Below are positions 1 through 64,000 of a DNA stretch of 64,000 nt, in pieces. Under the pieces are notes generated by a model that searched no databases, was not told the origin of the DNA, and saw only the letters and a list, made by a program, of their open reading frames with translations. The stretch comes from an uncultured Actinomycetota bacterium. GTDB taxonomy: Bacteria > Actinomycetota > Actinomycetes > Mycobacteriales > Mycobacteriaceae. How positions within the stretch are numbered: position 1 is the stretch's first letter; each line of letters opens with the position of its first letter. Where the stretch lies: NCBI GenBank assembly GCA_963799495.1, contig CAWCXH010000004.1, forward strand, positions 67,232 to 131,231, read 5' to 3'. Both the position numbers and the translations under genes were made by a program.

Positions 1-2
1 CC

Positions 3-1274
3 GCCGCCGCGGACCGCAGACGCGCGGCCGGGGAACAACTTCCGCTGCTCGGTATCCCGATCGCGGTCAAGGACGACGTCGACGTCGCCGGCGTTCCCAC
101 GAATTTCGGCGCGGCGGGCAACATCCGGCCCGCCACCGCCGATTCCGAAGTCGTGCGCCGGCTGCGCGCGGCCGGCGCGGTCATCGTCGGCAAGACGAAC
201 ACCTGCGAGTTGGGTCAGTGGCCGTTCACCAGCGGACCGGCCTTCGGCCACACCTTCAACCCATGGTCACGCAAGCACACCCCGGGCGGGTCGTCGGGTG
301 GCAGCGCAGCGGCGGTGGCCGCCGGGCTGGTGACCGCGGCGATCGGCTCCGACGGCGCGGGCAGCGTCCGGATTCCCGCGGCCTGGACGCACCTGGTCGG
401 CATCAAGCCGCAGCGCGGGCGCATCTCCACCTGGCCGCTGCCCGAGGCGTTCAACGGCATCACGGTCAACGGGGTGCTGGCACGCACGGTCACCGATGCG
501 GCGCTGGTGCTGGACGCCGCATCGGGAAATGCCGACGGCGATCTGCACACTCCGCCTCCGGTGCGGGTGTCGGAGTATGTCGGCCGCGCACCCGGGCCGC
601 TGAAGATCGCGATGTCGACCAAGTTCCCGATGACGGTGTTCCGGGCCAGGCTGCATCCGGAGATCCGCGCCGCGATGAACACCGTCGCCGGTCAGCTCGA
701 GGAGCTGGGCCACACGATCTCCGAGGCCGACCCCAGCTACGGCCTGCGGATGTCGTGGAGCTTTCTGTCCCGGTCGACATCGGGCCTGCTGGACTGGGCC
801 GACCGGCTCGGCCACGACGTCACCCTGGACAAGCGCACCGTGACCAACATGCGGATGGGTCGGCTGCTGTCGGAGAGCGTGCTGCGGAAGGCCCGCGCCC
901 ACGAGGCCGACAGCCAGCGCCGGGTCGGATGGATCTTCAATCTCGTCGACGTGGTGCTGGCGCCGACCACCGCGCAGCCGCCGCCGCCGCCGGCGCACGA
1001 TTTCGATCACCGCGGCGGCCTGTCGACCGACCGCGCGATGATCCGTGCCTGCCCGGTGACGTGGCCGTGGAACCTGCTGGGCTGGCCAGCGATCAACGTC
1101 CCGGCGGGTTTCACCTCCGCCGGTCTTCCGATCGGCGTTCAGCTGATGGGCCCGGCCAACAGCGAACCACTGCTGATCTCGCTGGCCGCCGAGCTGGAGG
1201 CGATCAACGGGTGGGCGGCCCAGCAGCCAGCGATCTGGTGGAACACGCCGGTCAAGGAGCCGGTAGCGGACTAG
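3..1274 (+). CDS. Amidase (amidase-signature family, AmiA2/Rv2363-like), 5' end outside window
   Basis: Frame open from base 3: IAVKDD catalytic Lys, GGSSGGSAAAVAAG and GSDGAGSVRIPA signature motifs. Confidence 0.92.
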   Translation, partial: AAADRRRAAGEQLPLLGIPIAVKDDVDVAGVPTNFGAAGNIRPATADSEVVRRLRAAGAVIVGKTNTCELGQWPFTSGPAFGHTFNPWSRKHTPGGSSGGSAAAVAAGLVTAAIGSDGAGSVRIPAAWTHLVGIKPQRGRISTWPLPEAFNGITVNGVLARTVTDAALVLDAASGNADGDLHTPPPVRVSEYVGRAPGPLKIAMSTKFPMTVFRARLHPEIRAAMNTVAGQLEELGHTISEADPSYGLRMSWSFLSRSTSGLLDWADRLGHDVTLDKRTVTNMRMGRLLSESVLRKARAHEADSQRRVGWIFNLVDVVLAPTTAQPPPPPAHDFDHRGGLSTDRAMIRACPVTWPWNLLGWPAINVPAGFTSAGLPIGVQLMGPANSEPLLISLAAELEAINGWAAQQPAIWWNTPVKEPVAD

Positions 1275-1285
1275 AGTCGTCGACC

Positions 1286-1819
1286 ATGACCGTCAAAGCG
1301 GTACTCGCCCTGCTGTGCGCCGGCGGGGCGGTCATCGGAATGCCGGCCGCCAACGCCGACAACAGGCGGCTCAACGAGAGCGTCGTCGTCAACGTGTACA
1401 CCGTGCAACACAAGGCTGGCTGTACCACTGAGATCAAGATCAACCCCAAGCTTCGTCTTGCTGCCCAGTGGCACACCAACGACGTGCTGAACAACCGCGC
1501 GCTGGACGGTGATATCGGTTCGGACGGGTCGACGGTCGCCGATCGCGCGCGCAACGCCGGCTACGCCGGGGCCGTGGCCGAGACGGTGGCGATCAACCCG
1601 GCGCTGGCCATCAGCGGTGTCGAGTTGATCAACCAGTGGTACTTCCGGCCCGACTACTACGCGATTATGGCGGACTGCTCCAACATCGACATCGGTGTGT
1701 GGTCGGAGAGCGTGCTCGACCGCACCGTCGTGGTCGCGGTCTACGGCAAGGGTGACGGCGCGCCGCAGGTTCCGTCGTCCATCCGGGACTTCGGCCAGGT
1801 TCCTGGGTGGACGCCCTAG
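1286..1819 (+). CDS. Secreted CAP/SCP-domain protein
   Basis: ATG at 1286, signal-peptide-like N-terminus, LRLAAQWHT..D, GDIGSDGS....RA..AGY, W.....IMADC...DIGV pattern typical of CAP domains. Confidence 0.7.
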   Translation: MTVKAVLALLCAGGAVIGMPAANADNRRLNESVVVNVYTVQHKAGCTTEIKINPKLRLAAQWHTNDVLNNRALDGDIGSDGSTVADRARNAGYAGAVAETVAINPALAISGVELINQWYFRPDYYAIMADCSNIDIGVWSESVLDRTVVVAVYGKGDGAPQVPSSIRDFGQVPGWTP

Positions 1820-1840
1820 CCCGTTAGTCCGACCCTTTGA

Positions 1841-2740
1841 CTAAAAGCCAAGCCGACCAAGCTGCTTGGGGTCGCGCTGCCAGTTCTTGGCGATCTTGAC
1901 ATGCAGGTCGAGGTACACCTTGGTGCCGAGCAGCTTCTCGATCTGGGTGCGCGCCGCGGTTCCCACCTCACGCAGCCTGGCGCCGCCCTTGCCGATGACG
2001 ATGCCCTTCTGGCTGGGCCGTTCGACGAACAGGTTGGCGTGTACGTCGATCAGATCGTCGCGGCCTTCCCGCGGGCTGACCTCCTCGATGACCACGGCCA
2101 ACGAGTGCGGTAACTCATCGCGCACGCCTTCCAGTGCGGCCTCGCGGATCAGCTCGGCCATCAGCACTTCCTCGGGCTCGTCGGTGAGCTCGCCGTCCGG
2201 GTAGAACGCCGGGCCGGGTGGCAGCTGGGCGGCCAGCACATCGATCAGGACGTCGACGTTGTCGCCGGTGGTCGCCGACACCGGGACGATCTCGATGTCC
2301 GGCCCGACCAGCTCGCTGACCGCCACCAGTTGAGCGGCGACGCGATCCTTGGGCACCTTGTCGATCTTGGTGACGACCGCCACCGCCGTGGTGTTGGGGG
2401 CCACGGTGCGAATCTGGTGGACGATCCACCGGTCCCCCGGCCCGATGGCCTCGTCGGCCGGGATGCACAGCCCGATGATGTCAACCTCGGAGTAGGTGTC
2501 CTTGACGAGATCGTTGAGCCGCTGGCCCAGTAGGGTGCGGGGGCGGTGCAGCCCTGGGGTGTCGACGAGGATGATCTGAAAGTCGTCGCGGTGCACGATG
2601 CCGCGGATGGTGTGGCGGGTGGTCTGCGGGCGGCTGGACGTGATCGCCACTTTCGCACCGACCAGCGCGTTGGTCAGCGTCGACTTGCCGGTGTTCGGCC
2701 TGCCGACGAAACAGACGAAGCCCGAGCGGAATTCACCCAT
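1841..2740 (-). CDS. era: GTPase Era
   Basis: GRPNTGKST, QTTRH, DTPG, TKID motifs and C-terminal KH domain (SQKGIVIGKGG). Confidence 0.97.
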   Translation of the reverse strand: MGEFRSGFVCFVGRPNTGKSTLTNALVGAKVAITSSRPQTTRHTIRGIVHRDDFQIILVDTPGLHRPRTLLGQRLNDLVKDTYSEVDIIGLCIPADEAIGPGDRWIVHQIRTVAPNTTAVAVVTKIDKVPKDRVAAQLVAVSELVGPDIEIVPVSATTGDNVDVLIDVLAAQLPPGPAFYPDGELTDEPEEVLMAELIREAALEGVRDELPHSLAVVIEEVSPREGRDDLIDVHANLFVERPSQKGIVIGKGGARLREVGTAARTQIEKLLGTKVYLDLHVKIAKNWQRDPKQLGRLGF

Positions 2741-2800
2741 GGCTGACTCTCGCCGAACGTGCAATCACCGCGAAATTTCGGCCGATTTTTCGCAGTGGCT

Positions 2801-3118
2801 TCACGTTGGGTGTCCCGCGCGGTCGGTGACGACGATCTTGGCTTCACTCGAAAGCTCCTGCACCGCGGCCACACCGGCGTCGTCGGACGACCCGCCGACC
2901 AGCACCGCGGCCTCCAGGTCGGTCGCGCCGCTGGACACGGCGGCGGCCACCGCGGCCTGCAACGCGGTCAACCGCAGCGCTTCAAGCCCAACGGGCGCAC
3001 CTGCGTAGGTGCGTCCGTCGAGATCGCGCACCGCGGCCCCGCTGGCCGTCTCGGCCCGCGCCATCGCGCCGCGGGCCAGCACCACCAGCTTGGCGTCCTC
3101 GGCGTCAAGTTCAGTCAT
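2801..3118 (-). CDS. Cytidine deaminase-like small protein (Rv2365c-like)
   Basis: [28 protein letters not shown]; conserved position between the hemolysin-like gene and era. Confidence 0.8.
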
Positions 3119-4397
3119 CGTGGTCCTTCCGCTCGGTCGGGCTGACCAGGACGGTGCCGATCCGCACTCGGCCGCGATGGTCGGGCCCGCCTTCGGCACG
3201 CAGCCGCAACCCGTCCCAGGTCACCTCGGCGCCCGGCAACGGCACGCGGCCCAGCTCGAAGGCGACCAGTCCGCCGACCGTGTCGACGTCGAGGTCCTCG
3301 TCGAACTCGATGTCGTACAGCTCGCCGAGGTCCTCGATGGATAACCGCGCGGACACCCGAAACTGCTTGTCGCCCAAATCTTCCACGGGCACCACCTCGT
3401 CGGCGTCGTACTCGTCGACGATCTCGCCGACGATCTCCTCCAGCACGTCCTCAATGGTCACCAGGCCCGCGATGGCGCCGTACTCGTCGACCAGCAGCGC
3501 CATGTGGTTGCGGTTGCGCTGCATCTCGCGCAACAGCGCGTCCAGCGGCTTGGAGTCCGGCACGAACACTGCCGGGCGCATGACCTCGGACACCGTCGTG
3601 TCGCGCCCGCCGGTGGTGGAGTAGTACGTCTGCTGGACAAGGTCTTTGAGGTAGACCACGCCGACGACGTCGTCGACGTTCTCACCGATGACCGGGATGC
3701 GGGAATGCCCGCTGCGAACCGCCAATGACGTCGCTTGCCCTGCGGTCTTGTCGCTTTCGATCCACACCATCTCGGTGCGCGGCACCATCACCTCACGGGC
3801 CGGGGTGTCGCCCAGTTCGAACACCGACTGGATCATCCGGCGCTCGTCGTCGGCGACCACGCCGCGCTGCTGGGCCAGGTCGACGACCTCCCGAAGCTCG
3901 ATCTCCGACGCGAACGGGCCGTTGCGGAAACCGCGACCGGGTGTCAGCGCGTTGCCGAGCAGAATCAGCAGCCGGCTGATCGGGGTGAGCAGCACCGAAA
4001 TCGCCTGCAGCGGCAAGGCCGTCACCAGCGCGATCGAGTAGGCATGCTGACGGCCGAGGGTGCGCGGGCCGACGCCGATCGCCACGAAGCTGATCACCAC
4101 CATAATGGCGGCAGCGGCGAACAACCCCCAGTTCCGGGGCAGATCCTCGTACAGGTAGGCCACCAGCAGTACCGTCGCCGCCGTCTCACAGGTGATCCGC
4201 AGCAGCACAATCAGATTGACGTACCGCGGCCGCTCGGCCATCACCCGGGCCAGCCGCACGGCACCGGGGCGCTCGTCGCGCACCAACTCTTCGACCCGGG
4301 CCATGGATACGGTGCTGATGGCGGCGTCGATCGCCGCGAACAGACCGCCGCAACCGATGAGCGCGATCGCGCCGAGCAGTGGGGCGATACCGGTCAC
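3111..4397 (-). CDS. Hemolysin-family CNNM/CBS/CorC membrane protein (Rv2366c-like)
   Basis: Hydrophobic N-terminus, [46 protein letters not shown]; GTG overlaps the ybeY stop. Confidence 0.92.
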
Positions 4398-4930
4398 GGC
4401 TCGTCGAAGTGTCGCGACTTGTCCAGCAGGCGCCGATCCTTCTCGGTCTGGCGGTCCTGGTGGTATGCCTCGACCTGTTCGGCCACCCACTCCTCGAGCA
4501 GTTGACGCTGCAGGGCGAACATCTCTTTTTCCTCATCCGGCTCGGCGTGGTCGTAGCCGAGCAGGTGCAGCACACCGTGCACGGTCAGCATCGCGAGTTC
4601 CTGGCCCAGCGAGTGTCCGGCCACGGCGGCCTGCTCGGCGGCGAACTCGGGGCACAACACGATGTCGCCGAGCATCGACGGTCCCGGCTCGGGCGCGTCC
4701 GGCCGGCCGCCCGGTTCGAGTTCGTCCATCGGGAAGCTCATCACGTCGGTCGGACCGGGCAGATCCATCCAGCGCATGTGCAGGTCGGCCATCGCCGCGG
4801 TGTCGAGCAGCACCATCGAAAGTTCCGCCGCGGGATGCACTTTCATCTTCGCGATGACGAATCGGGCGACGCTGACGAGTTCGGACTCGGAGACGTCGAT
4901 GCCCGACTCGTTGGACACCTCAATGCTCAT
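4394..4930 (-). CDS. ybeY: rRNA maturation endoribonuclease YbeY
   Basis: [25 protein letters not shown] (H3XH5XH). Confidence 0.96.
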
Positions 4931-4942
4931 GATCTGGCCACG

Positions 4943-7063
4943 CTACCGTCGGGGACGGCTGCCGGTGGCGCGCCGTTGCGCCCGGTTCATCAGTCCGGGC
5001 TCCTCCGCCTTTTCGTAAGCGTCCACGATGTCGGAAACCAGCCGATGCCGCACGACGTCTGCACTGGTGAGTTCGGAGACGTGGATGTCGTCGATGCCGT
5101 CGAGAATCTGCACCGCCGCACGCAGGCCCGAGGTCGCGCCGCCGGGTAGATCCACCTGCGTGACGTCGCCGGTGACGACGATCTTCGAGCCGAAGCCGAG
5201 TCGGGTGAGGAACATCTTCATCTGCTCGGCGGTGGTGTTCTGCGCCTCGTCGAGGATGATGAACGCGTCGTTGAGGGTGTTGTGCGTGAGCAGGAAATCC
5301 TCTGTGACATACAGCGAGTCCGCAGCCGCCACCTGGATACACACCGCTTCCTCGGTACCCGCGGGCTCGATGCGGTCGATATAACGCCTCGGCTGACCGC
5401 CGCCGGTCGCGCTGTACTTCGCGGCCTTGCGGGCGAGCCGGAACGGGACAACGCCCTCCGGCAGTCGGATGTCGAGGATGTTTGCGTCCGATCGGTGATA
5501 GACCTCTCGGCCACGCGCCGGTCCCGGTTTCCACCCCTCCGCCTTCCTGGTGCGCAGGTATACGACACCGCCAAGGGACTGGACCAGGAACACCACGCCG
5601 TCACGCAGTCGATCAGAGACGGTCGTGAACTGGATGCGGCACGTCCGGCCCTGTTGCGCAACCGGTCCACCATCGGAGTCGAGGAGACCCTGCAGGACTG
5701 CCAGCCGGACATCCGCCGAATTGAGGAGATACACCTCGGGGATGAATCTTGTTCTCGACTTGGTGCCTGACAACCCGAGCCGGCGCATTACACCGGTGAC
5801 CGGGTTTTCGATCGTGATGACTTCACCGGGACACGTGACCCGGTTGAGCACGTAGTCCACCTCGGCCTTCCGTCGGACCTCGATGCCAGGAATCAGCCGT
5901 TCGAGGGATTCGGCCAGTTCAGAATCGGTTGTCGCGAAACTCGGTGTGGCTCGGCGTGAAAAACATCCATCGCCCAGCAGCAGACCGAGCGCGTAGGGAT
6001 CCAGAGGCACCGACCGTGTTTGGACACTCACTGGTGCGCTGAGCAGCGGCAACTCGTAGCGGTGGTAGTGCGCCGCGCGGAGGTTGCCAATCATTTCTTT
6101 TGTCTGGAGCACACGCGCCGGCTTCCCACGACGCCGATCAGCGCGGGTGTATACCGACCAGAGGTGGTCACCGGACGCCAGCGTCGACGAGCCGTCCTGC
6201 GTGTGGACCCGATAGATCTCCTTGAATCCCTGAGGATAGACACCCAGGACTTCTGTCGGATGTCCATCCGAGCCGATGACGAAATCCCCGACCCGCAGTG
6301 CACCGATGGGCCGGAAACCGTCGGGGGTCAACACCTTCGTGAACACAGGTTGCGCCCGTCCGCGCATATACGCCAGCGGCGCAACCTCGATTACCCCGGC
6401 GCTCATCAGTTTTGGGATCAGCTCGGGGTCCATCATGTCGTGCAGCGCGTCGTACAGCGGCCGCAGATACGGATCGATCTTCTCGCTCAGCGTGCCGGGC
6501 AGAAAGCCAAGGCGCTCACCGGCTTCCACCGCCGGCCTGGTGAGGATGATCCGGGTGACCTGCTTGGTCTGTAACGCGTTGACGGCCTTGGCCATTGCCA
6601 GGTACGTCTTGCCGGTGCCGGCCGGCCCGATGCTGAAGACGATGGTGTGGGCGTCGATGGCGTCGACGTAGCGTTTCTGGTTGAGTGTCTTGGGCCGGAT
6701 CGTCTTGCCGCGCCGCGACAAAATGTCCAGCGTGAGCACCTCGGCGGGTGACTCGCCCTCGGTGCCGGTCAGCATGGCGACGCTGTGGCGCACCACTTCC
6801 GGGGTCAGCGGTTGACCGTTGGCCACGATCGCGATGAGTTCGGAAACGACTCGTTCGGCCAGTGCGACATCGGCCGGCTCGCCGGACAGGGTCAGCGCGT
6901 TGCCGCGCACATGCAGATCGGCGGCCAGGGTGCGCTCGAGAGCACGCAGATTCTCGTCGGCGGAACCCAGCAGGCCCATGACGAGGTCGGGCGGAACATT
7001 GATGCTGCTGCGGACCAGCGATGTCGCGGCCGACGAGTCAGCGTTTGTCTCGCGGGGCGTCAC
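4943..7063 (-). CDS. phoH: PhoH family ATPase precursor containing an intein (347 aa after splicing)
   Basis: GPAGTGKTY Walker [16 protein letters not shown], then MRGR/[intein]/[14 protein letters not shown]; 706 aa total minus the 359-aa insert. Confidence 0.95.
5279..6355 (-). mobile_element. Intein (class 3 signature) with LAGLIDADG homing endonuclease in phoH
   Basis: Starts [13 protein letters not shown]; block B GDHLW; LAGLIDADG motifs [10 protein letters not shown] and [10 protein letters not shown]; block F AVCIQV; ends LLTHN before +1 Thr. Confidence 0.95.
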
Positions 7064-7152
7064 GTGGGGCTTCGTGCCTGCTTTCTGTGTTTCTGCCGGT
7101 AGGTTTACTGCGTTTTCTCAGTTTACCGCCGGGGTCCGTCACCGCCCAACGA

Positions 7153-7321
7153 TTAGCGCTGCAGGAGGGTGTTCGACGGCACCCCGCCCATCATTGTCGG
7201 GACATGGTTGACGAACGGTTCCGCGGTCATGGTCGCCATGGTTACGGTGACGTCCTTGGCGACGAACTCGTCGGCGACATGTTCGTCGAAAATCGCGCCG
7301 AGATCGTGCGTCCCCGCTCAC
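7153..7321 (-). pseudogene. Truncated NTF2/SnoaL-like (ester cyclase) gene remnant
   Basis: Removing one G from a G run gives MSGTHDLGAIFDEHVADEFVAKDV..TMATMTAEPFVNHVPTMMGGV, then an early stop. Confidence 0.6.
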
Positions 7322-7330
7322 TGCGTCGAG

Positions 7331-8113
7331 CTAGTCCCAGCGCGGCGTCAGGACGCCGAGTGCCCCGAGCGCGACGGCCGCGGCGGTCGAGGTCCGCAAC
7401 ACCGTCGGGCTCAACCGGACCGCAACGGCACCAGCATCGATGAGCGCCGCGATTTCGTCGCCGGCGATGCCGCCTTCCGGTCCGACGATCACCATCACCG
7501 AATCGGCTTGCGCCAGAGATAGTTTGGTGAGTCGCTCGGTGGCCGACTCATCCAATGCCAGCGCCACGGCGCCCGTCGCGACATCGTCGGCCACTCGTCG
7601 GGTCAACTCGGCCGTCGACACCACGCCGGTCACCGGCGGGATCTGCGCGCGCCGGGCCTGCCGGGCGGCCGAGCGCGCCACGGCCCGCCAGCGGCGCAGG
7701 CCCTTCTCGACGCGCGCCTGCCCGTCCCAGCGGGCCACGCAGCGCGATGCCTGCCAGGCCACAAAGCCGTCCGCCCCGGCCTCGGTGGCCAGTTCGATGG
7801 CCAGCTCGGAGCGATCCGACTTCGGCAGCGCCTGCACGACGGTGACGGCCGGAGCGGCGGGCGCGACGGTCGAGCGGCTCAACACCCGCGCCGTCAGCCG
7901 GCCCTTTCCGACGTCCTCGATGATGCAGTGCGCCAGCGTTCCGGCGCCGTCGCTCAGGTCGAGCTGCTCGCCGGGACGGATCCGGCGCACGGTAGCGGCG
8001 TGGAAGCCTTCCTCGCCGTCGACGACCGCTTGCTCACCGACCTCGGGCAATGCGTCGACATAGAACAGCGCGCGATGAGCGCTTGCGCGAAGAGCATCGG
8101 ACACAGCACTCAT
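7331..8113 (-). CDS. rsmE: 16S rRNA m3U1498 methyltransferase RsmE
   Basis: [46 protein letters not shown] motifs. Confidence 0.93.
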
Positions 8114-8122
8114 TCCGCTGAA

Positions 8123-9262
8123 CTAGCGACCGGTGAAGGTTTCGCGCAGCCGGCTGAACAGCCCGCTGGCCGTCGACGTGTGGGTGGACCGCACCTCGGG
8201 CACCTCGCGGTTGCGGTGCTCCTTCAGCTTGCGCAACAGCTCGGTGTCCTGATGATCGAGCCGGGAGGGCACCACCACGTCGATATGCGCGTGCAGGTCG
8301 CCGCGCACCCCGGAGCGCAGATGTGGCATGCCGTGGCCGCGCAGCGTGGTGACCGATCCGGGCTGGGTGCCGGCCGGGATGGTGATCTCGGTCGGCCCGT
8401 CCATGATCGCGTCGACGGTGACCGTGGCGCCCAGTGCGGCGTCGAACATCGGCACCGAGATGGTGCAGTGCAGGTCGTCGCCGTCGCGGACGAAGATGTC
8501 GTGGGACTTCTCGTGAACCTCGACGTACAGGTCACCGGCCGGTCCGCCGCCGGGCCCGACCTCGCCCTGAGCGGCCAGCCGCACCCGCATGCCGTCGCCG
8601 ACGCCTGCGGGGATCTTGACGCTGATCTCCCGACGGGCACGGACCCGGCCGTCGCCGCCGCAGCGGTGACATGGGTCGGGGATGATCTCCCCCACGCCGC
8701 CGCAGACGGGACACGGCCGCGAGGTCATCACCTGCCCCAGCAGCGAGCGCTGCACGGTCTGGATCTCGCCGCGGCCACCGCAGGTGTCGCAGGTGATCGG
8801 GGTGGTGTTGGCGTGCGTGCCCTTGCCCTGGCACAGGTCGCACAGCACGGCGGTGTCGACCGTGACCTGCTTGGTTACCCCGGTGGCGCATTCGCCAAGG
8901 TCGAGGCGCAGCCGCAACAGAGAATCCGAGCCCGGCCGCACCCGCCCGATCGGCCCGCGGGATGCGGTCCCGCCGCCAAAGAACGCCTCGAACACGTCGC
9001 CCAGGCCGCCGAAGCCGCCGAAACCGTTACCGGCTGCCGCCGCATTCTCCAGCGGGTCGCCGCCGAGATCGACGATGCGGCGCCTCTCCGGGTCGCTGAG
9101 CACCTCGTAGGCGACGCTGATCTCCTTGAACCGCGCCTGGGCGGCCTCGTCGGGATTGACGTCGGGATGCAGCTCGCGCGCCAGCTTGCGGTAAGCGCGC
9201 TTGATCTCCGAATCACTCGCGCCCCTGCTCACCCCGAGCAGGGCGTAATAGTCGCGTGCCAC
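8123..9262 (-). CDS. dnaJ2: Chaperone DnaJ2
   Basis: J-domain HPD, four CxxCxGxG repeats; downstream of hrcA. Confidence 0.96.
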
Positions 9263-9300
9263 GCCTGACCTTTCCAACGCCTTATGCAGCTAGCCGGTAG

Positions 9301-10332
9301 CTATCGGCTGCCCAGAACTTCGCCTATATAGAGAGCAACCGCAGCGACATTAGCGATAGTTCCCGGATAGTCCATCCGGGTGGGTCCCAGCACACCCATG
9401 CCGCCGTATACCTTGCCCATACTGCCGTAAGCGGTGCTCACCACGGAGGTGCCCGCCATCTGCTCGGCCTCCGTCTCGTGCCCGATACGCACGGTGACCT
9501 TGCCGGCCTCCTGCTGCACGGCCAGCAGCCGCAGCACCACCACCTGTTCCTCGAGGGCCTCGAGGACCGAGCGCAGCGAACCGCCGAAATCCGCGGTGTT
9601 GCGGGTCAGGTTGGCGGTGCCGCCGAGCAGCAGGCGCTCCTCGCTGTGCTCGACCAGCGATTCCACCAGCACGGTGGCGGACCGGCCGATCGCGTCGCCG
9701 AGCCCGCCGCTGCCGTCGAGGTGCGCGGCCAGGTCGGCGACCGCGATCGACGCGGCGGCCAGCGGCTTGCCTTCCAGTGCCTGGCCGAGCAGGTCGCGAA
9801 GCTGCGCGAGCTGGTGATCGTCGATGGCGTCGCCGAGTTCGACGATGCGCTGGTCAACTCGGCCGGTGTCGGTGATCACCACCAGCAACAGCCGAGCCGG
9901 CGTCAGCGCCACGACCTCCAGATGCCGGACGCTCGACGTCGACAACGTCGGGTATTGCACGACCGCCACCTGCCGGGTCAGCTGCGCCAGCAACCGCACC
10001 GCGCGGCGCAGCACATCGTCGAGATCGACGCCGGACTCCAGGAACGCCAGGATCGCCCGGCGCTCCGAACTCGACAGCGGCTTGATGTCCTCGAGCCGGT
10101 CGACGAATTCGCGGTAGCCCTTCTCGGTGGGCACCCGGCCCGAGCTGGTGTGCGGCTGGGTGATGTAACCCTCGGCCTCCAGCACCGCCATGTCGTTGCG
10201 GACGGTCGCACTGGATACGCCCAGGTTGTGCCGCTCGACCAGCGTCTTGGAGCCGATCGGCTCCTTGGTCGAAACGAAGTCGGCCACGATGGCGCGCAGC
10301 ACCTCGAAGCGACGGTCGTCGGCACTACCCAT
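9301..10332 (-). CDS. hrcA: Heat-inducible transcription repressor HrcA
   Basis: [31 protein letters not shown]. Confidence 0.97.
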
Positions 10333-10483
10333 TGTTCACCTCCCAAGCGCCTCTATTTTACGGTCATCAGCAGGGGCGATACCGCGCAGCTGTTGTTCGC
10401 GTGGCGGACCGGCGGGTTGGGACTAGCCTTTCGTTCATGGTGAAGTCGACGCCAGGGGTGAAAACCCATCGGATTGGCGGCCG

Positions 10484-10798
10484 ATGATCTTCAAAGGCGT
10501 CCGCGAAGGCAAGCCATATCCCGACCACGGGCTTTCGTATCGGCAGTGGTCGCAGATACCGCCGCGGCAGATCCGCCTCGACGAGTTGGTGACGACGACG
10601 ACCGTGCTGGCGCTGGATCGCCTGCTGTCGGAGGACTCGACGTTCTACGGCGATTTGTTCCCGCACGCGGTGAAGTGGAAAGGCGTGGTCTACCTCGAGG
10701 ACGGGCTGCATCGCGCGGTGCGGGCAGCGTTGCGGAACCGGACCGTGCTGCACGCGCGGCTGTTCGACATGGACGTGCCGCTGTCGCAGCAGACGTAG
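10484..10798 (+). CDS. Conserved small protein (Rv2375-like) with ParB/Srx-like DGxHR motif
   Basis: YLEDGLHRAVRAA; divergent from hrcA as in other mycobacteria. Confidence 0.8.
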   Translation: MIFKGVREGKPYPDHGLSYRQWSQIPPRQIRLDELVTTTTVLALDRLLSEDSTFYGDLFPHAVKWKGVVYLEDGLHRAVRAALRNRTVLHARLFDMDVPLSQQT

Positions 10799-10829
10799 CG
10801 TTCGGGACCCCTACCACCCGCGAGATTGA

Positions 10830-10975
10830 TCACACGACCTGGTCGGCGTGCATCCTGGCGATGGTGTCCGCGTCGTAGCCAGGTCGACGAGGACATCGTC
10901 GGTGTGTTCGCCAAGTAGCGGCGCTCCGGTGACCTCGGGCGTGAAGTCGGAAAACTTGATCGGGCTGCCGACGGT
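10830..10975 (-). pseudogene. C-terminal remnant of a class III CoA-transferase (formyl-CoA transferase/CaiB-BaiF)
   Basis: [32 protein letters not shown], 1-nt frameshift, then [16 protein letters not shown]. Confidence 0.75.
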
Positions 10976-11599
10976 CCGGCAAACCGCGCGGCGGATTCGC
11001 CTCGCACATCGGCGATGGAATGTTCGCGATCGGTACGGCATTCCGCCCAATGGCCCACTCCGCGCAATCCGCCACGCCCCTAGCCCGTGAGATCGCCGCC
11101 TACCTAGCGACGATGTCCTCCACCACCGCCGAACCGCTGACTCTGCCAGCCGTGGACTGACCTCGTCCATCGGTCGTTGCACCGGCGCGGACGTCACCGG
11201 TTCACACATCACGGCGGGTCAGATATCACAGCCGACTCCCAGCCTTGTGAGACCACCGATCGGCTGAGACAAAACGCATGGCTCCTCTGCCTTGCGCGGG
11301 GGCCAAATCGCCACGACACAAGTAGGTTTCGCCCGGCGCCTGAGATGTGCTGCTGGTGTGACGCAGTTGTGACGTAGGCCACTCCCGGTGAACGAACGCT
11401 GTTCACGAGCCGTGTCACTTGGCAGCTGGAGAGTTAGGCCGGGTTTCGGAACGAAGTTGGCAATGGGCGCAAAGCATCTGGTCGCTGCGGCGGCATCACC
11501 GCACGCCACTGTTGGCGCACTCACCGTGACGTTCACCCAAAAGTACCGACGCTTATCCGAACGGCGACCAGCGCCGCCGTGCGAAATCAAGGGGACGTA

Positions 11600-12940
11600 A
11601 TGGTTTTGCTTTCCGTCAAAAAGTACTACTTCCGCGGCGCGGAAGAATACGAGACGGCCCGTCGGGCGACGGTGTGGAATGGCCTTCTGCCGGACCGCTT
11701 TCCCGACGTGATCGTGCAAGCTCACGACACCGACGACGTGGTCGCAGCGATCCGCTATGCGCGGGCCAACGGCCATAAAGTCGGCGTACGTTCGGGGGGG
11801 CACAGCTGGGCGGCCAGTCACCTGCGCGACGGCGGTTTGCTGCTCGACGTCAGCCGCCTCGACCACTGCACAGTCGACACAGATCGGATGACCGCGGACG
11901 TCGGGCCGGGCAAGATCGCCAGCGTCTTCGCGACCGAACTCGACTCACAAGGACTCTTCTTCCCGGCGGGCCACTGCGAAGGCATTCGCCTCGGCGGCTA
12001 TCTGTTGCAGGGCGGATACGGCTGGAACAGCAAGGTGGTGGGACCGGCATGTGAAAGCGTGCTTGGACTCGAGGTTGTCACTGCCGACGGTGAACAGATC
12101 TACTGCGACCCCGAGAACCACCCCGATCTGTACTGGGCCGCCCGCGGCGCGGGCACTGGCTTCTTCGGTGTGGTCACCTCGTTCAAACTGCGGATCTATC
12201 GGCGCCCGGCCGTTTTGGGCACCTGTCTGTATATGTACCCGATCGAGCTCGTCGACGAGGTGTACACGTGGGGGCGCTCCATCAGTCCCGAGATCGATGA
12301 CCGCGTCGAACTGCAGATCCTCGCCACGCGCGCCTATCCGGCAGCCGGGATCGACCACCCCGCCATCACCATCGCCTCGCCGGTCTTCGCTGAATCAGAA
12401 GAGGAAGCGGCGAAAGCCCTTGCCGCACTGGGCACCTGTCCGGTCGTCGATAAGGCGATGATCAATATCCCCTATGTGCCGACAAACCTGGTCGGCTGGT
12501 ACACCGCCGTGATGACCAACTACCCGAAGGGGCACCGCTATATCGCCGACAACATGTTCACTTCGGCTTCAGCCGAGGAGCTACTGCCGGGCATCCGCAA
12601 GATCATCGAAACGATGCCACCGCACCCCTCGCACTTCATTCTCACGGGTTGGGGCACGTCCGCCGACCGCGCCGACAAGGTGTACGGCTTGGAGGACGAG
12701 ATCTATATGGCCCTGTACACCGTCTGGCAGGACCCGGCCGAGGACGAAGAGTACCGCGACTGGGCAGGGTCAAACATGGCGGCGATGTCGCACCTGGCGA
12801 CCGGCATCGCGCTCGCCGACGAGAATCTCGGCCGGCGCCCGGCGCGGTTCATCACCGACCCGAACATGGCGCGCCTCGACAAGGTGCGCTCGACCTACGA
12901 TCCGGATAGTCGCTTCCACATCTGGATGGGCCGCGAATGA
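11600..12940 (+). CDS. FAD-linked oxidase (VAO/BBE-like)
   Basis: RSGGHS covalent-FAD motif, GHC..I.LGGYLLQGGYGW, YWAARGAG.GFFGVVT. Confidence 0.88.
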   Translation: MVLLSVKKYYFRGAEEYETARRATVWNGLLPDRFPDVIVQAHDTDDVVAAIRYARANGHKVGVRSGGHSWAASHLRDGGLLLDVSRLDHCTVDTDRMTADVGPGKIASVFATELDSQGLFFPAGHCEGIRLGGYLLQGGYGWNSKVVGPACESVLGLEVVTADGEQIYCDPENHPDLYWAARGAGTGFFGVVTSFKLRIYRRPAVLGTCLYMYPIELVDEVYTWGRSISPEIDDRVELQILATRAYPAAGIDHPAITIASPVFAESEEEAAKALAALGTCPVVDKAMINIPYVPTNLVGWYTAVMTNYPKGHRYIADNMFTSASAEELLPGIRKIIETMPPHPSHFILTGWGTSADRADKVYGLEDEIYMALYTVWQDPAEDEEYRDWAGSNMAAMSHLATGIALADENLGRRPARFITDPNMARLDKVRSTYDPDSRFHIWMGRE

Positions 12941-14196
12941 AAATGGCCGTGCGGCATCGCCATTCGGACAGGAAATCCGCGAAGCGGATGCCAATTGCGA
13001 ACGCGCTTCGGATACTAGTCATCGGCGCCGGGGTGGGCGGCATTTCCATTGCTCGGGGATTGCTGCGCGACGGACATGACGTCACCATCTTCGAACAGCG
13101 GCCGGATATGCGGCCCGGTGGCGGTGCGGTGACCATCTGGTCCAATGGCGCGACGGTTCTGGAGCAGCTGGGCGTCGATATGGACGGGGCCGGTCAGCTG
13201 CTGTCCACCGTGCGGATCGCGACATCGACCGGTCGCCCGCTCGTCAGTATCGACCTGACCGCGATCGTGGACCGGCTGGGCGCGCCTGTTCGGATGGTCC
13301 CACGTCGAGTCCTGCTTGACCGTCTGCTGGAAGGCTTTCCGGCCGATCGCATCCGATGCAACTCCAGGGTGGTCGGGGTGTTCAGTACGCACAACGGAGT
13401 CCGGATCGAGTTCGAAGACGGCAGCTCGGCCGAAGGAGATCTGTTGATCGGTGCGGATGGTCTGCACTCGATGGTTCGAGATGCCGTCGGCGCCCTGCAC
13501 GCGGAGCCGACCGGCTGGTGCAGCTGGCAGGGACTGGTCACCCTTCCGGACGTCGCCGACAAGCACGCCGCACTGATCGTTGTCGGCGAGCACGGCAACG
13601 TTGGCCTGTGGCCGGCTGGAGGCTCCGATCTGCAATGGTGGTTCGACTTGCCATGGTCGTCCGACTTCGTCAGACCCGGACGTCCGATCGACATGATCCG
13701 GTCCAATTTCACCGGATGGTCCGACTCGGTCGATCGAGTACTCGCGACATTGACCGACGACGATCTGGCCCGTTCGCCGTTCCCCCATTTTCGGCATCCG
13801 ATTCCCCGTGCGCTGGGCGGCGGCGCGATTACGTTGCTCGGCGATGCCGCACATGCGATGCCGCCCACCCTCGCGCAGGGGACCAATCAGGCGTTGCTCG
13901 ACACGATGGTGTTGTGCAAGGCACTTTCGGACTTCCGAAAAGGAGCGAACGGCGGCAACGGTGATCTCTCGAGCGCTCTGCGCTGGTACGAGAACACCAG
14001 GAGACGCAAAGTCAAGGCCGTGTCCTGGGTGGCGTCGCTGCAGGTATCCCACAGTGAGTCCATCCTGAGACCGGCGGCGATGATCTCGGACTCGTTCAGC
14101 ACCTGGGCGATGACGACGTTTCTGCGTTCAGTAAGTCACCGCCGGATATCCGCGGAAATCAACCGAGACCTGTCTAGCCGGTGTATCCGCCGGTGA
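12937..14196 (+). CDS. FAD-dependent monooxygenase (start may be 12988)
   Basis: GAGVGG Rossmann motif, LLIGADG, LLGDAAHAMPPTLAQG; ATGA overlap with the upstream gene. Confidence 0.88.
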   Translation: MKMAVRHRHSDRKSAKRMPIANALRILVIGAGVGGISIARGLLRDGHDVTIFEQRPDMRPGGGAVTIWSNGATVLEQLGVDMDGAGQLLSTVRIATSTGRPLVSIDLTAIVDRLGAPVRMVPRRVLLDRLLEGFPADRIRCNSRVVGVFSTHNGVRIEFEDGSSAEGDLLIGADGLHSMVRDAVGALHAEPTGWCSWQGLVTLPDVADKHAALIVVGEHGNVGLWPAGGSDLQWWFDLPWSSDFVRPGRPIDMIRSNFTGWSDSVDRVLATLTDDDLARSPFPHFRHPIPRALGGGAITLLGDAAHAMPPTLAQGTNQALLDTMVLCKALSDFRKGANGGNGDLSSALRWYENTRRRKVKAVSWVASLQVSHSESILRPAAMISDSFSTWAMTTFLRSVSHRRISAEINRDLSSRCIRR

Positions 14197-14270
14197 CCAT
14201 CATCCATACGACTTGCGACGGTGGGGCGATGTCGATGACCGCCAAGGTGCCACCCGGCCGAGTTGGCGGC

Positions 14271-15425
14271 CTACGCCCCTGTGACCTCGCTGACCATGAG
14301 CAGGTCGCGCACCACCGCGTCGGCAAGCAGCCGGCCGCGGTCGGTCAGCACCAGCCGATCCCCGCGACGCCCGGCAAGGCCGTCGTCGACGGCCACCTGG
14401 GCGCGTTCACGTTCGGCGGCACTCAACACGGCCAGCGGCAACCCGCTGCGCAACCGCAGCCGCAGCATTACGTCCTCGGTGTGCAGCGCGTCTCCGTCGA
14501 GCTCCTCGGAATCGTCAACCGGCAACACACCATTGGCCAATGACTGCGCATAGGCGTTGGGGTGCTTGACATTCCACCACCGGGTCGACCCGAGAAAGCT
14601 GTGCGCGCCCGGTCCCGCACCCCACCATTCGCCACCGTTCCAGTAGCCGAGATTGTGCCGGCAGTGGCCGCCGGGACGGCTCCAGTTGGAGACCTCGTAC
14701 CAGCCGAACCCGGCCTGGGCCAGCCGGCCGTCGAGCAGCTCGTAGCGCCGGGCGAGCACGTCGTCCTGGGGTGCCTCGATCTCGCCGCGCCGCACGCGCC
14801 TGGCCAGGGCGGTGCCCTCCTCGACCACCAGGGCATAACCGGACACGTGGTCGACACCCGCCTCCAGGGCGGTGTCGATCGACCGCCGCAGGTCGTCGTC
14901 GGACTCCCCCGGCGTGCCGTAGATGAGGTCGATGTTGACGTGATCGAACCCGGCAGCGCGGGCTTCGCGAGCCGCCGCCGGGGCACGACCCGGTGAGTGC
15001 ACCCGGTCGAGCACGGCCAGCACGTGCGGCGCCGCCGACTGCATGCCCAGCGACACCCGCGTATAGCCGGCGGCCCGCAACCGGTCGAACAGCTCGGGCG
15101 ATGTCGACTCCGGGTTGGCTTCGGTGCTGACCTCCGCACCGTCGGCAAGCGTGAAGTGCTCGCGAACCGCGCCCAGCACCGCCTCCAGGCCGGCGGCGCC
15201 CAGCAGCGACGGAGTGCCACCGCCGACGAACACGGTCTGGACCGCGGGTGGAGTGCCGAGGCGTGCGGCGGCCAGGCCCAACTCGGTGCGCAGCGCCACC
15301 AGCCAGCCTTCCGGGTTCGCACCGCCGAGCTCCGCGGGCGTGTACGTATTGAAGTCGCAGTACCCGCAGCGCGTCGCACAGAACGGCACGTGGATGTAGA
15401 CGCCGAACGGCCGACCCGAGGTCAT
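14271..15425 (-). CDS. hemW: Radical SAM heme chaperone HemW
   Basis: YIHVPFCATRCGYCDFN (CxxxCxxC), GGGTPS, HNLGYW. Confidence 0.93.
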   Translation of the reverse strand: MTSGRPFGVYIHVPFCATRCGYCDFNTYTPAELGGANPEGWLVALRTELGLAAARLGTPPAVQTVFVGGGTPSLLGAAGLEAVLGAVREHFTLADGAEVSTEANPESTSPELFDRLRAAGYTRVSLGMQSAAPHVLAVLDRVHSPGRAPAAAREARAAGFDHVNIDLIYGTPGESDDDLRRSIDTALEAGVDHVSGYALVVEEGTALARRVRRGEIEAPQDDVLARRYELLDGRLAQAGFGWYEVSNWSRPGGHCRHNLGYWNGGEWWGAGPGAHSFLGSTRWWNVKHPNAYAQSLANGVLPVDDSEELDGDALHTEDVMLRLRLRSGLPLAVLSAAERERAQVAVDDGLAGRRGDRLVLTDRGRLLADAVVRDLLMVSEVTGA

Positions 15426-15527
15426 GTCAGCCAGTTTCCCAGACGCCCAGGCGGGAGTTTTTCTCAGCATGAGCGCAAATCTGGCCCGGTTAGGGCATAT
15501 GTCGGTGTCCATGGCACAATTGGCATC

Positions 15528-15623
15528 GTGACCGCCGCCCACACCTTCCCCACCCGCGTTTCGCTGGTGGCACGGCGGCATGTCGACTTCAAGCGCGTTT
15601 GTAGCTGTTGCTGTCTGCCTTGA
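15528..15623 (+). CDS. Leaderless Cys-rich leader peptide (attenuator) upstream of sirA
   Basis: CACAAT -10-like box 7 nt before GTG; 31 aa ending KRVCSCCCLP; matches the polycysteine leader type described in M. smegmatis. Confidence 0.85.
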   Translation: MTAAHTFPTRVSLVARRHVDFKRVCSCCCLP

Positions 15624-15739
15624 TGTCGTAGACCTGCCCACCTGTACTTTCAGCTGGCCGCCGGATCTGCGCCGCCGGACAGCCCCCGGTGATAACGCGC
15701 GTTCCGAACGCCGGCTCCTCCGAGAAGGAGCCCTCCCAG

Positions 15740-17419
15740 ATGACTGAAACACCTTCGAAACCCCGGGCCCCGAAGCGGCCTCGCGGCGAAGGCCAGTGGG
15801 CGCTGGGCTATCGCGAGCCGCTCAACGCCAACGAACAGACCAAGAAGGACGATCTCCCGCTCAACGTGCGGGAACGCATCGAGAACATCTACGCCCCTCG
15901 CGGCTTCGACAGCATCGACAAGACCGACCTGCGTGGCCGGTTCCGCTGGTGGGGCCTGTATACCCAGCGCAAACAGGGCTACGACGGCACCTGGACCGGT
16001 GACGAGCACATCGACGTCATCGAAGACAGCTACTTCATGTTGCGGATCCGCTGCGACGGCGGTGCGCTCAACCTCGAGCAGCTGCGCACCATGGCGCAGA
16101 TCTCCACCGAGTTCGCCCGCGACACCGCCGACATCTCCGACCGCGAGAACCTCCAGATCCACTGGGTCGAGGTGGAGCACGTCCCCGAGATCTGGCGGCG
16201 TCTGGAGGCGGTGGGCCTGCAGACCACCGAGGCGTGCGGTGACACCCCGCGCGTCGTGCTGGGCTCACCGCTGGCCGGCGAGTCGCTCGACGAGGTGATC
16301 GACGGCACGCCGGCGATCCACGAGATCGTGCGCCGCTACATCGGCAATCCGGAGTACGCGAACCTGCCGCGCAAGTACAAGACGGCGATCTCGGGTCTGC
16401 AGGACGTCTGCCACGAGGTCAACGACGTCGCGTTCGTCGGTGTCAACCACCCCGACCACGGGCCGGGCTTCGACCTGTGGGTCGGCGGAGGCCTGTCGAC
16501 GAACCCGATGCTCGGCCAGCGGGTCGGCGCGTGGGTGCCGCTGGACGAGGTGCCCGACGTCTGGGAGGCGGTGACGTCGGTATTCCGCGACTACGGCTAC
16601 CGGCGGCTGCGGTCCAAGGCGCGGCTGAAGTACCTGATCAAGGACTGGGGCATTGAGAAATTCAGGAAAGTTCTCGAACAGGAATACCTAGGCCGTGAAC
16701 TGATCGACGGGCCGGCGCCGGAGCCGGTGCCCCACCCGATCGACCACGTCGGGGTGCAGCGGCTCAAGAACGGCCTGAATGCCGTCGGCGTCGCACCGAT
16801 CGCCGGCCGGGTGTCCGGCACCATCCTGGCCAAGGTCGCGGACCTGGCCGAAGCCGCCGGATCCAGCCGGGTGCGGTTCACCCCGTACCAGAAGCTGATC
16901 ATTCTCGACATCCCGGACGACAAGCTCGACGAACTGGTCGCCGGCCTGGACGCGCTGGGCCTGCCCTCGCGGCCGTCGCACTGGCGCAAGAACCTGATGG
17001 CCTGCACCGGGATCGAGTACTGCAAGTTGTCGTTTGCCGAGACCCGTAACCGTTCCCAGGTGTTGGTGCCCGAGTTGGAGAAGCGGCTGGAGGACATCAA
17101 CGCGCAGCTCGACGTGCCGATCACAATCAACATCAACGGCTGCCCCAACTCATGCGCGCGCATCCAGATCGCCGACATCGGGTTCAAGGGCCAGATGGTC
17201 GACGACGGCGACGGTCCGGTCGAGGGCTTCCAGGTGCACCTGGGCGGCAGCCTCGGCCTGGACAGCGGTTTCGGCCGCAAGCTGCGCCAGCACAAGGTGC
17301 TCTCCAGTGAGCTCGGCGACTACATCGACCGGGTCGTTCGCAACTTCGTGAAACAACGCGAGCAGGGTGAGCGTTTCGCAACGTGGGCACTACGAGCAGA
17401 CGAGGCGGACCTGAGGTGA
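15740..17419 (+). CDS. sirA: Ferredoxin-dependent sulfite reductase SirA
   Basis: GAAGGAG RBS; RWWGLYTQ, ACTGIEYCK and NGCPNSCA siroheme/4Fe-4S ligands. Confidence 0.95.
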   Translation: MTETPSKPRAPKRPRGEGQWALGYREPLNANEQTKKDDLPLNVRERIENIYAPRGFDSIDKTDLRGRFRWWGLYTQRKQGYDGTWTGDEHIDVIEDSYFMLRIRCDGGALNLEQLRTMAQISTEFARDTADISDRENLQIHWVEVEHVPEIWRRLEAVGLQTTEACGDTPRVVLGSPLAGESLDEVIDGTPAIHEIVRRYIGNPEYANLPRKYKTAISGLQDVCHEVNDVAFVGVNHPDHGPGFDLWVGGGLSTNPMLGQRVGAWVPLDEVPDVWEAVTSVFRDYGYRRLRSKARLKYLIKDWGIEKFRKVLEQEYLGRELIDGPAPEPVPHPIDHVGVQRLKNGLNAVGVAPIAGRVSGTILAKVADLAEAAGSSRVRFTPYQKLIILDIPDDKLDELVAGLDALGLPSRPSHWRKNLMACTGIEYCKLSFAETRNRSQVLVPELEKRLEDINAQLDVPITININGCPNSCARIQIADIGFKGQMVDDGDGPVEGFQVHLGGSLGLDSGFGRKLRQHKVLSSELGDYIDRVVRNFVKQREQGERFATWALRADEADLR

Positions 17420-18120
17420 CCGATGTGATGACGGAGACCGATCTACGCGAGCTGGCCGAACGCGGTGCCGCCGATCTGGCTGGCGCCAATGCGGACGACC
17501 TGCTGGCCTGGACCGAGGCGAACTTCGGCGGCAGCTACGTGGTGGCGTCCAACATGCAGGACGCGGTGCTGGTCGATCTGGCCGCGAAGGTCCGCCCCGG
17601 TGTCGACGTGCTGTTCCTGGACACCGGCTATCACTTCGTGGAGACCATCGGCACCCGCGACGCCGTCGAGGCGGTCTACGACATCCACGTCGTCAACGTG
17701 ACCCCCGAGAACTCGGTCGCCAAGCAGGACGAACTGTTCGGCAAGGACCTGTTCGCCCGCGAACCCAACGAATGCTGCCGGATGCGCAAGGTCGAGCCGC
17801 TGAGCAAGGCGCTGCGTGGCTACGCGGCGTGGGTTACGGGCATCCGTCGGGTCGAAGCGCCGACGCGGGCCAACGCCCCGCTGATCAGTTTCGACCGGGC
17901 GTTCGGGCTGGTGAAGATCAACCCGTTGGCCGCATGGACCGATGAGGACATGCAGAACTACATCGAAGCCAACGATGTGCTCGTCAATCCCCTTGTCCAC
18001 GAAGGCTATCCGTCGATCGGCTGCGCGCCGTGCACGGCGAAGCCGGTCGAGGGCGCCGATCCGCGCAGCGGTCGTTGGCAAGGCCTGTCCAAGACCGAAT
18101 GCGGGCTGCACGCATCGTGA
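17416..18120 (+). CDS. cysH: APS/PAPS reductase CysH
   Basis: FLDTGYHF, ECCRMRKVEPL, SIGCAPCT, KTECGLH. Confidence 0.96.
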   Translation: MTDVMTETDLRELAERGAADLAGANADDLLAWTEANFGGSYVVASNMQDAVLVDLAAKVRPGVDVLFLDTGYHFVETIGTRDAVEAVYDIHVVNVTPENSVAKQDELFGKDLFAREPNECCRMRKVEPLSKALRGYAAWVTGIRRVEAPTRANAPLISFDRAFGLVKINPLAAWTDEDMQNYIEANDVLVNPLVHEGYPSIGCAPCTAKPVEGADPRSGRWQGLSKTECGLHAS

Positions 18121-18127
18121 GGTTGTG

Positions 18128-18835
18128 GTGAGAACCCTGGTGCTGACGGCGCACGGCAGCGCGGATCCGCGTTCGTCGGCCACGACGCATGCCGTGGCCG
18201 AGCAGATCCGCGCGCTGCGGCCCGGCATCGACGTCCGACCCGCGTTCTGCGAGCAGACCTCGCCGAATCTCCGCGATGTGCTGGGTCGGCTGACCGCGGA
18301 CGCCGTCGTGACGCCGCTGTTGTTGGCCGGCGCGTATCACGCGCACGTGGATATCCCGGCGATGATCGCCGACGCCGGCGCGCCGGCCCGGCAGGCCGAC
18401 GTGCTCGGTGAGGACGACCGGCTGCTGCAGGTCATACACGAACGCCTCGCCGAGGCCGGGGCGTCGCGACACGACGCCGGTCTGGGCGTGCTGGTGGTGG
18501 CGGTCGGCTCGTCGTGGGATGCGGTGAACGCGCGGACCGCCGGCGTGGCACCCAGGTTGGCGGCCGGAACGCAATGGGCGGGTGCGATCACCGCATTCGC
18601 CACCGGACCGCGGCCGTCAGTGGAGGTCGCCGCGCAACGGTTGCGCCGCCGCGGCGCCACCCGCCTGGTGATCGCGCCGTGGTTCCTGGCGCACGGGCGG
18701 ATCACCGACCGCGTCGCAGACTTCGCCCGCGCCAACGACATTCCGATGACCCAACCCCTGGGCGCGCACCCGTTGGTCGCGGCGACCGTGCTGGATCGCT
18801 TCGATGCGGCCGTGGCCGACCGCCGGGCAGCTTAG
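18128..18835 (+). CDS. che1: Sirohydrochlorin chelatase (Che1/CbiX-like)
   Basis: [29 protein letters not shown]; third gene of the sirA operon. Confidence 0.88.
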
Positions 18836-19896
18836 GCCGACGTCAGCGCCTCGTCCTCGTCCTCGTTGGCCGTTTCTGCCTTCGGCACTTGCGCATCGCC
18901 GGATATCGGCGGCACCCGGGTCGCCCGCACGTACACCGTGTCACCTTCCTTGAGGCCGAGCGCCTCGGCGTCGCCGCGGGTGATCTGCGCGGTGAACGGA
19001 TTGCTGTTGGCGGCGCTGGTCAGCTCGACGCGCACCTCGAAGCCCAGCAGCACGATGCGATCGATCGTCGCGCGGATCACACCGGTGGACTCCGCGGTGC
19101 CGTCTCCGGCTGCGATCGCCATCTCGGGATTGCGACCGACCCGGATGTCGTGCGGCCGGACCAGAATGCCGTTCAGCGAGGACACCGCACCCAGGAAGGA
19201 CATCACGAAAGCGTTCGCAGGGCTGTCATAGACGTCGGTCGGCGAACCCACTTGCTCGATACGGCCCTTGTTGAGCACCGCGATCCGGTCGGCGACGTCG
19301 AGGGCCTCGGCCTGGTCGTGGGTCACCAACACGGTGGTGACGTGGACCTCGTCATGAAGCCTGCGGAGCCACGCCCGCAGGTCCTCACGGACCTTGGCGT
19401 CCAGGGCGCCGAACGGCTCGTCGAGCAGCAGCACCTGTGGATCGACCGCCAGTGCGCGGGCCAGCGCCATGCGCTGACGCTGCCCACCGGACAGCTGGTT
19501 CGGGTAACGATTCTGAAAACCGCTCAGACCGACGACCTCGAGCAGGTTGTCGACCCTCTCCTTGATCTCGGTTTTCGGTCGCTTGCGGATCTTCAGGCCG
19601 AAAGCGACGTTGTCGCGGACCGACAGGTGTTTGAACGCCGCATAGTGCTGGAACACGAACCCGATGTCGCGCCGCTGCGGCGACACGTGCGTCACGTCAC
19701 GCCCGTTGATGGTGATGGTGCCGGTGTCGGGCTGGTCGAGGCCGGCGATGGCACGCAGCAGCGTCGACTTGCCCGAACCGCTCGGCCCGAGCAGGGCGGT
19801 CAGCGAGCCGGACGGCACGTCGAAATCGACATTGTCCAGCGCCGCGAAGTCGCCGTAGTGCTTGTTCGCCCCGCGCACGGTGATCGCGTTCGTCAT
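18832..19896 (-). CDS. cysA: Sulfate ABC transporter ATP-binding protein
   Basis: [29 protein letters not shown]-terminal TOBE domain. Confidence 0.95.
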
Positions 19897-19917
19897 ACCT
19901 GCGTCTCCTTGTGGTGG

Positions 19918-20730
19918 CTAGTTGCTTGTTCTCGTGCGGCGGGCGTCGAGGATCACCTGCACGATGAGGACTATCACCGCGACGGCCATCAGCAGCGTTG
20001 AGATGGCGTACGCGCCGTACTCGGCACCGCGGGCATGCCGGTCCGCCACCAACAGTGTGAGCGTTTGCGACGTTCCCGGCAGGTTGGAGGACACCATGGT
20101 CACGGCGCCGAACTCACCGAGGGTGCGCGCGACCGTCAGCACGATGCCGTAGGTCAGGCCCCACCGGATCGACGGCAAGGTGATCCGCCAGAAGGTCTGC
20201 CACCAGCTGGAACCCAGTGTGGCGGCGGCCTCTTCCTGGTCGGTGCCCAGTTCGTGCAGCACCGGTTCGACCTCGCGGATGACGAACGGCACGGTGACGA
20301 AGATGCTGGCCAGCACGATGCCGGGCAACCCGAAGATGATCTTGAACCCGAGGTTGTTCTCCACGAAGCCGAACGCACCCGCCGACCCCCACAGCAAGAT
20401 CAGTGCCACACCGACGACCACCGGCGACACCGCGAAGGGCAGATCGATGACGGCCTGCAGCAGACTCTTACCGCGAAACCTGTTGCGCGCCAACACCAAC
20501 GCGGTGGGCACGCCGAAGATCACGTTGAGGGGCACCACGATCGCCACCACCAGCAGCGACAGCTGCAAGGCCGACAACGCCGCAGGCGTGGTGACGGATT
20601 CGAAGAACGCGCCGACGCCGGGTTCGAAGGTGCGCCACAGGATCAATCCCACCGGGACGATCAGCAGCAACAGCAGATACCCCAGTGCGACGTATCGCAG
20701 CAGGTAGCGGACGCCCGGCGAAAGGCTCAC
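19918..20730 (-). CDS. cysW: Sulfate ABC transporter permease CysW
   Basis: DLPFAVSPVV, QEEAAATLG, ARTLGEFGA. Confidence 0.94.
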   Translation of the reverse strand: MSLSPGVRYLLRYVALGYLLLLLIVPVGLILWRTFEPGVGAFFESVTTPAALSALQLSLLVVAIVVPLNVIFGVPTALVLARNRFRGKSLLQAVIDLPFAVSPVVVGVALILLWGSAGAFGFVENNLGFKIIFGLPGIVLASIFVTVPFVIREVEPVLHELGTDQEEAAATLGSSWWQTFWRITLPSIRWGLTYGIVLTVARTLGEFGAVTMVSSNLPGTSQTLTLLVADRHARGAEYGAYAISTLLMAVAVIVLIVQVILDARRTRTSN

Positions 20731-21614
20731 CGCGCCAGCTCCTCACGCTTGGCCGCGCGTGAGCCGATGCTGCGCAGTACGAACAGAACGAGGAACGAAA
20801 CCGCCAGCAGCACAATCGATATCGCGGCAGCACCGGTGCGGTCGTCGTTCTCGATGAGCGTCCTGATCCACTGCGAGGACACTTCGGTCTCCCCCGGCAC
20901 CGCGCCGCCGATCAGCACCACCGAGCCGTACTCGCCGATGGCCCGCGCGAACGCCAGCCCCGCACCGGAAAGCAGCGACGGCAGCAGCGCCGGAAGAATC
21001 ACCAGGGTGAAGATGGTGCGGTTGTTGGCGCCCAGCGACGCCGCCGCTTCCTCGACCTCGCGGTCCAGTTCGAGCAGCACCGGCTGCACCGATCGCACCA
21101 CGAACGGCAGCGTCACAAACAGCAGCGCGATGCCGACGCCCCATTTCGTGTGCTGCAGATGGATGCCCACCGGACTGTTCGGACCGTAGAGCGCCAGCAT
21201 CACCAGGCTGGCAACGATCGTCGGCAGTGCGAACGGCAGGTCGATGATCGCGTCGACGATCCGCTTGCCGGGGAACTCGTCACGCGTGAGCACCCACGCG
21301 ACCAGCAGGCCGAAGAACAGATTGATCACCGCGACGCCGACCGAGATCGTCAGCGTGACGCGAAACGCCTCCATCGCGGCGTTCGAGGTCACCGCCGTCC
21401 AGAAAGCGTTCCAACCGCCGCCGGCCGACTGCCACACGATCGCGGCCAGCGGCAGCAGCACGATGATGCTCAGCCAGGTTGTCGCCACGCCGACGCGAAG
21501 CGATGTGGTGCCATGGCGGCCGCTGATGAAGCCCGTGGAACCACCGGCGCCGTCGTCGGCGCCGGTCAGTTCCGGCCGAGTTGTCTCGGGGTTGGGCTCG
21601 ACAGCAGCTGTCAT
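20727..21614 (-). CDS. cysT: Sulfate ABC transporter permease CysT
   Basis: DLPFALPTIVA, EVEEAAASLGA, ARAIGEYGSV. Confidence 0.94.
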   Translation of the reverse strand: MTAAVEPNPETTRPELTGADDGAGGSTGFISGRHGTTSLRVGVATTWLSIIVLLPLAAIVWQSAGGGWNAFWTAVTSNAAMEAFRVTLTISVGVAVINLFFGLLVAWVLTRDEFPGKRIVDAIIDLPFALPTIVASLVMLALYGPNSPVGIHLQHTKWGVGIALLFVTLPFVVRSVQPVLLELDREVEEAAASLGANNRTIFTLVILPALLPSLLSGAGLAFARAIGEYGSVVLIGGAVPGETEVSSQWIRTLIENDDRTGAAAISIVLLAVSFLVLFVLRSIGSRAAKREELAR

Positions 21615-22639
21615 CCCGTCGCCTGTTTGTAGATCTTGGTGATGGAACCGTTGTCCTTATCGAACAACACAGGATCCACCGCATTCCAGCCACCGAGATC
21701 TGCAATGGTCCACAGCTTGGCCGGCGTCGGGAAATCGGTGGCGAAATCGGCGGCGACCGCGGGATCGACGGGCCGGAATCCGGCCTGCGCCCACAGCTTC
21801 TGTGCCTCAGCGGTGTACAGGAAGTTCTTCAGCGCGTTGGCCTTGTCCTGATGCGCGCTGCCGTTGACGACGGCCACCGGGTTCTCGATCTTGAACGTCT
21901 GCGGCGGATTGACGTGCTCGACCGGCTTACCCTGCCGCTCGATGTTGATGGCCTCGTTCTCATAGCTGATCAACACGTCGCCGCTGCCCTGCAGGAACAC
22001 GTCGGTCGCCTCGCGGCCGGATCCCGGGCGCAGCTTGATGTGCTCGCTGACCAGCTTGTTCACGAAATCCAGGCCGGCCTGCTGATCCTTGCCGCCGTTG
22101 CTCTTCGCCGCATACGGCGCCAGCAGGTTCCACTTCGCGGACCCGGAACTGAGCGGGCTGGGGCTGATCACCTCCAACCCGGGCTGCAGCAGGTCATCCC
22201 AGTCCTTGACGTTCTTCGGGTTGCCCTCGCGGACCACCAGCGAAACCACCGACCCGAACGGGATGCCCTTGGTCGCGTCGGCGTTCCAGTCCTCGGAGAC
22301 CTTGCCGGCCTTGACCAGTCGAGCGACGTCTGGCTCGACCGAGAAGTTGACGAGGTCGGCGGGCTTACCGTCCACCACGGCGCGTGACTGATCGCCGGAG
22401 GCCCCGTAGGAGGTGGTGACCTGCACGCCCTTGCCCTCGTCGCTGCCGGTGAACGCCGGGATGATCTTGCTCCAGCCCGGCTCGGGCACCGCGTAGGCGA
22501 CGAGTGTCAGGGTGGTCTCAGCGCTTGACTGACCGTCGCCGCCGGCGACATCGCTGGCCCCGCCGCCGCAGGCCGCGAGCGCGGAAGCGGTGGCTACGAG
22601 CGCGGCGGCATGGCGCCAGGACTTTCCGAGGTTGTGCAT
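21611..22639 (-). CDS. subI: Sulfate ABC transporter substrate-binding lipoprotein
   Basis: Lipobox LAAC, SYGASGDQSRAV, SPLSSGSAKWN, ISYENEA. Confidence 0.93.
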   Translation of the reverse strand: MHNLGKSWRHAAALVATASALAACGGGASDVAGGDGQSSAETTLTLVAYAVPEPGWSKIIPAFTGSDEGKGVQVTTSYGASGDQSRAVVDGKPADLVNFSVEPDVARLVKAGKVSEDWNADATKGIPFGSVVSLVVREGNPKNVKDWDDLLQPGLEVISPSPLSSGSAKWNLLAPYAAKSNGGKDQQAGLDFVNKLVSEHIKLRPGSGREATDVFLQGSGDVLISYENEAINIERQGKPVEHVNPPQTFKIENPVAVVNGSAHQDKANALKNFLYTAEAQKLWAQAGFRPVDPAVAADFATDFPTPAKLWTIADLGGWNAVDPVLFDKDNGSITKIYKQATG

Positions 22640-22761
22640 TGGGGACCTTTCCTTGCAGGGCGACTGACGGGAGGTGGCCCGGTCGCGACGGCAAGGCGGT
22701 GGATCAGCACCTGGACAGATGAACAGCCACTACCGACACCAAACCGCGGACGGGTATGGAG

Positions 22762-22854
22762 TCAGCGGCAACAGTGGACATCAGCAACAGCGCAATTTCC
22801 CACGGCAATCAGGGCCAAGATGTGGCCCTCGGTACTGCCGGACGCTGCGTGCAT
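22762..22854 (-). CDS. Leaderless Cys-rich leader peptide upstream of subI-cysTWA
   Basis: TATTCT -10 box 7 nt before ATG; MHAASGSTEGHILALIAVGNCAVADVHCCR. Confidence 0.82.
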   Translation of the reverse strand: MHAASGSTEGHILALIAVGNCAVADVHCCR

Positions 22855-22907
22855 GGCGCGAAGAATAACAGAATCCACGAAAACCGCTCGCCTTGACCTC
22901 AGCGCCC

Positions 22908-22994
22908 TCAGCGGGTGAGCAGCCACATCACGATCACCAACACCACCAGGACGACCAGCACCAAAGTGACTCGTGACCGTGGCAAACCACTCAT
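22908..22994 (-). CDS. 28-aa single-TM microprotein
   Basis: MSGLPRSRVTLVLVVLVVLVIVMWLLTR; ATG overlaps the upstream TGA (ATGA coupling). Confidence 0.65.
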   Translation of the reverse strand: MSGLPRSRVTLVLVVLVVLVIVMWLLTR

Positions 22995-23185
22995 TCGGAT
23001 TCTCGATCCTGGTGCCTGGCGCGTCGCAGCAGTCGAATCCCGTTCCCCAACGCCCCGTCCAGCAGCAGGGCGGTCCCGTACGCGAGGGCAAGCACCACCG
23101 GCATCACCACCGCGGTCTGAGCGACGAACCCCAGCCCGGTCAGCCACAGCTCCACGCCATCCCACCAGCCCAGGAAGCCGTCCAC
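22991..23185 (-). CDS. Small membrane protein (Rv2401A-like)
   Basis: WWDGVELWLTGLGFVAQTAVVMPVVLALAYG; conserved position upstream of subI. Confidence 0.8.
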   Translation of the reverse strand: MDGFLGWWDGVELWLTGLGFVAQTAVVMPVVLALAYGTALLLDGALGNGIRLLRRARHQDRESE

Positions 23186-23218
23186 CGGGCCAAGCGTATG
23201 CGATGCGAAGATGGACGG

Positions 23219-24439
23219 GTGCCAGACAACACCACCACCTGCGCCATCGCCGGGGGTGGTCCGGCCGGAATGATGTTGGGCCTGCTGCTGGCCCGCGCCG
23301 GCGTGGATGTGACGGTGATGGAGAAGCACGCCGATTTCCTGCGCGATTTCCGCGGCGACACCGTGCATGCCAGCACGCTGCGCCTGCTCGACGAGCTCGG
23401 TCTGGGAGAGCGGTTCCGGCAGCTGACGCACCGCACCATCGACTCGCTGCGATTTCAGGTCCAGGGCATCCCGATCGAGATCGACCTTCGCCGGATCCCA
23501 GGCGCGTACAAGCAGATCGCGCTCGTACCTCAATGGGACTTCCTGGAGATGTTGGCCACCGCCGCCGAGGCCGAGCCGACTTTCCGCCTGATGCGCAGCA
23601 GCGAGGTGCTCGGGGCGCTGCAGGACGACGGCCGAGTCGTCGGCGTCACCTACCGTGACTCAGGCGGTGAAACCCGCAAACTGCGCGCCGATCTAACCGT
23701 GGCCTGCGACGGCCGTGTTTCGACGCTGCGCTCCGCGATGGGATTGGTGCCGCGCAGTTTCGGTGCACCAATGGACGTGTGGTGGTTCCGCCTGCCGCGG
23801 TATGGCGACGACCCGCAGGGTCTGGCCGGATATTTCGGCGCGGGTCACGCGTGCGCCCTGATCGACCGCGGTGACTATTTCCAATGCGCCTTCGTCATCC
23901 CCAAGGGCAGCGACGCCCGGCTGAGGGCCGAGGGCATCGAGGCGATGCACCGCCGGGTGGCGTCACTGGTGCCCTGGCTGGCCGGGCGGCTGTCCGAGGT
24001 GACCTCGTTCGATGACGTGAAATTGCTGGACGTGCAACTGAATCGGCTGCGCCGTTGGTACACCGACGGGTTGCTGTTGATCGGTGACGCGGCGCACGCG
24101 ATGTCCCCGGTGGGTGGTGTGGGCATCAATCTAGCGGTGGCCGATGCCGTCGCGGCGGGACGAATTCTGGCGGGCCCACTGCAACGCGGGCGGGTGTCGA
24201 CGGCACATCTGCGGCGGGTACAGGCCCGTCGCTGGCTGCCCGCGGCGCTCATCCAGTCGGTCCAGCGCGTCGTCCACAACAGGGTGATCGCCGTCGCGGT
24301 CGCGAACGAGGGCACAGACCGCACGCCGCCCGTACCGGTGCGCATCGCGAGCAGGGTCAGAGCGTTGCGGACTCTGGCCGGGTACGGCGTCGCGATCGGG
24401 CCATTGCCCGAGCACGCGCCCACGTATGCCCGCCGCTGA
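23219..24439 (+). CDS. FAD-dependent oxidoreductase (UbiH/2-polyprenyl hydroxylase-like)
   Basis: GGGPAG, DFRGDTVH, VACDGR, LLIGDAAHAMSPVGGVGINLA. Confidence 0.88.
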   Translation: MPDNTTTCAIAGGGPAGMMLGLLLARAGVDVTVMEKHADFLRDFRGDTVHASTLRLLDELGLGERFRQLTHRTIDSLRFQVQGIPIEIDLRRIPGAYKQIALVPQWDFLEMLATAAEAEPTFRLMRSSEVLGALQDDGRVVGVTYRDSGGETRKLRADLTVACDGRVSTLRSAMGLVPRSFGAPMDVWWFRLPRYGDDPQGLAGYFGAGHACALIDRGDYFQCAFVIPKGSDARLRAEGIEAMHRRVASLVPWLAGRLSEVTSFDDVKLLDVQLNRLRRWYTDGLLLIGDAAHAMSPVGGVGINLAVADAVAAGRILAGPLQRGRVSTAHLRRVQARRWLPAALIQSVQRVVHNRVIAVAVANEGTDRTPPVPVRIASRVRALRTLAGYGVAIGPLPEHAPTYARR

Positions 24440-24506
24440 GCCCGCAACGTGGGACGCAGGCCGTCACGAGTGGACGCCGGGCCGGTCGGGAGCCGATGAT
24501 GTCCGC

Positions 24507-26501
24507 ATGGTTCTGCAGCAGACCGAATCCGCCGACGAGGCCGACGCCGCACCATTCAGCGTGACGGCCCCGGTGCCGTATGCGCCGAGCGGGTCATTGC
24601 GGAACCCGTTTCCCCCGATCGCCGACTACGCGTTCCTGTCGGACTGCGAAACCACCTGCCTGATCTCGTCGGCCGGCTCGGTGGAATGGATGTGCGTGCC
24701 TCGGCCCGACTCGCCCAGCGTGTTCGGGGCCATCCTGGATCGCGGCGGCGGGCACTTCCGGCTAGGCCCGTACGGCGTCTCGGTGCCGGCCGCGCGCCGC
24801 TACCTGCCTGGCAGCCTGATTCTGGAGACCACCTGGCAGACGCACACCGGCTGGCTGATCGTGCGCGACACCCTGGTGATGGGGCCGTGGCACGACATCG
24901 AGTCGCGGTCGCGAACCCATCGCCGCACCCCGATGGACTGGGATGCCGAACACATCCTGTTGCGCACCGTGCGATGCGTGAGCGGCACCGTCGAGCTCGT
25001 GATGAGCTGCGAGCCGTCGTTCGACTACCACCGCATCAGCGCCGGCTGGGAGTACTCGGCCAGCGCCTACGGCGAGGCGATCGCGCGGGCCAACCACAAT
25101 CCGGACTCGCATCCGACCGTGCGGCTGACGACCAACCTGCGCATCGGGTTGGAGGGCCGGGAGGCGCGGGCCCGGACCCGGATGAAGGAGGGCGACAACG
25201 TCTTCGTCGCGCTGAGCTGGTCGAAGCCATCGGCCCCGCAGACCTACGACGAGGCCACCGACAGGATGTGGCAGACCAGCGAGTGCTGGCGCCAGTGGAT
25301 CAACATCGGCGACTTCCCGGATCACCCGTGGCGGTCCTTCCTGCAACGCAGCGCGCTGACGTTGAAGGGCCTGACGTATTCGCCCACCGGCGCCCTGCTC
25401 GCGGCCAGCACTACGTCCCTGCCGGAAACCCCTCAGGGCGAGCGCAATTGGGACTACCGCTACGCCTGGGTGCGCGATTCGACCTTCGCGCTGTGGGGCC
25501 TATACACGCTGGGCCTGGACCGCGAGGCCGACGACTTCTTCTCGTTCATCGCCGACGTGTCCGGCGCCAACAACGGTGAACGCCACCCGCTGCAGGTGAT
25601 GTACGCCGTCGGAGGCGAACGCAGCCTCGTCGAGGAAGACCTACACCACCTGTCCGGCTACGACAACGCCCGCCCGGTACGGATCGGCAACGGCGCCTAC
25701 AACCAGCGTCAGCACGACATCTGGGGCGCCATGCTCGACTCGGTGTACTTGCACGCCAAGTCGCGGGAGCAGATGTCCGATCAGCTGTGGCCGGTGCTGA
25801 AACTTCAGGTGGAAGAGGCCATCAAGCACTGGAAGGAACCCGACCGCGGGATCTGGGAAGTGCGCGGCGAGCCCCAGCATTTCACCTCGTCGAAGGTGAT
25901 GTGCTGGGTGGCGCTGGACCGCGGCTCCAAGCTCGCCGAGCTACAGGGTGAGAAGAGCTACGCTCAGCAGTGGCGGGCCATCGCCGAGGAGATCAAGGCC
26001 GACATCCTGGCCAAGGCCGTCGACTCCCGCGGTGTGCTGACTCAGCGCTACGGCCACGACGCCCTGGATGCGTCGCTGCTGCTGGTGGTGCTGACCCGCT
26101 TCCTGCCGTCCGACGACCCACGGGTGCGCGCCACCGTGCTGGCGATCGCCGACGAGCTCACCGAGGACGGCCTCGTGCTGCGGTACCGCGTGGAGGAGAC
26201 CGACGACGGCCTGTCCGGCGAGGAGGGCACGTTCACCATCTGCTCGTTCTGGCTGGTGTCGGCGCTGGTGGAGATCGGCGAGGTGAGCCGGGCCAAGCAT
26301 CTGTGCGAACGGCTGCTGTCGTTCGCCAGCCCGCTGCATCTGTATGCCGAGGAGATAGAGCCCCGCACCGGCAGGCACCTGGGCAACTTCCCGCAGGCGT
26401 TCACCCACCTGGCGCTGATCAACGCGGTGGTGCACGTGATTCGCGCCGAGGACGAGTCGGACAGCTCCGGGGGGTTCCAGCCCGCGAACGCGCCGATGTA
26501 G
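24507..26501 (+). CDS. Glycoside hydrolase family 15 (trehalase-like, Rv2402-like)
   Basis: PIADYAFLSD, RNWDYRYAWVRDS, GIWEVRG, LGNFPQAFTH. Confidence 0.93.
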   Translation: MVLQQTESADEADAAPFSVTAPVPYAPSGSLRNPFPPIADYAFLSDCETTCLISSAGSVEWMCVPRPDSPSVFGAILDRGGGHFRLGPYGVSVPAARRYLPGSLILETTWQTHTGWLIVRDTLVMGPWHDIESRSRTHRRTPMDWDAEHILLRTVRCVSGTVELVMSCEPSFDYHRISAGWEYSASAYGEAIARANHNPDSHPTVRLTTNLRIGLEGREARARTRMKEGDNVFVALSWSKPSAPQTYDEATDRMWQTSECWRQWINIGDFPDHPWRSFLQRSALTLKGLTYSPTGALLAASTTSLPETPQGERNWDYRYAWVRDSTFALWGLYTLGLDREADDFFSFIADVSGANNGERHPLQVMYAVGGERSLVEEDLHHLSGYDNARPVRIGNGAYNQRQHDIWGAMLDSVYLHAKSREQMSDQLWPVLKLQVEEAIKHWKEPDRGIWEVRGEPQHFTSSKVMCWVALDRGSKLAELQGEKSYAQQWRAIAEEIKADILAKAVDSRGVLTQRYGHDALDASLLLVVLTRFLPSDDPRVRATVLAIADELTEDGLVLRYRVEETDDGLSGEEGTFTICSFWLVSALVEIGEVSRAKHLCERLLSFASPLHLYAEEIEPRTGRHLGNFPQAFTHLALINAVVHVIRAEDESDSSGGFQPANAPM

Positions 26502-26559
26502 GAGACGCGCGCCGAAGGATTACGCCTGCCCGCAACCCATCACCGTTTAGGTCACGCGG

Positions 26560-26724
26560 TCATTGTGGCGGACACGATGATGCGCTGCCGTCCTTCGGCT
26601 CTCCGTCATCGTTGTTGTCGAGCAGGTAGTTCGGCGGGTGGTGGTGCGGGTTTGGTCGTCCCGCGCAAGCGGGAGGTGCCCCAGTCGAGGTGGGGTGGCG
26701 GGATTCATTCTCAGAGACGCCGTC
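26560..26724 (-). pseudogene. C-terminal remnant of a DUF222/13E12-repeat HNH protein
   Basis: DGVS-E*IPPPHLDWG...HHPPNYLLDNNDDGEP across a stop and frameshifts. Confidence 0.7.
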
Positions 26725-26924
26725 AACAAACTAGTTTGAGCTGCTGACGCCACTGCAGGCGTAGCCCAGCTCTGGTTCGTGTTTGAAGACCGATCGCATC
26801 AGGGATTTCGCACCATTCCCCACCTCAGCGCAGTTGTGCGCATACGCTGCTGACTGGAACTTGGGGGACGGGCACTTGCATAACGAACAGTCGGTAGCCG
26901 GTTGCGCCGAGCGTCAAAACCTGG

Positions 26925-26947
26925 TGTGAGGACACGCCAGCCTCACA
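26925..26947. promoter_or_regulatory. Inverted repeat TGTGAGG-N9-CCTCACA, candidate operator
   Basis: Perfect 7-bp arms ending 12 nt before the hemerythrin ATG. Confidence 0.35.
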
Positions 26948-26959
26948 GTGGGGGTAAAG

Positions 26960-27610
26960 ATGCCGAGTGATCCGTTCGAGATGGCACTGGTTCACCGTGG
27001 CTTCCGCAGGGAGTTGCACAATGCGACCGGCCTCGTACGCGGTGTCACTGCCGGTGATATCAGGACCGCCGAAGTGGTTGGCGAGCATATCGACTTCATG
27101 ATGACGGCGCTGCATTATCATCACCAGGCCGAGGACCGGGTTGTTTGGCCGATATTGTCTACCCGGGTACCGAGCCGAGCCGCCGAGGTCAATCGAATGG
27201 AGGATGGCCACCGCGCCATCGCCGATACCTCTGAGCGAGTTCGGGCCACCGCGGTCCGGTGGGCGGAATCGGCTGACCCTTGGCTTGCCGGGCAACTCGT
27301 GTCACTCCTCCAGGAACTCGCCGGCCGCGTCGATGAGCACTTCGACGACGAGGAACGCAATGTCGTTCCGCTCATCGCCGAGCACCTCAGCCCCAAGGAG
27401 TGGCTGAAGCTCTTGGCGCACGGGTCGGCGTTCGTGAGGGCACACCCGAGGCGGGGACTCGCCCTGGGCGGAATCGTGCTCGACGGCGAGTCTGCCGAAA
27501 CTCGGGAGCGCTTCCTCAGCAATGTGCCATTGACCGCGCGGACGGCCTACAAGATCTTCGGCGATCGTATATACGCGGGCTACCGGGCACAGGTTTACGG
27601 GCCGGAGTAG
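26960..27610 (+). CDS. Hemerythrin/HHE-domain protein
   Basis: MALVHRGFRRE, HYHHQAED, MEDGH, HFDDEE pattern. Confidence 0.88.
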   Translation: MPSDPFEMALVHRGFRRELHNATGLVRGVTAGDIRTAEVVGEHIDFMMTALHYHHQAEDRVVWPILSTRVPSRAAEVNRMEDGHRAIADTSERVRATAVRWAESADPWLAGQLVSLLQELAGRVDEHFDDEERNVVPLIAEHLSPKEWLKLLAHGSAFVRAHPRRGLALGGIVLDGESAETRERFLSNVPLTARTAYKIFGDRIYAGYRAQVYGPE

Positions 27611-27799
27611 CTGCTCGGGTCTTGTTGTTTGGCGACGCCGGGACGTCGAGTTCTCGGGGCGGAATCCATTCGGTACGGCCGTCTTTTGCGGCGTTTTCGG
27701 GACCGTAAGACGGCGTGAACGGGCGTTCGGATAACGCCTGGTAGATGGGGGCTTAGCTAACCCAATAACGCAGTGCACCTGGTATTTTACGCCGTTTAG

Positions 27800-27839
27800 C
27801 GTACGCCTCCGGTATGGGGTAGGTACGGCTACGGTACGG
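27800..27839 (+). repeat. Four 11-bp-phased GGTACGG-like heptamers, putative integrase arm-type sites
   Basis: CGTACGC 27800, GGTATGG 27811, GGTACGG 27822, GGTACGG 27833. Confidence 0.6.
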
Positions 27840-27922
27840 CCCGAAAACGCCCCCAGTCGCCGGGGTAACGCCGGGGCCAGAGGTGGTCACTACCTTTACG
27901 CGGCGGCCTTGGCGGTAGGTCG

Positions 27923-28162
27923 GTGCTACCGCCCGAATTGAAGTTCCACGCTCTCCGACACACGTACGCGAGCCTCTGCGTCGCAGCGGGGATCAAGCCC
28001 GCGAAGCTCAGCGGGCGGATGGGACACGCCAACGTACGGACGACGCTGGACGTCTATGTCCACTTGTTCCCCGACGACGACGCGATCGACGACGTGGCTG
28101 CGCTCGGCGCACTGTCCGCGCCGAACGTTAGAGCGAACAACGTGATCCAGATGCACGGGTAG
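27923..28162 (+). pseudogene. Tyrosine integrase C-terminal fragment 1
   Basis: FHALRHTYAS...MGHAN...TTLDVYVHL (H-x-x-R, H/W, Tyr); N-terminal part absent. Confidence 0.88.
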
Positions 28163-28294
28163 ATCACATTGAGCGCCTTATCTGCCGGAGGCTCTGCTAT
28201 TCAGCACCGCCGGTCGTAGCGCCCGCCGCGCGGCAGGTCTGCAGACAATCGATACGGCGTCAAGGCCTTCCGCGATCTCACCTGGACAGCTCCG

Positions 28295-29773
28295 TCACGG
28301 ACACGCAGGGGCCTGCCGTCGCCTGATGACGGCGTCGCGCACCGCCAAGCGCCGGGCCTTACCCGCGTCGTCCCGCAGGGCGGTGTCGACGAACTCAACC
28401 GTGCGGGGCACCTTGTATGCCTCGATACGGTCAAGCAGGAATGCCCGCACGGAGTCCTCGTCGAGGCAGGCACCGTCGGCGGCCTGCACCAGCGCGTGGG
28501 GCACCTGGCCCAGATCCTCGTCCGGCAAGCCAACGACCAAGCAGGACAGCACATCCGGATGCGCGGACAGGGCGCCCTCGATTTCGGCGGGGTAAACGTT
28601 GCGGCCGCCGTTGGTGAACATGTCGACCCGGCGGTCGCTCAGGTAGAGGTATCCGTCCTCGTCGAAGTAGCCCAGATCTCCCAGCGAATCCCACCCGTCA
28701 TGGGTCTTCGCGGTCGCGCCGATGTAGCGGTAGGTCGGTGCGTCGCCCGGCGCAGGACGCAAGTAGATCTCCCCGATTTCGCCGGGCGCGCATTCCCGTC
28801 CGTCATCGTCGAGCACCTTCATCTCGCCCACGACCACTGGACCGACCGACCCGCGGTGCGTCAGCCACTGGTCGCCCGTGATGAACGTCATCGCCTGCAG
28901 TTCGGTACCGGTGTACAACTCACAGACGACCTCGGGGCCGACCAGCTCGATCCAGGCCTCTTTGATCGCTGGCGGGCACGGAGCGCCCATATGCCAGAAC
29001 ACACGTATCGACGACAGGTCGAAGGCTTCCTGACCGGCGCGGTAGACGGGAAGGAGCCGTTGCATGACCGTGGGCACCGTCGCCAGGAACGTCACCCGGT
29101 GCTCAGTTACCAGGCGGAGGAACTCGTTCGCCTCGAAATGTGGCATCAGGACTAGGTGGTGGCCCATCAGCAAACCCGCCGTCGTGAAGTTGAACCCGGT
29201 GCTGTGGCTCATCGGCACCGACACCAGCTGCACATCGCCTTCCTGAGCGCCAACGCTGGCTCCGGCTGCTGCGGGCCTCCGGCTGTCGCCGCCTGCCTCG
29301 ATCAGCTTGGGCCGGCCCGTGCTGCCACCCGATGCCATTGCCTTCCACGCCGGCGAGACCGCCTCCGGCAGCGCGGCATCGGAGAGTCCTGGATCCGGTG
29401 TGAAACCCACTGGCACACTTGGTGATATACCCCGCGGGTCCGCCTTGCCGACCATCAGTGCTCGCGGCCGTAACTCCCGGATCGCCTCGAACTCGGCGTC
29501 CCGCAGCCGCGCCGACAACGGCTGGGGAACCGCACCCAGCTTCCAGCAGGCAATGGTCGCTTGTAGGAACTCGATCGAGTTGGGTAGCACGATGGTGACG
29601 TAGTCGCCGACGGCTACTCCGCGCTGTGCGTAGGCGCGGGCGAGCTGGTTCGACGTCGCGTCCAATTCGGCGCGGCTGATGGTTCGGCCCTCGCAGGTGA
29701 TGGCCGGCTGGTCCGGAGCATGCTGCGCCAGCTGAGTGATCTGGGTGCCGATCGGGGGAATCTGATCAGGCAT
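28295..29773 (-). CDS. Acyl-CoA synthetase/AMP-binding enzyme (bile acid-CoA ligase-like)
   Basis: SGGSTGRPK, YTGTE, SLGDLG, GGRNVYPAEIE, YKVPR. Confidence 0.92.
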   Translation of the reverse strand: MPDQIPPIGTQITQLAQHAPDQPAITCEGRTISRAELDATSNQLARAYAQRGVAVGDYVTIVLPNSIEFLQATIACWKLGAVPQPLSARLRDAEFEAIRELRPRALMVGKADPRGISPSVPVGFTPDPGLSDAALPEAVSPAWKAMASGGSTGRPKLIEAGGDSRRPAAAGASVGAQEGDVQLVSVPMSHSTGFNFTTAGLLMGHHLVLMPHFEANEFLRLVTEHRVTFLATVPTVMQRLLPVYRAGQEAFDLSSIRVFWHMGAPCPPAIKEAWIELVGPEVVCELYTGTELQAMTFITGDQWLTHRGSVGPVVVGEMKVLDDDGRECAPGEIGEIYLRPAPGDAPTYRYIGATAKTHDGWDSLGDLGYFDEDGYLYLSDRRVDMFTNGGRNVYPAEIEGALSAHPDVLSCLVVGLPDEDLGQVPHALVQAADGACLDEDSVRAFLLDRIEAYKVPRTVEFVDTALRDDAGKARRLAVRDAVIRRRQAPACP

Positions 29774-30078
29774 AAGCGCGTGCCCTTCGGAAGATCTTGC
29801 GCGCGGATGTGTTGAGCCGTTCTTCGGTGACGCTGCGTCCTCTTCGGCGCAGGCAGCACGTCGTTGTGGATTGGCTCACCATACGACGCATTGCCGCCCG
29901 AGATGGCTAGTTATCCTTATCCTCCGTTGTTGCCTGGTGCCGCCCTCTGACCAACCGGGCCGAAACGATGGTCGCACCTGAAGCGGTTACTCGGTCAAGT
30001 CCACGCTGGGAAGCCACCAGCGGGCAGCGGGCTCCTGCACGGAAATCAGACGGTGGTTGAGCCGTGTCGGCAACTCGG

Positions 30079-30208
30079 GGTACGGGCGGGGTACGGGGTC
30101 GTGACATTCTGAGGGTTCGAACAACATCCGTCCTGGTACCTGACTTGGCTCACGTTCCGCGATTTGGAGTAGTTGCAGCGGTTTGACCTGTTGGTTTGCG
30201 GCCGTACC
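30079..30208 (+). repeat. GGTACGG x2 at 11-bp phase plus one inverted copy, putative att/arm region
   Basis: GGTACGG at 30079 and 30090; CCGTACC at 30202. Confidence 0.55.
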
Positions 30209-30228
30209 CGCCGAAAAGTGCGCACTAA

Positions 30229-30750
30229 ACTAAGAGCAAGACCAGCCGCAGGACCGTGCCACTCCCGCCCTGGCTAGCCGCGCGTATGGCCGACTACTTC
30301 GCGACCGAACACCAGCGTGCCAACGAGCCGACAGCGCCGCTATGGCCGCGACGGCTACACGGGAACCAGAACCGCAAGCCGCAGCTCAACTGGTCAGAAC
30401 CCCTAGACCTAAATGGCCTACAGAGCAAGATCGTGCGGCCCGCCCTGGAGGCAGTCGGCTTGCCCGCCAGCCGCCCCGCACGGCCAGCGACCGAAACCGA
30501 ACCCGCCCAGCCAGATGTAAAAGGTGTTCGGCTACACGACCTCCGGCACACCGCGGCAGTGCTGTGGCTGACGGCGGGTGTCCACTTCATCCAGGTCGCG
30601 AAGTGGCTGGGGCACAGTAGCTACGTGCTGACGTTGACCACCTACGCCGACTACATCCCCGAGCAGGAGACAGAGAACCCGCTGCCCGAACCTGTTGCCG
30701 CGGTGGCAGAGACGAACGTGGTACAGCTGTACCCGACCGAACAGGGCTAG
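30229..30750 (+). pseudogene. Tyrosine integrase C-terminal fragment 2
   Basis: After an in-frame TAA: TKSKTSRRTVPLP, RLHDLRHTAA, WLGHSS...TLTTYADY. Confidence 0.88.
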
Positions 30751-30899
30751 CTCAGCGGCGCTCGTCCGGGGCTGTCTGTCTTCCCAGCCGAGCCGGGGCC
30801 GCACTACGCCGTGCTCGACGCGAGCGACGACGTGGTACGCCTGGCCGAACACCGCGAACCGCTGACCGCCCAGGCGTGCGCCCGGATCAGCTAGGGGGC

Positions 30900-31211
30900 C
30901 TAGGGGCCGGCAGGCGGATATGCGGGATGAGTTGGCGGCGGCTGCTGCTCCTCGCCCAGGCCAATGCATTCACCGGTGTTGGCACCGGTGCAGGGGATAC
31001 CCTGGATCTCCGGCACGCTGCCCGGAGCGGGGGCTGGCATACACACCCCGGTGGCGGGGTCATGCACCTCACCCATTTGGCACTGGGCTACCGGTGCAGG
31101 CGTGCTGGTCGTTGGTACGGCGAAGACGGCGACCGCCGGGGCAGCCGCGATCGCGACCGCAAATCCACCGGCAAGGATTAGTCGTCGTGTTGGGTTCTGA
31201 AAGGTCGCCAT
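30900..31211 (-). CDS. Small secreted Cys-containing protein (mycobacterial Ibp1-like family)
   Basis: RRLILAGGFAVAIAAAPAVA signal, four Cys, EIQGIPCTGANTGECIGL motif. Confidence 0.7.
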   Translation of the reverse strand: MATFQNPTRRLILAGGFAVAIAAAPAVAVFAVPTTSTPAPVAQCQMGEVHDPATGVCMPAPAPGSVPEIQGIPCTGANTGECIGLGEEQQPPPTHPAYPPAGP

Positions 31212-31473
31212 CGTTACGCCTTTCCTGTAGTTAGGCTGGTTCGAAACGATCTTTCGAGGCCACACAAAGGGCCATAGCGCCTCGGCTCCCAGTACGGGTT
31301 AGAAGTGTTCCAACGCCGCACCTAATCATGGTCCGTTCAAACCGAGTGCATCACCTAAACGATCATTCCAAGGATCGGGCTGCACCGCCGCAACCCGCCC
31401 GAACGCGGGGGTATGGCCGGGGTGAAAGCCGCTCCGGCCCGCTAAACCGCCCGTGACCAGGCTAAACGCCGCG

Positions 31474-32583
31474 CTAGTGCTCTGTCTGTGATTTGATCTG
31501 GTGGAGGGTATCGCGGCCGCGTTGAACTTTGGCGATGATGTCGTCGGCGGTCGCTTTCCATACGAACGGTCGTGGGTCGATGTTCCAGTGTTCGGCCCAT
31601 GTGGTGATCGCGGCGCTGAGGTCGGTGACGCTCGTGAAAGTTCCGCGTCGCAATCGCTTGTCGGTGAGTTCCTTGAACCAGCGTTCGATCAGGTTCAGCC
31701 ACGAGCTTGAGGTCGGCGTGAAGTGCAGCCGCCAGCGGCGACGGTTGTTGTGCGCCAACCATTTCGCGATCTCGGGTGTCGAGTGCGCGGAGAGGTTGTC
31801 CAAGATGACGTGCACATCCAACTCAGCGGGGACGGCGGCGTCGATCTGCTTGAAGAACCGCAGCACGTCCGCGCCGGTGTGGCTCTTGCGCAGGTCAGTC
31901 AGGACTTCCCCGCTGGCAACGTTCATCGCAGCGAACAGGTCGACGGTACCGTTTCGCTTGTAGTCATGTGTCATCGTCCCGGCACGTCCAGGTTTCATCG
32001 GCAGCGACGGCTGGGTGCGGTCCAACGCCTGGCACTGGGTCTTTTCGTCGAAGCAGAACACCGCCGCGCGCGTCGGCGGATTGAGGTACAGGCCAACGAC
32101 ATCGACGAGTTTCTCCTCGAACCGCGGGTCGTTGCTGACCTTGAAGGTCTCGACCTTCCACGGCTTGAGGTTGTGGTCGGCCCAGATCTTGGCCACGGCA
32201 TCCTTGCCGATACCCAGCCGCGCCGCCAGAGTGCGGGTACTCCACTGCGTGGACCCATCGGCCGGACGCTCCTTGTGCGTCAGCCGCAGCACCTCCTCGA
32301 CCGTGCCCTTGGGCAGGCTCGGCTTGCGCCCACGACCTTTGGCGATCTTGCCCACGCCCGCCGGGCCGTGCTCGGCGAAGCGAGAACGCCAGCGCCGCAC
32401 CGTGTCCGAGTCCACCGCACAGCGGCGGGCGATCTCCTCGTTAGCCACCCCGGCGCAGGCCAACAACAGCCCCCGCGCCTGCACCACCTGCCGATGCGGC
32501 AGCGACGTCGACGACGCCATCCGCTCCAATACCGCTCGCTGCTCATCGGTGGCCGGCAACGCCGCTGCAGTCATAACAGGCAT
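31474..32583 (-). CDS. IS630 transposase
   Basis: N-terminal HTH, WSTRTLA, DDE motifs FCFDEKT, VILDNLSAH, WLNLIERWF; the TAG stop coincides with the terminal CTAG. Confidence 0.93.
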   Translation of the reverse strand: MPVMTAAALPATDEQRAVLERMASSTSLPHRQVVQARGLLLACAGVANEEIARRCAVDSDTVRRWRSRFAEHGPAGVGKIAKGRGRKPSLPKGTVEEVLRLTHKERPADGSTQWSTRTLAARLGIGKDAVAKIWADHNLKPWKVETFKVSNDPRFEEKLVDVVGLYLNPPTRAAVFCFDEKTQCQALDRTQPSLPMKPGRAGTMTHDYKRNGTVDLFAAMNVASGEVLTDLRKSHTGADVLRFFKQIDAAVPAELDVHVILDNLSAHSTPEIAKWLAHNNRRRWRLHFTPTSSSWLNLIERWFKELTDKRLRRGTFTSVTDLSAAITTWAEHWNIDPRPFVWKATADDIIAKVQRGRDTLHQIKSQTEH

Positions 32584-32623
32584 ACTACCAAACTACCGAA
32601 CTATTTCACAGACACTACGCTAG
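31474..32623 (-). mobile_element. IS630-family insertion sequence
   Basis: CTAG at both ends (31474-77, 32620-23); imperfect TIRs sharing TGTCTGTGA 5 nt inside each CTAG; single transposase ORF. Confidence 0.88.
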
Positions 32624-32811
32624 GCACCGGCGTCCGTAACTTTTCGGGTTTTCCAGCCGCCGGGGTTTGACCAGCCAGTTGTCCGGGCCGCAGGCCAGGG
32701 TGAGCTCGTCGATATTGGTCTGGCCGTCGTCGGCCCAGGGGTTTCGGCATGATGCACCTCGCACCAATACGCCGGCACCGTGCAGCCCGGTCGGGTGCAG
32801 CCGCGGTCCTT
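32624..32811 (-). pseudogene. HNH portion of a DUF222/13E12-repeat protein, frameshifted
   Basis: KDRGCTRPGCTVPAYWCEVHH / WADDGQTNIDELTLACGPDN / GGWKTRK in shifting frames. Confidence 0.85.
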
Positions 32812-32996
32812 GGAATGACTGTTTAGCTAAGGCCCGTTGGGAGATCGCATCCACTGTCATTGCGGGACAGTGTGATTGGCGGCGCCGCTGACTTGGCTAG
32901 GCTATCAGCAGGCGAATCATCCTGCGGCAAAGGAGATCCGTTGACCGTGTCGACCGCATCCCGGAGCCACTGCTTGACGAGGGACCTCACCGGCCA

Positions 32997-34100
32997 TTAT
33001 GCCGGTATTTGACCACTTACACGGCGCGAGAACGTGATTCGGCTGATCACTGAGTCCACCGCGGATCGCAGTCCGGGCACGAATGCCTCCGACTGCATCG
33101 TGCAGCAGGCATGTCCCGCGTCGACGGTCACGGTGTGCGCGTCGGGAATCTGGCGGGCTACCCACCGCTGGTGCCGCGGCGGGATAACCCCGTCACGCAA
33201 CGGTATTAGCACCGAGGTCGGCACATCAATATCAGCGATCCAGCCCGTGGAATCAAACCGGGTGATTTCGGCCAGCGCCCGCATCATCGCCCCGGCGCTG
33301 GTCGCCCGAAATTGCCCAAGCGCCCACAGCCGGTCATCCCTCACGGTGTCGTCGGTGCCGGACACCCCCACCGCCGCGGGCCGCCCAGGCTGCGGACCGA
33401 ACGCCTCCAGCAGCGCGGCGAAGACACCGGTCGCGAGGCGCTCATGGGCGGCACGGCCGAACGTCGCGGCCGCCGCGCACAGCACCAACCCGTCGACCCG
33501 GTCCCGATGGCGCCGCCACACCTGCTGCGCCACCAGTGATCCCATCGAAAATCCGACCGGGATGAACGTTTCGACGCCAAGCTCGTCGGCCAAGGCGGCG
33601 ACGTCGTCGGCGCAGTCCTTCAGCAGGAACCGTGGGGAGGCGATGCCCGAGCCGTGCCAGCGCTGATCGAACACCACCACACGCCCGAAACGGCGCAACA
33701 TCTCCAATGACGGATACCACGTCAGCAGCCCCGTACACGCCAGCGAGTGCAGCAACACAAATGTCGGACCCCCGGCAACTGGGCCGGAATCCACAACAAA
33801 CGTGCTGCCCCGACCGGAAAGCTCCACGACCCGGCCGTGCGGAAGGCGGCCAACCGGAGCCACGGCAGGCAGGTTGACCGACCGGAGCGCCAACGGCAGG
33901 CGCAGCGGGCTCCGAAGAGCGTCGATCACCCAGTACGGATGGGGAAAACCCGATGGGGTTATCGGTGCGGCGACGCAACCGGTTTCACGCAGATGCAGGC
34001 GAGACACGCTGCCGAGCACCATGCTCGGTCGCATGCCGCCCATCGCACCCAGTGACTGGGCAACTGCGCGCGAGGCGAGCCGCACAACGTTATCGCTCAT
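32997..34100 (-). CDS. Alpha/beta hydrolase
   Basis: LLHSLACT, FDQRWHG, GFSMG nucleophile elbow, DGVIP, C-terminal GH. Confidence 0.88.
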   Translation of the reverse strand: MSDNVVRLASRAVAQSLGAMGGMRPSMVLGSVSRLHLRETGCVAAPITPSGFPHPYWVIDALRSPLRLPLALRSVNLPAVAPVGRLPHGRVVELSGRGSTFVVDSGPVAGGPTFVLLHSLACTGLLTWYPSLEMLRRFGRVVVFDQRWHGSGIASPRFLLKDCADDVAALADELGVETFIPVGFSMGSLVAQQVWRRHRDRVDGLVLCAAAATFGRAAHERLATGVFAALLEAFGPQPGRPAAVGVSGTDDTVRDDRLWALGQFRATSAGAMMRALAEITRFDSTGWIADIDVPTSVLIPLRDGVIPPRHQRWVARQIPDAHTVTVDAGHACCTMQSEAFVPGLRSAVDSVISRITFSRRVSGQIPA

Positions 34101-34597
34101 CCGCGGTGCCCCTGAACTCTGAGTGCAGTTCCGCGTCGCCGTCCACGCGTGTCCAACCCGACGCGAACCCGCGCCGAAGATTCCACCGCCAGCTCAACGC
34201 GGCAGGACGGCGCGTCGTTGGCACGCCCGGGTGGATCGGGCATGATCCTTCGACCCAGCATCCCTGGGCGCTCGGTCTTCGGTCCGTCAGCGCCTGAACC
34301 GCTTTCGCGGCTGAAATGACTCAACAACATTCGGGACATACGGCCATGCTCATCGCTCACGCAGCCACGCAGCTAGAGTGGACCGCTACTCGCTTTTCGT
34401 CGACCCAGTACCCAAAGGGCCTGCAACGCTACCTCTCCAAGAATCCAGATCGTCGAAGCCAATGCCGAGAAGTCTCCCTACGAGTGGGCCAGGAGAACGA
34501 CCGCCGCCACAGCGGTGGCGCCCGCGCCACAAACCAGCCGCCGGGTATGAACAAGTACAAACTGTCCAGTCGCGGGCGGCCTGTATCGAACTGTCGC

Positions 34598-35745
34598 CTA
34601 AGGCAGGGTCGCCCGCGCTGTCGTCAGCGGTGTGGTTGGCGCGCGCGGTGTAGCACCTGCCGGTCTCGTTGTGGGAGTGGCTGTTTGAGTCGTGGAGTGT
34701 GTGTCGACCGCTGGGGCCGATGGTCGTGAGCCACCCACCTGGATACCGATGAATATGGTCGACGCGATCAACATCATCGCCAAGATGGCGGGAACCACCG
34801 TTGCCAGACGTAACATCGGCGGCTTCGTCGCGGCCGCGGGTGCGGAGCGTGTTGCGGTCGGCGCCAGCCGAGTGATCGCCGCCGCGGTGGCGCAACGGCT
34901 GCGCGGCGTGCCGATGTCACCTTGAAGCGCGGCGACGAAATCCCGGCAGCGGTCAAACCGATCCCCCGGGTCCTTGGCCAGCGCTCGCGACAGTGCCGCA
35001 TCGAGGTCGGCCAGTTCCGGCCGCACATCGCCGGGCAGCGGCGGCGCGGTGTTGAGATGACCGCTGATCACCGCGGCGGGGTTGGAGCGCGGGAACGGCG
35101 GCGCACCGGTCAGAAGATGAAACGCCGTCGCCGCCAACGCATATTGGTCGGCGCGCCCATCGATCGGTGCCTCCATCGTCAGCTGCTCGGGGGCGGTGTA
35201 ATCGACCGTGCCCAGCGTCATGTCGGTCGCGGTCAGCCCGCACGCGTCGTCGATGCGTCGTGCGATGCCGAAGTCGCTCAACAGCGTGCGCCGCCGGCCC
35301 GACTCTTCGTTGGCGAGCAGGATGTTGGCCGGTTTGACGTCGCGATGCAGCACGCCGCGATCGTGCGCATAGTCCAGCGTCTCGGCCACCGCCCCGATGA
35401 TCTCCAGCACTCGCCACGCGGCATGCCGGCCGGGTAGCGCTCGCGCAGCAGCCGCGCGCAGTCCGCGCCATCGACGTAGTCCATCGAGATCCACAACCGC
35501 CCGGCGTGCTCCCCGCGGTCGTGCACCCCGACGATGTGCGGATGCCACAGCGCGGCCGCGAGATCCGCCTCCCGGGTGAAACGGGCACGGTACTCCTGGT
35601 CGCCGGACACCTCGACCGGCAGGATCTTCAGCGCCTCGTGCCGCGGCAGCCTGGGGTGCTCAGCCAGATACACCTCACCCATGCCTCCCGACCCCAGCGG
35701 GTGCACAATCTTGAAGCCCGCAAACACCGCACCGTTGGTCAGCGG
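34598..35745 (-). pseudogene. Ser/Thr protein kinase (PknF-like, one TM), frameshifted near 35410 and lacking its own start codon
   Basis: [20 protein letters not shown] in one frame; [21 protein letters not shown] in another; GAG-TGC-TGG lacks one G. Confidence 0.85.
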
Positions 35746-35913
35746 TGCGGCCGCACCGCGGCCCTGGGTCGAAGCGGAGGGCACGTTGCTGCTGCCCGAC
35801 GCGTGGATCACCGCCTGGAAGAGGGACCTGACGTCGAGTTGGCCGGGCGATCCGGGGCAGACCTGCACCACATGCATACCGCCGCGGAGTACCGCCGCGT
35901 GCTGCGAGCACCG

Positions 35914-35975
35914 GCCGGCGTTGTTCACCAGGATGTAGACCCCGGCGTGCCCGTCGGCCACCTTGACAATCTTTC
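35914..35975 (-). pseudogene. Short-chain dehydrogenase fragment in frame upstream of the kinase
   Basis: [20 protein letters not shown] resembles the SDR GVDILVNNAG motif. Confidence 0.5.
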
Positions 35976-36163
35976 GGCGCGACGAGGCGCACAGCCGTCC
36001 GGCCAGCCCGCGAGTAGCACCGTTGACAGCCGCGACGCCCCCGCGACCATGGGACAGGGTCACCACGACTTCTCCTGAAATGGATTCTCGGTACGGACGA
36101 GGAATTCCATTGCCTCGCCAGCGTTTTCGAATTGATCGACGAACATGAGACGTACCTAGCGGC

Positions 36164-36956
36164 TCAGGCGAACCGCTTCGACAGGAACCGCGTCACCGCA
36201 TCGCGGAGATCGCCGCTGCGCGGCACCGCGCCGGACATCCAGTAGACGCCGTGAATCAGCCCGTCGAAGCGGATGCAATCGGTTTCGACGCCGGAATCGG
36301 CGAGTCGCTTCGCGTACGCCTCCGCCTCGTCGCGCGACACCTCGCACTCGGTGGTCAGCACCAACGCGGGCGGCAGGCCGGCCAGCGAGCCGGCCTTGGC
36401 CGGCGCGGCGAGCGCATTCCGAGTGTCTGCTAGTGACCCCAGGTACTGCTCCCAGAACCAGTCCAGCCCGGTGGCGGTGATCACGTACCCCTCCCCGAAG
36501 AGTTTCCGCGACTCCAGCCGCGCGGTCGGATCGACGACGGGATAGACGAGAACCTGCGCCACCAGACGCGGGCCGCCCGCATCACGCGCGCGTAGCGCAG
36601 CCACCGCCGCAAGGCTGCCGCCGGCACTGTCGCCCATGACGGCGATGCGCGCCGGATCGCCCCCGAAATCCGCGGCATGATCGGCGACCCACCGCAGCGC
36701 GGCGAACGTGTCGTCGGTGGCCGCCGGGAACTTGTGCTCCGGGGCGAGGCGGTAGCCCGCCGCGACGACGATCGCACCAACGTCGTTCGCGAGCGCACGC
36801 GCCGGCTCGTCCGACCACGGAAAGCCCGCCGCCGACGAACCCGCCGCCGTGGAAGTACACGACAACGGGTAGCGCCCCTTCACCCTCCGGTATGTAGATG
36901 CGCAACGGTTGTGCCCCAACGGGTCCCGGGTACGTCCCGTCGATCACGCGGGACAC
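36164..36956 (-). pseudogene. HSL-family esterase/lipase, frameshifted near 36812
   Basis: YFHGGGF in one frame; YRLAPEHKFPAA, GDSAGG, FDGLIHG in another. Confidence 0.85.
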
Positions 36957-37065
36957 GGCTGCGGCGGCGGGGGAAATTGACGGAGGGCGGGCACCGCAGG
37001 TTTCGCCGCGGTCGGATAAGCGTTACTGAAGTCAAGGTCCGCCACGGGTGAGACGGAGGCATCCG

Positions 37066-37102
37066 CATCTACCGGCGCCATCTACCGGCGCCATCTACCG
37101 GC
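37066..37102 (+). repeat. 13-bp tandem repeat CATCTACCGGCGC x2.85
   Basis: Directly visible units at 37066, 37079 and 37092. Confidence 0.9.
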
Positions 37103-37435
37103 TCTTTAGGTGATGCACCCTCTGCTGGGATCGGTGGGGCCATCAGTCTCGGCGCCCGGCGAGCGGCCCATCGGCGCGTCGGCTTGCGTCGGTGGTGGCT
37201 TGAAATACGTCAGAGACAGATGTTCGTGAGGCGCGGGAGAGACGGCGGCATGAGTAGGGCGCGCTTTACGCGCTTCATAAACAGGTAGTCGGCTACTCGT
37301 GAGAAGAGTTGTCATCGCGATGAGGCTTATGGCATCGCGGCCAGCACCGCCGCGACCACCGCTAAGGAGCACGTCATGAGCACCACCTACAACCCCAGCC
37401 GACCACCGACACATCAACATTTGAAAGGCAACACA

Positions 37436-37744
37436 GTGAAGCCCTTCGCGACCGTCGCAATCTCAGTCGGGGCATTGGCCTCTGCCGCTTTGGGTCTGGC
37501 CGGCGCTGCCGGTGCAGCTCCGTCGGGCGCTCCGACCGTAGATCAGACGGTCAGCCAGCTGAAGGCCGGCGGTTACGAGGTCATCCTGAACAAGGTCGGC
37601 ACGGCTTCACTGAATCAGTGCGCCATCAGTGCGGTCCGACCCGGCCAGACCTACTCCCGAACCGATTCCGGTGTACCGGGGGCCGGCGATGACTTGGTCA
37701 CCACCGTGACGAACAAGACGGTCTACGTCGACGTCAAGTGCTGA
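37436..37744 (+). CDS. Small secreted mycobacterial protein (alternative in-frame start 37376)
   Basis: GAAAGG RBS, signal peptide ending AGAA, LKAGGYEVILNKVG...C....C-terminal VYVDVKC. Confidence 0.8.
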   Translation: MKPFATVAISVGALASAALGLAGAAGAAPSGAPTVDQTVSQLKAGGYEVILNKVGTASLNQCAISAVRPGQTYSRTDSGVPGAGDDLVTTVTNKTVYVDVKC

Positions 37745-37771
37745 CAACCCAAGCTATACCGATCACCGGAC

Positions 37772-38200
37772 TGGTAAAACGCGTTGTGCTTGTTGCCCCT
37801 GCAGGTTGAGCGGGATGTCGAGGGTGGCGATCAACTCGTCCTTGAGAAACCAGGCTCGGGGTGAACCACCCACGACACAACAGCACGCTCGGCCATCCAC
37901 CGGGTCAGAACAGCCTCGCCGGCTGCGAAGGTGCGCCGGCCGCCCGAGCCGACACGGCGCAGTTCGAGGCCGAGCTCATCGGCGAGTAGGACGCCGAGCG
38001 TCTTGCGCAGCGTCGAGCCTTCCGCATTCGCGCTGCCGCCGCCGAAGTGACATCTGATGCGCTTGCGCAAATCTTGGCTGCTCGGTCGCTTCCCGTTCGC
38101 AGGCGGCGGACTCGGGCTGATCCCGACGTAGAGCAACGTCGAGCCGTCACCCTGTTCGCAGCCCGAAACGTCGATAGCCGCAGGCAGCCTGTGGCATCGA
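37772..38200 (-). pseudogene. GIY-YIG-like nuclease remnant with several frameshifts
   Basis: LLYVGISP, LRKRIRCH, AEGSTLRKTLG, then WFLKDELIATLDIPLNLQG and NKHNAFY in other frames. Confidence 0.7.
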
Positions 38201-38257
38201 CAAACCCGGCCGCCGAGAACCACTGGAACCAAACTGACACAAGTGATTACAGGGGAA

Positions 38258-38982
38258 TCAAGCAATCTTGTCGAGCATCAGATTGGCGACGTCGACGGCG
38301 TCCTCGGCACCACGCGCTGCCATCGGCACCGAGGTCCGTGACCTCCACGTCCACGACGCAGTCCGCCGCCACGCCCAGGGCCCGCTGAATCGACGACGGA
38401 CCTCGGCCCGCCGGCGTCGTGCGTCACGACGGCCGAGACGATGCGGCCGTCGACAACCACGTCGCTGATCTTGCTGGACCCGTCGCCGCCGCGCTGGTGC
38501 AGAACCATCGTCGTGCCGTTGCACTGTCGCCACTTGGCGGCCGCCGTCGCGAAGAACTCCTCGGCATCACCGGCGGTGGCAAGCCTGACCACACCGAAGA
38601 AACCCGAGAACGCCGGCCCACGCAGGTCGCCGCCGGTCCATGAGCGGCTGGCGACGGACCGGACCGGGCTCGCCGCGTAGGTGATGTTCTGCAGGCGGTA
38701 GGTGGCGCTGACACAGTCGGGGGGCGATGCCTCGGATTCGCCAATCCCGCGAAGCAATGTGTCGGCTCCGCCCTCGACGAGTTGGCCCATGAATCCGTCG
38801 GGCCCGATCCTCAGCGTGGTGGACAGCTCCTCGCCGGTGGGCAGGAGCTGGTTGAGTGACGACGTCGGCTTGTCACCGGCCGATGTGGTGGCCATGCCGT
38901 CGACGGTGGCCGTGCAGGCGGCCAGCAGTGCGCACGCGCTCGCGGCGGCAAGAGTTGGTCGTCGCGCGCGCATCCGGTTCAC
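38258..38982 (-). pseudogene. lppR: LppR-like sensor-domain (PknH-C-like) lipoprotein with two 3' frameshifts
   Basis: Lipobox LAAC; C-terminal motifs IQRALGVAADCVVDVEV and AVDVANLMLDKI lie in two further frames; downstream of lepA. Confidence 0.72.
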
Positions 38983-40845
38983 CTACTTCTTGGCCTTGTC
39001 GCCGCCGGCGTCGGTGGACAGCGCCGCGACGAACGCCTCCTGCGGCACGTCGACCCGGCCAATGGTCTTCATCCGCTTCTTGCCTTCCTTCTGCTTCTCC
39101 AGCAGCTTGCGCTTGCGGGTGATATCGCCGCCGTAGCACTTCGATAGCACGTCCTTGCGCAGCGCGCGGATGTTTTCGCGAGCAATGATCTTCGAACCGA
39201 TCGCGGCCTGTATCGGCACCTCGAACTGCTGGCGCGGGATGAGCTCCTTGAGTTTGGTGGTCATCTTGTTGCCGTAGGCGGCCGCGGAATCCTTGTGCAC
39301 GATCGCGCTGAACGCGTCAACGGCCTCGCCCTGCAACAGGATGTCGACCTTGACCAGCGACGCCTCCTGTTCGCCCGCCTCTTCATAGTCCAGGCTGGCG
39401 TAGCCGCGGGTACGCGACTTCAACGAGTCGAAGAAGTCAAAGATGATCTCCCCCAACGGCATTGTGTAGCGCAGCTCCACCCGCTCGGGCGACAGGTAGT
39501 CCATGCCGCCCAGTTCGCCCCGACGGGACTGGCACAGCTCCATGATGGTGCCGATGAATTCGCTCGGCGAGATGATCGTGGTTTTGACGACGGGTTCGTA
39601 GACGGTGCGGATTTTGCCTTCCGGCCAGTCCGACGGGTTCGTGACGACGATCTCTTCGGCGGCGGCACCCGGCTTGCCTTCCAACACCACGCGGTACACC
39701 ACGTTCGGCGAGGTGGAGATGAGGTCGAGGTCGAACTCGCGCTCCAGCCGCTCGCGGGTGATCTCCATGTGCAGCAGGCCCAGGAACCCGCAGCGGAAAC
39801 CGAAGCCCAGCGCCACCGACGTCTCGGGCTCGTAGACCAGGGCGGCGTCGTTGAGCTGCAGCTTGTCCAGCGCATCGCGCAGGTTGGGATAGTCGGAGCC
39901 GTCGACCGGATACAGCCCGGAGTACACCATCGGCTTGGGTTCGCGGTATCCGGTCAGCGCCTGCGTGGCGCCGTGGCGCGCGGTGGTGACGGTGTCTCCG
40001 ACCTTCGATTGGCGGACGTCCTTCACACCGGTGATGAGGTAACCCACCTCGCCCACACCTAGGCCGGCGGCCGGTTTGGGTTCGGGTGAAACGATGCCGA
40101 CTTCCAGCAGCTCGTGGGTGGCGCCGGTGGACATCATCTTGATCCGCTCGCGTGGGTTGATCGCGCCGTCGACCACCCGGACGTAGGTGACCACGCCGCG
40201 GTAGATGTCGTAGACCGAGTCGAAGATCATGGCCCGGGCGGGGGCGTCGGCGTTGCCCTGCGGAGGCGGCACCTCGCGCACCACATGGTCGAGCAGCTCC
40301 GCCACGCCCTCCCCTGTCTTTCCGGACACCCGTAACACGTCGCCGGCTTCGCAGCCGATGATGTGGGCGATTTCGGCTGCGTAGCGGTCCGGGTCCGCAG
40401 CCGGCAGGTCGATCTTGTTCAGCACCGGGATGATGGCGAGGTCGCGGTCCAGCGCCAGATACAGGTTGGCCAGCGTCTGCGCCTCGATGCCCTGGGCGGC
40501 GTCGACCAGCAGCACCGCGCCCTCACAGGCCTCCAGCGCGCGGGACACCTCGTAGGTGAAGTCGACGTGACCGGGGGTGTCGATCAGGTGCAGGACGTAG
40601 TTTTCGTCACCGACTTTCCACGGCAGCCGGACGTTCTGGGCCTTGATGGTGATCCCGCGTTCCCGCTCGATGTCCATCCGATCCAGGTACTGCGCGCGCA
40701 TCGACCGTTCGTCGACGACACCGGTGAGCTGCAGCATCCGGTCCGCCAGCGTCGACTTTCCGTGGTCGATGTGGGCGATGATGCAGAAGTTTCGAATCTG
40801 CGCCGGCGCGGTGAAGGTCTGGTCGGCGAGGCTGCTGATGGGAAT
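38983..40845 (-). CDS. lepA: Translation factor LepA/EF4, start probably non-canonical
   Basis: [50 protein letters not shown]. Confidence 0.97.
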
Positions 40846-40953
40846 CTCCAGGTCAGGGTTCGTAGAGGGGGCGCGCCTTGGGCACTTCCAGCGTATCCAC
40901 CGACCGCGCTCGCGACACAATCGCGCGGCGCCGTGGTCACCTATGCTTCGAAC

Positions 40954-41535
40954 ATGGCGTCGCAGTGGAAGACGTTCCAGCGGTTCGCGGAGAACCTGGT
41001 GTTCAACGAGGGACCGAAGTTCATCCGCCAGCTGCAGCGGCCGGAAACCCTGATCCAGCAGGGCATCAAGCTGGGGTTGGACGTCATCGCCGGCCCCGCT
41101 GACGAAGCGCCCGCGGCGATCACGTCGGGCCGTCCGGTGACTCACAACAGCGTTCCCACCGCGCAACGGGCCCGCAAGCTGGTGTACGCGCCGGATCTCG
41201 ACGGCCGGGCCGATCCAGGCGAAATCGTCTGGACCTGGGTGGCATACGAGGACGACCCGTCGCGCGGCAAGGATCGTCCCGTGCTGGTCGTGGGCCGCGA
41301 CCGCCAGGTGTTGCTCGGCCTGATGCTGTCGAGTCAGGACCATCACAGCGACGATCCGAACTGGGTCGGCATCGGCAGCGGCAGCTGGGATTACGAGGCT
41401 CGAGCGAGCTGGGTACGGCTGGACCGAGTCCTCGACGTCCCCGAGGAAGGGATCCGTCGCGAGGGCGCCATCATGGACCGGCAGATGTTCGATGTCGTCG
41501 CCGCGCGACTGCGCGCGGAGTACAGCTGGAGCTAA
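40954..41535 (+). CDS. Rv2405-like PemK/MazF-fold protein
   Basis: [14 protein letters not shown]...KDRPVLVVG; TATGCT -10 box 6 nt before ATG. Confidence 0.82.
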
Positions 41536-42140
41536 CGCGGCGGCCGCCACATCGGCCACATGCTGGGGCCGCCGTCGGGCAGCTTGATTTCGCCGGTGAC
41601 CTCGAAGCCGAACCGCATGTAGTACGGGATGTTGTCCGGATTGCTCGACTCCAGGTAGGCCGGGGCGTGCTCGGCATCGCACCGATCGAGGCGGGAGCGC
41701 ATCAGCGCCTGGCCGAATCCCCCACCGCGGACCGTTGGATCGCTGCCGATCACCGCGAGATACCAGTGCGGCGCTTCGGGATGGGTCTTCTTCACGAGGT
41801 CGGAAACTTCCCGGCCCGCGCCGACCCGCAACCCGAACGCCCGGACGAAGCCCGGCGTCATCCGCAGCTCCTCGCGCCGGGATCGTTTCCACCGCCCGGG
41901 CGGATCCCACAGCGCGGCCGCCCCGACACGCTGGGTGTTGGTGGCGATCTCCGCCCCACCTCCGGCGAGGAAATGATGCCGCGTCATCGTCGCGAACATG
42001 TGGGGCAGGCTCTTCGCCCGGCGCGCGGCGTCGGGCAACACCCACATCATGATGGGGTCCTCGTAGAAGGCCCGTCCGAGCGTGAGCGACAGCCCCCGCA
42101 CGTCGGCCTTCTGCGGAGGTCGGACGTCGATGTCAGCCAC
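41532..42140 (-). CDS. GNAT N-acetyltransferase
   Basis: [23 protein letters not shown]...N..YY..FGF. Confidence 0.88.
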
Positions 42141-42561
42141 GCGTGATGTACGCCTGCAGCTGCTCCTGCTCCGCCTCCAGCTCTTCCATCCGCCTCTTGA
42201 CCACGTCACCAATGCTGACTATGCCGGCGAGCTGCCCGTTCTCAAGCACGGGGATGTGCCGCACCCGGTTCCTCGTCATCAACACGCTGAGGCTGTCGAG
42301 AGAGTCGCCCGGCGCGCAGGTCGCCACCAATGTCGTCATGATCTCCGACACCGGCTGTGCAAGCAGTTCCGAGCCTCGTTCATGCAGCTTGCGCACCACG
42401 TCCCGCTCCGAGACGATGCCCGCCAGCCCATCCGGACCGATCACCACCATGGCGCCGATATTGAGCTCGGCCAGCCCGGCGATCAACTCGCTGACCGTCG
42501 TCTCCGGGGCGATGGTCGCCACATCCGCGCCCTTGTTTCGCAGCACGTCCGCGATCCGCAT
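42133..42561 (-). CDS. CBS-domain protein (Rv2406c-like)
   Basis: IGAMVV, GIVSERDVV, RVRHIPV, GIVSIGDVVK. Confidence 0.9.
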   Translation of the reverse strand: MRIADVLRNKGADVATIAPETTVSELIAGLAELNIGAMVVIGPDGLAGIVSERDVVRKLHERGSELLAQPVSEIMTTLVATCAPGDSLDSLSVLMTRNRVRHIPVLENGQLAGIVSIGDVVKRRMEELEAEQEQLQAYITRG

Positions 42562-42693
42562 GATGCCTCCGCCAATCGTGATCCAATTCACACCAGGTTA
42601 GGTCCAACTTGGTCGTGGCGGAATAGATACACAAAAGCGACGGCTGGTAGTGCTGGCGGCCCACCGTCGCAGACTGGAGATGAAAGGACGTAG

Positions 42694-43713
42694 ATGAGCG
42701 CCAACGCTGTGCCCACGGTTGACCTGGGCGACGAATTGACGGTCAGAGCAATCGGTTTCGGTGCGATGGCATTGACGCCGGTGTACGGCGAGGTGGACGA
42801 CACCGAGTCGCTGGCCACCCTGCACCGCTGCGTGGACCTAGGCGTGACGTTCATCGACACCGCCAACGTCTACGGCGGCGGGAACAACGAACGTCTCATC
42901 GCCAAGCTGCTCGCCGACCGCCGCGACGAGGTCACGCTGGCAACCAAGTTCGGCATCGCCGGCAACCCGGCCGATCGCGCCGCCGGAGTGCCGGGCGTCC
43001 GCGGCGACGCCGCGTATGTGCGCCAGTGCATCGACGAAAGCCTGTCCCGGTTGAACACCGACGTCGTCGACCTGTACTACATGCACCGCCGCGACGTGAC
43101 CGTGCCCATCGAGGAGACCGTCGGCGCGATGGCCGAGTTGGTAGACGCCGGTAAGGTGCGCCATCTGGGGTTATCCGAGGTGACCGCGGGCGAACTGCGA
43201 GCCGCCGTCGCGGTGCATCCGATCGCGGCCGTGCAGAGCGAATGGTCGATCTGGAGTCGTGACGTCGAACGCAACGTCATTCCGGCCGCGGCCGAACTCG
43301 GCGTCGGGTTCGTGCCGTACTCGCCGCTGGGTCGCGGCTTCTTGACGGGAACGGTCCGGTCGGCCGCCGACCTGGGGTCACAGGCGGACTTCCGCCGCAA
43401 CCTGCCCCGATTCGCCGAGGGCGCCCTGGATGCCAACCTCGCGGTGGTCGACGCCGTCAGCGCCGTCGCCGCCGAGCAGGGCGCGAGCGCGGCGCAGGTC
43501 GCCCTGGCCTGGCTGCGGTACCGCGCGGACGCTCTCGGCATCGCCTCCGCGCCGATCCCCGGGACCCGTCGCGCCGCCCGCGTGGAAGAGAATCTCGGTT
43601 CGCTGTCGGTGACGCTCAACCCTGAGCAGCTCGAGCGTCTCGAGACGGCGGGCGCGGCGGTGTCCGGCCAGCGACATGAAGACCTGACCTGGGTGTCCGC
43701 CGGCCGCGAATAG
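42694..43713 (+). CDS. Aldo/keto reductase
   Basis: [38 protein letters not shown]. Confidence 0.93.
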
Positions 43714-43751
43714 CACCACATCGTTGGCGGCCGACGGGTATACCTGGGCCC

Positions 43752-44612
43752 ATGATCGAGGTGACCCTGCTCGGCACCGGTAGCCCGATCCCCGACCCGC
43801 GCCGGGCCGGACCGTCGACGCTGGTGCGCGCGGGCGGGCAGACGTTCCTGGTCGACTGCGGCCGCGGTGTGCAGCAGCGGACCGCGGCGATCGGCGTCGG
43901 CGCCAACAACTTGACCGCGCTGCTGCTCACCCATCTGCACAGCGACCACATCGCCGACCTGGGCGACGTGATCATCACCCGGTGGGTGACGACGTTCGCG
44001 CCCGACCCGGCACCGCTGCCGATCATCGGCCCGCCCGGCACGGCCGAGGTCGTCGAGGCCACGCTGAAGGCGTTCGGTTTCGATATCGGATACCGCATCG
44101 CCCATCACGCCGACCTCACCGAGCCGCCGCCGGTCGAGGTGCACGAGTACACCAAAGGTGAGATCTGGGACCGCGACGGTGTGCAGATCCAAGTGGCGCC
44201 GACCGATCACCGGCCGGTCGCGCCCACCATCGGATTCCGGATCGAACACGGCGGCGCATCGGTGGTTTTGGCCGGTGACACGGTGCCCTGCCCCAGCCTC
44301 GACGCGCTGGCGACCGGGGCGGGCGCGCTGGTGCACACCGCGATCCGCAAGGACCTGATCGAGGCGCTACCCCAGCAGCGGATCCGCGATATCTGCGACT
44401 ACCACTCGTCAGTGGAGGAGGCCGCGGCGACCGCCACCAGGGCCGGCGTCGGAATCCTCGTCCTCACCCACTACGTGCCACCGATTGCACCCGGTCAGGA
44501 GGACGCCTGGCGAGCGCTGGCGGCCTCGGCGTTCGACCGGCAGATCGAATTCGGCGATGACCTTCATCGCGTCGAGGTTCATCCGGGCATGTGCGTCAAG
44601 CCGGCGAGCTGA
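43752..44612 (+). CDS. RNase Z-like metallo-beta-lactamase (Rv2407-like)
   Basis: [25 protein letters not shown]. Confidence 0.88.
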
Positions 44613-45460
44613 TCTGCCGCGCCGGCGATGGTGTCGAGATCCCTTTCCGCAAGCGGGCGGCCGCGGGTGATGACCACGAGATGCTGCACGCCGAGGTCGC
44701 CGAGCGCGCCGCACCGGGTGACAAGCTGGTCGGCCGATTCATCGGGCTGCAGCGCCGTGGAGACGGTGCGTTCCACCTCCCCGACGGGCCGGCCGACATC
44801 GGCGCAGTGCCGGTCCAGCACGTCGAGCTGTCGCCGGATCGTGCGGCCACCGTCGGGGATGTCAAAGAGATTGCAGGCGTCGCCGTACTGCGCGACCAGT
44901 CGCAAGGTGCGGCGCTCACCGGTGCCGCCGATCAGCACCGGCGGCCGCGGCGAGCTCATCGGCAGTGGGCTGCAGATTGGCCGTTCCAACCTCAAATACT
45001 CACCGCGGTAAGGAGTTTCGTCGCCGGACCACATCTGGCGGGCCAGCTGGAGCAGCTCGGTCAAGCGGTCGAACCGCTCGGCGGTTTCCGGCAGGAACAG
45101 GCCCGTTGCGCGCGCCTCGTCGGCGTTATAGCCGGCGCCGATCCCCAGCCATGCGCGGCCATCCGAGAGCACGTCAAGTGTCGTGACCGCCTTGATCAGC
45201 AGCGCGGGAGCGCGAAACGTCGCGGCCGTCACCATGGTTCCCAGCCGCAGGCGCGACGTGACCGCCGCCAGATAGCCCAGCGTCGTGTAGGCCTCGAGCA
45301 TCGGTTCGTCGAGTTGGCTGGACGGATCGGCCTGCAGCATGTGGTCGGCTACCCACAGGGTGTCGACCGCGGTGTGATCGAGGTATCCCGCGAGCGACGC
45401 CAGCCGGTCGTGGAGTCGATCGGGCCACGAGTAGTTGGTGACGCTGACGCTGAGTTTCAT
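44579..45460 (-). CDS. LLM-class (probably F420-dependent) oxidoreductase
   Basis: [50 protein letters not shown]. Confidence 0.88.
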
Positions 45461-46170
45461 CGTGCGCTGGCCCCTTGCTTGTTGCGTCGGCGCACCGGCA
45501 GCAGTGCGCCGGCCACGATCAACCACACCAGCGCCGCAAACCGCGCCACCGGCAACAGCACCGCGAGTCCCGGCCAGAGCAGCACCAACGTCGTCACTTC
45601 GGCCAGAGCCGCGATCCCAAGTCCGGCCCACGCCACCGGTCTGGGCAGCAGGCCGAGGATCAGGCTGGGCACCGCGACACCGGCCAGCAGCAGGCCCAGG
45701 GCGACGACATGTCCCGGACCGCCGGTGAGAAAGACCAGGTAGTACAGCGCGCGGACCAGTGTGGGTTCGGCGGCGACGTCAGGACGCGACAGCGTCCAGC
45801 CCACCAGTCCGGCGAGGCCGAGCCCTCCGGCCGCCAAGATTCCGCCCGCCAGCGCGATCGTCGCTCCCGGTGCTGTCACACCGAGCTGCCGCAACCGCGC
45901 GCTGGCGGTCGCCGCGTAGATGGCCAGCGGCACCGACGACGCGAACACCCCGATCGCGCTGGCCTGCACCGCCGCGTGCTCGACGCGGAAGTACTCCTGG
46001 ACCGCTGCGGCCGAACCGTACGGAAGCGGCATCACTCCGCCGAGTGCGACTCCGACCGCCAGCCCACCGACCAGCAACGCCAGGGATATCGCCGCAAGCA
46101 GCGCCAGCGGTGGCCCGCCTTGTTGACGTCGTCCAGGCAGCTGATTCATAACCTGTGTTGAATCATTCAT
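45457..46170 (-). CDS. Multi-pass membrane protein (DUF4386-like)
   Basis: About six hydrophobic segments; ATGA coupling to the LLM gene; start uncertain. Confidence 0.7.
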   Translation of the reverse strand: MNDSTQVMNQLPGRRQQGGPPLALLAAISLALLVGGLAVGVALGGVMPLPYGSAAAVQEYFRVEHAAVQASAIGVFASSVPLAIYAATASARLRQLGVTAPGATIALAGGILAAGGLGLAGLVGWTLSRPDVAAEPTLVRALYYLVFLTGGPGHVVALGLLLAGVAVPSLILGLLPRPVAWAGLGIAALAEVTTLVLLWPGLAVLLPVARFAALVWLIVAGALLPVRRRNKQGASAR

Positions 46171-46252
46171 AGAATGAACGATATGCCCGCGGATGAGTAC
46201 AAGCAAGAGGTTTAGACGATTCCAAAGAAATATCGTTCACTAGTGATACGAT
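46162..46252. promoter_or_regulatory. Two related palindromes (ATCGTTCA-N4/5-TGAACGAT-like), candidate MarR operators
   Basis: ATCATTCA-TAGAA-TGAACGAT at 46162-82; ATCGTTCA-CTAG-TGATACGAT at 46232-52. Confidence 0.5.
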
Positions 46253-46759
46253 TTGGCCGTGACACAGTCAGGGAGCGGCGACGGCGTGGCCTTCCTGCTG
46301 GCTCAGCTCGGCCATTACGCCGCCACCCTGTTCGCCGAGCAGATGGCCTCGATCGATCTCACTCCCCCGCACGCCGGCATCCTCCGCGCCATCGCATCAG
46401 ATCCCGGCAGGAGCCAGCAGGCGCTCAGTGGCCAACTGGGCCTGCTACCCAGCCGGGTCGTCGCCTATGTCGATGACCTCGAGGGCCGCGGCTATGTCGA
46501 ACGCCGGCGCAACCCCGAGGACCGGCGCCTGCATGCCCTCTATCTGAGCGCGTCCGGAAAGCGGTTGATGAAAAAGATCGGCGACCTCGCCCGCCAGCAC
46601 GACCGCCGCCTTACCGCGGGACTGAATGACGACCAACGCGAGACACTGCGGGGCCTACTCGGGGCGCTGGCACAACACCAAGGCCTGACACCGCACGTGC
46701 ATCCCGGCTACCGCGCACTGGGGCGCGCCGGGCGTGCAACTCTTAGGCCAGGCGGGTGA
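46253..46759 (+). CDS. MarR family regulator
   Basis: SQQALS..L, VDDLE.RGYVERRRNPEDRR..ALYLS..G. Confidence 0.9.
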   Translation: MAVTQSGSGDGVAFLLAQLGHYAATLFAEQMASIDLTPPHAGILRAIASDPGRSQQALSGQLGLLPSRVVAYVDDLEGRGYVERRRNPEDRRLHALYLSASGKRLMKKIGDLARQHDRRLTAGLNDDQRETLRGLLGALAQHQGLTPHVHPGYRALGRAGRATLRPGG

Positions 46760-47582
46760 TCTCCACGACGACGTCGAGGTCGGTGGAACCCTCCCCGGAG
46801 TAAATGCCCTTCAGCGGGCTCACATCCGAGTAATCGCGGCCCACGCCGACGCTGATGTACTGCTCGTTGATCTCGGCGTCATTGGTGGGGTCATAGTTCC
46901 ACCAGCCGCCCGTCCAGGCCTGTACCCAGGCGTGGCTCTGACCGTCGATGGTGTCGCCGACGACGGCCTGGCGTTTGGGATGCAGGTAGCCCGACACATA
47001 GCGCGCCGGAATTCCCGTGCCGCGCAACAGGATCAGCATCAGATGGGCGAAGTCCTGGCAGACGCCCTTGCCTTCGCGCAGCGCGTCCAGCCCGGACGAG
47101 TGCACGCCCGTCGTTCCCGGCACGTAGTCGAGTTCGCCGTGTACCCAGTGCGCGGCGGCGATGACCGCCTCCTGCGGGTCGTTGTACTTGGCGATACGCT
47201 CGCCCACCCGGTGGATCCGCTTGCTTTCCGGCGTGTAATGCGTCGGGGTGAGCACTTCGTCGAACCGGTCGATCACCGCCTCGGAGCGCAGGTCCTCCCA
47301 GCTGACCTTGTTCTTGGGCAGCTCGCCCTTGTCGGTCTCCACCACCGACGACGAGGTGACCTCGAGCTCGGTGTGCGGGGCGTGCAGGTCGAATGCCGTT
47401 ACCGCGGTGCCCCAGTAGTCGACATAGCGGTACGACCTTGTGGCGGGCACTGTTTCGACGCGGTTGAGGATGACGTTCTGCCGCGAGTCGGACCGCGGCG
47501 TCAGGCGTGCCTCGTTGAACGACGCCGTCACCGGCGACTTGTAGGCGTATCCGGTGGCATGGATTGCGCGCATGCGCCACAT
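46743..47582 (-). CDS. Transglutaminase-like protein (Rv2409c-like)
   Basis: GVCQDFAH, ARYVSGY, SHAWV, YDPTN, GRDYSDVSP. Confidence 0.92.
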   Translation of the reverse strand: MWRMRAIHATGYAYKSPVTASFNEARLTPRSDSRQNVILNRVETVPATRSYRYVDYWGTAVTAFDLHAPHTELEVTSSSVVETDKGELPKNKVSWEDLRSEAVIDRFDEVLTPTHYTPESKRIHRVGERIAKYNDPQEAVIAAAHWVHGELDYVPGTTGVHSSGLDALREGKGVCQDFAHLMLILLRGTGIPARYVSGYLHPKRQAVVGDTIDGQSHAWVQAWTGGWWNYDPTNDAEINEQYISVGVGRDYSDVSPLKGIYSGEGSTDLDVVVEITRLA

Positions 47583-48562
47583 CAGATTTCGCCTTCCTCG
47601 ATGACAAGTGAACCGTTATGGCCCGCATCGCTCCACGCCACCCACGGGGCTGTGTGAAAGTACTGCAGCGCCAATGCCTCTCCGACATCGCTACACGTCT
47701 TCTGCAGCCCGGCCAGCCGCTGCTCGAGCGATTCCAGCAACACCCCCGGGCGCAGGAATTCCAGCTCGCTCCGGGCCCGGCCCAGCAGCCGCTGCGCCTC
47801 GGCGGTTGCACCGAGCCGGTTGTGCGGACGGTTGAGCAGTTCGTCGAGGCTGTGTTCGGCCAGCCCCAGCGAGTAGAAGATCGACCGCGGGAACAGGCGG
47901 TCCAGCAGCATGAACTCGACCACCCGACCCGCGTCCAGCACGCCCCGGTACGTGCGCAGGTAGGTATCGTGTGCGCCGGCGGAGCGCAGCAGGGTGACCC
48001 AGGCCGGCGAGGATGCGCTGTCGCCGACGCGCGACAACAGCAGCCGAACCGTCATGTCGACCCTTTCGATCGCCCGGCCCAGCACCATGAACCGGTAGCC
48101 GTCGTCGCGGGACAGCGTCGAGTCGGCCAGCCCCGCGAACATCGCTGCGCGGCCCTCGACATACGACAGGAACTCGTGTGGGCCAAGCCGTTTGGCCGCG
48201 CGCTCGCGTTCGGCGAGCGCGTTGAAGGTCGTGTTGAGGCACTCCCAGATCTCGGTGGAGGTGACTTCGCGTGCGCCGCGGGCGTTTTCCCGCGCGGCCG
48301 AGATCGCGTCGACGATCGAGCATCCGCCGCCCTGGGTGTCCCGGCTGAACGCCACGATGTCGGTCAACGACCACACGTCCAGTGGGTCCTTGGGCGGATC
48401 GATGCCGAGCACCTTCAGCAGCACCCGCGACGTCTGGTCGGGGTCAACGCTGGAGTCCTCGAGCAGCTGGTGCACGGTCACGTCGAGGATGCGGGCGGTG
48501 TCGTCGGCACGCTCCACGTAGCGGCCGATCCAGTACAGCGATTCGGCGTTGCGTGCCAACAT
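47582..48562 (-). CDS. Alpha-E domain protein (DUF403, Rv2410c-like)
   Basis: [38 protein letters not shown]. Confidence 0.9.
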   Translation of the reverse strand: MLARNAESLYWIGRYVERADDTARILDVTVHQLLEDSSVDPDQTSRVLLKVLGIDPPKDPLDVWSLTDIVAFSRDTQGGGCSIVDAISAARENARGAREVTSTEIWECLNTTFNALAERERAAKRLGPHEFLSYVEGRAAMFAGLADSTLSRDDGYRFMVLGRAIERVDMTVRLLLSRVGDSASSPAWVTLLRSAGAHDTYLRTYRGVLDAGRVVEFMLLDRLFPRSIFYSLGLAEHSLDELLNRPHNRLGATAEAQRLLGRARSELEFLRPGVLLESLEQRLAGLQKTCSDVGEALALQYFHTAPWVAWSDAGHNGSLVIEEGEI

Positions 48563-50271
48563 CAGTCCATCACCGCCTGCTGCTGTTGCTGCTGCTGGCT
48601 CTGTTGCGTACCGTTCGACGGCCGCGCGTCCTGCGATTGCTGTTGCTGCTGCTGAGACGACGACATCTCCGCGCTCTTCTCGGCCTTCGGCCCCTTGGCC
48701 GTCTTGGGCAGCGAGCGCACCACCCCGGCGGCGGCCAGCTCGCGGTCGGCCACCGAGGCCCGCGAGGCCAGCACCCAGGTGTCCTTGGAGCCGCCGCCCT
48801 GGCTGGAGTTGACCACCAGCGACCCCTCCGGCAGCGCGACGCGCGTCAGCCCGCCCGGCAGCACCCACACCTCGTCTCCGTCGTTGACCGCGAAGGGGCG
48901 CAGATCGACGTGGCGGGGCGCGAGGTTGTTGTCAATCTGGGTGGGCACGGTGGACAGCTGCATGACCGGCTGGGCGATCCAACCGCGCGGGTCGCTGCGG
49001 ATCTTCCTGACGATCGTGGCCAGTTCCTTCTCGGAGGCGTCCGGGCCGAACACGATGCCGTAGCCGCCGGAACCCTCGACTGGTTTGACGACCAGTTCGT
49101 CGACCCGGTCGAGCACCTCCTCGCGTTCGTCGTCGAGCCAGCAGCGGTAGGTGTCCACGTTGGCCAGCAGCGGCTTCTCCCCGAGGTAGTACTCGATGAT
49201 CGTCGGCACATACGTGTAGACCAGCTTGTCGTCGCCGACGCCGTTGCCGACCGCGCTGGAGATCACGACGTTGCCGGCACGCGCGGCGTTGAGCAGTCCG
49301 GCGACGCCCAGCACCGAGTCCGGCCGGAAATGCATTGGGTCCAGGAACGTGTCGTCGATGCGGCGGTAGATGACGTCGACCTGGCGCTCGCCCTCGGTGG
49401 TGCGCATGTACACCGTGTTGTCGCGGCAGAACAGGTCGCGCCCTTCGACGAGTTCGACGCCCATCTGACGGGCCAGCAGCGAATGCTCGAAGTAGGCCGA
49501 GTTGTACACGCCGGGGGTGAGCACGACGACCGTCGGGTCCGCCTCGTTGGTGGCCGCCGAGTTGCGCAGCGCCAGCAGCAGATGCGACGAGTAGTCGCCG
49601 ACAGCCCGCACGCGATTGGTGGCGAACAGGTTCGGGAAGACCCGGGCCATCGTGCGGCGGTTCTCCATCACGTAGGACACCCCCGACGGCGAGCGCAGAT
49701 TGTCCTCGAGGACTCGGAAGTTGCCCGCCGCATCCCGGATCAGGTCAATGCCGGCGACGTGGATGCGCACGCCGTTGGGCGGGATGATGCCCACGGCCTC
49801 GCGGTGGAAGTGCTCGCAGGAGGTCACGAGCCGGCGCGGGATGACGCCGTCGCGCAGGATCTCCTGCTCGCCGTAGATGTCGTCGAGATAGTGCTCCAGC
49901 GCCTTGACCCGCTGGGTGATGCCACGCTCGAGCCTCGACCACTCGGCCGCGGAAATCACCCGCGGCACCAGATCCAGCGGAAACGGACGCTCCTGGCCCG
50001 ACAACGAGAAGGTGATGCCCTGGTCGATGAAGGCACGGCCGAGCGCCTCGGCCCGCGCTTCCAGCTCGGAGGCATCCGACGGGGCAAGCTCGGCGTAGAT
50101 GCCCTTGTACGGCCCACGGACGTTGCCCTGGCCGTCGAACATCTCGTCGAAAGCCTTCGAATAGGTGCCCAGATCGTTGTAGCCGTCGAAGACCCCCCCG
50201 TAGCGTTTGGGAGGGGCCGCAATGTTGCGCGACGGCCGTGCGGTTTGGGGCGGCAACGTTCGAAGGCTCAC
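48562..50271 (-). CDS. Circularly permuted type 2 ATP-grasp protein (Rv2411c-like) with poly-Gln tail
   Basis: [45 protein letters not shown]. Confidence 0.92.
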
Positions 50272-50456
50272 CCATCACATGCTGCACCACGACGACCGTT
50301 TCGGCAGGCCAGTGGGCAGGAGCGCAGCGACTGGGGCGAAATCCCCCGCTTTGGGAGATTGAGGGCCGCGCTGGTACCCTGAACAGTCGCTGCCCGCCGT
50401 CGGGCGCCTTGACAGACTTAAAGCAAACCAGCCGAGATTTACGAAGGAATTGCCGC

Positions 50457-50717
50457 GTGGCCAACATCAAGTCGCAGGAGAAGCGCATCCGCACCAACGA
50501 GCGCGCCCGTCTGCGCAACCAGTCGGTGAAGTCGTCGCTTCGCACGGCTGTCCGCGGGTTCCGGGAGGCCGTCGAGTCCGGCGATAAGGACAAGGCCGCC
50601 GAGTTGCTGGCGTCGACCAGCCGCAAGCTGGACCAGGCCGCCAGCAAGGGCGTGATCCATAAGAATCAGGCGGCGAACAAGAAGTCCGCGCTGGCTCACG
50701 CCCTCAACAAGATCTAA
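50457..50717 (+). CDS. rpsT: 30S ribosomal protein S20
   Basis: [20 protein letters not shown]. Confidence 0.97.
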
Positions 50718-50739
50718 GCCCCCTCAACAAGCTCTGCAA

Positions 50740-51711
50740 TCACCGGTCGTCCTCGGCGACCAGCTGCGCCACCTTTCGTACCGTCGCTTCCAAGGCATAG
50801 TCGGCGTCGGCCGCCGCGCCCTTGACGTCGGCGTTGAGCGCCGCGACCAACCGCATCGCCTCGGCGACCGACGCCCGCGACCAGCGTCGCGCCTGCTTCT
50901 GCGCCTTCTGCACCCGCCACGGCGGCATGCCCAGCTCGGCCGCCAACCGGTACGGGTCCCCGGACAACGGCCCGACCCGGGCGATGGTGTGCACCGCCTC
51001 GGCCAGGGCATCGGCCAAAACGACCTGCGGCTCGCCGCTCATCATCGCCCAGCGCAGTGCCTCGGCGGCTCCCGCGACATCCCCCACCACCGCCTTGTCG
51101 GCGATATCGAAGCCCTTCACCTCGGCCTTGCCGGAGTGGTAACGACGCACCGCCGCGGGGTCGACCTGCCCGTCGGTGTCGGCGACCAGCTGCGAGCACA
51201 CCGACGCCAGTTCCCGAATGTCGGAGCCGACCGCGTCGAGCACCGCGGTAACGGTTTCGTCGGTGACCTTGACCCGCAGGGCGCGGAATTCGCGGCGGAC
51301 GAAATCGGCACGCTCGGAGGCCTTGCTGATACGGGCGCACGGATGTACTTGCGCGCCGAGATCCTTCAGTTGATCCGCCAGTGCCTTGGCACGCCCGCCG
51401 CCGGAGTGCACGACCACCAGCATGGTGCCCGGCGGCAGGTCGGCCGCGGCGGCGGCGATCAGCACGACCGCGTCCTTTCCGGCCTCGGCGGCGGCCTCCA
51501 GCACCACCACCCGCTCGTCCGCGAACAACGACGGGCTCAGCAGCTCGGCCAGCTCGCTGGTGCTCACCTCACCGGCGCGCAGCCGATCCACCGGGACCTC
51601 GTCGGTGCCGGCCTGCCCGCGCGCCGCGCGCAGGACCGCGCCCACCGCGCGATCGACCAGCAGCTCTTCATCGCCCAGTACCAGGTGCAGCCCCGCAACT
51701 TGTTGGCTCAC
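50740..51711 (-). CDS. holA: DNA polymerase III delta subunit
   Basis: [22 protein letters not shown]; located after comEC and next to rpsT. Confidence 0.9.
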
Positions 51712-53258
51712 GCCACGATCGTGTCATGACCGCCGGACAGGCTCGACAACGTCCACGCGAGCAGGAATATCACCGCACCCCATGATCCGATGCGCACCCA
51801 CCGCCATCGCCACAGCGCGACGGCCGCGCCGGCGGCGGCCGCGACCGTGAGCACCCCGATCAGTCCGGACGGCACCGGCACCGACGACCCGGGGACCCCC
51901 GCGGCCCAGTGCGCCACCCGCAGCAGCCACCACAGCTCGGGGCCGGTGAACCGAATCAGCAGCTGCGCGCCGGCCGGCCAGAGCGGGTGAAGCGCCGCCG
52001 CCGCGGTGCCGATCACGGTGATCGGGGCGATGACCACCGCCACGACCAGGTTGGCGGCGATGGAGACGACGCTGAACCTGCCGGATATCCCCGCCACGAG
52101 CGGGGCGGTCACCAGTTGGGCGGCGACGGCGACGCTGACGGCGTCGGCGAGCGGTTTGGGCCAGCCGCGGCCAACGAGGCGGCGCGACCACACCGGAGCG
52201 ATGACGATGAGCGCCGCGGTGGCCATCACCGATAACGCGAACCCCACATCGACGGCGAGTTCGGGCGCCCCGATCATCAGGGCGATCACGCTGGCCGACA
52301 GCACCGGAACGGCCTGCCGACGGCGATGCGACGCCACCGCCAACAGCGTGATGGCGCCCATCACGGCGGCGCGCAGCACACTGGCCGACGGCTCGACGAC
52401 GATGACGAAGGCGAGCAGCGTCAATGCGGCCAGCGCCACGGCCACCCGCGGACCCACCAGTGCGGCCGTGAACAACACCGCCCCGCACACGATGGTCACG
52501 TTGGCGCCCGACACCGCCGTCAGGTGCGTCAATCCCGAGGCGCGGAATTCCGCCGCCGTTTGATTCGTAAGCGCCGAGGTGTCACCGAGCACGAGAGCGG
52601 GAAGCATCGCCGCCTGGTCGGCCGGCAGTGCCGCCCGCGCCCCGTCGGCGAAACCGGTTCGCACACCCTGCGCCGCCCGGTGGACGGGCGACGCGGCGCC
52701 GAATGTCGGTTCACCGGTCGCCGACAGAACCGCAACGGTGAGGTCGCGCCGGGTCGGCCGGGCGATGCGGGCGCGGAAGCTCGCCGGTCGTGCCGCGGTC
52801 AGCTCGGCGAAGCCCAGGACGGGTACGAAAACGACTACCCGCCCAGACATTTCGCTGCCGTCGATCGATCGCAGCGATGCGCGGAACATCATTCGGCCGC
52901 CGCCCAGCGAGCGTGGGCTCTCACTCGCAGTGACGACGACGGTGGCGACCGAGCCGTAGCGGGCGCTGATCGCATGGTTGCGCACGTCGTCAACGCGGAG
53001 GCAGACCGCGGTCGCAAACCCGGCGCCGACCACGGTAACGGCGACAACGCCAGCGGCGGCGGCTCGCACGACGTCCTCGCGGCGGCCACTACCCCACCAG
53101 ACCGCCGCGGCGGTGGCGGCCGTCGCCGCCAACAGCACCGCGATCACCCCGCGAACCGGCCAGATGATGCCCGCGGCGGTCACCAACCAACTCGTCAGCG
53201 CCGCGGGGACCAGCCGCAGGTCCAGCCGGCCGCCGCCGCCGAGGCTCACCGTTGTCAC
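51708..53258 (-). CDS. comEC: ComEC/Rec2 competence membrane protein (no C-terminal MBL domain)
   Basis: [28 protein letters not shown]. Confidence 0.9.
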
Positions 53259-54067
53259 ACATGGACCAGCGCGCGCAGCTTGTCCAGCCGCGCGGGACCG
53301 ATGCCGTCGACATCGCCGAGTTGGTCGACGCTGTTGAACCGCCCGTGCGCGTCGCGCCATGCGACGATCGCTGCCGCGGTCACCGGACCGACACCGGGCA
53401 GGGTGTCGAGTTGCTCGACGGTGGCGGAGTTCAGATCCACCAAACCTCCCGGCGCAGAGGCACTTCCGCTCGTGGCGGGCGCACCCGGCGGTGTACCGGT
53501 GCTCGGCTCGGTCTTGACGGAGCTGCCCATCGCGGCAGGCGAACCCTGCGGCGTCGCGATACCGACGATGATCTGCTCACCGTCGGCGACCCGGCGGGCC
53601 ATGTTCAGCCCCATCAGGTCGGCGCCGTCGAGCGCCCCGCCGGCGGCGGTGAGGGCGTCGGCGATCCGTGCGCCCGGACTCAGCGTTACCAGACCGGGTT
53701 TGTGCACAAGCCCGACCACGCTGACGACGACCGGCTCGTCGGGTCGGATCGCGGGCGCACTCGGTGACGGGCTCGCCGATGAAACCATCTCCACCGGCGG
53801 CAGTTTGGCCGATGCAACGGGCGGCGGCTTGTCCCGGATCAGCGTGAACACCGTCACGAGCACGGCCAGGACGCCGACCGCCGCCAGCGCCATCGCACCG
53901 GCCTTCCCCGGGTCGGCCCGCACTGCCGCCAACCAGCCGGCGCTGTTGCCGGTCTCCGGCAGCCATCGTGACAGCGAGGTGTCCGGTTGGTCGTCCTCAG
54001 CGGTGTCGGAGTCTGTTTCGGCTCCCAGGCGGCGCTGCAACCGCTCGGCGGGCAGTTCGGTTCGCAT
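53255..54067 (-). CDS. comEA: ComEA DNA-binding protein (SLBB + HhH)
   Basis: GLVHKPGLV, DLNSAT.EQLDTLPGVGP..A; TACCGT -10 box 7 nt before ATG. Confidence 0.92.
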   Translation of the reverse strand: MRTELPAERLQRRLGAETDSDTAEDDQPDTSLSRWLPETGNSAGWLAAVRADPGKAGAMALAAVGVLAVLVTVFTLIRDKPPPVASAKLPPVEMVSSASPSPSAPAIRPDEPVVVSVVGLVHKPGLVTLSPGARIADALTAAGGALDGADLMGLNMARRVADGEQIIVGIATPQGSPAAMGSSVKTEPSTGTPPGAPATSGSASAPGGLVDLNSATVEQLDTLPGVGPVTAAAIVAWRDAHGRFNSVDQLGDVDGIGPARLDKLRALVHV

Positions 54068-54130
54068 GCGCCCGACGGTAGGTTCGACCGCAGACCAGTC
54101 TGGTCACCAACCGATCCGATCCGGGCGGCC

Positions 54131-54157
54131 TGTGGATCAACTCGCGACTGTGGACAA
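54131..54157. promoter_or_regulatory. Two DnaA-box-like 9-mers upstream of comEA
   Basis: TGTGGATCA (54131) and TGTGGACAA (54149; reverse complement TTGTCCACA). Confidence 0.5.
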
Positions 54158-54166
54158 AGCGAACCC

Positions 54167-55390
54167 CTAAGACTCGCGGTCAGACTTCTTGCCGGCGCCA
54201 TCGTCGTCGCGGCTCGACTTGTCGCTGCCAGCCTCGTCGGCGCCCTTGTCGCCCAGCTTGTTTCGTTCTCGCTTTGCGCTGCCGTCAAACACGCGACGCA
54301 GGTTGTCGACGACCTTCTTCAGTGATTCATTATTGGCGTGTCGGCGTTCACCGGACTTCGCTGCGTCATCGGCGGGACGGAAGGTGGCCGCCCGGTCTGG
54401 CGTTGATGACTCGTCGTTCGAGGCCGTGGCGACCGATCGCTGAGATGGACCGGTGGCGCGACGGGCGATATCGCTGCCGGTCCTGGATTGCCTCGGCTCA
54501 TCCTGGCTGTCCGCAGCCTTGCTGGTCGTGGCTGGCGTCTGTGTCGGCGTCGGGAACGGATCGTCTAGCGAATCGCGGATATTGGTGACCGCCGTCTCGA
54601 CCGCGTCAACGACCAGGCCGCCGGCCTGGCGAACCACGTCGGTTGCCTTTGCGGCGCCGGCCGTCACGGCCGCACCGACATCGCCGGATTGGGCCAACTC
54701 CTGCGCGCCGGCATCTGCCGTTTGGACGACACCGAGTAAGACCAATTCGCCGGCTTGGAAAGCGACCGCCCAGGCGACGTTGAGGCTCTCGACGACGGCG
54801 ACCTGCACGAAGCCTTCTGCTCCGGTTTCCGTGGGCGGGTTTTCTCGGACCGGTAGCGGCTGCTCGAGTGCGGCGAGGATCTTTGTGCGCGCGGTCTGCA
54901 CCGCCTGCGGGAGTTCAGCGGGTTGGAGCACCGCAACCGCAACATTGAGCCCTTGGACCACCGCAACATTCAAGTTGTTTCGCGCCTTTGGCACGACCCT
55001 GAACACATCGGTCAGGATGATTCCTTCCGCTGCGTCGTTGGCAGGTCCGGTCACCGATGCCGCGGCGGCACCGATCGATCTCGTGAGAGAACCTGTCGAC
55101 TGAAGGCCCCCAACGAACGCCACCGGAGCGAGCGCCGCCCCGATGGGCACGGTGATCGCACCCTGAACGATGAACGGGCAAATGACCCCGCAGTACTGGA
55201 ATTGGTTGGCGATGAAGGCCAGCGGTACAGAGCCCAGCGGCGGGCCCGGGGCCGCGGCCAGTTGGACCTCGTGGACGGCGGTCGTCGGCGAATGAATCTC
55301 GGGTGGTGGTGCGAGCGGCGCAACCGCGAGGGCACCGATCCCCACGACGGCAACACCGGCAATGACGGACGAGCGAACTTGCGCATGCAT
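54167..55390 (-). CDS. Exported Ala-rich hypothetical protein with charged low-complexity tail
   Basis: GVAVVGIGALAVAP N-terminus, EVQLAAA, CGVICPF motif. Confidence 0.7.
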   Translation of the reverse strand: MHAQVRSSVIAGVAVVGIGALAVAPLAPPPEIHSPTTAVHEVQLAAAPGPPLGSVPLAFIANQFQYCGVICPFIVQGAITVPIGAALAPVAFVGGLQSTGSLTRSIGAAAASVTGPANDAAEGIILTDVFRVVPKARNNLNVAVVQGLNVAVAVLQPAELPQAVQTARTKILAALEQPLPVRENPPTETGAEGFVQVAVVESLNVAWAVAFQAGELVLLGVVQTADAGAQELAQSGDVGAAVTAGAAKATDVVRQAGGLVVDAVETAVTNIRDSLDDPFPTPTQTPATTSKAADSQDEPRQSRTGSDIARRATGPSQRSVATASNDESSTPDRAATFRPADDAAKSGERRHANNESLKKVVDNLRRVFDGSAKRERNKLGDKGADEAGSDKSSRDDDGAGKKSDRES

Positions 55391-55546
55391 GACGCCCCCT
55401 ATTGTGTTGTGATCCGGAACACACTCATATCCACGGTCGCGACGGTCGAAAAGTTCGAATTCGGCACAGGGTTTGCGTGGGACGCGGTCACCGAACGCGC
55501 CTCCTTTGGGTACGGTCACCGCGAAGCACAACGAGGAGAAGCGCCT

Positions 55547-56605
55547 GTGAGTACGCCGACCGCCGATCGACCCCTACGGGTGGTCCAGTGGACCACCGGG
55601 AACATCGGACGACGGTCGCTGCACGCGATCATCGGCCGAGGCGACATGGAACTAGTCGGCGTCTACGCCCACGGCGCCGACAAGGTCGGTGTGGACGCCG
55701 CCGAACTTGCCGGCTGGCCGGAACCCACCGGTGTCAAGGCCACCAACGACATCGACGCGCTGATCGCCCTGAAGCCCGACGCGTGTTGCTACAACCCGCT
55801 GTGGCCGAACATCGACGAACTCACCCGGCTGCTCGAGTCCGGCGTCAACGTGTGCTCCAGCGCGGCCTGGATCACCGGCGGCAAGCAGACCCCTGAGGAC
55901 CTCGAACGCATCCGAAAGGCTTGCGAGAAGGGCAATTCGACGATCTTCGGCAGCGGCGCCCATCCCGGTATGACGAACATGGTCGGCATGGTGCTCAGCG
56001 GGTCCTGCGAGCGGGTCGACGAGATTCGCATCACCGAGTCGGTGGACTGCTCGACCTACGAGTCGGCCGGCACCCAGACCGCGATGGGCTTCTCACAGGA
56101 TCCGGACACCCCAGGACTGGCGGAAAGCGTCCGGCGGGAAAGCGAGGTCTTCGCCGAATCGGCGGCGATGATGGCCGACGCGATCGGCGCCAAGCTCGAC
56201 AAGATGACGTTCGACGTCACGTTCACCGCCGCGACCGGCGATACCGACCTGGGCTTTATGCAGATCCCCAACGGAACCGTGGCGGGCGTGTACGGCTATC
56301 ACCGCGGCTGGGTCGGCGACAAGAACGTCGTCAGTGTGGGTTTCAACTGGACCATGGGCGACCACGTCACGCCGCCGAAGCCGCTCGAGCACGGCCACGT
56401 CATCCAGGTTTTCGGACTGCCCAATATGCGCACCGTTCTGCACTGCCTGCCGCCCAAGGACTGGACCGAGCCCGGCTTCATGGGACTGGGCATGATCTAC
56501 ACCGCCATGCCCGTCACCAACGCCGTGCCCGCGGTCGTGGCGGCCGAACCCGGCATCGTGACGCTGAAGGATCTGTCGCCAATAACCGGGCGCGCGGCGA
56601 TGTAG
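55547..56605 (+). CDS. DapB/diaminopentanoate dehydrogenase-like NAD(P)-dependent oxidoreductase
   Basis: GAGGAG RBS; VVQWTTGNIG, KVGVDAAEL, LESGVNV, GAHPG. Confidence 0.8.
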   Translation: MSTPTADRPLRVVQWTTGNIGRRSLHAIIGRGDMELVGVYAHGADKVGVDAAELAGWPEPTGVKATNDIDALIALKPDACCYNPLWPNIDELTRLLESGVNVCSSAAWITGGKQTPEDLERIRKACEKGNSTIFGSGAHPGMTNMVGMVLSGSCERVDEIRITESVDCSTYESAGTQTAMGFSQDPDTPGLAESVRRESEVFAESAAMMADAIGAKLDKMTFDVTFTAATGDTDLGFMQIPNGTVAGVYGYHRGWVGDKNVVSVGFNWTMGDHVTPPKPLEHGHVIQVFGLPNMRTVLHCLPPKDWTEPGFMGLGMIYTAMPVTNAVPAVVAAEPGIVTLKDLSPITGRAAM

Positions 56606-56615
56606 CAGGATCGCG

Positions 56616-57449
56616 TCAGTCGGCGAGTTCCACGCACACGCCGACCGCGCCGGCGCCGACGTGGGTCGCCAGCACCGGCCCCATGTCCGTGACGGTCAGC
56701 CGCTCAACCTGCGGCAGGCGGGTGGTCAGCGCCGCGGCCACCGCATCGGCGGCGTCATGGTTGTCGACGTGGTGCACGGCGATGGCGGCCCGGCGGTTGC
56801 CGACGACAGCGGCGACCTGATCGACCATCGCGGCATGGGCCTTGGTGACGGTGCGGATCCGCTGGGACAACACCAGCCGGCCGTCCACGTCCAGACACAG
56901 CAGCGGCTTGAGCGACAGGGCGGTGCCCAGCCACGACGCGGCCGTGCCGATCCGGCCGCTGCGCCGGAGATTGTCCAGGCGATTCACCACGATGAAGGCG
57001 TGGCCGCGCGGAATGGCGGCACGTGCGGCCGCCTCGACGGCATCCAGGTCGGCGCCGGATTCCGCTGACCGCGCCGCGGCGAGTGCGACGAACCCGGTCC
57101 CCATCGCCGTCGACCGCGAATTCACCAGCCGCACCGACGGGCCGAACTCTCGCGCCGCCTGCACCGCGGAGCTGAACGTGCTCGACAACGCCGCCGAGAT
57201 GTGCACGCCCACCACTCCGTCCCCGCCGCTGTCGGCCAGCGCCTCGCGGTAGGCGTCGGCGAGCTCGGCCGGTGTGGCCCCCGCCGTGGTGGCGTGCCGG
57301 TCGTGGATGTCGTGCGGCACATCGTCGACGCCGTCGCGCAGATCCATGCCGTCGAGCAGGAGGTGCAACGGCACCTGACAGATCCCCCACCGCTTGCACT
57401 CGTCTGACTGCAGTCGTGAGGAAGAGTCGGTCACCACCACAACGGCCAT
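56616..57449 (-). CDS. DegV family fatty-acid-binding protein
   Basis: VVTDSS, HISAALSST, LRRSGRIG, LKPLL, HVGAGAVG. Confidence 0.92.
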   Translation of the reverse strand: MAVVVVTDSSSRLQSDECKRWGICQVPLHLLLDGMDLRDGVDDVPHDIHDRHATTAGATPAELADAYREALADSGGDGVVGVHISAALSSTFSSAVQAAREFGPSVRLVNSRSTAMGTGFVALAAARSAESGADLDAVEAAARAAIPRGHAFIVVNRLDNLRRSGRIGTAASWLGTALSLKPLLCLDVDGRLVLSQRIRTVTKAHAAMVDQVAAVVGNRRAAIAVHHVDNHDAADAVAAALTTRLPQVERLTVTDMGPVLATHVGAGAVGVCVELAD

Positions 57450-57451
57450 GG

Positions 57452-58186
57452 TCAGCCGACTGAATCCTGCTGTGGCACTCCGGCCTCCGCCAGTGCCTTG
57501 AGCATGAGCTCGGCGACGGCCTGATGGGCCTCGAAGTTCCAGTGGATGCCGTCCGGGTTGGCGCTCCCGCTCATGACGTGTTCGGCGACGGCCGCCTTGA
57601 GGTCGACCAGCGGAACGTCGTGCTGCTGCGCCCATTCGGTGATCGCCTTGACCGTTCCGGCGCGACCGTGATGCGCCTTGCCGTACGTCGGCGCGATGTG
57701 CACCGACGGCAGCGAGGCGATGATCGGAATGCCGGGACGGTTGAAGTCGATTGCGCCACGGGTCATTTCGAGATACTCGGCAGACAGGTGCGGGGGCAGT
57801 GCGGACCGGGCGATCGGCGAGAACCTCGGCTGCGCCCAACCGTAGCCGTCGCGCACCCAGCGACGAAGCCACGGCGGCCGCACGTAGCGGATGAGCTCGC
57901 GTAGCGCGGTCGGCAGCGGCGAGGGCAGCGAGTCCATTCCTCCGGTCGCGAAGATCACCGCCCCCGCCCGCGGCAGCGCGGCCCACGCCCTCGGGTCCTG
58001 GGTTGCGGCCCACCACACGTCGCGGCAGGTCCAGCCGATCCGCCCGATGAGCTCCAGATCCCAACCCAGTTGATTGGCAACGATATTGGGCCAGATGCGC
58101 GGGTCGTCGGACGGCAGACCGCCGGTGGGTCCGTAGTACGACAGTGAGTCGCAGAAAACCAGGAGCGTCTGTTTAGAGGACGTCAT
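57452..58186 (-). CDS. octT: Diglucosylglycerate octanoyltransferase OctT (SGNH)
   Basis: [21 protein letters not shown]; adjacent to gpgP. Confidence 0.88.
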
Positions 58187-58853
58187 TGGCGACCTGTGCC
58201 GAGGCGTTCCATACATCGAGCCGCCAGCGGATGTTGTCCAAGGATGTGTCGGGCACCCCGTCTGTCTGGGTATGCCCCGACAACTGCACCCAGCTGGCGT
58301 TACCCATCCCGCCGAGCGCCGGCCAGTTGTCGACCGGCAGGTCCAACAGCGCCGCGGTCAGCGCGGCAATCAGCCCGCCATGAGCCACCAGCACCACCGG
58401 CCGGTCGGGTTCGTCGGAACCCCAGTCGGATTGAGCCTCCAGCAGTTCGGAGACCACCGGCAAGCTGCGCGCCGCTACATCGACCCGGCTCTCGCCACCG
58501 TGCGGCGCCCACCGCGCGTTCTCCCGCCACGCCACCCGCGCGCCCGGCGCGGCCGCGTCCACCTCGCCATGCGTCAGGCCCTGCCAGTCGCCGAGATGTG
58601 TCTCGCGCAGCCGGGTGTCCACCAGCACCGGCAGTCCGGCCCGTTCGCCCAGCGACACCGCGGTATCCAGTGCGCGCCGCAGGTCCGAGGACACGATGAC
58701 CAGTGGCTGCCGCTTGGCCAGCACCTCGGCGGCGGCCACCGCCTGATCGCGGCCAAGGTCGGACAGGTCGGTGTCCAGCTGGCCCTGCATCCGGCTGCCG
58801 GCGTTGAACTCGGTCTGACCGTGCCGCAGCATCACCAGCCGGCGAACCCTCAT
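58173..58853 (-). CDS. gpgP: Glucosyl-3-phosphoglycerate phosphatase
   Basis: [28 protein letters not shown]. Confidence 0.9.
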
Positions 58854-59227
58854 TCCGAGATCTCCCCGGGCTCCAGCTCCACCGGCACCACCGGACAGTC
58901 GCGCCACAGCCGGTCCAGGGCATAGAAGCCGCGTTCCTCCTGATGCTGAATGTGCACCACGATGTCGACGTAATCCAGCAGCACCCAGCGGCCTTCCCGT
59001 GCGCCCTCGCGGCGAGCCGGCTTGTAACCCGCCAGCCGCATCTTCTCCTCCACCTCGTCGACGATGGCGCTGACCTGACGTTCGTTGGAGGCCGACGCGA
59101 TGACGAAGCAGTCGGTGATGACCAGTTGGCCGGACACGTCGATGACCACGACATCGTCGGCCAGCTTGGCGGCGGCGGCCCGGGCGGTCACGGCCGCCAT
59201 GTGAAGCGCGTCGTCGGAGGCCGTCAC
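58850..59227 (-). CDS. rsfS: Ribosome silencing factor
   Basis: [29 protein letters not shown]. Confidence 0.95.
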
Positions 59228-59862
59228 GTCCGGTTTCCGGTCGCCAGGCTGTGTGTTCGGTAGAGCCCGCGCTTGGACACGTACTGCACGACGCCGTCGG
59301 GCACCAGGTACCAGATCGGCCGGGACTCCTCGGCGCGCTTGCGGCAGTCGCTCGACGAGATCGCCAGCGCCGGCACTTCGACCAACCTCAGCGCGTCGGC
59401 CGGCAGTTCCTTGCGCGCTTCGGCGATGTGCTTGCCGTCCAGCTCGTAGCCGGGGCGGCTCACCCCGACGAACTTGGCCATCGAGAACAGGTCTTCCCAG
59501 TTCTGCCAGGACAGGATCGACGCCAGCGCGTCGGCGCCGGTGATGAAGTACAGGTCGGTGTCGGGGTTGAGCGCTTGCAGGTCGCGCAGTGTGTCCTTGG
59601 TGTAGGTGGGTCCCCCGCGGTCGATGTCGACGCGGCTGACCGAGAAGCGGGGATTGGACGCCGTGGCGATGACCGTCATCAGGTAGCGGTCTTCGGCGGG
59701 GGTGACGTAGCGGTGATGCTTCTGCCACGGCTGACCGGTCGGCACGAACACCACTTCGGCGAGTTCGAACAGATCGGCAACCTCGCTGGCTGCGACCAGG
59801 TGCCCGTTGTGGACGGGATCGAACGTCCCGCCCATCACACCGAGCCTGCGTCGAGATTGCAC
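59224..59862 (-). CDS. nadD: Nicotinate-nucleotide adenylyltransferase
   Basis: [22 protein letters not shown]. Confidence 0.96.
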
Positions 59863-59964
59863 GAATAGCCAGCTTACGGCAGCGCGGAGGTCTACTCATT
59901 TGCGGCAATGGGCCGGGCTCTGAGCGCCCAGATCGACGTTTTGCAGACTTCTTCTCGAACTTTT

Positions 59965-59988
59965 TCGCCCAAACGTTGGTTTGGGCGA
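59965..59988. terminator. Hairpin TCGCCCAAAC-GTTG-GTTTGGGCGA downstream of the vWA gene
   Basis: Perfect 10-bp stem 4 nt past the stop; no U-tract on the minus strand. Confidence 0.55.
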
Positions 59989-59992
59989 TCAG

Positions 59993-61432
59993 TCAGACCG
60001 GCAACAGCTGGTCGATCACCGAGGCCAGCTGCTTGGCCGACCGGCATTCATGCATGGTGATGATGTCCTGGTACTTCGGAACCGCCGAGTCACCGCTGCC
60101 CCACAGGTGCCTGGGCTCGGGGTTGAGCCAGTGCGCGTGGCGGCTGGCGGTGACCATGTGGGTCAGCAGCTCGGTTTCCGGGTTGCGGTAGTTGTTGCGC
60201 CCGTCGCCGAGCACCAGCAACGAGCTGCGCGGCGACAGCACGTTGGGGTACTTGTCCAGGAACGACACGAACGCGTGGCCGTAATCGGAGTGGCCGTCGC
60301 GGGTGTAGACGCCGGCCTCGCGGGTGATGCGCTGCACGGCGACGGCCAGGTCGGCGTCGGGCCCGAACAGTTCGGTGACCTCGTCGGTGGTGTCGATGAA
60401 GGCAAAGACGCGAACGCGCGAGAACTGCTGACGCAGCGCGTGCACCAACAGCAGCGTGAAGTGGCTGAAGCCCGCGACCGAGCCGGACACGTCGCACAGC
60501 ACCACCAGTTCCGGTCGGGCCGGATGGGGCTTGCGCAGCACCACATCGATCGGCACCCCCCCGGTCGACATCGACTTGCGCAGCGTCTTGCGCAGGTCGA
60601 TCTCGCCGGCCCGCGAGCGCCGCCGCCGCGCCGCCAGCCGCGTGGCCAGGGTGCGGGCCAGCGGCGCCACCACCCGGCGCATCTGGCGCAGTTGTTCACC
60701 AGAGGCCCGCAGGAACTCGACGTTCTCCGCCAACTGCGGGATGCCGTACATCTGCACGTGCTCGCGGCCGAGCTGTTCGGCGGTGCGGCGCTTGGTCTCC
60801 GCCTCCACCATCTTGCGCAGCTGCGAGATCTTCTGGGCGGCAAGCGCTTTGGCGATCTGCTCCTGGGTGGGGGTGGGTTCCTCGCCGTAGGGCGCGAGCA
60901 GACCGGCCAACAGCCGGCCCTCAAGATCGTCCAGCGCCATCGCCTTGAGTGCCTGATACGACGAATACGACGGGCCGCGGCTGGAGCTGTAGCGGCCGTA
61001 GGCCTCGACGATCTGCGCGATCATCGCGGCCAATCGCTCATCCATGTTGGCGAGGTCGTCGTCGGTCAGCAGGTCGAGCAGCATGGCCCGCATCGCCTCG
61101 ACGTCCTCGGGCGGCAGCCCCTCCGGCTCACCCTCGACCTCGTCGTCGACCAGCACGGTCCTGCCGCCCAGCGCCGCCGGGAACCACAGGTCGAACATGG
61201 CGTCATAGGTGTCGCGGTGATCGGGGCGGCGCAGCACCGCACACGCAATGCCCTCGCGCAGCACCTCACGGTCGCCCAGCCCGAGCGTGGCCATCACCCG
61301 GCCGGCGTCGACGGTCTCCGACGGCCCCACCGAAATCCCCTGCCCGCGTAGCGCTTCAACGAACTCCACCAGGTGGCCGGGCAGTCCATGTGGCGCCAAC
61401 GGCTGCGGCGGGCGGGTGCGGCGGACGGCCAT
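59993..61432 (-). CDS. vWA-domain CoxE-like protein
   Basis: IDLRKTLRKS, LCDVSGSV MIDAS, LVLGDGRNN, WLNPEP. Confidence 0.9.
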   Translation of the reverse strand: MAVRRTRPPQPLAPHGLPGHLVEFVEALRGQGISVGPSETVDAGRVMATLGLGDREVLREGIACAVLRRPDHRDTYDAMFDLWFPAALGGRTVLVDDEVEGEPEGLPPEDVEAMRAMLLDLLTDDDLANMDERLAAMIAQIVEAYGRYSSSRGPSYSSYQALKAMALDDLEGRLLAGLLAPYGEEPTPTQEQIAKALAAQKISQLRKMVEAETKRRTAEQLGREHVQMYGIPQLAENVEFLRASGEQLRQMRRVVAPLARTLATRLAARRRRSRAGEIDLRKTLRKSMSTGGVPIDVVLRKPHPARPELVVLCDVSGSVAGFSHFTLLLVHALRQQFSRVRVFAFIDTTDEVTELFGPDADLAVAVQRITREAGVYTRDGHSDYGHAFVSFLDKYPNVLSPRSSLLVLGDGRNNYRNPETELLTHMVTASRHAHWLNPEPRHLWGSGDSAVPKYQDIITMHECRSAKQLASVIDQLLPV

Positions 61433-61445
61433 CAGTTCAGCCCCG

Positions 61446-62321
61446 TCAATTCAGCCGGAGTTCCCCGGCCGCCCGGGTCTGATCGGACTGGTGTTTGAGC
61501 ACCACACCCAGGGTGGCCGCGATGGTCGCGTCGTCGATGGTGTCCAGCCCCAGGGCCAACACCGTGCGTCCCCAGTCGATGGTTTCGGCCACCGACGGCA
61601 GCTTCTTGAGCTGCATGCCGCGCAGCACACCAATGATGCGGACCAGTTCCTCGGCCAGATGCTCGGGCAGTTCGGGCACCCGGGACAGCAGGATGCGCCG
61701 CTCCAGGTCCGGGTCGGGGAAGTCGATGTGCAGGAACAGACAGCGCCGCTTGAGCGCCTCGGACAGTTCCCGGGTGGCGTTGGAGGTCAACAGGACGAAC
61801 GGGGCGCGCGACGCGGTGATGGTGCCCAGTTCCGGGACGGTGACCGCGAAGTCGCTGAGCACCTCCAGCAGCAGGCCCTCGATCTCGATATCGGCCTTAT
61901 CGGTTTCGTCGACCAACAGCACCGTGGGTTCGGTGCGCCGGATCGCGGTCAAAAGCGGACGCGACAGCAGAAACTCTTCACTGAATACGTCGGTCTTCGT
62001 CTGGTCCCAGTCGCCGGACCCGGCCTGGATGCGCAGGATCTGTTTGGCGTGGTTCCACTCGTACAGGGCGCGGGCCTCGTCGACGCCCTCGTAGCACTGC
62101 AGGCGCACCAGATCCGAGCCGGTGGCCTGCGCAACGGCCCGGGCCAGCTCGGTCTTGCCGACTCCGGCGGGGCCCTCCACCAACAACGGCTTGCCCAACC
62201 GGTCGGCCAGGAACACCGCTGTGGCCGTTGCGGTATCGGGCAGGTAGCCGGTTTCGGCCAGCCGCCTCGCGACGTCGTCGATGTCGGCGAACAGCGGTGC
62301 CGGGCGTGCGGGGACGCTCAC
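61446..62321 (-). CDS. MoxR/CoxD-like AAA ATPase
   Basis: GPAGVGKT, LQCYEG, LLVDETDK, ELSEALKRRC. Confidence 0.92.
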   Translation of the reverse strand: MSVPARPAPLFADIDDVARRLAETGYLPDTATATAVFLADRLGKPLLVEGPAGVGKTELARAVAQATGSDLVRLQCYEGVDEARALYEWNHAKQILRIQAGSGDWDQTKTDVFSEEFLLSRPLLTAIRRTEPTVLLVDETDKADIEIEGLLLEVLSDFAVTVPELGTITASRAPFVLLTSNATRELSEALKRRCLFLHIDFPDPDLERRILLSRVPELPEHLAEELVRIIGVLRGMQLKKLPSVAETIDWGRTVLALGLDTIDDATIAATLGVVLKHQSDQTRAAGELRLN

Positions 62322-62339
62322 TGTAGTTTTCTCCTGCTG

Positions 62340-63611
62340 TCAGGCCGGGCGGGTATGGCCGTCGCCCCACACGATCCACTTGGTTGACGTCAGTTCCGGC
62401 AGTCCCATCGGGCCGCGGGCGTGCAGCTTCTGGGTGGAGATGCCGATCTCGGCGCCGAAGCCGAACTGCTCGCCGTCGGTGAAAGCCGTCGACGCGTTGA
62501 CCATAACCGCGGCGGCGTCGACCTGCTCGGTGAAGCGTTGGGCGGCAGCCAGGTTGGTCGCCACGATGGCTTCGGTGTGGCCGGTGCCGTATTCGTTGAC
62601 GTGAGCGATCGCGGCGTCCAGGCCGTCCACCACCGCCAGCGCGATGTCCATCGACAGGAATTCGGCGCGCAGGTCGTCCTCGCCGGCGTCGACGTGCACC
62701 GTCACCCCCGCGTCCTGCAGCGCGCCCACCAACCGCGGCACCGCGCGGTCGGCGATCGACGCGTCGATCAGTAGCGACTCGGCGGCGTTACAGACGCTCG
62801 GGCGGCGCGTCTTGGAGTTCAGCAGGATTCGTTCGGCCACCTCGAGATCGGCCGACTCGTGCACGTAGACATGACAATTGCCGACGCCGGTCTCGATGGT
62901 CGGCACCTGGGCGTCGCGGACGACGGCGTCGATCAGTCCCGCTCCCCCGCGCGGGATGACCACGTCGACCAGGCCGCGGGCCTGGATCAGGTGGGTGACG
63001 CTGGCGCGGTCGTCGCTGGGCAGCAACTGCACGGCGTCGCGCGCCAGGCCCTCGTTACTGAGCGCAGCCCGCAGCGCGCCCACCAATGCCGCGTTGGAAC
63101 GCGCCGCCGAGGAACTGCCCCGCAGCAGCACGGCGTTGCCGGATTTGAGCGTCAAACCGAACGCGTCCACCGTCACGTTGGGCCGGCCTTCGTAGACGAT
63201 GCCGACCACGCCCAGAGGAACACGCTGCTGACGCAGCTGCAGGCCATTGGGTAGCGTGCGTCCACGCACCAGTTCGCCGATCGGGTCGGGCAGGCCGGCG
63301 ACCTGACGCAGGCCGTGGGCGATGGCGTCGACGCGCTGCGGGTCGAGGGCGAGCCGGTCGAGCATGGCGGCCGGGGTTCCGGCTGCGCGGGCGGCGTCCA
63401 GGTCTTCGTGGTTGGCGGCCAGGATGTCGTGGGTTCGGGCGAGCAGGGCGTCGGCGGCCGCGCGCAGCGCCCGGTCCTTCGTCGCGGTGCTCAGCGTGCC
63501 CAGTGTGCGGGCCGCGACGCGGGCCCGGCGGGCGGCCTCGTGGACCAGTTCGCGCAAGTCGGACTCGGCTGCGCTGCTGCCCTGCGAAAGCGACGGTGCT
63601 TGCAGACTCAT
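62340..63611 (-). CDS. proA: Gamma-glutamyl phosphate reductase
   Basis: [41 protein letters not shown]. Confidence 0.97.
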
Positions 63612-63697
63612 TAGTCCAGCGTATCGGAGGGGAATGCAGCGCTCGACGCGTGTCAGTGCGCACCCTGCGACCGGCCGCTGGACTACGGTGGACGACT

Positions 63698-64000
63698 ATG
63701 GTGGCGCGGGTCTGCGTGGTGGGCAGTGTCAACGCCGATCTCACGTTCACGGTGGATGCTTTTCCCCGGCCCGGCCAGACCGTCCTCGCGTCGTCGCTCT
63801 CCTCGTCGCCCGGCGGCAAGGGTGGCAATCAGGCGGTCGCCGCCGCCCGCGCCGGCGCCTCTGTCGAACTCGTCGCGGCGCTCGGCGACGACCCGGCGGC
63901 CGAGCGGCTGCGGGCGCACCTGCGGGCCAACGACGTTGGACTCGACGGTGTGGTGACCGTTCCCGGGCCCAGCGGCTCGGCGGTCATCATGGTCGACGCC
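63698..64000 (+). CDS. rbsK: Ribokinase, 3' end outside window
   Basis: VVGSVNAD, PGGKGGNQAVAAARAG, ALGDD. Confidence 0.9.
   Translation, partial: MVARVCVVGSVNADLTFTVDAFPRPGQTVLASSLSSSPGGKGGNQAVAAARAGASVELVAALGDDPAAERLRAHLRANDVGLDGVVTVPGPSGSAVIMVDA

Follow-up and report, generated by a model that had tools for sequence, protein, structure and literature searches.

Class 3 inteins are defined by the absence of Cys, Ser or Thr at position 1 and by the presence of Trp at B:12, Cys at F:4 and Thr at G:5, the WCT triplet (Tori et al. 2010, PMC2807308). In biochemical terms, the class depends on the block F Cys as obligate nucleophile and passes through a thiol-labile branched intermediate at that block. 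Within mycobacteria, such inteins have already been described in PhoH: the copies of M. fortuitum (OBK00716) and M. xenopi (EID13626) were aligned in Fig. 6a of Kelley et al. (2018, Nat Commun, PMC6195587), M. smegmatis is said to have a PhoH intein as well (Woods et al. 2020, mBio, PMC7360933), and PhoH, at 21 cases, is listed among the proteins that often host inteins in bacteria (Novikova 2016, PMC4760082). An experimental study of any PhoH intein was not found in the searchable literature. Two further groups of class 3 inteins are relevant for comparison. Msm DnaBi1 and M. chimaera DnaB1 (6bs8, 6own, 6rix, 6riy) are mini-inteins without an endonuclease, located in the DnaB P-loop past GK, and the DnaB intein of mycobacteriophage Bethlehem, the prototype of the class, is full-length with a LAGLIDADG domain, as are the class 3 inteins of phage helicases and terminases.

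The window, the whole stretch of 64,000 nucleotides analysed here, derives from an uncultured member of the Mycobacteriaceae and contains a phoH gene interrupted by an insert (Table 1). This insert is very probably a class 3 intein, namely an orthologous copy, equipped with a LAGLIDADG endonuclease, of the element found at the PhoH MRGR/T site of many Mycobacteriaceae. The nature of the host is readily apparent: the PhoH domain PF02562 is matched at 1.5e-89 in two stretches that flank the insert, Walker A and Walker B are both present, the latter reading IILDEAQN in the translation, and the gene for YbeY lies directly downstream. The other neighbours encode a CNNM/CBS/CorC protein, an RsmE-type methyltransferase and DnaJ, and the gene order dnaJ-rsmE-phoH-ybeY-corC is conserved. 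The intein corresponds to precursor residues 237-595, in frame and devoid of stop codons, and is placed in the PhoH ATPase core with Walker A on one side and Walker B on the other; joining the two exteins gives a predicted spliced PhoH of 347 aa. The position and length of the insert given in the original prediction are confirmed to the base, and so is the open reading frame. The proposed profile search placed LAGLIDADG_3 inside the insert, with the PhoH match split around it.

Table 1. Features of the interrupted phoH gene, in window positions
Feature	Position	Strand	Details
phoH (PhoH/YbeZ-type ATPase) precursor ORF	4943..7063	(-)	706 aa + stop codon; ORF list, Pfam
N-extein	6356..7063	(-)	236 aa; Walker A GPAGTGKT; C-terminal end ...APLAYMRGR; translation
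Intein	5279..6355	(-)	1077 nt = 359 aa; HINT splicing domain split by LAGLIDADG endonuclease domain
Ala1 (block A position 1)	6353..6355	(-)	GCG codon; non-nucleophilic; Ala in 72/72 orthologues
Block B S61-G-D-H64-L-W66	6158..6175	(-)	His64 = B:10; Trp66 = B:12, W of WCT; both 72/72
LAGLIDADG homing endonuclease domain	5396..6055	(-)	approx. intein residues 101-320; Pfam LAGLIDADG_3 1e-11
LAGLIDADG motif 1	5960..5989	(-)	residues 123-132, LGLLLGDG at 123-130; acidic Asp129
LAGLIDADG motif 2	5666..5695	(-)	residues 221-230, LQGLLDSDG at 221-229; acidic Asp228
Cys339 (block F:4)	5339..5341	(-)	TGT codon; C of WCT; predicted initiating nucleophile; 72/72
Block G Thr357/His358/Asn359	5279..5287	(-)	Thr357 = G:5, T of WCT; Asn359 = cyclising; all 72/72
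C-extein	4946..5278	(-)	111 aa; starts at +1 Thr; Walker B follows; translation
+1 Thr of C-extein	5276..5278	(-)	present in all 80 occupied loci

Comparison with empty alleles shows that the insert is not a product of chance, because 28 intein-less phoH alleles from congeners run continuously across the junction as LAYMRGR/TLNDAFI. When the flanks of the window are joined without the intein, the sequence obtained is ATGCGCGGACGG/ACCCTCAACGAC, which matches the empty site written out in the original prediction; the corresponding site of one congener, given as an example, is CTTGCCTATATGCGCGGCCGG/ACCCTCAACGACGCCTTCATC. A single PhoH insertion site was observed across all loci.

Splicing blocks A, B, F and G are all recognizable (SGDHLW, EAVCIQV...Y, LLTHN/T), with GDHLW at intein residues 62-66 and AVCIQV at residues 337-342, followed by the C-terminal His-Asn and a Thr at +1. 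The residues that characterize class 3 occupy their expected places: Ala1, Trp66 two residues past His64, Cys339, Thr357 and the +1 Thr. All the sequence elements that had been named beforehand (Ala1, GDHLW, AVCIQV, Thr-His-Asn, the +1 Thr, two LAGLIDADG motifs and a frame free of stops) were thus recovered, and the class assignment itself is well supported, with every sequence hallmark present and the signature residues invariant in the 72 orthologous copies of alignment A1 and in the phage relatives. In alignment A2, which brings together 80 sequences, among them phage P-loop inteins with 33-59 % identity, H64, W66, C339, T357, H358 and N359 are invariant, and the only other invariant columns of the splicing domain are two glycines and Ile340. 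The window copy is 71-86 % identical to the aligned species copies outside its own genome, and some copies measure 336-353 aa.

The WCT triplet is to be read as a marker and not as proof of mechanism, because a class 1 intein that received these residues by grafting was not thereby turned into a splicing class 3 intein (PMC7664689). The same experiment lends some substance to the view that the insert fails to splice, leaving phoH a pseudogene, or that it splices in a class 2-like manner through direct attack by the +1 residue. This view is nevertheless extremely improbable. The catalytic residues are strictly conserved, stops are absent, and the 78 species show strong purifying selection on intein and exteins alike; furthermore, class 2 inteins lack the triplet and those described use Cys+1 (PMC2807308), whereas here WCT is combined with Thr+1. 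The top sequence match in the PDB, 6riz, was rejected as evidence for the class, as it is gp41-1 with grafted WCT residues and not a natural relative.

For a class 3 intein, the splicing chemistry would be expected to follow the route of its class. phoH would be translated as a 706-aa precursor with the intein inside the ATPase core. The thiol of Cys339 (F:4), aided by the variant block B (His64, Trp66), would then attack the Arg236-Ala237 bond to form a thioester branched intermediate; judging from the sequence, both this intermediate and a requirement for Cys339 are likely. Transfer of the N-extein to the hydroxyl of the +1 Thr would follow, then cyclisation of Asn359 with the assistance of His358, releasing the intein, and finally an O-to-N acyl shift, yielding native 347-aa PhoH (...MRGR-TLND...). 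The free intein would be a monomeric double-motif LAGLIDADG endonuclease with Asp129 and Asp228 as its acidic residues. Such an enzyme should act on empty phoH, and intein-less alleles would be cut around ATGCGNGGNCGN/ACNCTNAAYGAY, the element spreading through gene conversion.

The AlphaFold model of the intein reached a pLDDT of 93 and a pTM of 0.91. The alignment used as input was decisive: actinobacterial orthologues alone, being 71-86 % identical, gave a pLDDT of 64, and the value of 93 was obtained after the addition of 60 viral relatives. Both the model and the fold search reveal a HINT fold. Foldseek assigns a probability of 1.00 to PI-SceI, MchDnaB1, gp41-1 and Msm DnaBi1, and the sequence matches in the PDB are the gp41-1 intein, PI-SceI and the class 3 DnaB inteins. 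The whole model corresponds to PI-SceI (E 1e-18, TMq 0.70-0.74), and its HINT part superposes on MchDnaB1 (6riy, rmsd 2.6 Å) and on Msm DnaBi1 (6bs8), with rmsd values of 2.5-2.7 Å over about 100 columns for the DnaBi1/DnaB1 group. The PhoH intein shares with this group Ala1, His-x-Trp, Cys F:4, Thr-His-Asn and a Ser/Thr at +1, although the identity of the splicing domains is only about 25-35 %. Unlike these mini-inteins, it is full-length and sits at MRGR/T. PI-SceI (the VMA1 intein) has the same two-domain architecture, and the endonuclease domain of the PhoH intein aligns with it over residues 120-272 (E 1.5e-9), but it is a eukaryotic class 1 intein (Cys1, Cys+1) of 454 aa with only 16-18 % identity to the PhoH intein.

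The relatives encoded by phages resemble the PhoH intein in several respects. Like it, many phage class 3 inteins start with AQPL..., and a Ser at B:7 is common to the PhoH intein and MP-Be (PMC2807308). The closest phage copies are the terminase intein of Phrappuccino (41 %) and the helicase intein of Alice/Stubby (38 %), and the predicted structures of phage relatives reach a TMq of up to 0.88 against the PhoH intein. The insertion sites differ: 75 of the 78 viral relatives sit directly past the GK of Walker A, whereas the PhoH intein comes after GR, in another motif and another ATPase. The PhoH allele itself was found in none of the deposited phage genomes, where each of the 704 records falls short of 60 % identity and belongs to a helicase or terminase gene; apart from a weak match in Salicola phage SCTP-2, no deposited phage covered a query of PhoH plus intein.

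Among bacterial chromosomes, the same allele is present in at least 80 species genomes, and it also occurs in Nocardia and Gordonia. Together with the published cases (PMC6195587, PMC7360933, PMC4760082), this refutes the proposal that a mycobacterial chromosomal intein would be out of the ordinary in PhoH. No substantive difference was found between the window copy and the published mycobacterial PhoH inteins, which share its host protein, bacterial family and class 3 WCT signature. Its probable equation with OBK00716 and EID13626 was made through M. fortuitum-complex species (M. peregrinum, M. porcinum and M. setense), which carry the same allele at the identical MRGR/T site with 80-82 % identity. 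The element is already known, and the window holds a typical, ordinary orthologue of it.

In the proposed survey of phoH alleles, about 20 of 116 congeneric genomes had the site occupied, and the 28 congeners mentioned above had it uninterrupted. Across the family, 27 of 400 genomes, belonging to 10 of 34 genera, carry the intein, and at least 18 changes of occupancy are placed on the extein tree. The distribution is sporadic and patchy, and the allele is not fixed. Of the eventuality that the same intein had been both fixed and described at this site, the second half applies, since PhoH inteins have been published, and the first does not.

The endonuclease domain appears intact, as originally proposed. 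Both motifs are present, and each LAGLIDADG helix ends in a catalytic acidic residue (Asp129 and Asp228). In motif 1, Asp129 is kept in 69 of 72 copies and Gly124 and Gly130 in all of them; in motif 2, Asp226 and Asp228 are found in 72 of 72 copies and are also invariant across the phage relatives. Fold matches to the endonuclease domain of PI-SceI, to I-DmoI and to I-Tsp061I identify the LAGLIDADG alpha/beta fold. No copy contains a stop, and dN/dS amounts to 0.06 for the N-terminal splicing part, about 0.12 for the endonuclease and 0.07 for the C-terminal splicing part, values to be taken as approximate, with synonymous sites close to saturation (pS about 0.6-0.7). Purifying selection acts on the endonuclease domain.

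Nothing points directly to recent homing from one species to another, because in none of the 3003 species pairs is the intein much closer than the exteins (intein pS below half the extein pS); this comparison covers species representatives only, and homing within species would escape it. Synonymous divergence is in fact larger for the intein than for the exteins (median pS 0.68 vs 0.49), and several relatives have a shortened endonuclease in an open frame, some of them matching only residues 1-150 and 196-359. These observations would suit an intein that still splices while its endonuclease no longer homes, carried as a vertical passenger or kept as a DNA-binding domain for some other role, with the patchiness produced by repeated loss. 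Such a history is possible, though not the favoured one: the low endonuclease dN/dS and the two catalytic Asp residues that almost every copy has retained point the other way, as does the rarity of precise intein loss, which makes the occupancy changes easier to account for with some gains.

A different question is whether splicing could be conditional. Cys339 is the sole Cys of the splicing domain, and the exteins contain none. By analogy with DnaBi1, oxidants or zinc might block Cys339 and leave an inactive PhoH precursor, tying PhoH/YbeY function to stress. Hydrogen peroxide inhibits the class 3 DnaBi1 via its catalytic Cys (PMC6195587), and zinc is bound there by Cys118, the backbone of Val119 and Tyr128 (PMC7360933); the zinc-site Tyr has a match in the PhoH intein, where the invariant Cys339 and Tyr349 keep the ten-residue spacing. 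Conversely, the redox trap of DnaBi1 requires Cys48 in the splicing domain, for which the PhoH intein has no equivalent, and about 80 % of congeners lack the intein, so that any regulatory role must be dispensable. On balance, such a switch is unlikely. A still more doubtful extension would make the intein a physiological brake, sensitive to zinc or oxidants through Cys339 and Tyr349, that holds PhoH/YbeZ inactive and couples PhoH-YbeY RNA/ribosome quality control to stress in its mycobacterial carriers, which are a minority, with an intein at the same site of phage phoH as the reservoir for Actinobacteria.

As a discovery, the locus carries little weight, since class 3 mycobacterial PhoH inteins have already been published. 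It adds a further, apparently intact, full-length class 3 intein complete with an endonuclease, the solved class 3 structures that were found being mini-inteins or an engineered gp41-1 variant. PhoH ATPase activity in the carrier would depend on splicing, and the practical use of the finding lies in correct annotation: the mature PhoH of this organism would be a protein of 347 aa instead of 706.

The 359-aa in-frame insert in phoH is a real insertion. The motifs named in the original prediction are all found at the claimed spacing, with no stops, and the extein lengths add up to a predicted spliced PhoH of 347 aa. Two PhoH stretches flank the insert (Pfam, 1.5e-89) and LAGLIDADG_3 lies inside it (Pfam, 1e-11), with the Hint models sub-threshold; the only NCBIfam matches to the ORF are the intein parts of intein-containing DnaB, GyrA and RecA models. 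A 189-aa probe of the joined exteins, searched against 121 genomes of the same genus, finds phoH in 117 of them, the window's own counted: about 90 match uninterrupted, and in about 20 of the 116 others the gene is divided at the identical residue by ~1.08 kb. The 28 fetched empty alleles read LAYMRGR/TLNDAFI in the protein and are continuous in the DNA. The flanks at the window's junction are ATGCGCGGACGG/ACCCTCAACGAC, in agreement with the joined-flank sequence predicted originally. The GC content rises from the intein (0.629) through the phoH exteins (0.658) to the whole window (0.671). The gene order at the locus, dnaJ-rsmE-phoH-ybeY-corC, identifies the host protein as the PhoH/YbeZ-type partner of YbeY, and the phoH-ybeY-corC part fits a tightly packed operon.

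Features of the phoH locus, its intein and related loci
Feature	Position	Strand	Remarks
phoH precursor ORF	window 4943..7063	-	706 aa
Intein	window 5279..6355; precursor residues 237-595	-	359 aa; no stops on translation; C-terminal end DFLLTHN
N-extein			236 aa; ends ...APLAYMRGR directly before the intein
C-extein			111 aa; Walker B motif directly after the insert
GDHLW	intein residues 62-66
AVCIQV	intein residues 337-342
THN	intein residues 357-359		followed by +1 Thr
LAGLIDADG motif LGLLLGDG	intein residues 123-130
LAGLIDADG motif LQGLLDSDG	intein residues 221-229
YbeY ORF	window 4394-4930	-	begins 13 nt beyond the phoH stop; ORF start from mechanical ORF list
CNNM/CBS/CorC ORF	window 3111-4490	-	overlaps the ybeY end by ~97 nt as listed; ORF start from mechanical ORF list
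Phage PhoH with intein	L114, 1563-3281
Viral relatives, 75 of 78 after Walker A GK	IMG/VR loci L116-L193
Relatives with shortened PhoH inteins	genomes G232, G364, G357, G395, G252, G297, G071; loci L044, L056, L061, L077
Occupied Mycolicibacterium			setense, wolinskyi, porcinum, peregrinum, brisbanense, rhodesiae, tusciae, vaccae
Occupied Mycobacterium			kyorinense, asiaticum, palustre, simulans
Occupied outside these genera			many Nocardia species; Gordonia effusa

According to Tori et al. 2010, class 3 inteins lack an N-terminal nucleophile, carry co-varying Trp (B:12), Cys (F:4) and Thr (G:5) residues, and are usually followed by Ser or Thr at +1 (PMC2807308). All of these sequence features are found here: Ala1, Trp66, Cys339 and Thr357, and a +1 Thr. 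On the mechanistic side, the class is distinguished by a block F Cys that is obligate and by a branched intermediate labile to thiols. Grafting the triplet onto gp41-1 gave no splicing class 3 intein (PMC7664689), so that it points to the class without proving it. A PDB sequence search pairs the N-terminal splicing region with gp41-1 and the class 3 DnaB inteins, and the middle of the insert with PI-SceI; the best match, 6riz, is an engineered gp41-1 variant carrying the triplet (PMC7664689) and was therefore discounted as a natural relative. AlphaFold gives a pLDDT of 64 with a shallow alignment, and of 93 (pTM 0.91) with a diverse one. In Foldseek searches the model as a whole aligns with PI-SceI (E 1e-18, TMq 0.70-0.74) and with further inteins that bear an endonuclease. 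Its HINT part fits two class 3 DnaB inteins on superposition, MchDnaB1 (6riy, rmsd 2.6 A) and Msm DnaBi1 (6bs8), and its central domain resembles I-DmoI and I-Tsp061I; the best hits among predicted viral proteins are intein-containing phage helicases and terminases (TMq up to 0.88). Collectively, motifs and model lend good support to the class 3 assignment first proposed.

Further inteins are present in the same genome, outside the window. One interrupts DnaB at a contig end (L003, G000:C18:141537-143358): it starts with Ala1 immediately behind the P-loop (ARPGVGK/ALALDTPLPTPTGW...), shows HQW in block B and is truncated by the contig end. It is a DnaBi1-type class 3 intein, so that with the PhoH intein the genome has at least two of this class. 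In addition, recA (L002, G000:C25:128534-132052) appears to hold two inteins in one ORF, one ending VMVHN/SPETTTGG and the other lying at KVVKNK/CLAEGT...VVVHN/CSPPFKQ, both with LAGLIDADG motifs.

The original view of PhoH as an unusual host is contradicted by published mycobacterial cases and by our survey, in which a species-representative genome scan yielded 80 loci, all 80 with the insert at MRGR/T. Kelley et al. 2018 (Fig. 6a) aligned the M. fortuitum and M. xenopi PhoH inteins as class 3 (PMC6195587), Woods et al. 2020 stated that M. smegmatis carries one (PMC7360933), and Novikova et al. 2016 counted 21 PhoH intein cases in Actinobacteria and Deinococcus-Thermus (PMC4760082). Well over 100 database PhoH proteins of ~703-711 aa hold an insert 80-99 % identical to this one. 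The PhoH intein is thus already known as a type of element and very probably as this allele: the observation is correct, and its novelty is refuted by literature and survey. No experiments on any PhoH intein were found in the searchable literature.

Regarding conditional splicing, the redox trap of DnaBi1 is a Cys118-Cys48 disulfide inside the splicing domain (PMC6195587). Such a trap is unavailable here, because Cys339 is the sole cysteine of the splicing domain, the remaining ones (131, 175 and 239) belong to the endonuclease domain, and there is no cysteine in the exteins. The zinc ligands of DnaBi1 are Cys118, the Val119 backbone and Tyr128 (PMC7360933); Cys339 and the invariant Tyr349 show the same ten-residue spacing as this Cys/Tyr pair, a correspondence drawn from spacing and not from structural alignment. 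By this analogy, it is a reasonable guess that zinc may inhibit splicing of the PhoH intein. About 80 % of congeners are without the intein, so any regulatory role must be dispensable.

Deposited phages hold only distant relatives (<=41 % identity), in terminase and helicase genes. Of 78 relatives in IMG/VR, 75 sit immediately behind the Walker A GK and have Thr or Ser at +1; many begin AQPL, as the window's intein does. It may be speculated that the local likeness of GK/T to the GR/T of PhoH explains how a P-loop intein reached this site. A 100-kb viral contig of GC 0.49-0.50 (IMGVR_UViG_3300029915_000731; L114, the same as L196) encodes a short phage PhoH into which a class 3 intein of 333 aa, 54-59 % identical to ours, is inserted at exactly our site (MRGR/AQP...LTHN/TLNN). 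A junction-pattern scan revealed this junction in three further, likewise short phage PhoH genes (L194, L195 and L197; GC 0.33-0.37). The complete ORFs of L114 and L197 hold a full Ala1/HLW/Cys/THN/T intein with a LAGLIDADG domain; those of L194 and L195 show the MRGR/AQP junction and leave their loci before the intein end. With a GC content of 0.33-0.50, the four contigs, from uncultivated viruses, are not mycobacteriophages. An intein-interrupted PhoH was reported from Campylobacter phage IBB_35 in 2012, site and class not being compared there (PMC3322345). The allele could travel in phage phoH genes.

Conservation was counted in 72 automatically extracted orthologous copies: Ala1, Asp63, His64, Leu65, Trp66, Cys339, Thr357, His358 and Asn359 never vary, Asp129 is kept in 69 and Asp228 in all, every copy is free of stop codons, and the length is exactly 359 aa in 56. 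Upon addition of 60 viral relatives (33-59 % identity), 20 invariant columns are left, those of the splicing domain being two glycines, Ile340, H64, W66, C339, T357, H358 and N359, and the others, among them the LAGLIDADG Gly and Asp positions, falling within the endonuclease domain. Nei-Gojobori comparison of each copy with the window gives dN/dS values of ~0.06 (N-splicing part), ~0.12 (endonuclease) and ~0.07 (C-splicing part), with synonymous sites near saturation (pS ~0.6). Some orthologous inteins are shorter, either 336-353 aa or devoid of roughly endonuclease residues 150-195, and keep the splicing blocks and an open frame, which suggests that the endonuclease is decaying in certain lineages.

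Occupancy is patchy. The PhoH site is filled in ~17 % of genus genomes; of 400 family genomes sampled, 27 match the intein, spread over 10 of 34 genera, and two of the 27 do so with distant inteins (38 % identity) in much larger ORFs. On a quick DNA tree of the exteins, a short single gene with 78 occupied alleles and 28 empty ones chosen for closeness to the window, at least 18 occupancy changes are needed, compared with 26-28 for shuffled labels. In none of 3003 species pairs is the intein much closer than the exteins, and its synonymous divergence across species (median pS 0.68) exceeds theirs (0.49). Overall, this looks like an old intein kept under selection, with gains and losses, for which current homing is plausible.

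What the first reader, a model, noticed from the sequence alone, without database searches (positions are those of the whole stretch)
27800..30750. Repeated module: phased GGTACGG array followed by a headless tyrosine integrase, bracketing a cargo gene
Seen twice within 3 kb in the same orientation: 11-bp-phased GGTACGG heptamers (four copies at 27800-39; two at 30079-96 plus an inverted copy at 30202), then about 85-130 bp later the 3' end of an integrase with intact catalytic H-x-x-R/H/Y and an NV(V/I)Q tail. The two stubs are divergent, so this is not a recent duplication. An intact acyl-CoA ligase lies between the modules. Known: tyrosine integrases bind tandem arm-type sites spaced about one helical turn apart. 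Inference: either elements of one family repeatedly insert into each other's integrase genes, building a cassette-like array, or these are non-autonomous derivatives retaining att arms that a full-length integrase elsewhere could mobilise in trans.
Basis: partly seen in the sequence, partly recalled or inferred. Interest (0 to 1): 0.62.

Follow-up and report, generated by a model that had tools for sequence, protein, structure and literature searches.

The report
Decayed integrative-element ends, not a cassette system
The phased GGTACGG repeats are conserved attachment-site arm repeats of a family of small capsid-carrying mycobacterial integrative elements, and the two headless integrases are deletion remnants of two such elements stacked at one insertion hotspot, which is ordinary mobile-element decay.

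Summary
The sequence facts hold: 11-bp-phased GGTACGG copies lie at 27800-39 and 30079-96, and two divergent 3' integrase stubs lie at 27921-28162 and 30232-50.

In intact relatives the order is partial tRNA, P arm with 3-5 phased GGTACGG, cargo, a 473-476-aa tyrosine integrase, a short P' arm, then the intact tRNA. The cargo includes a major head protein and a primase. The big array therefore sits at the end far from int.

Array 1 is the P arm of an element integrated into a REP13E12/DUF222-HNH gene, at the core TTTTCGGGT. Array 2 matches the int-proximal P' segment of a tRNA-Gly element. It lies downstream of stub 1 and the acyl-CoA ligase, so the ligase sits in the int-to-att cargo slot.

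The stubs break at different residues (about 393 and 312). No N-terminal halves remain. The arm-stub junction was found in none of 400 other genomes.

The region is a 12-kb strain-specific island made of two stacked elements with internal deletions and an IS630 insertion. Insertion into integrase genes is not supported. Mobilisation in trans is unlikely now. Arm-type or Xis binding is inferred, not shown. The scan also noted the split DUF222 gene before, on this same stretch (e1-5276095).

The parts
26590..26725 (-). REP13E12/DUF222-HNH gene 3' fragment A (from about 'DGRTEWIPPPHLD' to the stop), directly after the trehalase gene
Evidence: Local alignment to the intact own-genome copy C2:137724-139118.
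26948..27610 (+). Hemerythrin-domain gene lying between the two REP13E12 3' fragments (island cargo)
   Evidence: Pfam PF01814, E 1.6e-16. The island is absent from the 3 closest relatives.
27612..27701 (-). REP13E12 3' fragment B (codons ~420-445, frameshifted), ending in the common core GTTTTCGGG (27693-27701). This is the displaced target end (attR side).
   Evidence: The same junction is seen in L053, L054 and L055.
27702..27905 (+). P-type attachment arm. It holds the conserved box AACGCCTGGTAGA...AGCTAACCCAA, the GGTACGG array, then CGCCGGGGTAA/CGCCGGGG repeats (27854-27877).
   Evidence: Homologous to arms in own C10 and C21, in L053 (70% over 233 bp), and in L040, L017 and others.
27800..27839 (+). 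Array 1: four 11-bp-phased copies (CGTACGC, GGTATGG, GGTACGG, GGTACGG)
27921..28162 (+). Integrase stub 1: the last ~83 codons of a G053-type (tRNA-Gly element) integrase
   Evidence: 85% DNA and 80-81% aa identity to the G053 int C-terminus (residues 393-476). Pfam PF00589 positions 126-169.
28295..29773 (-). Acyl-CoA ligase (AMP-binding plus AMP-binding_C), in the cargo slot between int and the P' arm
   Evidence: Pfam E 1.9e-52. The position is equivalent to the 255-aa and 427-aa genes of G053 and G203.
30001..30100 (+). P'-like segment containing array 2 (GGTACGG at 30079 and 30090)
   Evidence: 30/32 and 23/26 collinear matches to G053 12797-12869, which lies 44 bp from the intact tRNA-Gly. 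G132 has the same pair.
30202..30208 (-). Inverted GGTACGG copy in the context GGTACGGccgcaaacc, resembling type-B arms. Probably a fragment of another arm.
   Evidence: The comparison with the C2a arm was made by eye only.
30232..30750 (+). Integrase stub 2: the last ~170 codons of a REP13E12-targeting integrase
   Evidence: 75-81% aa identity to the integrases of L053, L054 and L055. Equivalent to residues 317-450 of a 472-aa relative. The breakpoint is shown.
30900..31265 (-). Small secreted Cys-containing protein in the int-to-att slot of the outer element
   Evidence: ORF. A small secreted protein occupies the same slot in L055 and in own C11, but it is not homologous.
31390..31473 (+). 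P' arm of the REP13E12-targeting element (contains GGTATGG and CCGGGGTGAAAGCCG)
   Evidence: 73% identity to L055 9472-9556, which abuts the REP13E12 junction there.
31474..32623 (-). IS630-family insertion sequence (transposase 31474-32583), splitting the P' arm from the core
   Evidence: Pfam DDE_3 and HTH domains. The flanks are contiguous in L055. Terminal inverted repeats were read.
32624..32860 (-). attL side: element-derived REP-like bases, the core TTTTCGGGT (32633-32644), then REP13E12 codons ~364-422 (frameshifted and truncated upstream)

Best explanation
Window 26.5-38.3 kb is a strain-specific island seeded at a REP13E12 (DUF222-HNH) gene.

Small capsid-carrying integrative elements of one family have the following order. 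It runs from a displaced target end, through a P arm with 3-5 GGTACGG repeats at 11-bp phase, then cargo, then a ~475-aa tyrosine integrase, then a short P' arm with a 2-copy pair, to the core and the target. These are candidate PICIs (phage-inducible chromosomal islands), phiRv-like.

Elements of this family integrated site-specifically at the core TTTTCGGGT, near codon 421 of the REP13E12 gene, and stacked up there.

Later deletions removed the interiors. What remains, in order, is:
- the outermost P arm (array 1);
- the 3' end of a G053-type integrase (stub 1);
- that unit's int-to-att cargo (the acyl-CoA ligase);
- that unit's P' pair (array 2);
- the 3' third of the REP13E12-specific integrase (stub 2);
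- a small secreted-protein gene;
- the outer P' arm;
- an IS630 insertion;
- the core.

Shown here: homology of each piece to the matching piece of intact elements, the geometry, the integration core, absence of the island from relatives, and the uniqueness of the junction.

Inferred: the phased repeats are protein-binding sites that shape the recombination complex. GG(T/G)AC(G/C)G-type pairs occur in both the P and P' arms, which is the pattern of integrase arm-type sites. The longer P-arm-only run could instead, or also, be an excisionase (Xis/RDF) platform. The stubs lack Arg-I and the Lys hairpin and are inactive.
For: - Arms. 12 of 30 sampled genus hits to the exact pair are homologous arms. 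Eight of them lie 85-150 bp from a 41-47-nt partial tRNA: Gly-ccc x6, Gly-tcc and Leu-taa. None has an integrase within 1.5 kb.
- Intact elements G053, G203, G120 and own C10 have the array next to the partial tRNA and int next to the intact tRNA, 3.6-10 kb apart. They carry a major head protein (phrog_3990, E 5.6e-95), a primase-polymerase and a small serine recombinase. PMC10654092 describes such int-plus-capsid regions as candidate mycobacterial PICIs, with Int-Y types at tRNA genes.
- Stub 1 is 85% identical in DNA to the G053 int 3' end, and arm 1 matches G053's P arm. Relative to G053 the window lacks about 11 kb.
- Array 2 matches G053's P' region, and G132 has the same pair.
- REP13E12 targeting. 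L053, L054, L055 and own C23 show the same split gene, with stub-2-type integrases and a shared core.
- IS630 splits sequence that is contiguous in L055.
- The island is absent from the 3 closest relatives.
- No match spans the arm-stub junction in 400 genomes.
- C-terminal-only remnants are common and start anywhere from residue 285 to 406.
- G137 shows two tandem units of int stub, cargo and partial tRNA-Gly.
Against: - No recognisable core (tRNA half or REP13E12 core) lies between array 2 and stub 2 (30101-30231). The tandem junction is therefore inferred, not seen.
- Arm 1 sits at a REP13E12 junction, the stub-2 type of target, but stub 1 next to it is of the tRNA-Gly type. Which integrase arm 1 originally served is therefore ambiguous.
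- L054 and L055 arms lack the GTACGG array although their integrase N-termini resemble L053's. That weakens the reading that the array is the arm-type site for that integrase.
- Several arms are followed by an oddly oriented partial tRNA (L053, G239, L032, L040), which the simple model does not explain.
- Protein binding is untested.
Confidence: 0.8

Rival explanations
1. The remnants are non-autonomous, CIME-like mini-elements (P arm, int 3' end, cargo, P' arm). A full-length integrase of the family, for example the one on own contig C10, could still excise and move them, carrying the ligase as cargo.
For: - Both kinds of arm are retained around the ligase.
- The same genome encodes a full-length G053-type integrase, 57-60% identical.
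- G239 and G332 share a 1.56-kb unit of arm plus stub at 97% identity, with unrelated flanks.
- The arrangement 'arm, ~100 bp, stub' recurs there.
Against: - The inner unit lacks a core at its right end.
- IS630 displaces the outer P' arm 1.15 kb from its core.
- The C10 integrase serves a tRNA-Gly(tcc) core, not TTTTCGGGT.
- No full-length stub-2-type integrase is in the genome.
- The junction is unique among 400 genomes.
- The G239/G332 unit includes target-gene sequence, and its stub is frameshifted.
Confidence: 0.1
2. Elements of the family use a site inside the integrase gene as attB. They repeatedly insert into each other's integrases, and each insertion leaves a displaced 3' stub next to the incomer's arm.
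For: - tblastn start points of several C-terminal remnants cluster at residues 391-398 (window, G175, G177, G239/G332).
- The window's stub 2 and L054 break within about 15 bp of each other.
- Phage Mx8, a distant relative by tblastn, is known from my memory to carry attP inside intP.
Against: - The two window stubs break about 80 codons apart.
- No N-terminal halves exist in the window.
- The sequences next to the breaks are unrelated.
- A displaced target end should face an inverted array. That is the geometry seen at tRNA targets, but here array and stub are co-oriented.
- On closer look other remnants start at 364, 373 and 387, and overall from 285 to 406.
- Intact integrated elements keep a full-length int.
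Confidence: 0.03
3. The GGTACGG pairs are chance or coding-sequence by-products with no role. Array 2 reads R-Q-L-G-V-R-A-G-Y in an open frame shared with G053.
For: - 18 of 30 sampled genus hits lie in ordinary coding sequence.
- The array 2 region is homologous to G053 in a frame with a 27-bp (9-codon) indel.
- The reversed-pattern control gives about 40 hits against 74 (my count).
Against: - For array 1 the motif, its phase and its copy number are conserved across arms that are otherwise 65-80% identical, in more than 15 loci.
- The array has expanded to 6-7 copies in G239.
- The P' pair recurs at the same distance from the tRNA in G053 and G132. A different motif at the same phase and place occurs in G203 and G120.
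- The G053 frame has no Pfam match and runs through the tRNA gene.
Confidence: 0.05

Closest known systems
Lambda-type attP architecture (arm-type sites P1, P2 and P'1-3; Xis sites X1, X1.5 and X2 at about one helical turn), and mycobacteriophage L5 attP at tRNA-Gly (from my knowledge)
   Same: The int 3' end abuts a short P' arm. The core follows, then a longer P arm carrying direct repeats phased at ~11 bp. In the integrated state the long arm lies at the end far from int. The target is the anticodon-loop-to-3'-end block of a tRNA (41-47 nt duplicated).
   Different: The repeat sequence GG(T/G)AC(G/C)G is not one I know from L5 or lambda. The integrases are under 32% identical to any deposited phage integrase. 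Binding is untested.
phiRv1/phiRv2 and candidate mycobacterial PICIs (PMC10654092; phiRv1 in REP13E12, PMC9317374)
   Same: Intact relatives are 5-13 kb, with an integrase, a major capsid protein and a primase, integrated at tRNA genes. REP13E12 serves as an integration target.
   Different: Here REP13E12 is targeted by tyrosine integrases, whereas phiRv1 uses a serine integrase. The window holds only remnants, with no capsid and no full integrase.
Tandem accretion and CIMEs (cis-mobilisable elements) of the ICESt1/ICESt3 family (from my knowledge)
   Same: Related elements stack at one att site. Internal deletion leaves att-bearing remnants with cargo.
   Different: CIMEs keep both functional att sites and have a cognate resident integrase. 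Here one core is missing, one arm is displaced by an IS, and no cognate integrase was found.
Integrase fragments next to tRNA genes in decayed prophages and genomic islands
   Same: Only the 3' end of int survives, next to the att site or target. This is common in the genus: at least 20 such remnants in 250 genomes.
   Different: Here the target is a repeat-family protein gene rather than a tRNA, and two remnants are stacked.

Membership tests
Attachment-site arm of a lambda-type tyrosine-integrase element | Lies within ~250 bp of the crossover core, at an element end | tested here: met
   Array 1 starts 99 bp from the REP13E12 core. Homologous arrays lie 85-150 bp from partial tRNA halves in 8 of 12 arms.
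Attachment-site arm of a lambda-type tyrosine-integrase element | The same repeat motif is present in both the P and P' arms (arm-type sites) | tested here: inconclusive
   GGTACGG-type pairs occur in P' of G053, G132 and the window. GGGACC-type pairs occur in both P and P' of G203 and G120. The long GGTACGG run is P-arm only in G203 and G120, and is absent from the L054 and L055 arms.
Attachment-site arm of a lambda-type tyrosine-integrase element | The cognate integrase has an extra N-terminal arm-binding domain | tested here: inconclusive
   Intact integrases are 473-476 aa, with about 100 residues ahead of the SAM-like domain. Pfam names only PF14659 (weakly) and PF00589.
Attachment-site arm of a lambda-type tyrosine-integrase element | Demonstrated binding by integrase or excisionase | not testable with these tools
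   Needs EMSA or footprinting.
Mycobacterial PICI-like / phiRv-like element | An integrase plus a major capsid gene in a small, site-specifically integrated element | tested here: not met
   Met by relatives G053, G203, G120, own C10 and C23. The window has no capsid or primase homologue and only two integrase fragments, so it is a remnant and not a member.
CIME (cis-mobilisable element) | Two intact att sites flanking the element, and a cognate integrase available in trans | tested here: not met
   The left and right cores are present. However, the P' arm is separated from its core by IS630. The inner unit has no core. The best resident integrases are 57-60% identical (tRNA-Gly type), and those of the stub-2 type are truncated.
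Nested insertion into integrase genes / cassette array | A shared crossover point in int, with the 5' half of int on the other side of the insert | tested here: not met
   The breakpoints are at residue ~393 versus ~312. No 5' halves are present. The sequences next to the breaks are unrelated.

The most novel reading that the evidence does not exclude
GG(T/G)AC(G/C)G repeats at 11-bp phase are the shared arm 'code' of a large, uncharacterised family of mycobacterial capsid-carrying satellites. Their tyrosine integrases have diversified to tRNA-Gly, tRNA-Met, tRNA-Leu and the REP13E12 gene. REP13E12 is thus a landing pad shared by serine-integrase (phiRv1) and tyrosine-integrase satellites. Stacked, gutted copies that keep both arms can still be moved in trans and so spread metabolic cargo such as the ligase.
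Probability: 0.12. Interest if true: 0.5.

Novelty: new member of a known kind. Interest (0 to 1): 0.27.

Why it matters
For this locus the result is mostly tidying. It explains a puzzling repeat as ordinary decay of stacked integrative elements, and it corrects the module boundaries.

Two by-products may be useful:
- A conserved, easily searched arm signature. It marks the int-distal end of candidate mycobacterial PICIs, which is usually the hard end to find.
- Evidence from five loci that tyrosine-integrase elements integrate at one defined core (TTTTCGGGT) in REP13E12 genes. That repeat family is already known as the phiRv1 target. New integration-proficient vectors could in principle be built from intact members.

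Tried and rejected
- tRNA scan of the window: none found. Short-blast of both arms against all 44 genome tRNAs gave only chance 8-11-mers.
- Rfam on 26000-39500 found nothing relevant.
- Internal repeat search of 26400-33100 found no flanking direct repeats beyond the short core.
- Full-length integrases at ~40% identity (G018, G023) have no GGTACGG arrays nearby, so they were uninformative about arm sites.
- Phage database search: no integrase above 32% identity.
- I first read array 2 as the upstream arm of stub 2. I rejected that after finding the G053 P' homology.
- I considered a fixed breakpoint at residue 398, an Mx8-like attP inside int. I rejected it because intact integrated elements keep a full int, and other remnants start at 364, 373 and 387.
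- I considered that G053's 'GIY-YIG-like' open frame makes array 2 plain coding sequence. It has no Pfam match, runs through the tRNA, and is not like the window's own GIY-YIG_2 protein.
- A literature search for the phiRv1 attB core sequence, to compare the positions, found no accessible text.
Full report
OBSERVATION

The window has exact GGTACGG at 27822 and 27833. GGTATGG (27811) and CGTACGC (27800) are in the same 11-bp phase. There are exact copies at 30079 and 30090 and an inverted copy at 30202. The pair pattern is over-represented: 5 hits with up to 2 mismatches against 0.54 expected. In the 6.2-Mb genome, 11 bp is the only enriched spacing between neighbouring copies.

ORFs 27923-28162 and 30256-30750 match only the last ~45 positions of Pfam Phage_integrase. 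tblastn with full-length relatives places them at residues ~395-472 and ~317-450 of a 472-aa protein. It finds no N-terminal remains anywhere in the window. The ligase at 28295-29773 (minus strand) looks intact.

WHAT THE ARRAY IS

The same genome has further 11-bp pairs in non-coding DNA on contigs C10, C21 and C2/C32. On C10 and C21 they lie about 100 bp from a partial tRNA 3' half, and they share with the window the box AACGCCTGGTAGA...AGCTAACCCAA.

A scan of 401 genomes of the genus gave 74 exact pairs. By my count of the table, the reversed control gave about 40. Of the 30 loci returned, 12 are clearly homologous arms and the rest lie in ordinary coding sequence. Eight of the 12 have a 41-47-nt partial tRNA 85-150 bp upstream: Gly-ccc x6, Gly-tcc and Leu-taa. 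None has an integrase or an intact tRNA within 1.5 kb. Arms typically carry 3-4 in-phase copies. One arm has 6-7.

INTACT ELEMENTS

Walking inward from three arms gave complete elements in G053, G203 and G120. A fourth is on own contig C10. Their order is:
- a partial tRNA;
- a P arm with the array;
- cargo;
- a 473-476-aa tyrosine integrase reading outward;
- 80-1300 bp;
- the intact tRNA.

The cargo includes a major head protein (phrog_3990, E 5.6e-95), a primase-polymerase and a small serine recombinase. Int-plus-capsid regions of this kind are described as candidate mycobacterial PICIs. The Int-Y types sit at tRNA genes, and the phiRv elements belong with them (PMC10654092). The main array therefore lies at the end far from int, as the lambda P arm does in a prophage (my knowledge).

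PARSING THE WINDOW

Stub 1 is 85% identical in DNA to the 3' end of the G053 integrase, and arm 1 aligns to the G053 P arm. Relative to G053, about 11 kb is missing between them.

Array 2 with its left flank (30001-30100) matches G053 12797-12869 (30/32 and 23/26, collinear). That is the segment 44 bp from the intact tRNA on the int side. G132 has the same pair at the same place. G203 and G120 have a GGGACC pair there, at the same phase, and the same motif recurs in their P arms. Array 2 is therefore a P' pair belonging downstream of stub 1. The ligase occupies the int-to-att cargo slot, which holds other genes in G053 and G203.

THE TARGET

Window 27612-27701 and 32641-32860 are adjoining parts of one minus-strand REP13E12/DUF222-HNH gene. 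A further 3' fragment lies at 26590-26725.

Close relatives of stub 2 (75-81% aa) sit in REP13E12 genes split at the same point in the MAG loci L053, L054 and L055 and on own contig C23. In L053 and L055 the integrase is full-length apart from a frameshift. Left and right junctions share the core (G)TTTTCGGGT.

The L053 arm is homologous to arm 1 over 233 bp. Window 31390-31473 and 32624 onward are contiguous in L055, so an IS630 element (31474-32623) has split the outer P' arm from the core. phiRv1, a serine-integrase element, is known to lie in REP13E12 (PMC9317374).

THE ISLAND

In the three closest relatives the trehalase gene is followed within 0.8-1.6 kb by the lepA region, which in the window starts at 38982. 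So 26503 to about 38270 is strain-specific. The island also holds a hemerythrin gene, an alpha/beta hydrolase, a frameshifted Ser/Thr kinase, an esterase and a GIY-YIG_2 gene.

A DNA query spanning arm 1 and stub 1 hit arms (query 5-182) or integrase ends (205-476) in 69 other genomes, but no match spanned the junction.

C-terminal-only integrase remnants are common in the genus. They start anywhere from residue 285 to 406, and no N-terminal-only remnants were seen. That fits survival of the att-proximal end.

G137 shows two tandem units of int stub, 1.3-1.6 kb, and a partial tRNA-Gly. This is a direct parallel for stacking followed by gutting.

'Arm, ~100 bp, stub' recurs in G239 and G332, with frameshifted stubs. 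Array and stub are co-oriented there, which is the geometry of an internal deletion.

An apparent cluster of remnant starts at residues 391-398 dissolves partly on closer inspection (364, 373, 387). I leave it as unexplained.

MECHANISM

Shown: homology, geometry, the integration core and the decay. Inferred: the phased repeats are binding sites that build the recombination complex. Pairs in both arms argue for integrase arm-type sites. The long P-arm-only run, and its absence from L054 and L055 despite similar integrase N-termini, leave an excisionase platform open. The stubs lack Arg-I and the Lys hairpin and cannot be active.

VERDICT

This is ordinary decay of stacked PICI-like elements at a REP13E12 hotspot. 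The att-arm idea is right. The module boundaries and the 'insertion into integrase genes' model are wrong. Trans-mobilisation is unlikely at present.

That the organism is a Mycobacterium is an inference. It rests on the record titles of related loci and on trehalase-lppR-lepA synteny (my knowledge).

Noticed in passing
window 27693-27701 and 32633-32644; L053, L054, L055; own C23 (L003): REP13E12/DUF222-HNH genes are split at one defined core, (G)TTTTCGGGT near codon 421 of 464, by elements carrying tyrosine integrases. This is seen in five loci. The element side mimics the displaced REP 3' bases. phiRv1, a serine integrase element, is the known user of REP13E12.
   Followed up: partly
window 26503-38270: A 12-kb strain-specific island lies between the trehalase gene and the lppR/lepA region. 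It is absent from the three closest relatives. It holds a hemerythrin gene, a ligase, two hydrolases, a frameshifted Ser/Thr kinase (34598-36066, minus strand) and a GIY-YIG_2 gene (37831-38265, minus strand).
   Followed up: partly
window 26590-26725 and 27612-27701: Two separate 3' fragments of the REP13E12 gene lie here, with the hemerythrin gene between them. This suggests an earlier insertion event at a slightly different point (about 10-15 bp downstream in the gene).
   Followed up: no
L049/L050 (G053), L047 (G203), L052 (G120), own C10:45-54 kb: Intact 5-13-kb elements at tRNA-Gly carry a major head protein, a primase-polymerase, a small serine recombinase and a 473-476-aa tyrosine integrase. 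In own C10 the head gene is in pieces, with a group II intron reverse transcriptase nearby.
   Followed up: partly
L082 (G239:C4, reverse strand 5600-5880), L053 400-500, L032, L040: Arms are followed on their inner side by a co-oriented partial tRNA: Leu-taa positions ~33-74, or Arg-tct. In L053 an inverted 3' end of a different integrase comes after that. These head-to-head att fragments are not explained by a simple attR.
   Followed up: no
L082 (G239) and L083 (G332): A 1.56-kb unit is 97% identical between two genomes, while both flanks are unrelated. The unit consists of the 3' part of a limonene-epoxide-hydrolase-like gene, a P arm, a frameshifted integrase stub, and 0.9 kb more.
   Followed up: partly
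own genome C2:~41-49 kb and C32:~163-171 kb: Two contigs carry near-identical 8-kb stretches, including an arm with a GGTACGG pair. This could be a true duplication or assembly redundancy (contamination estimate 4%).
   Followed up: no
window 31348-31377 and 32804-32833: A 30-nt inverted repeat (80% complementary) brackets the P' arm, IS630 and the REP13E12 fragment. The right copy lies where the REP13E12 homology stops.
   Followed up: no
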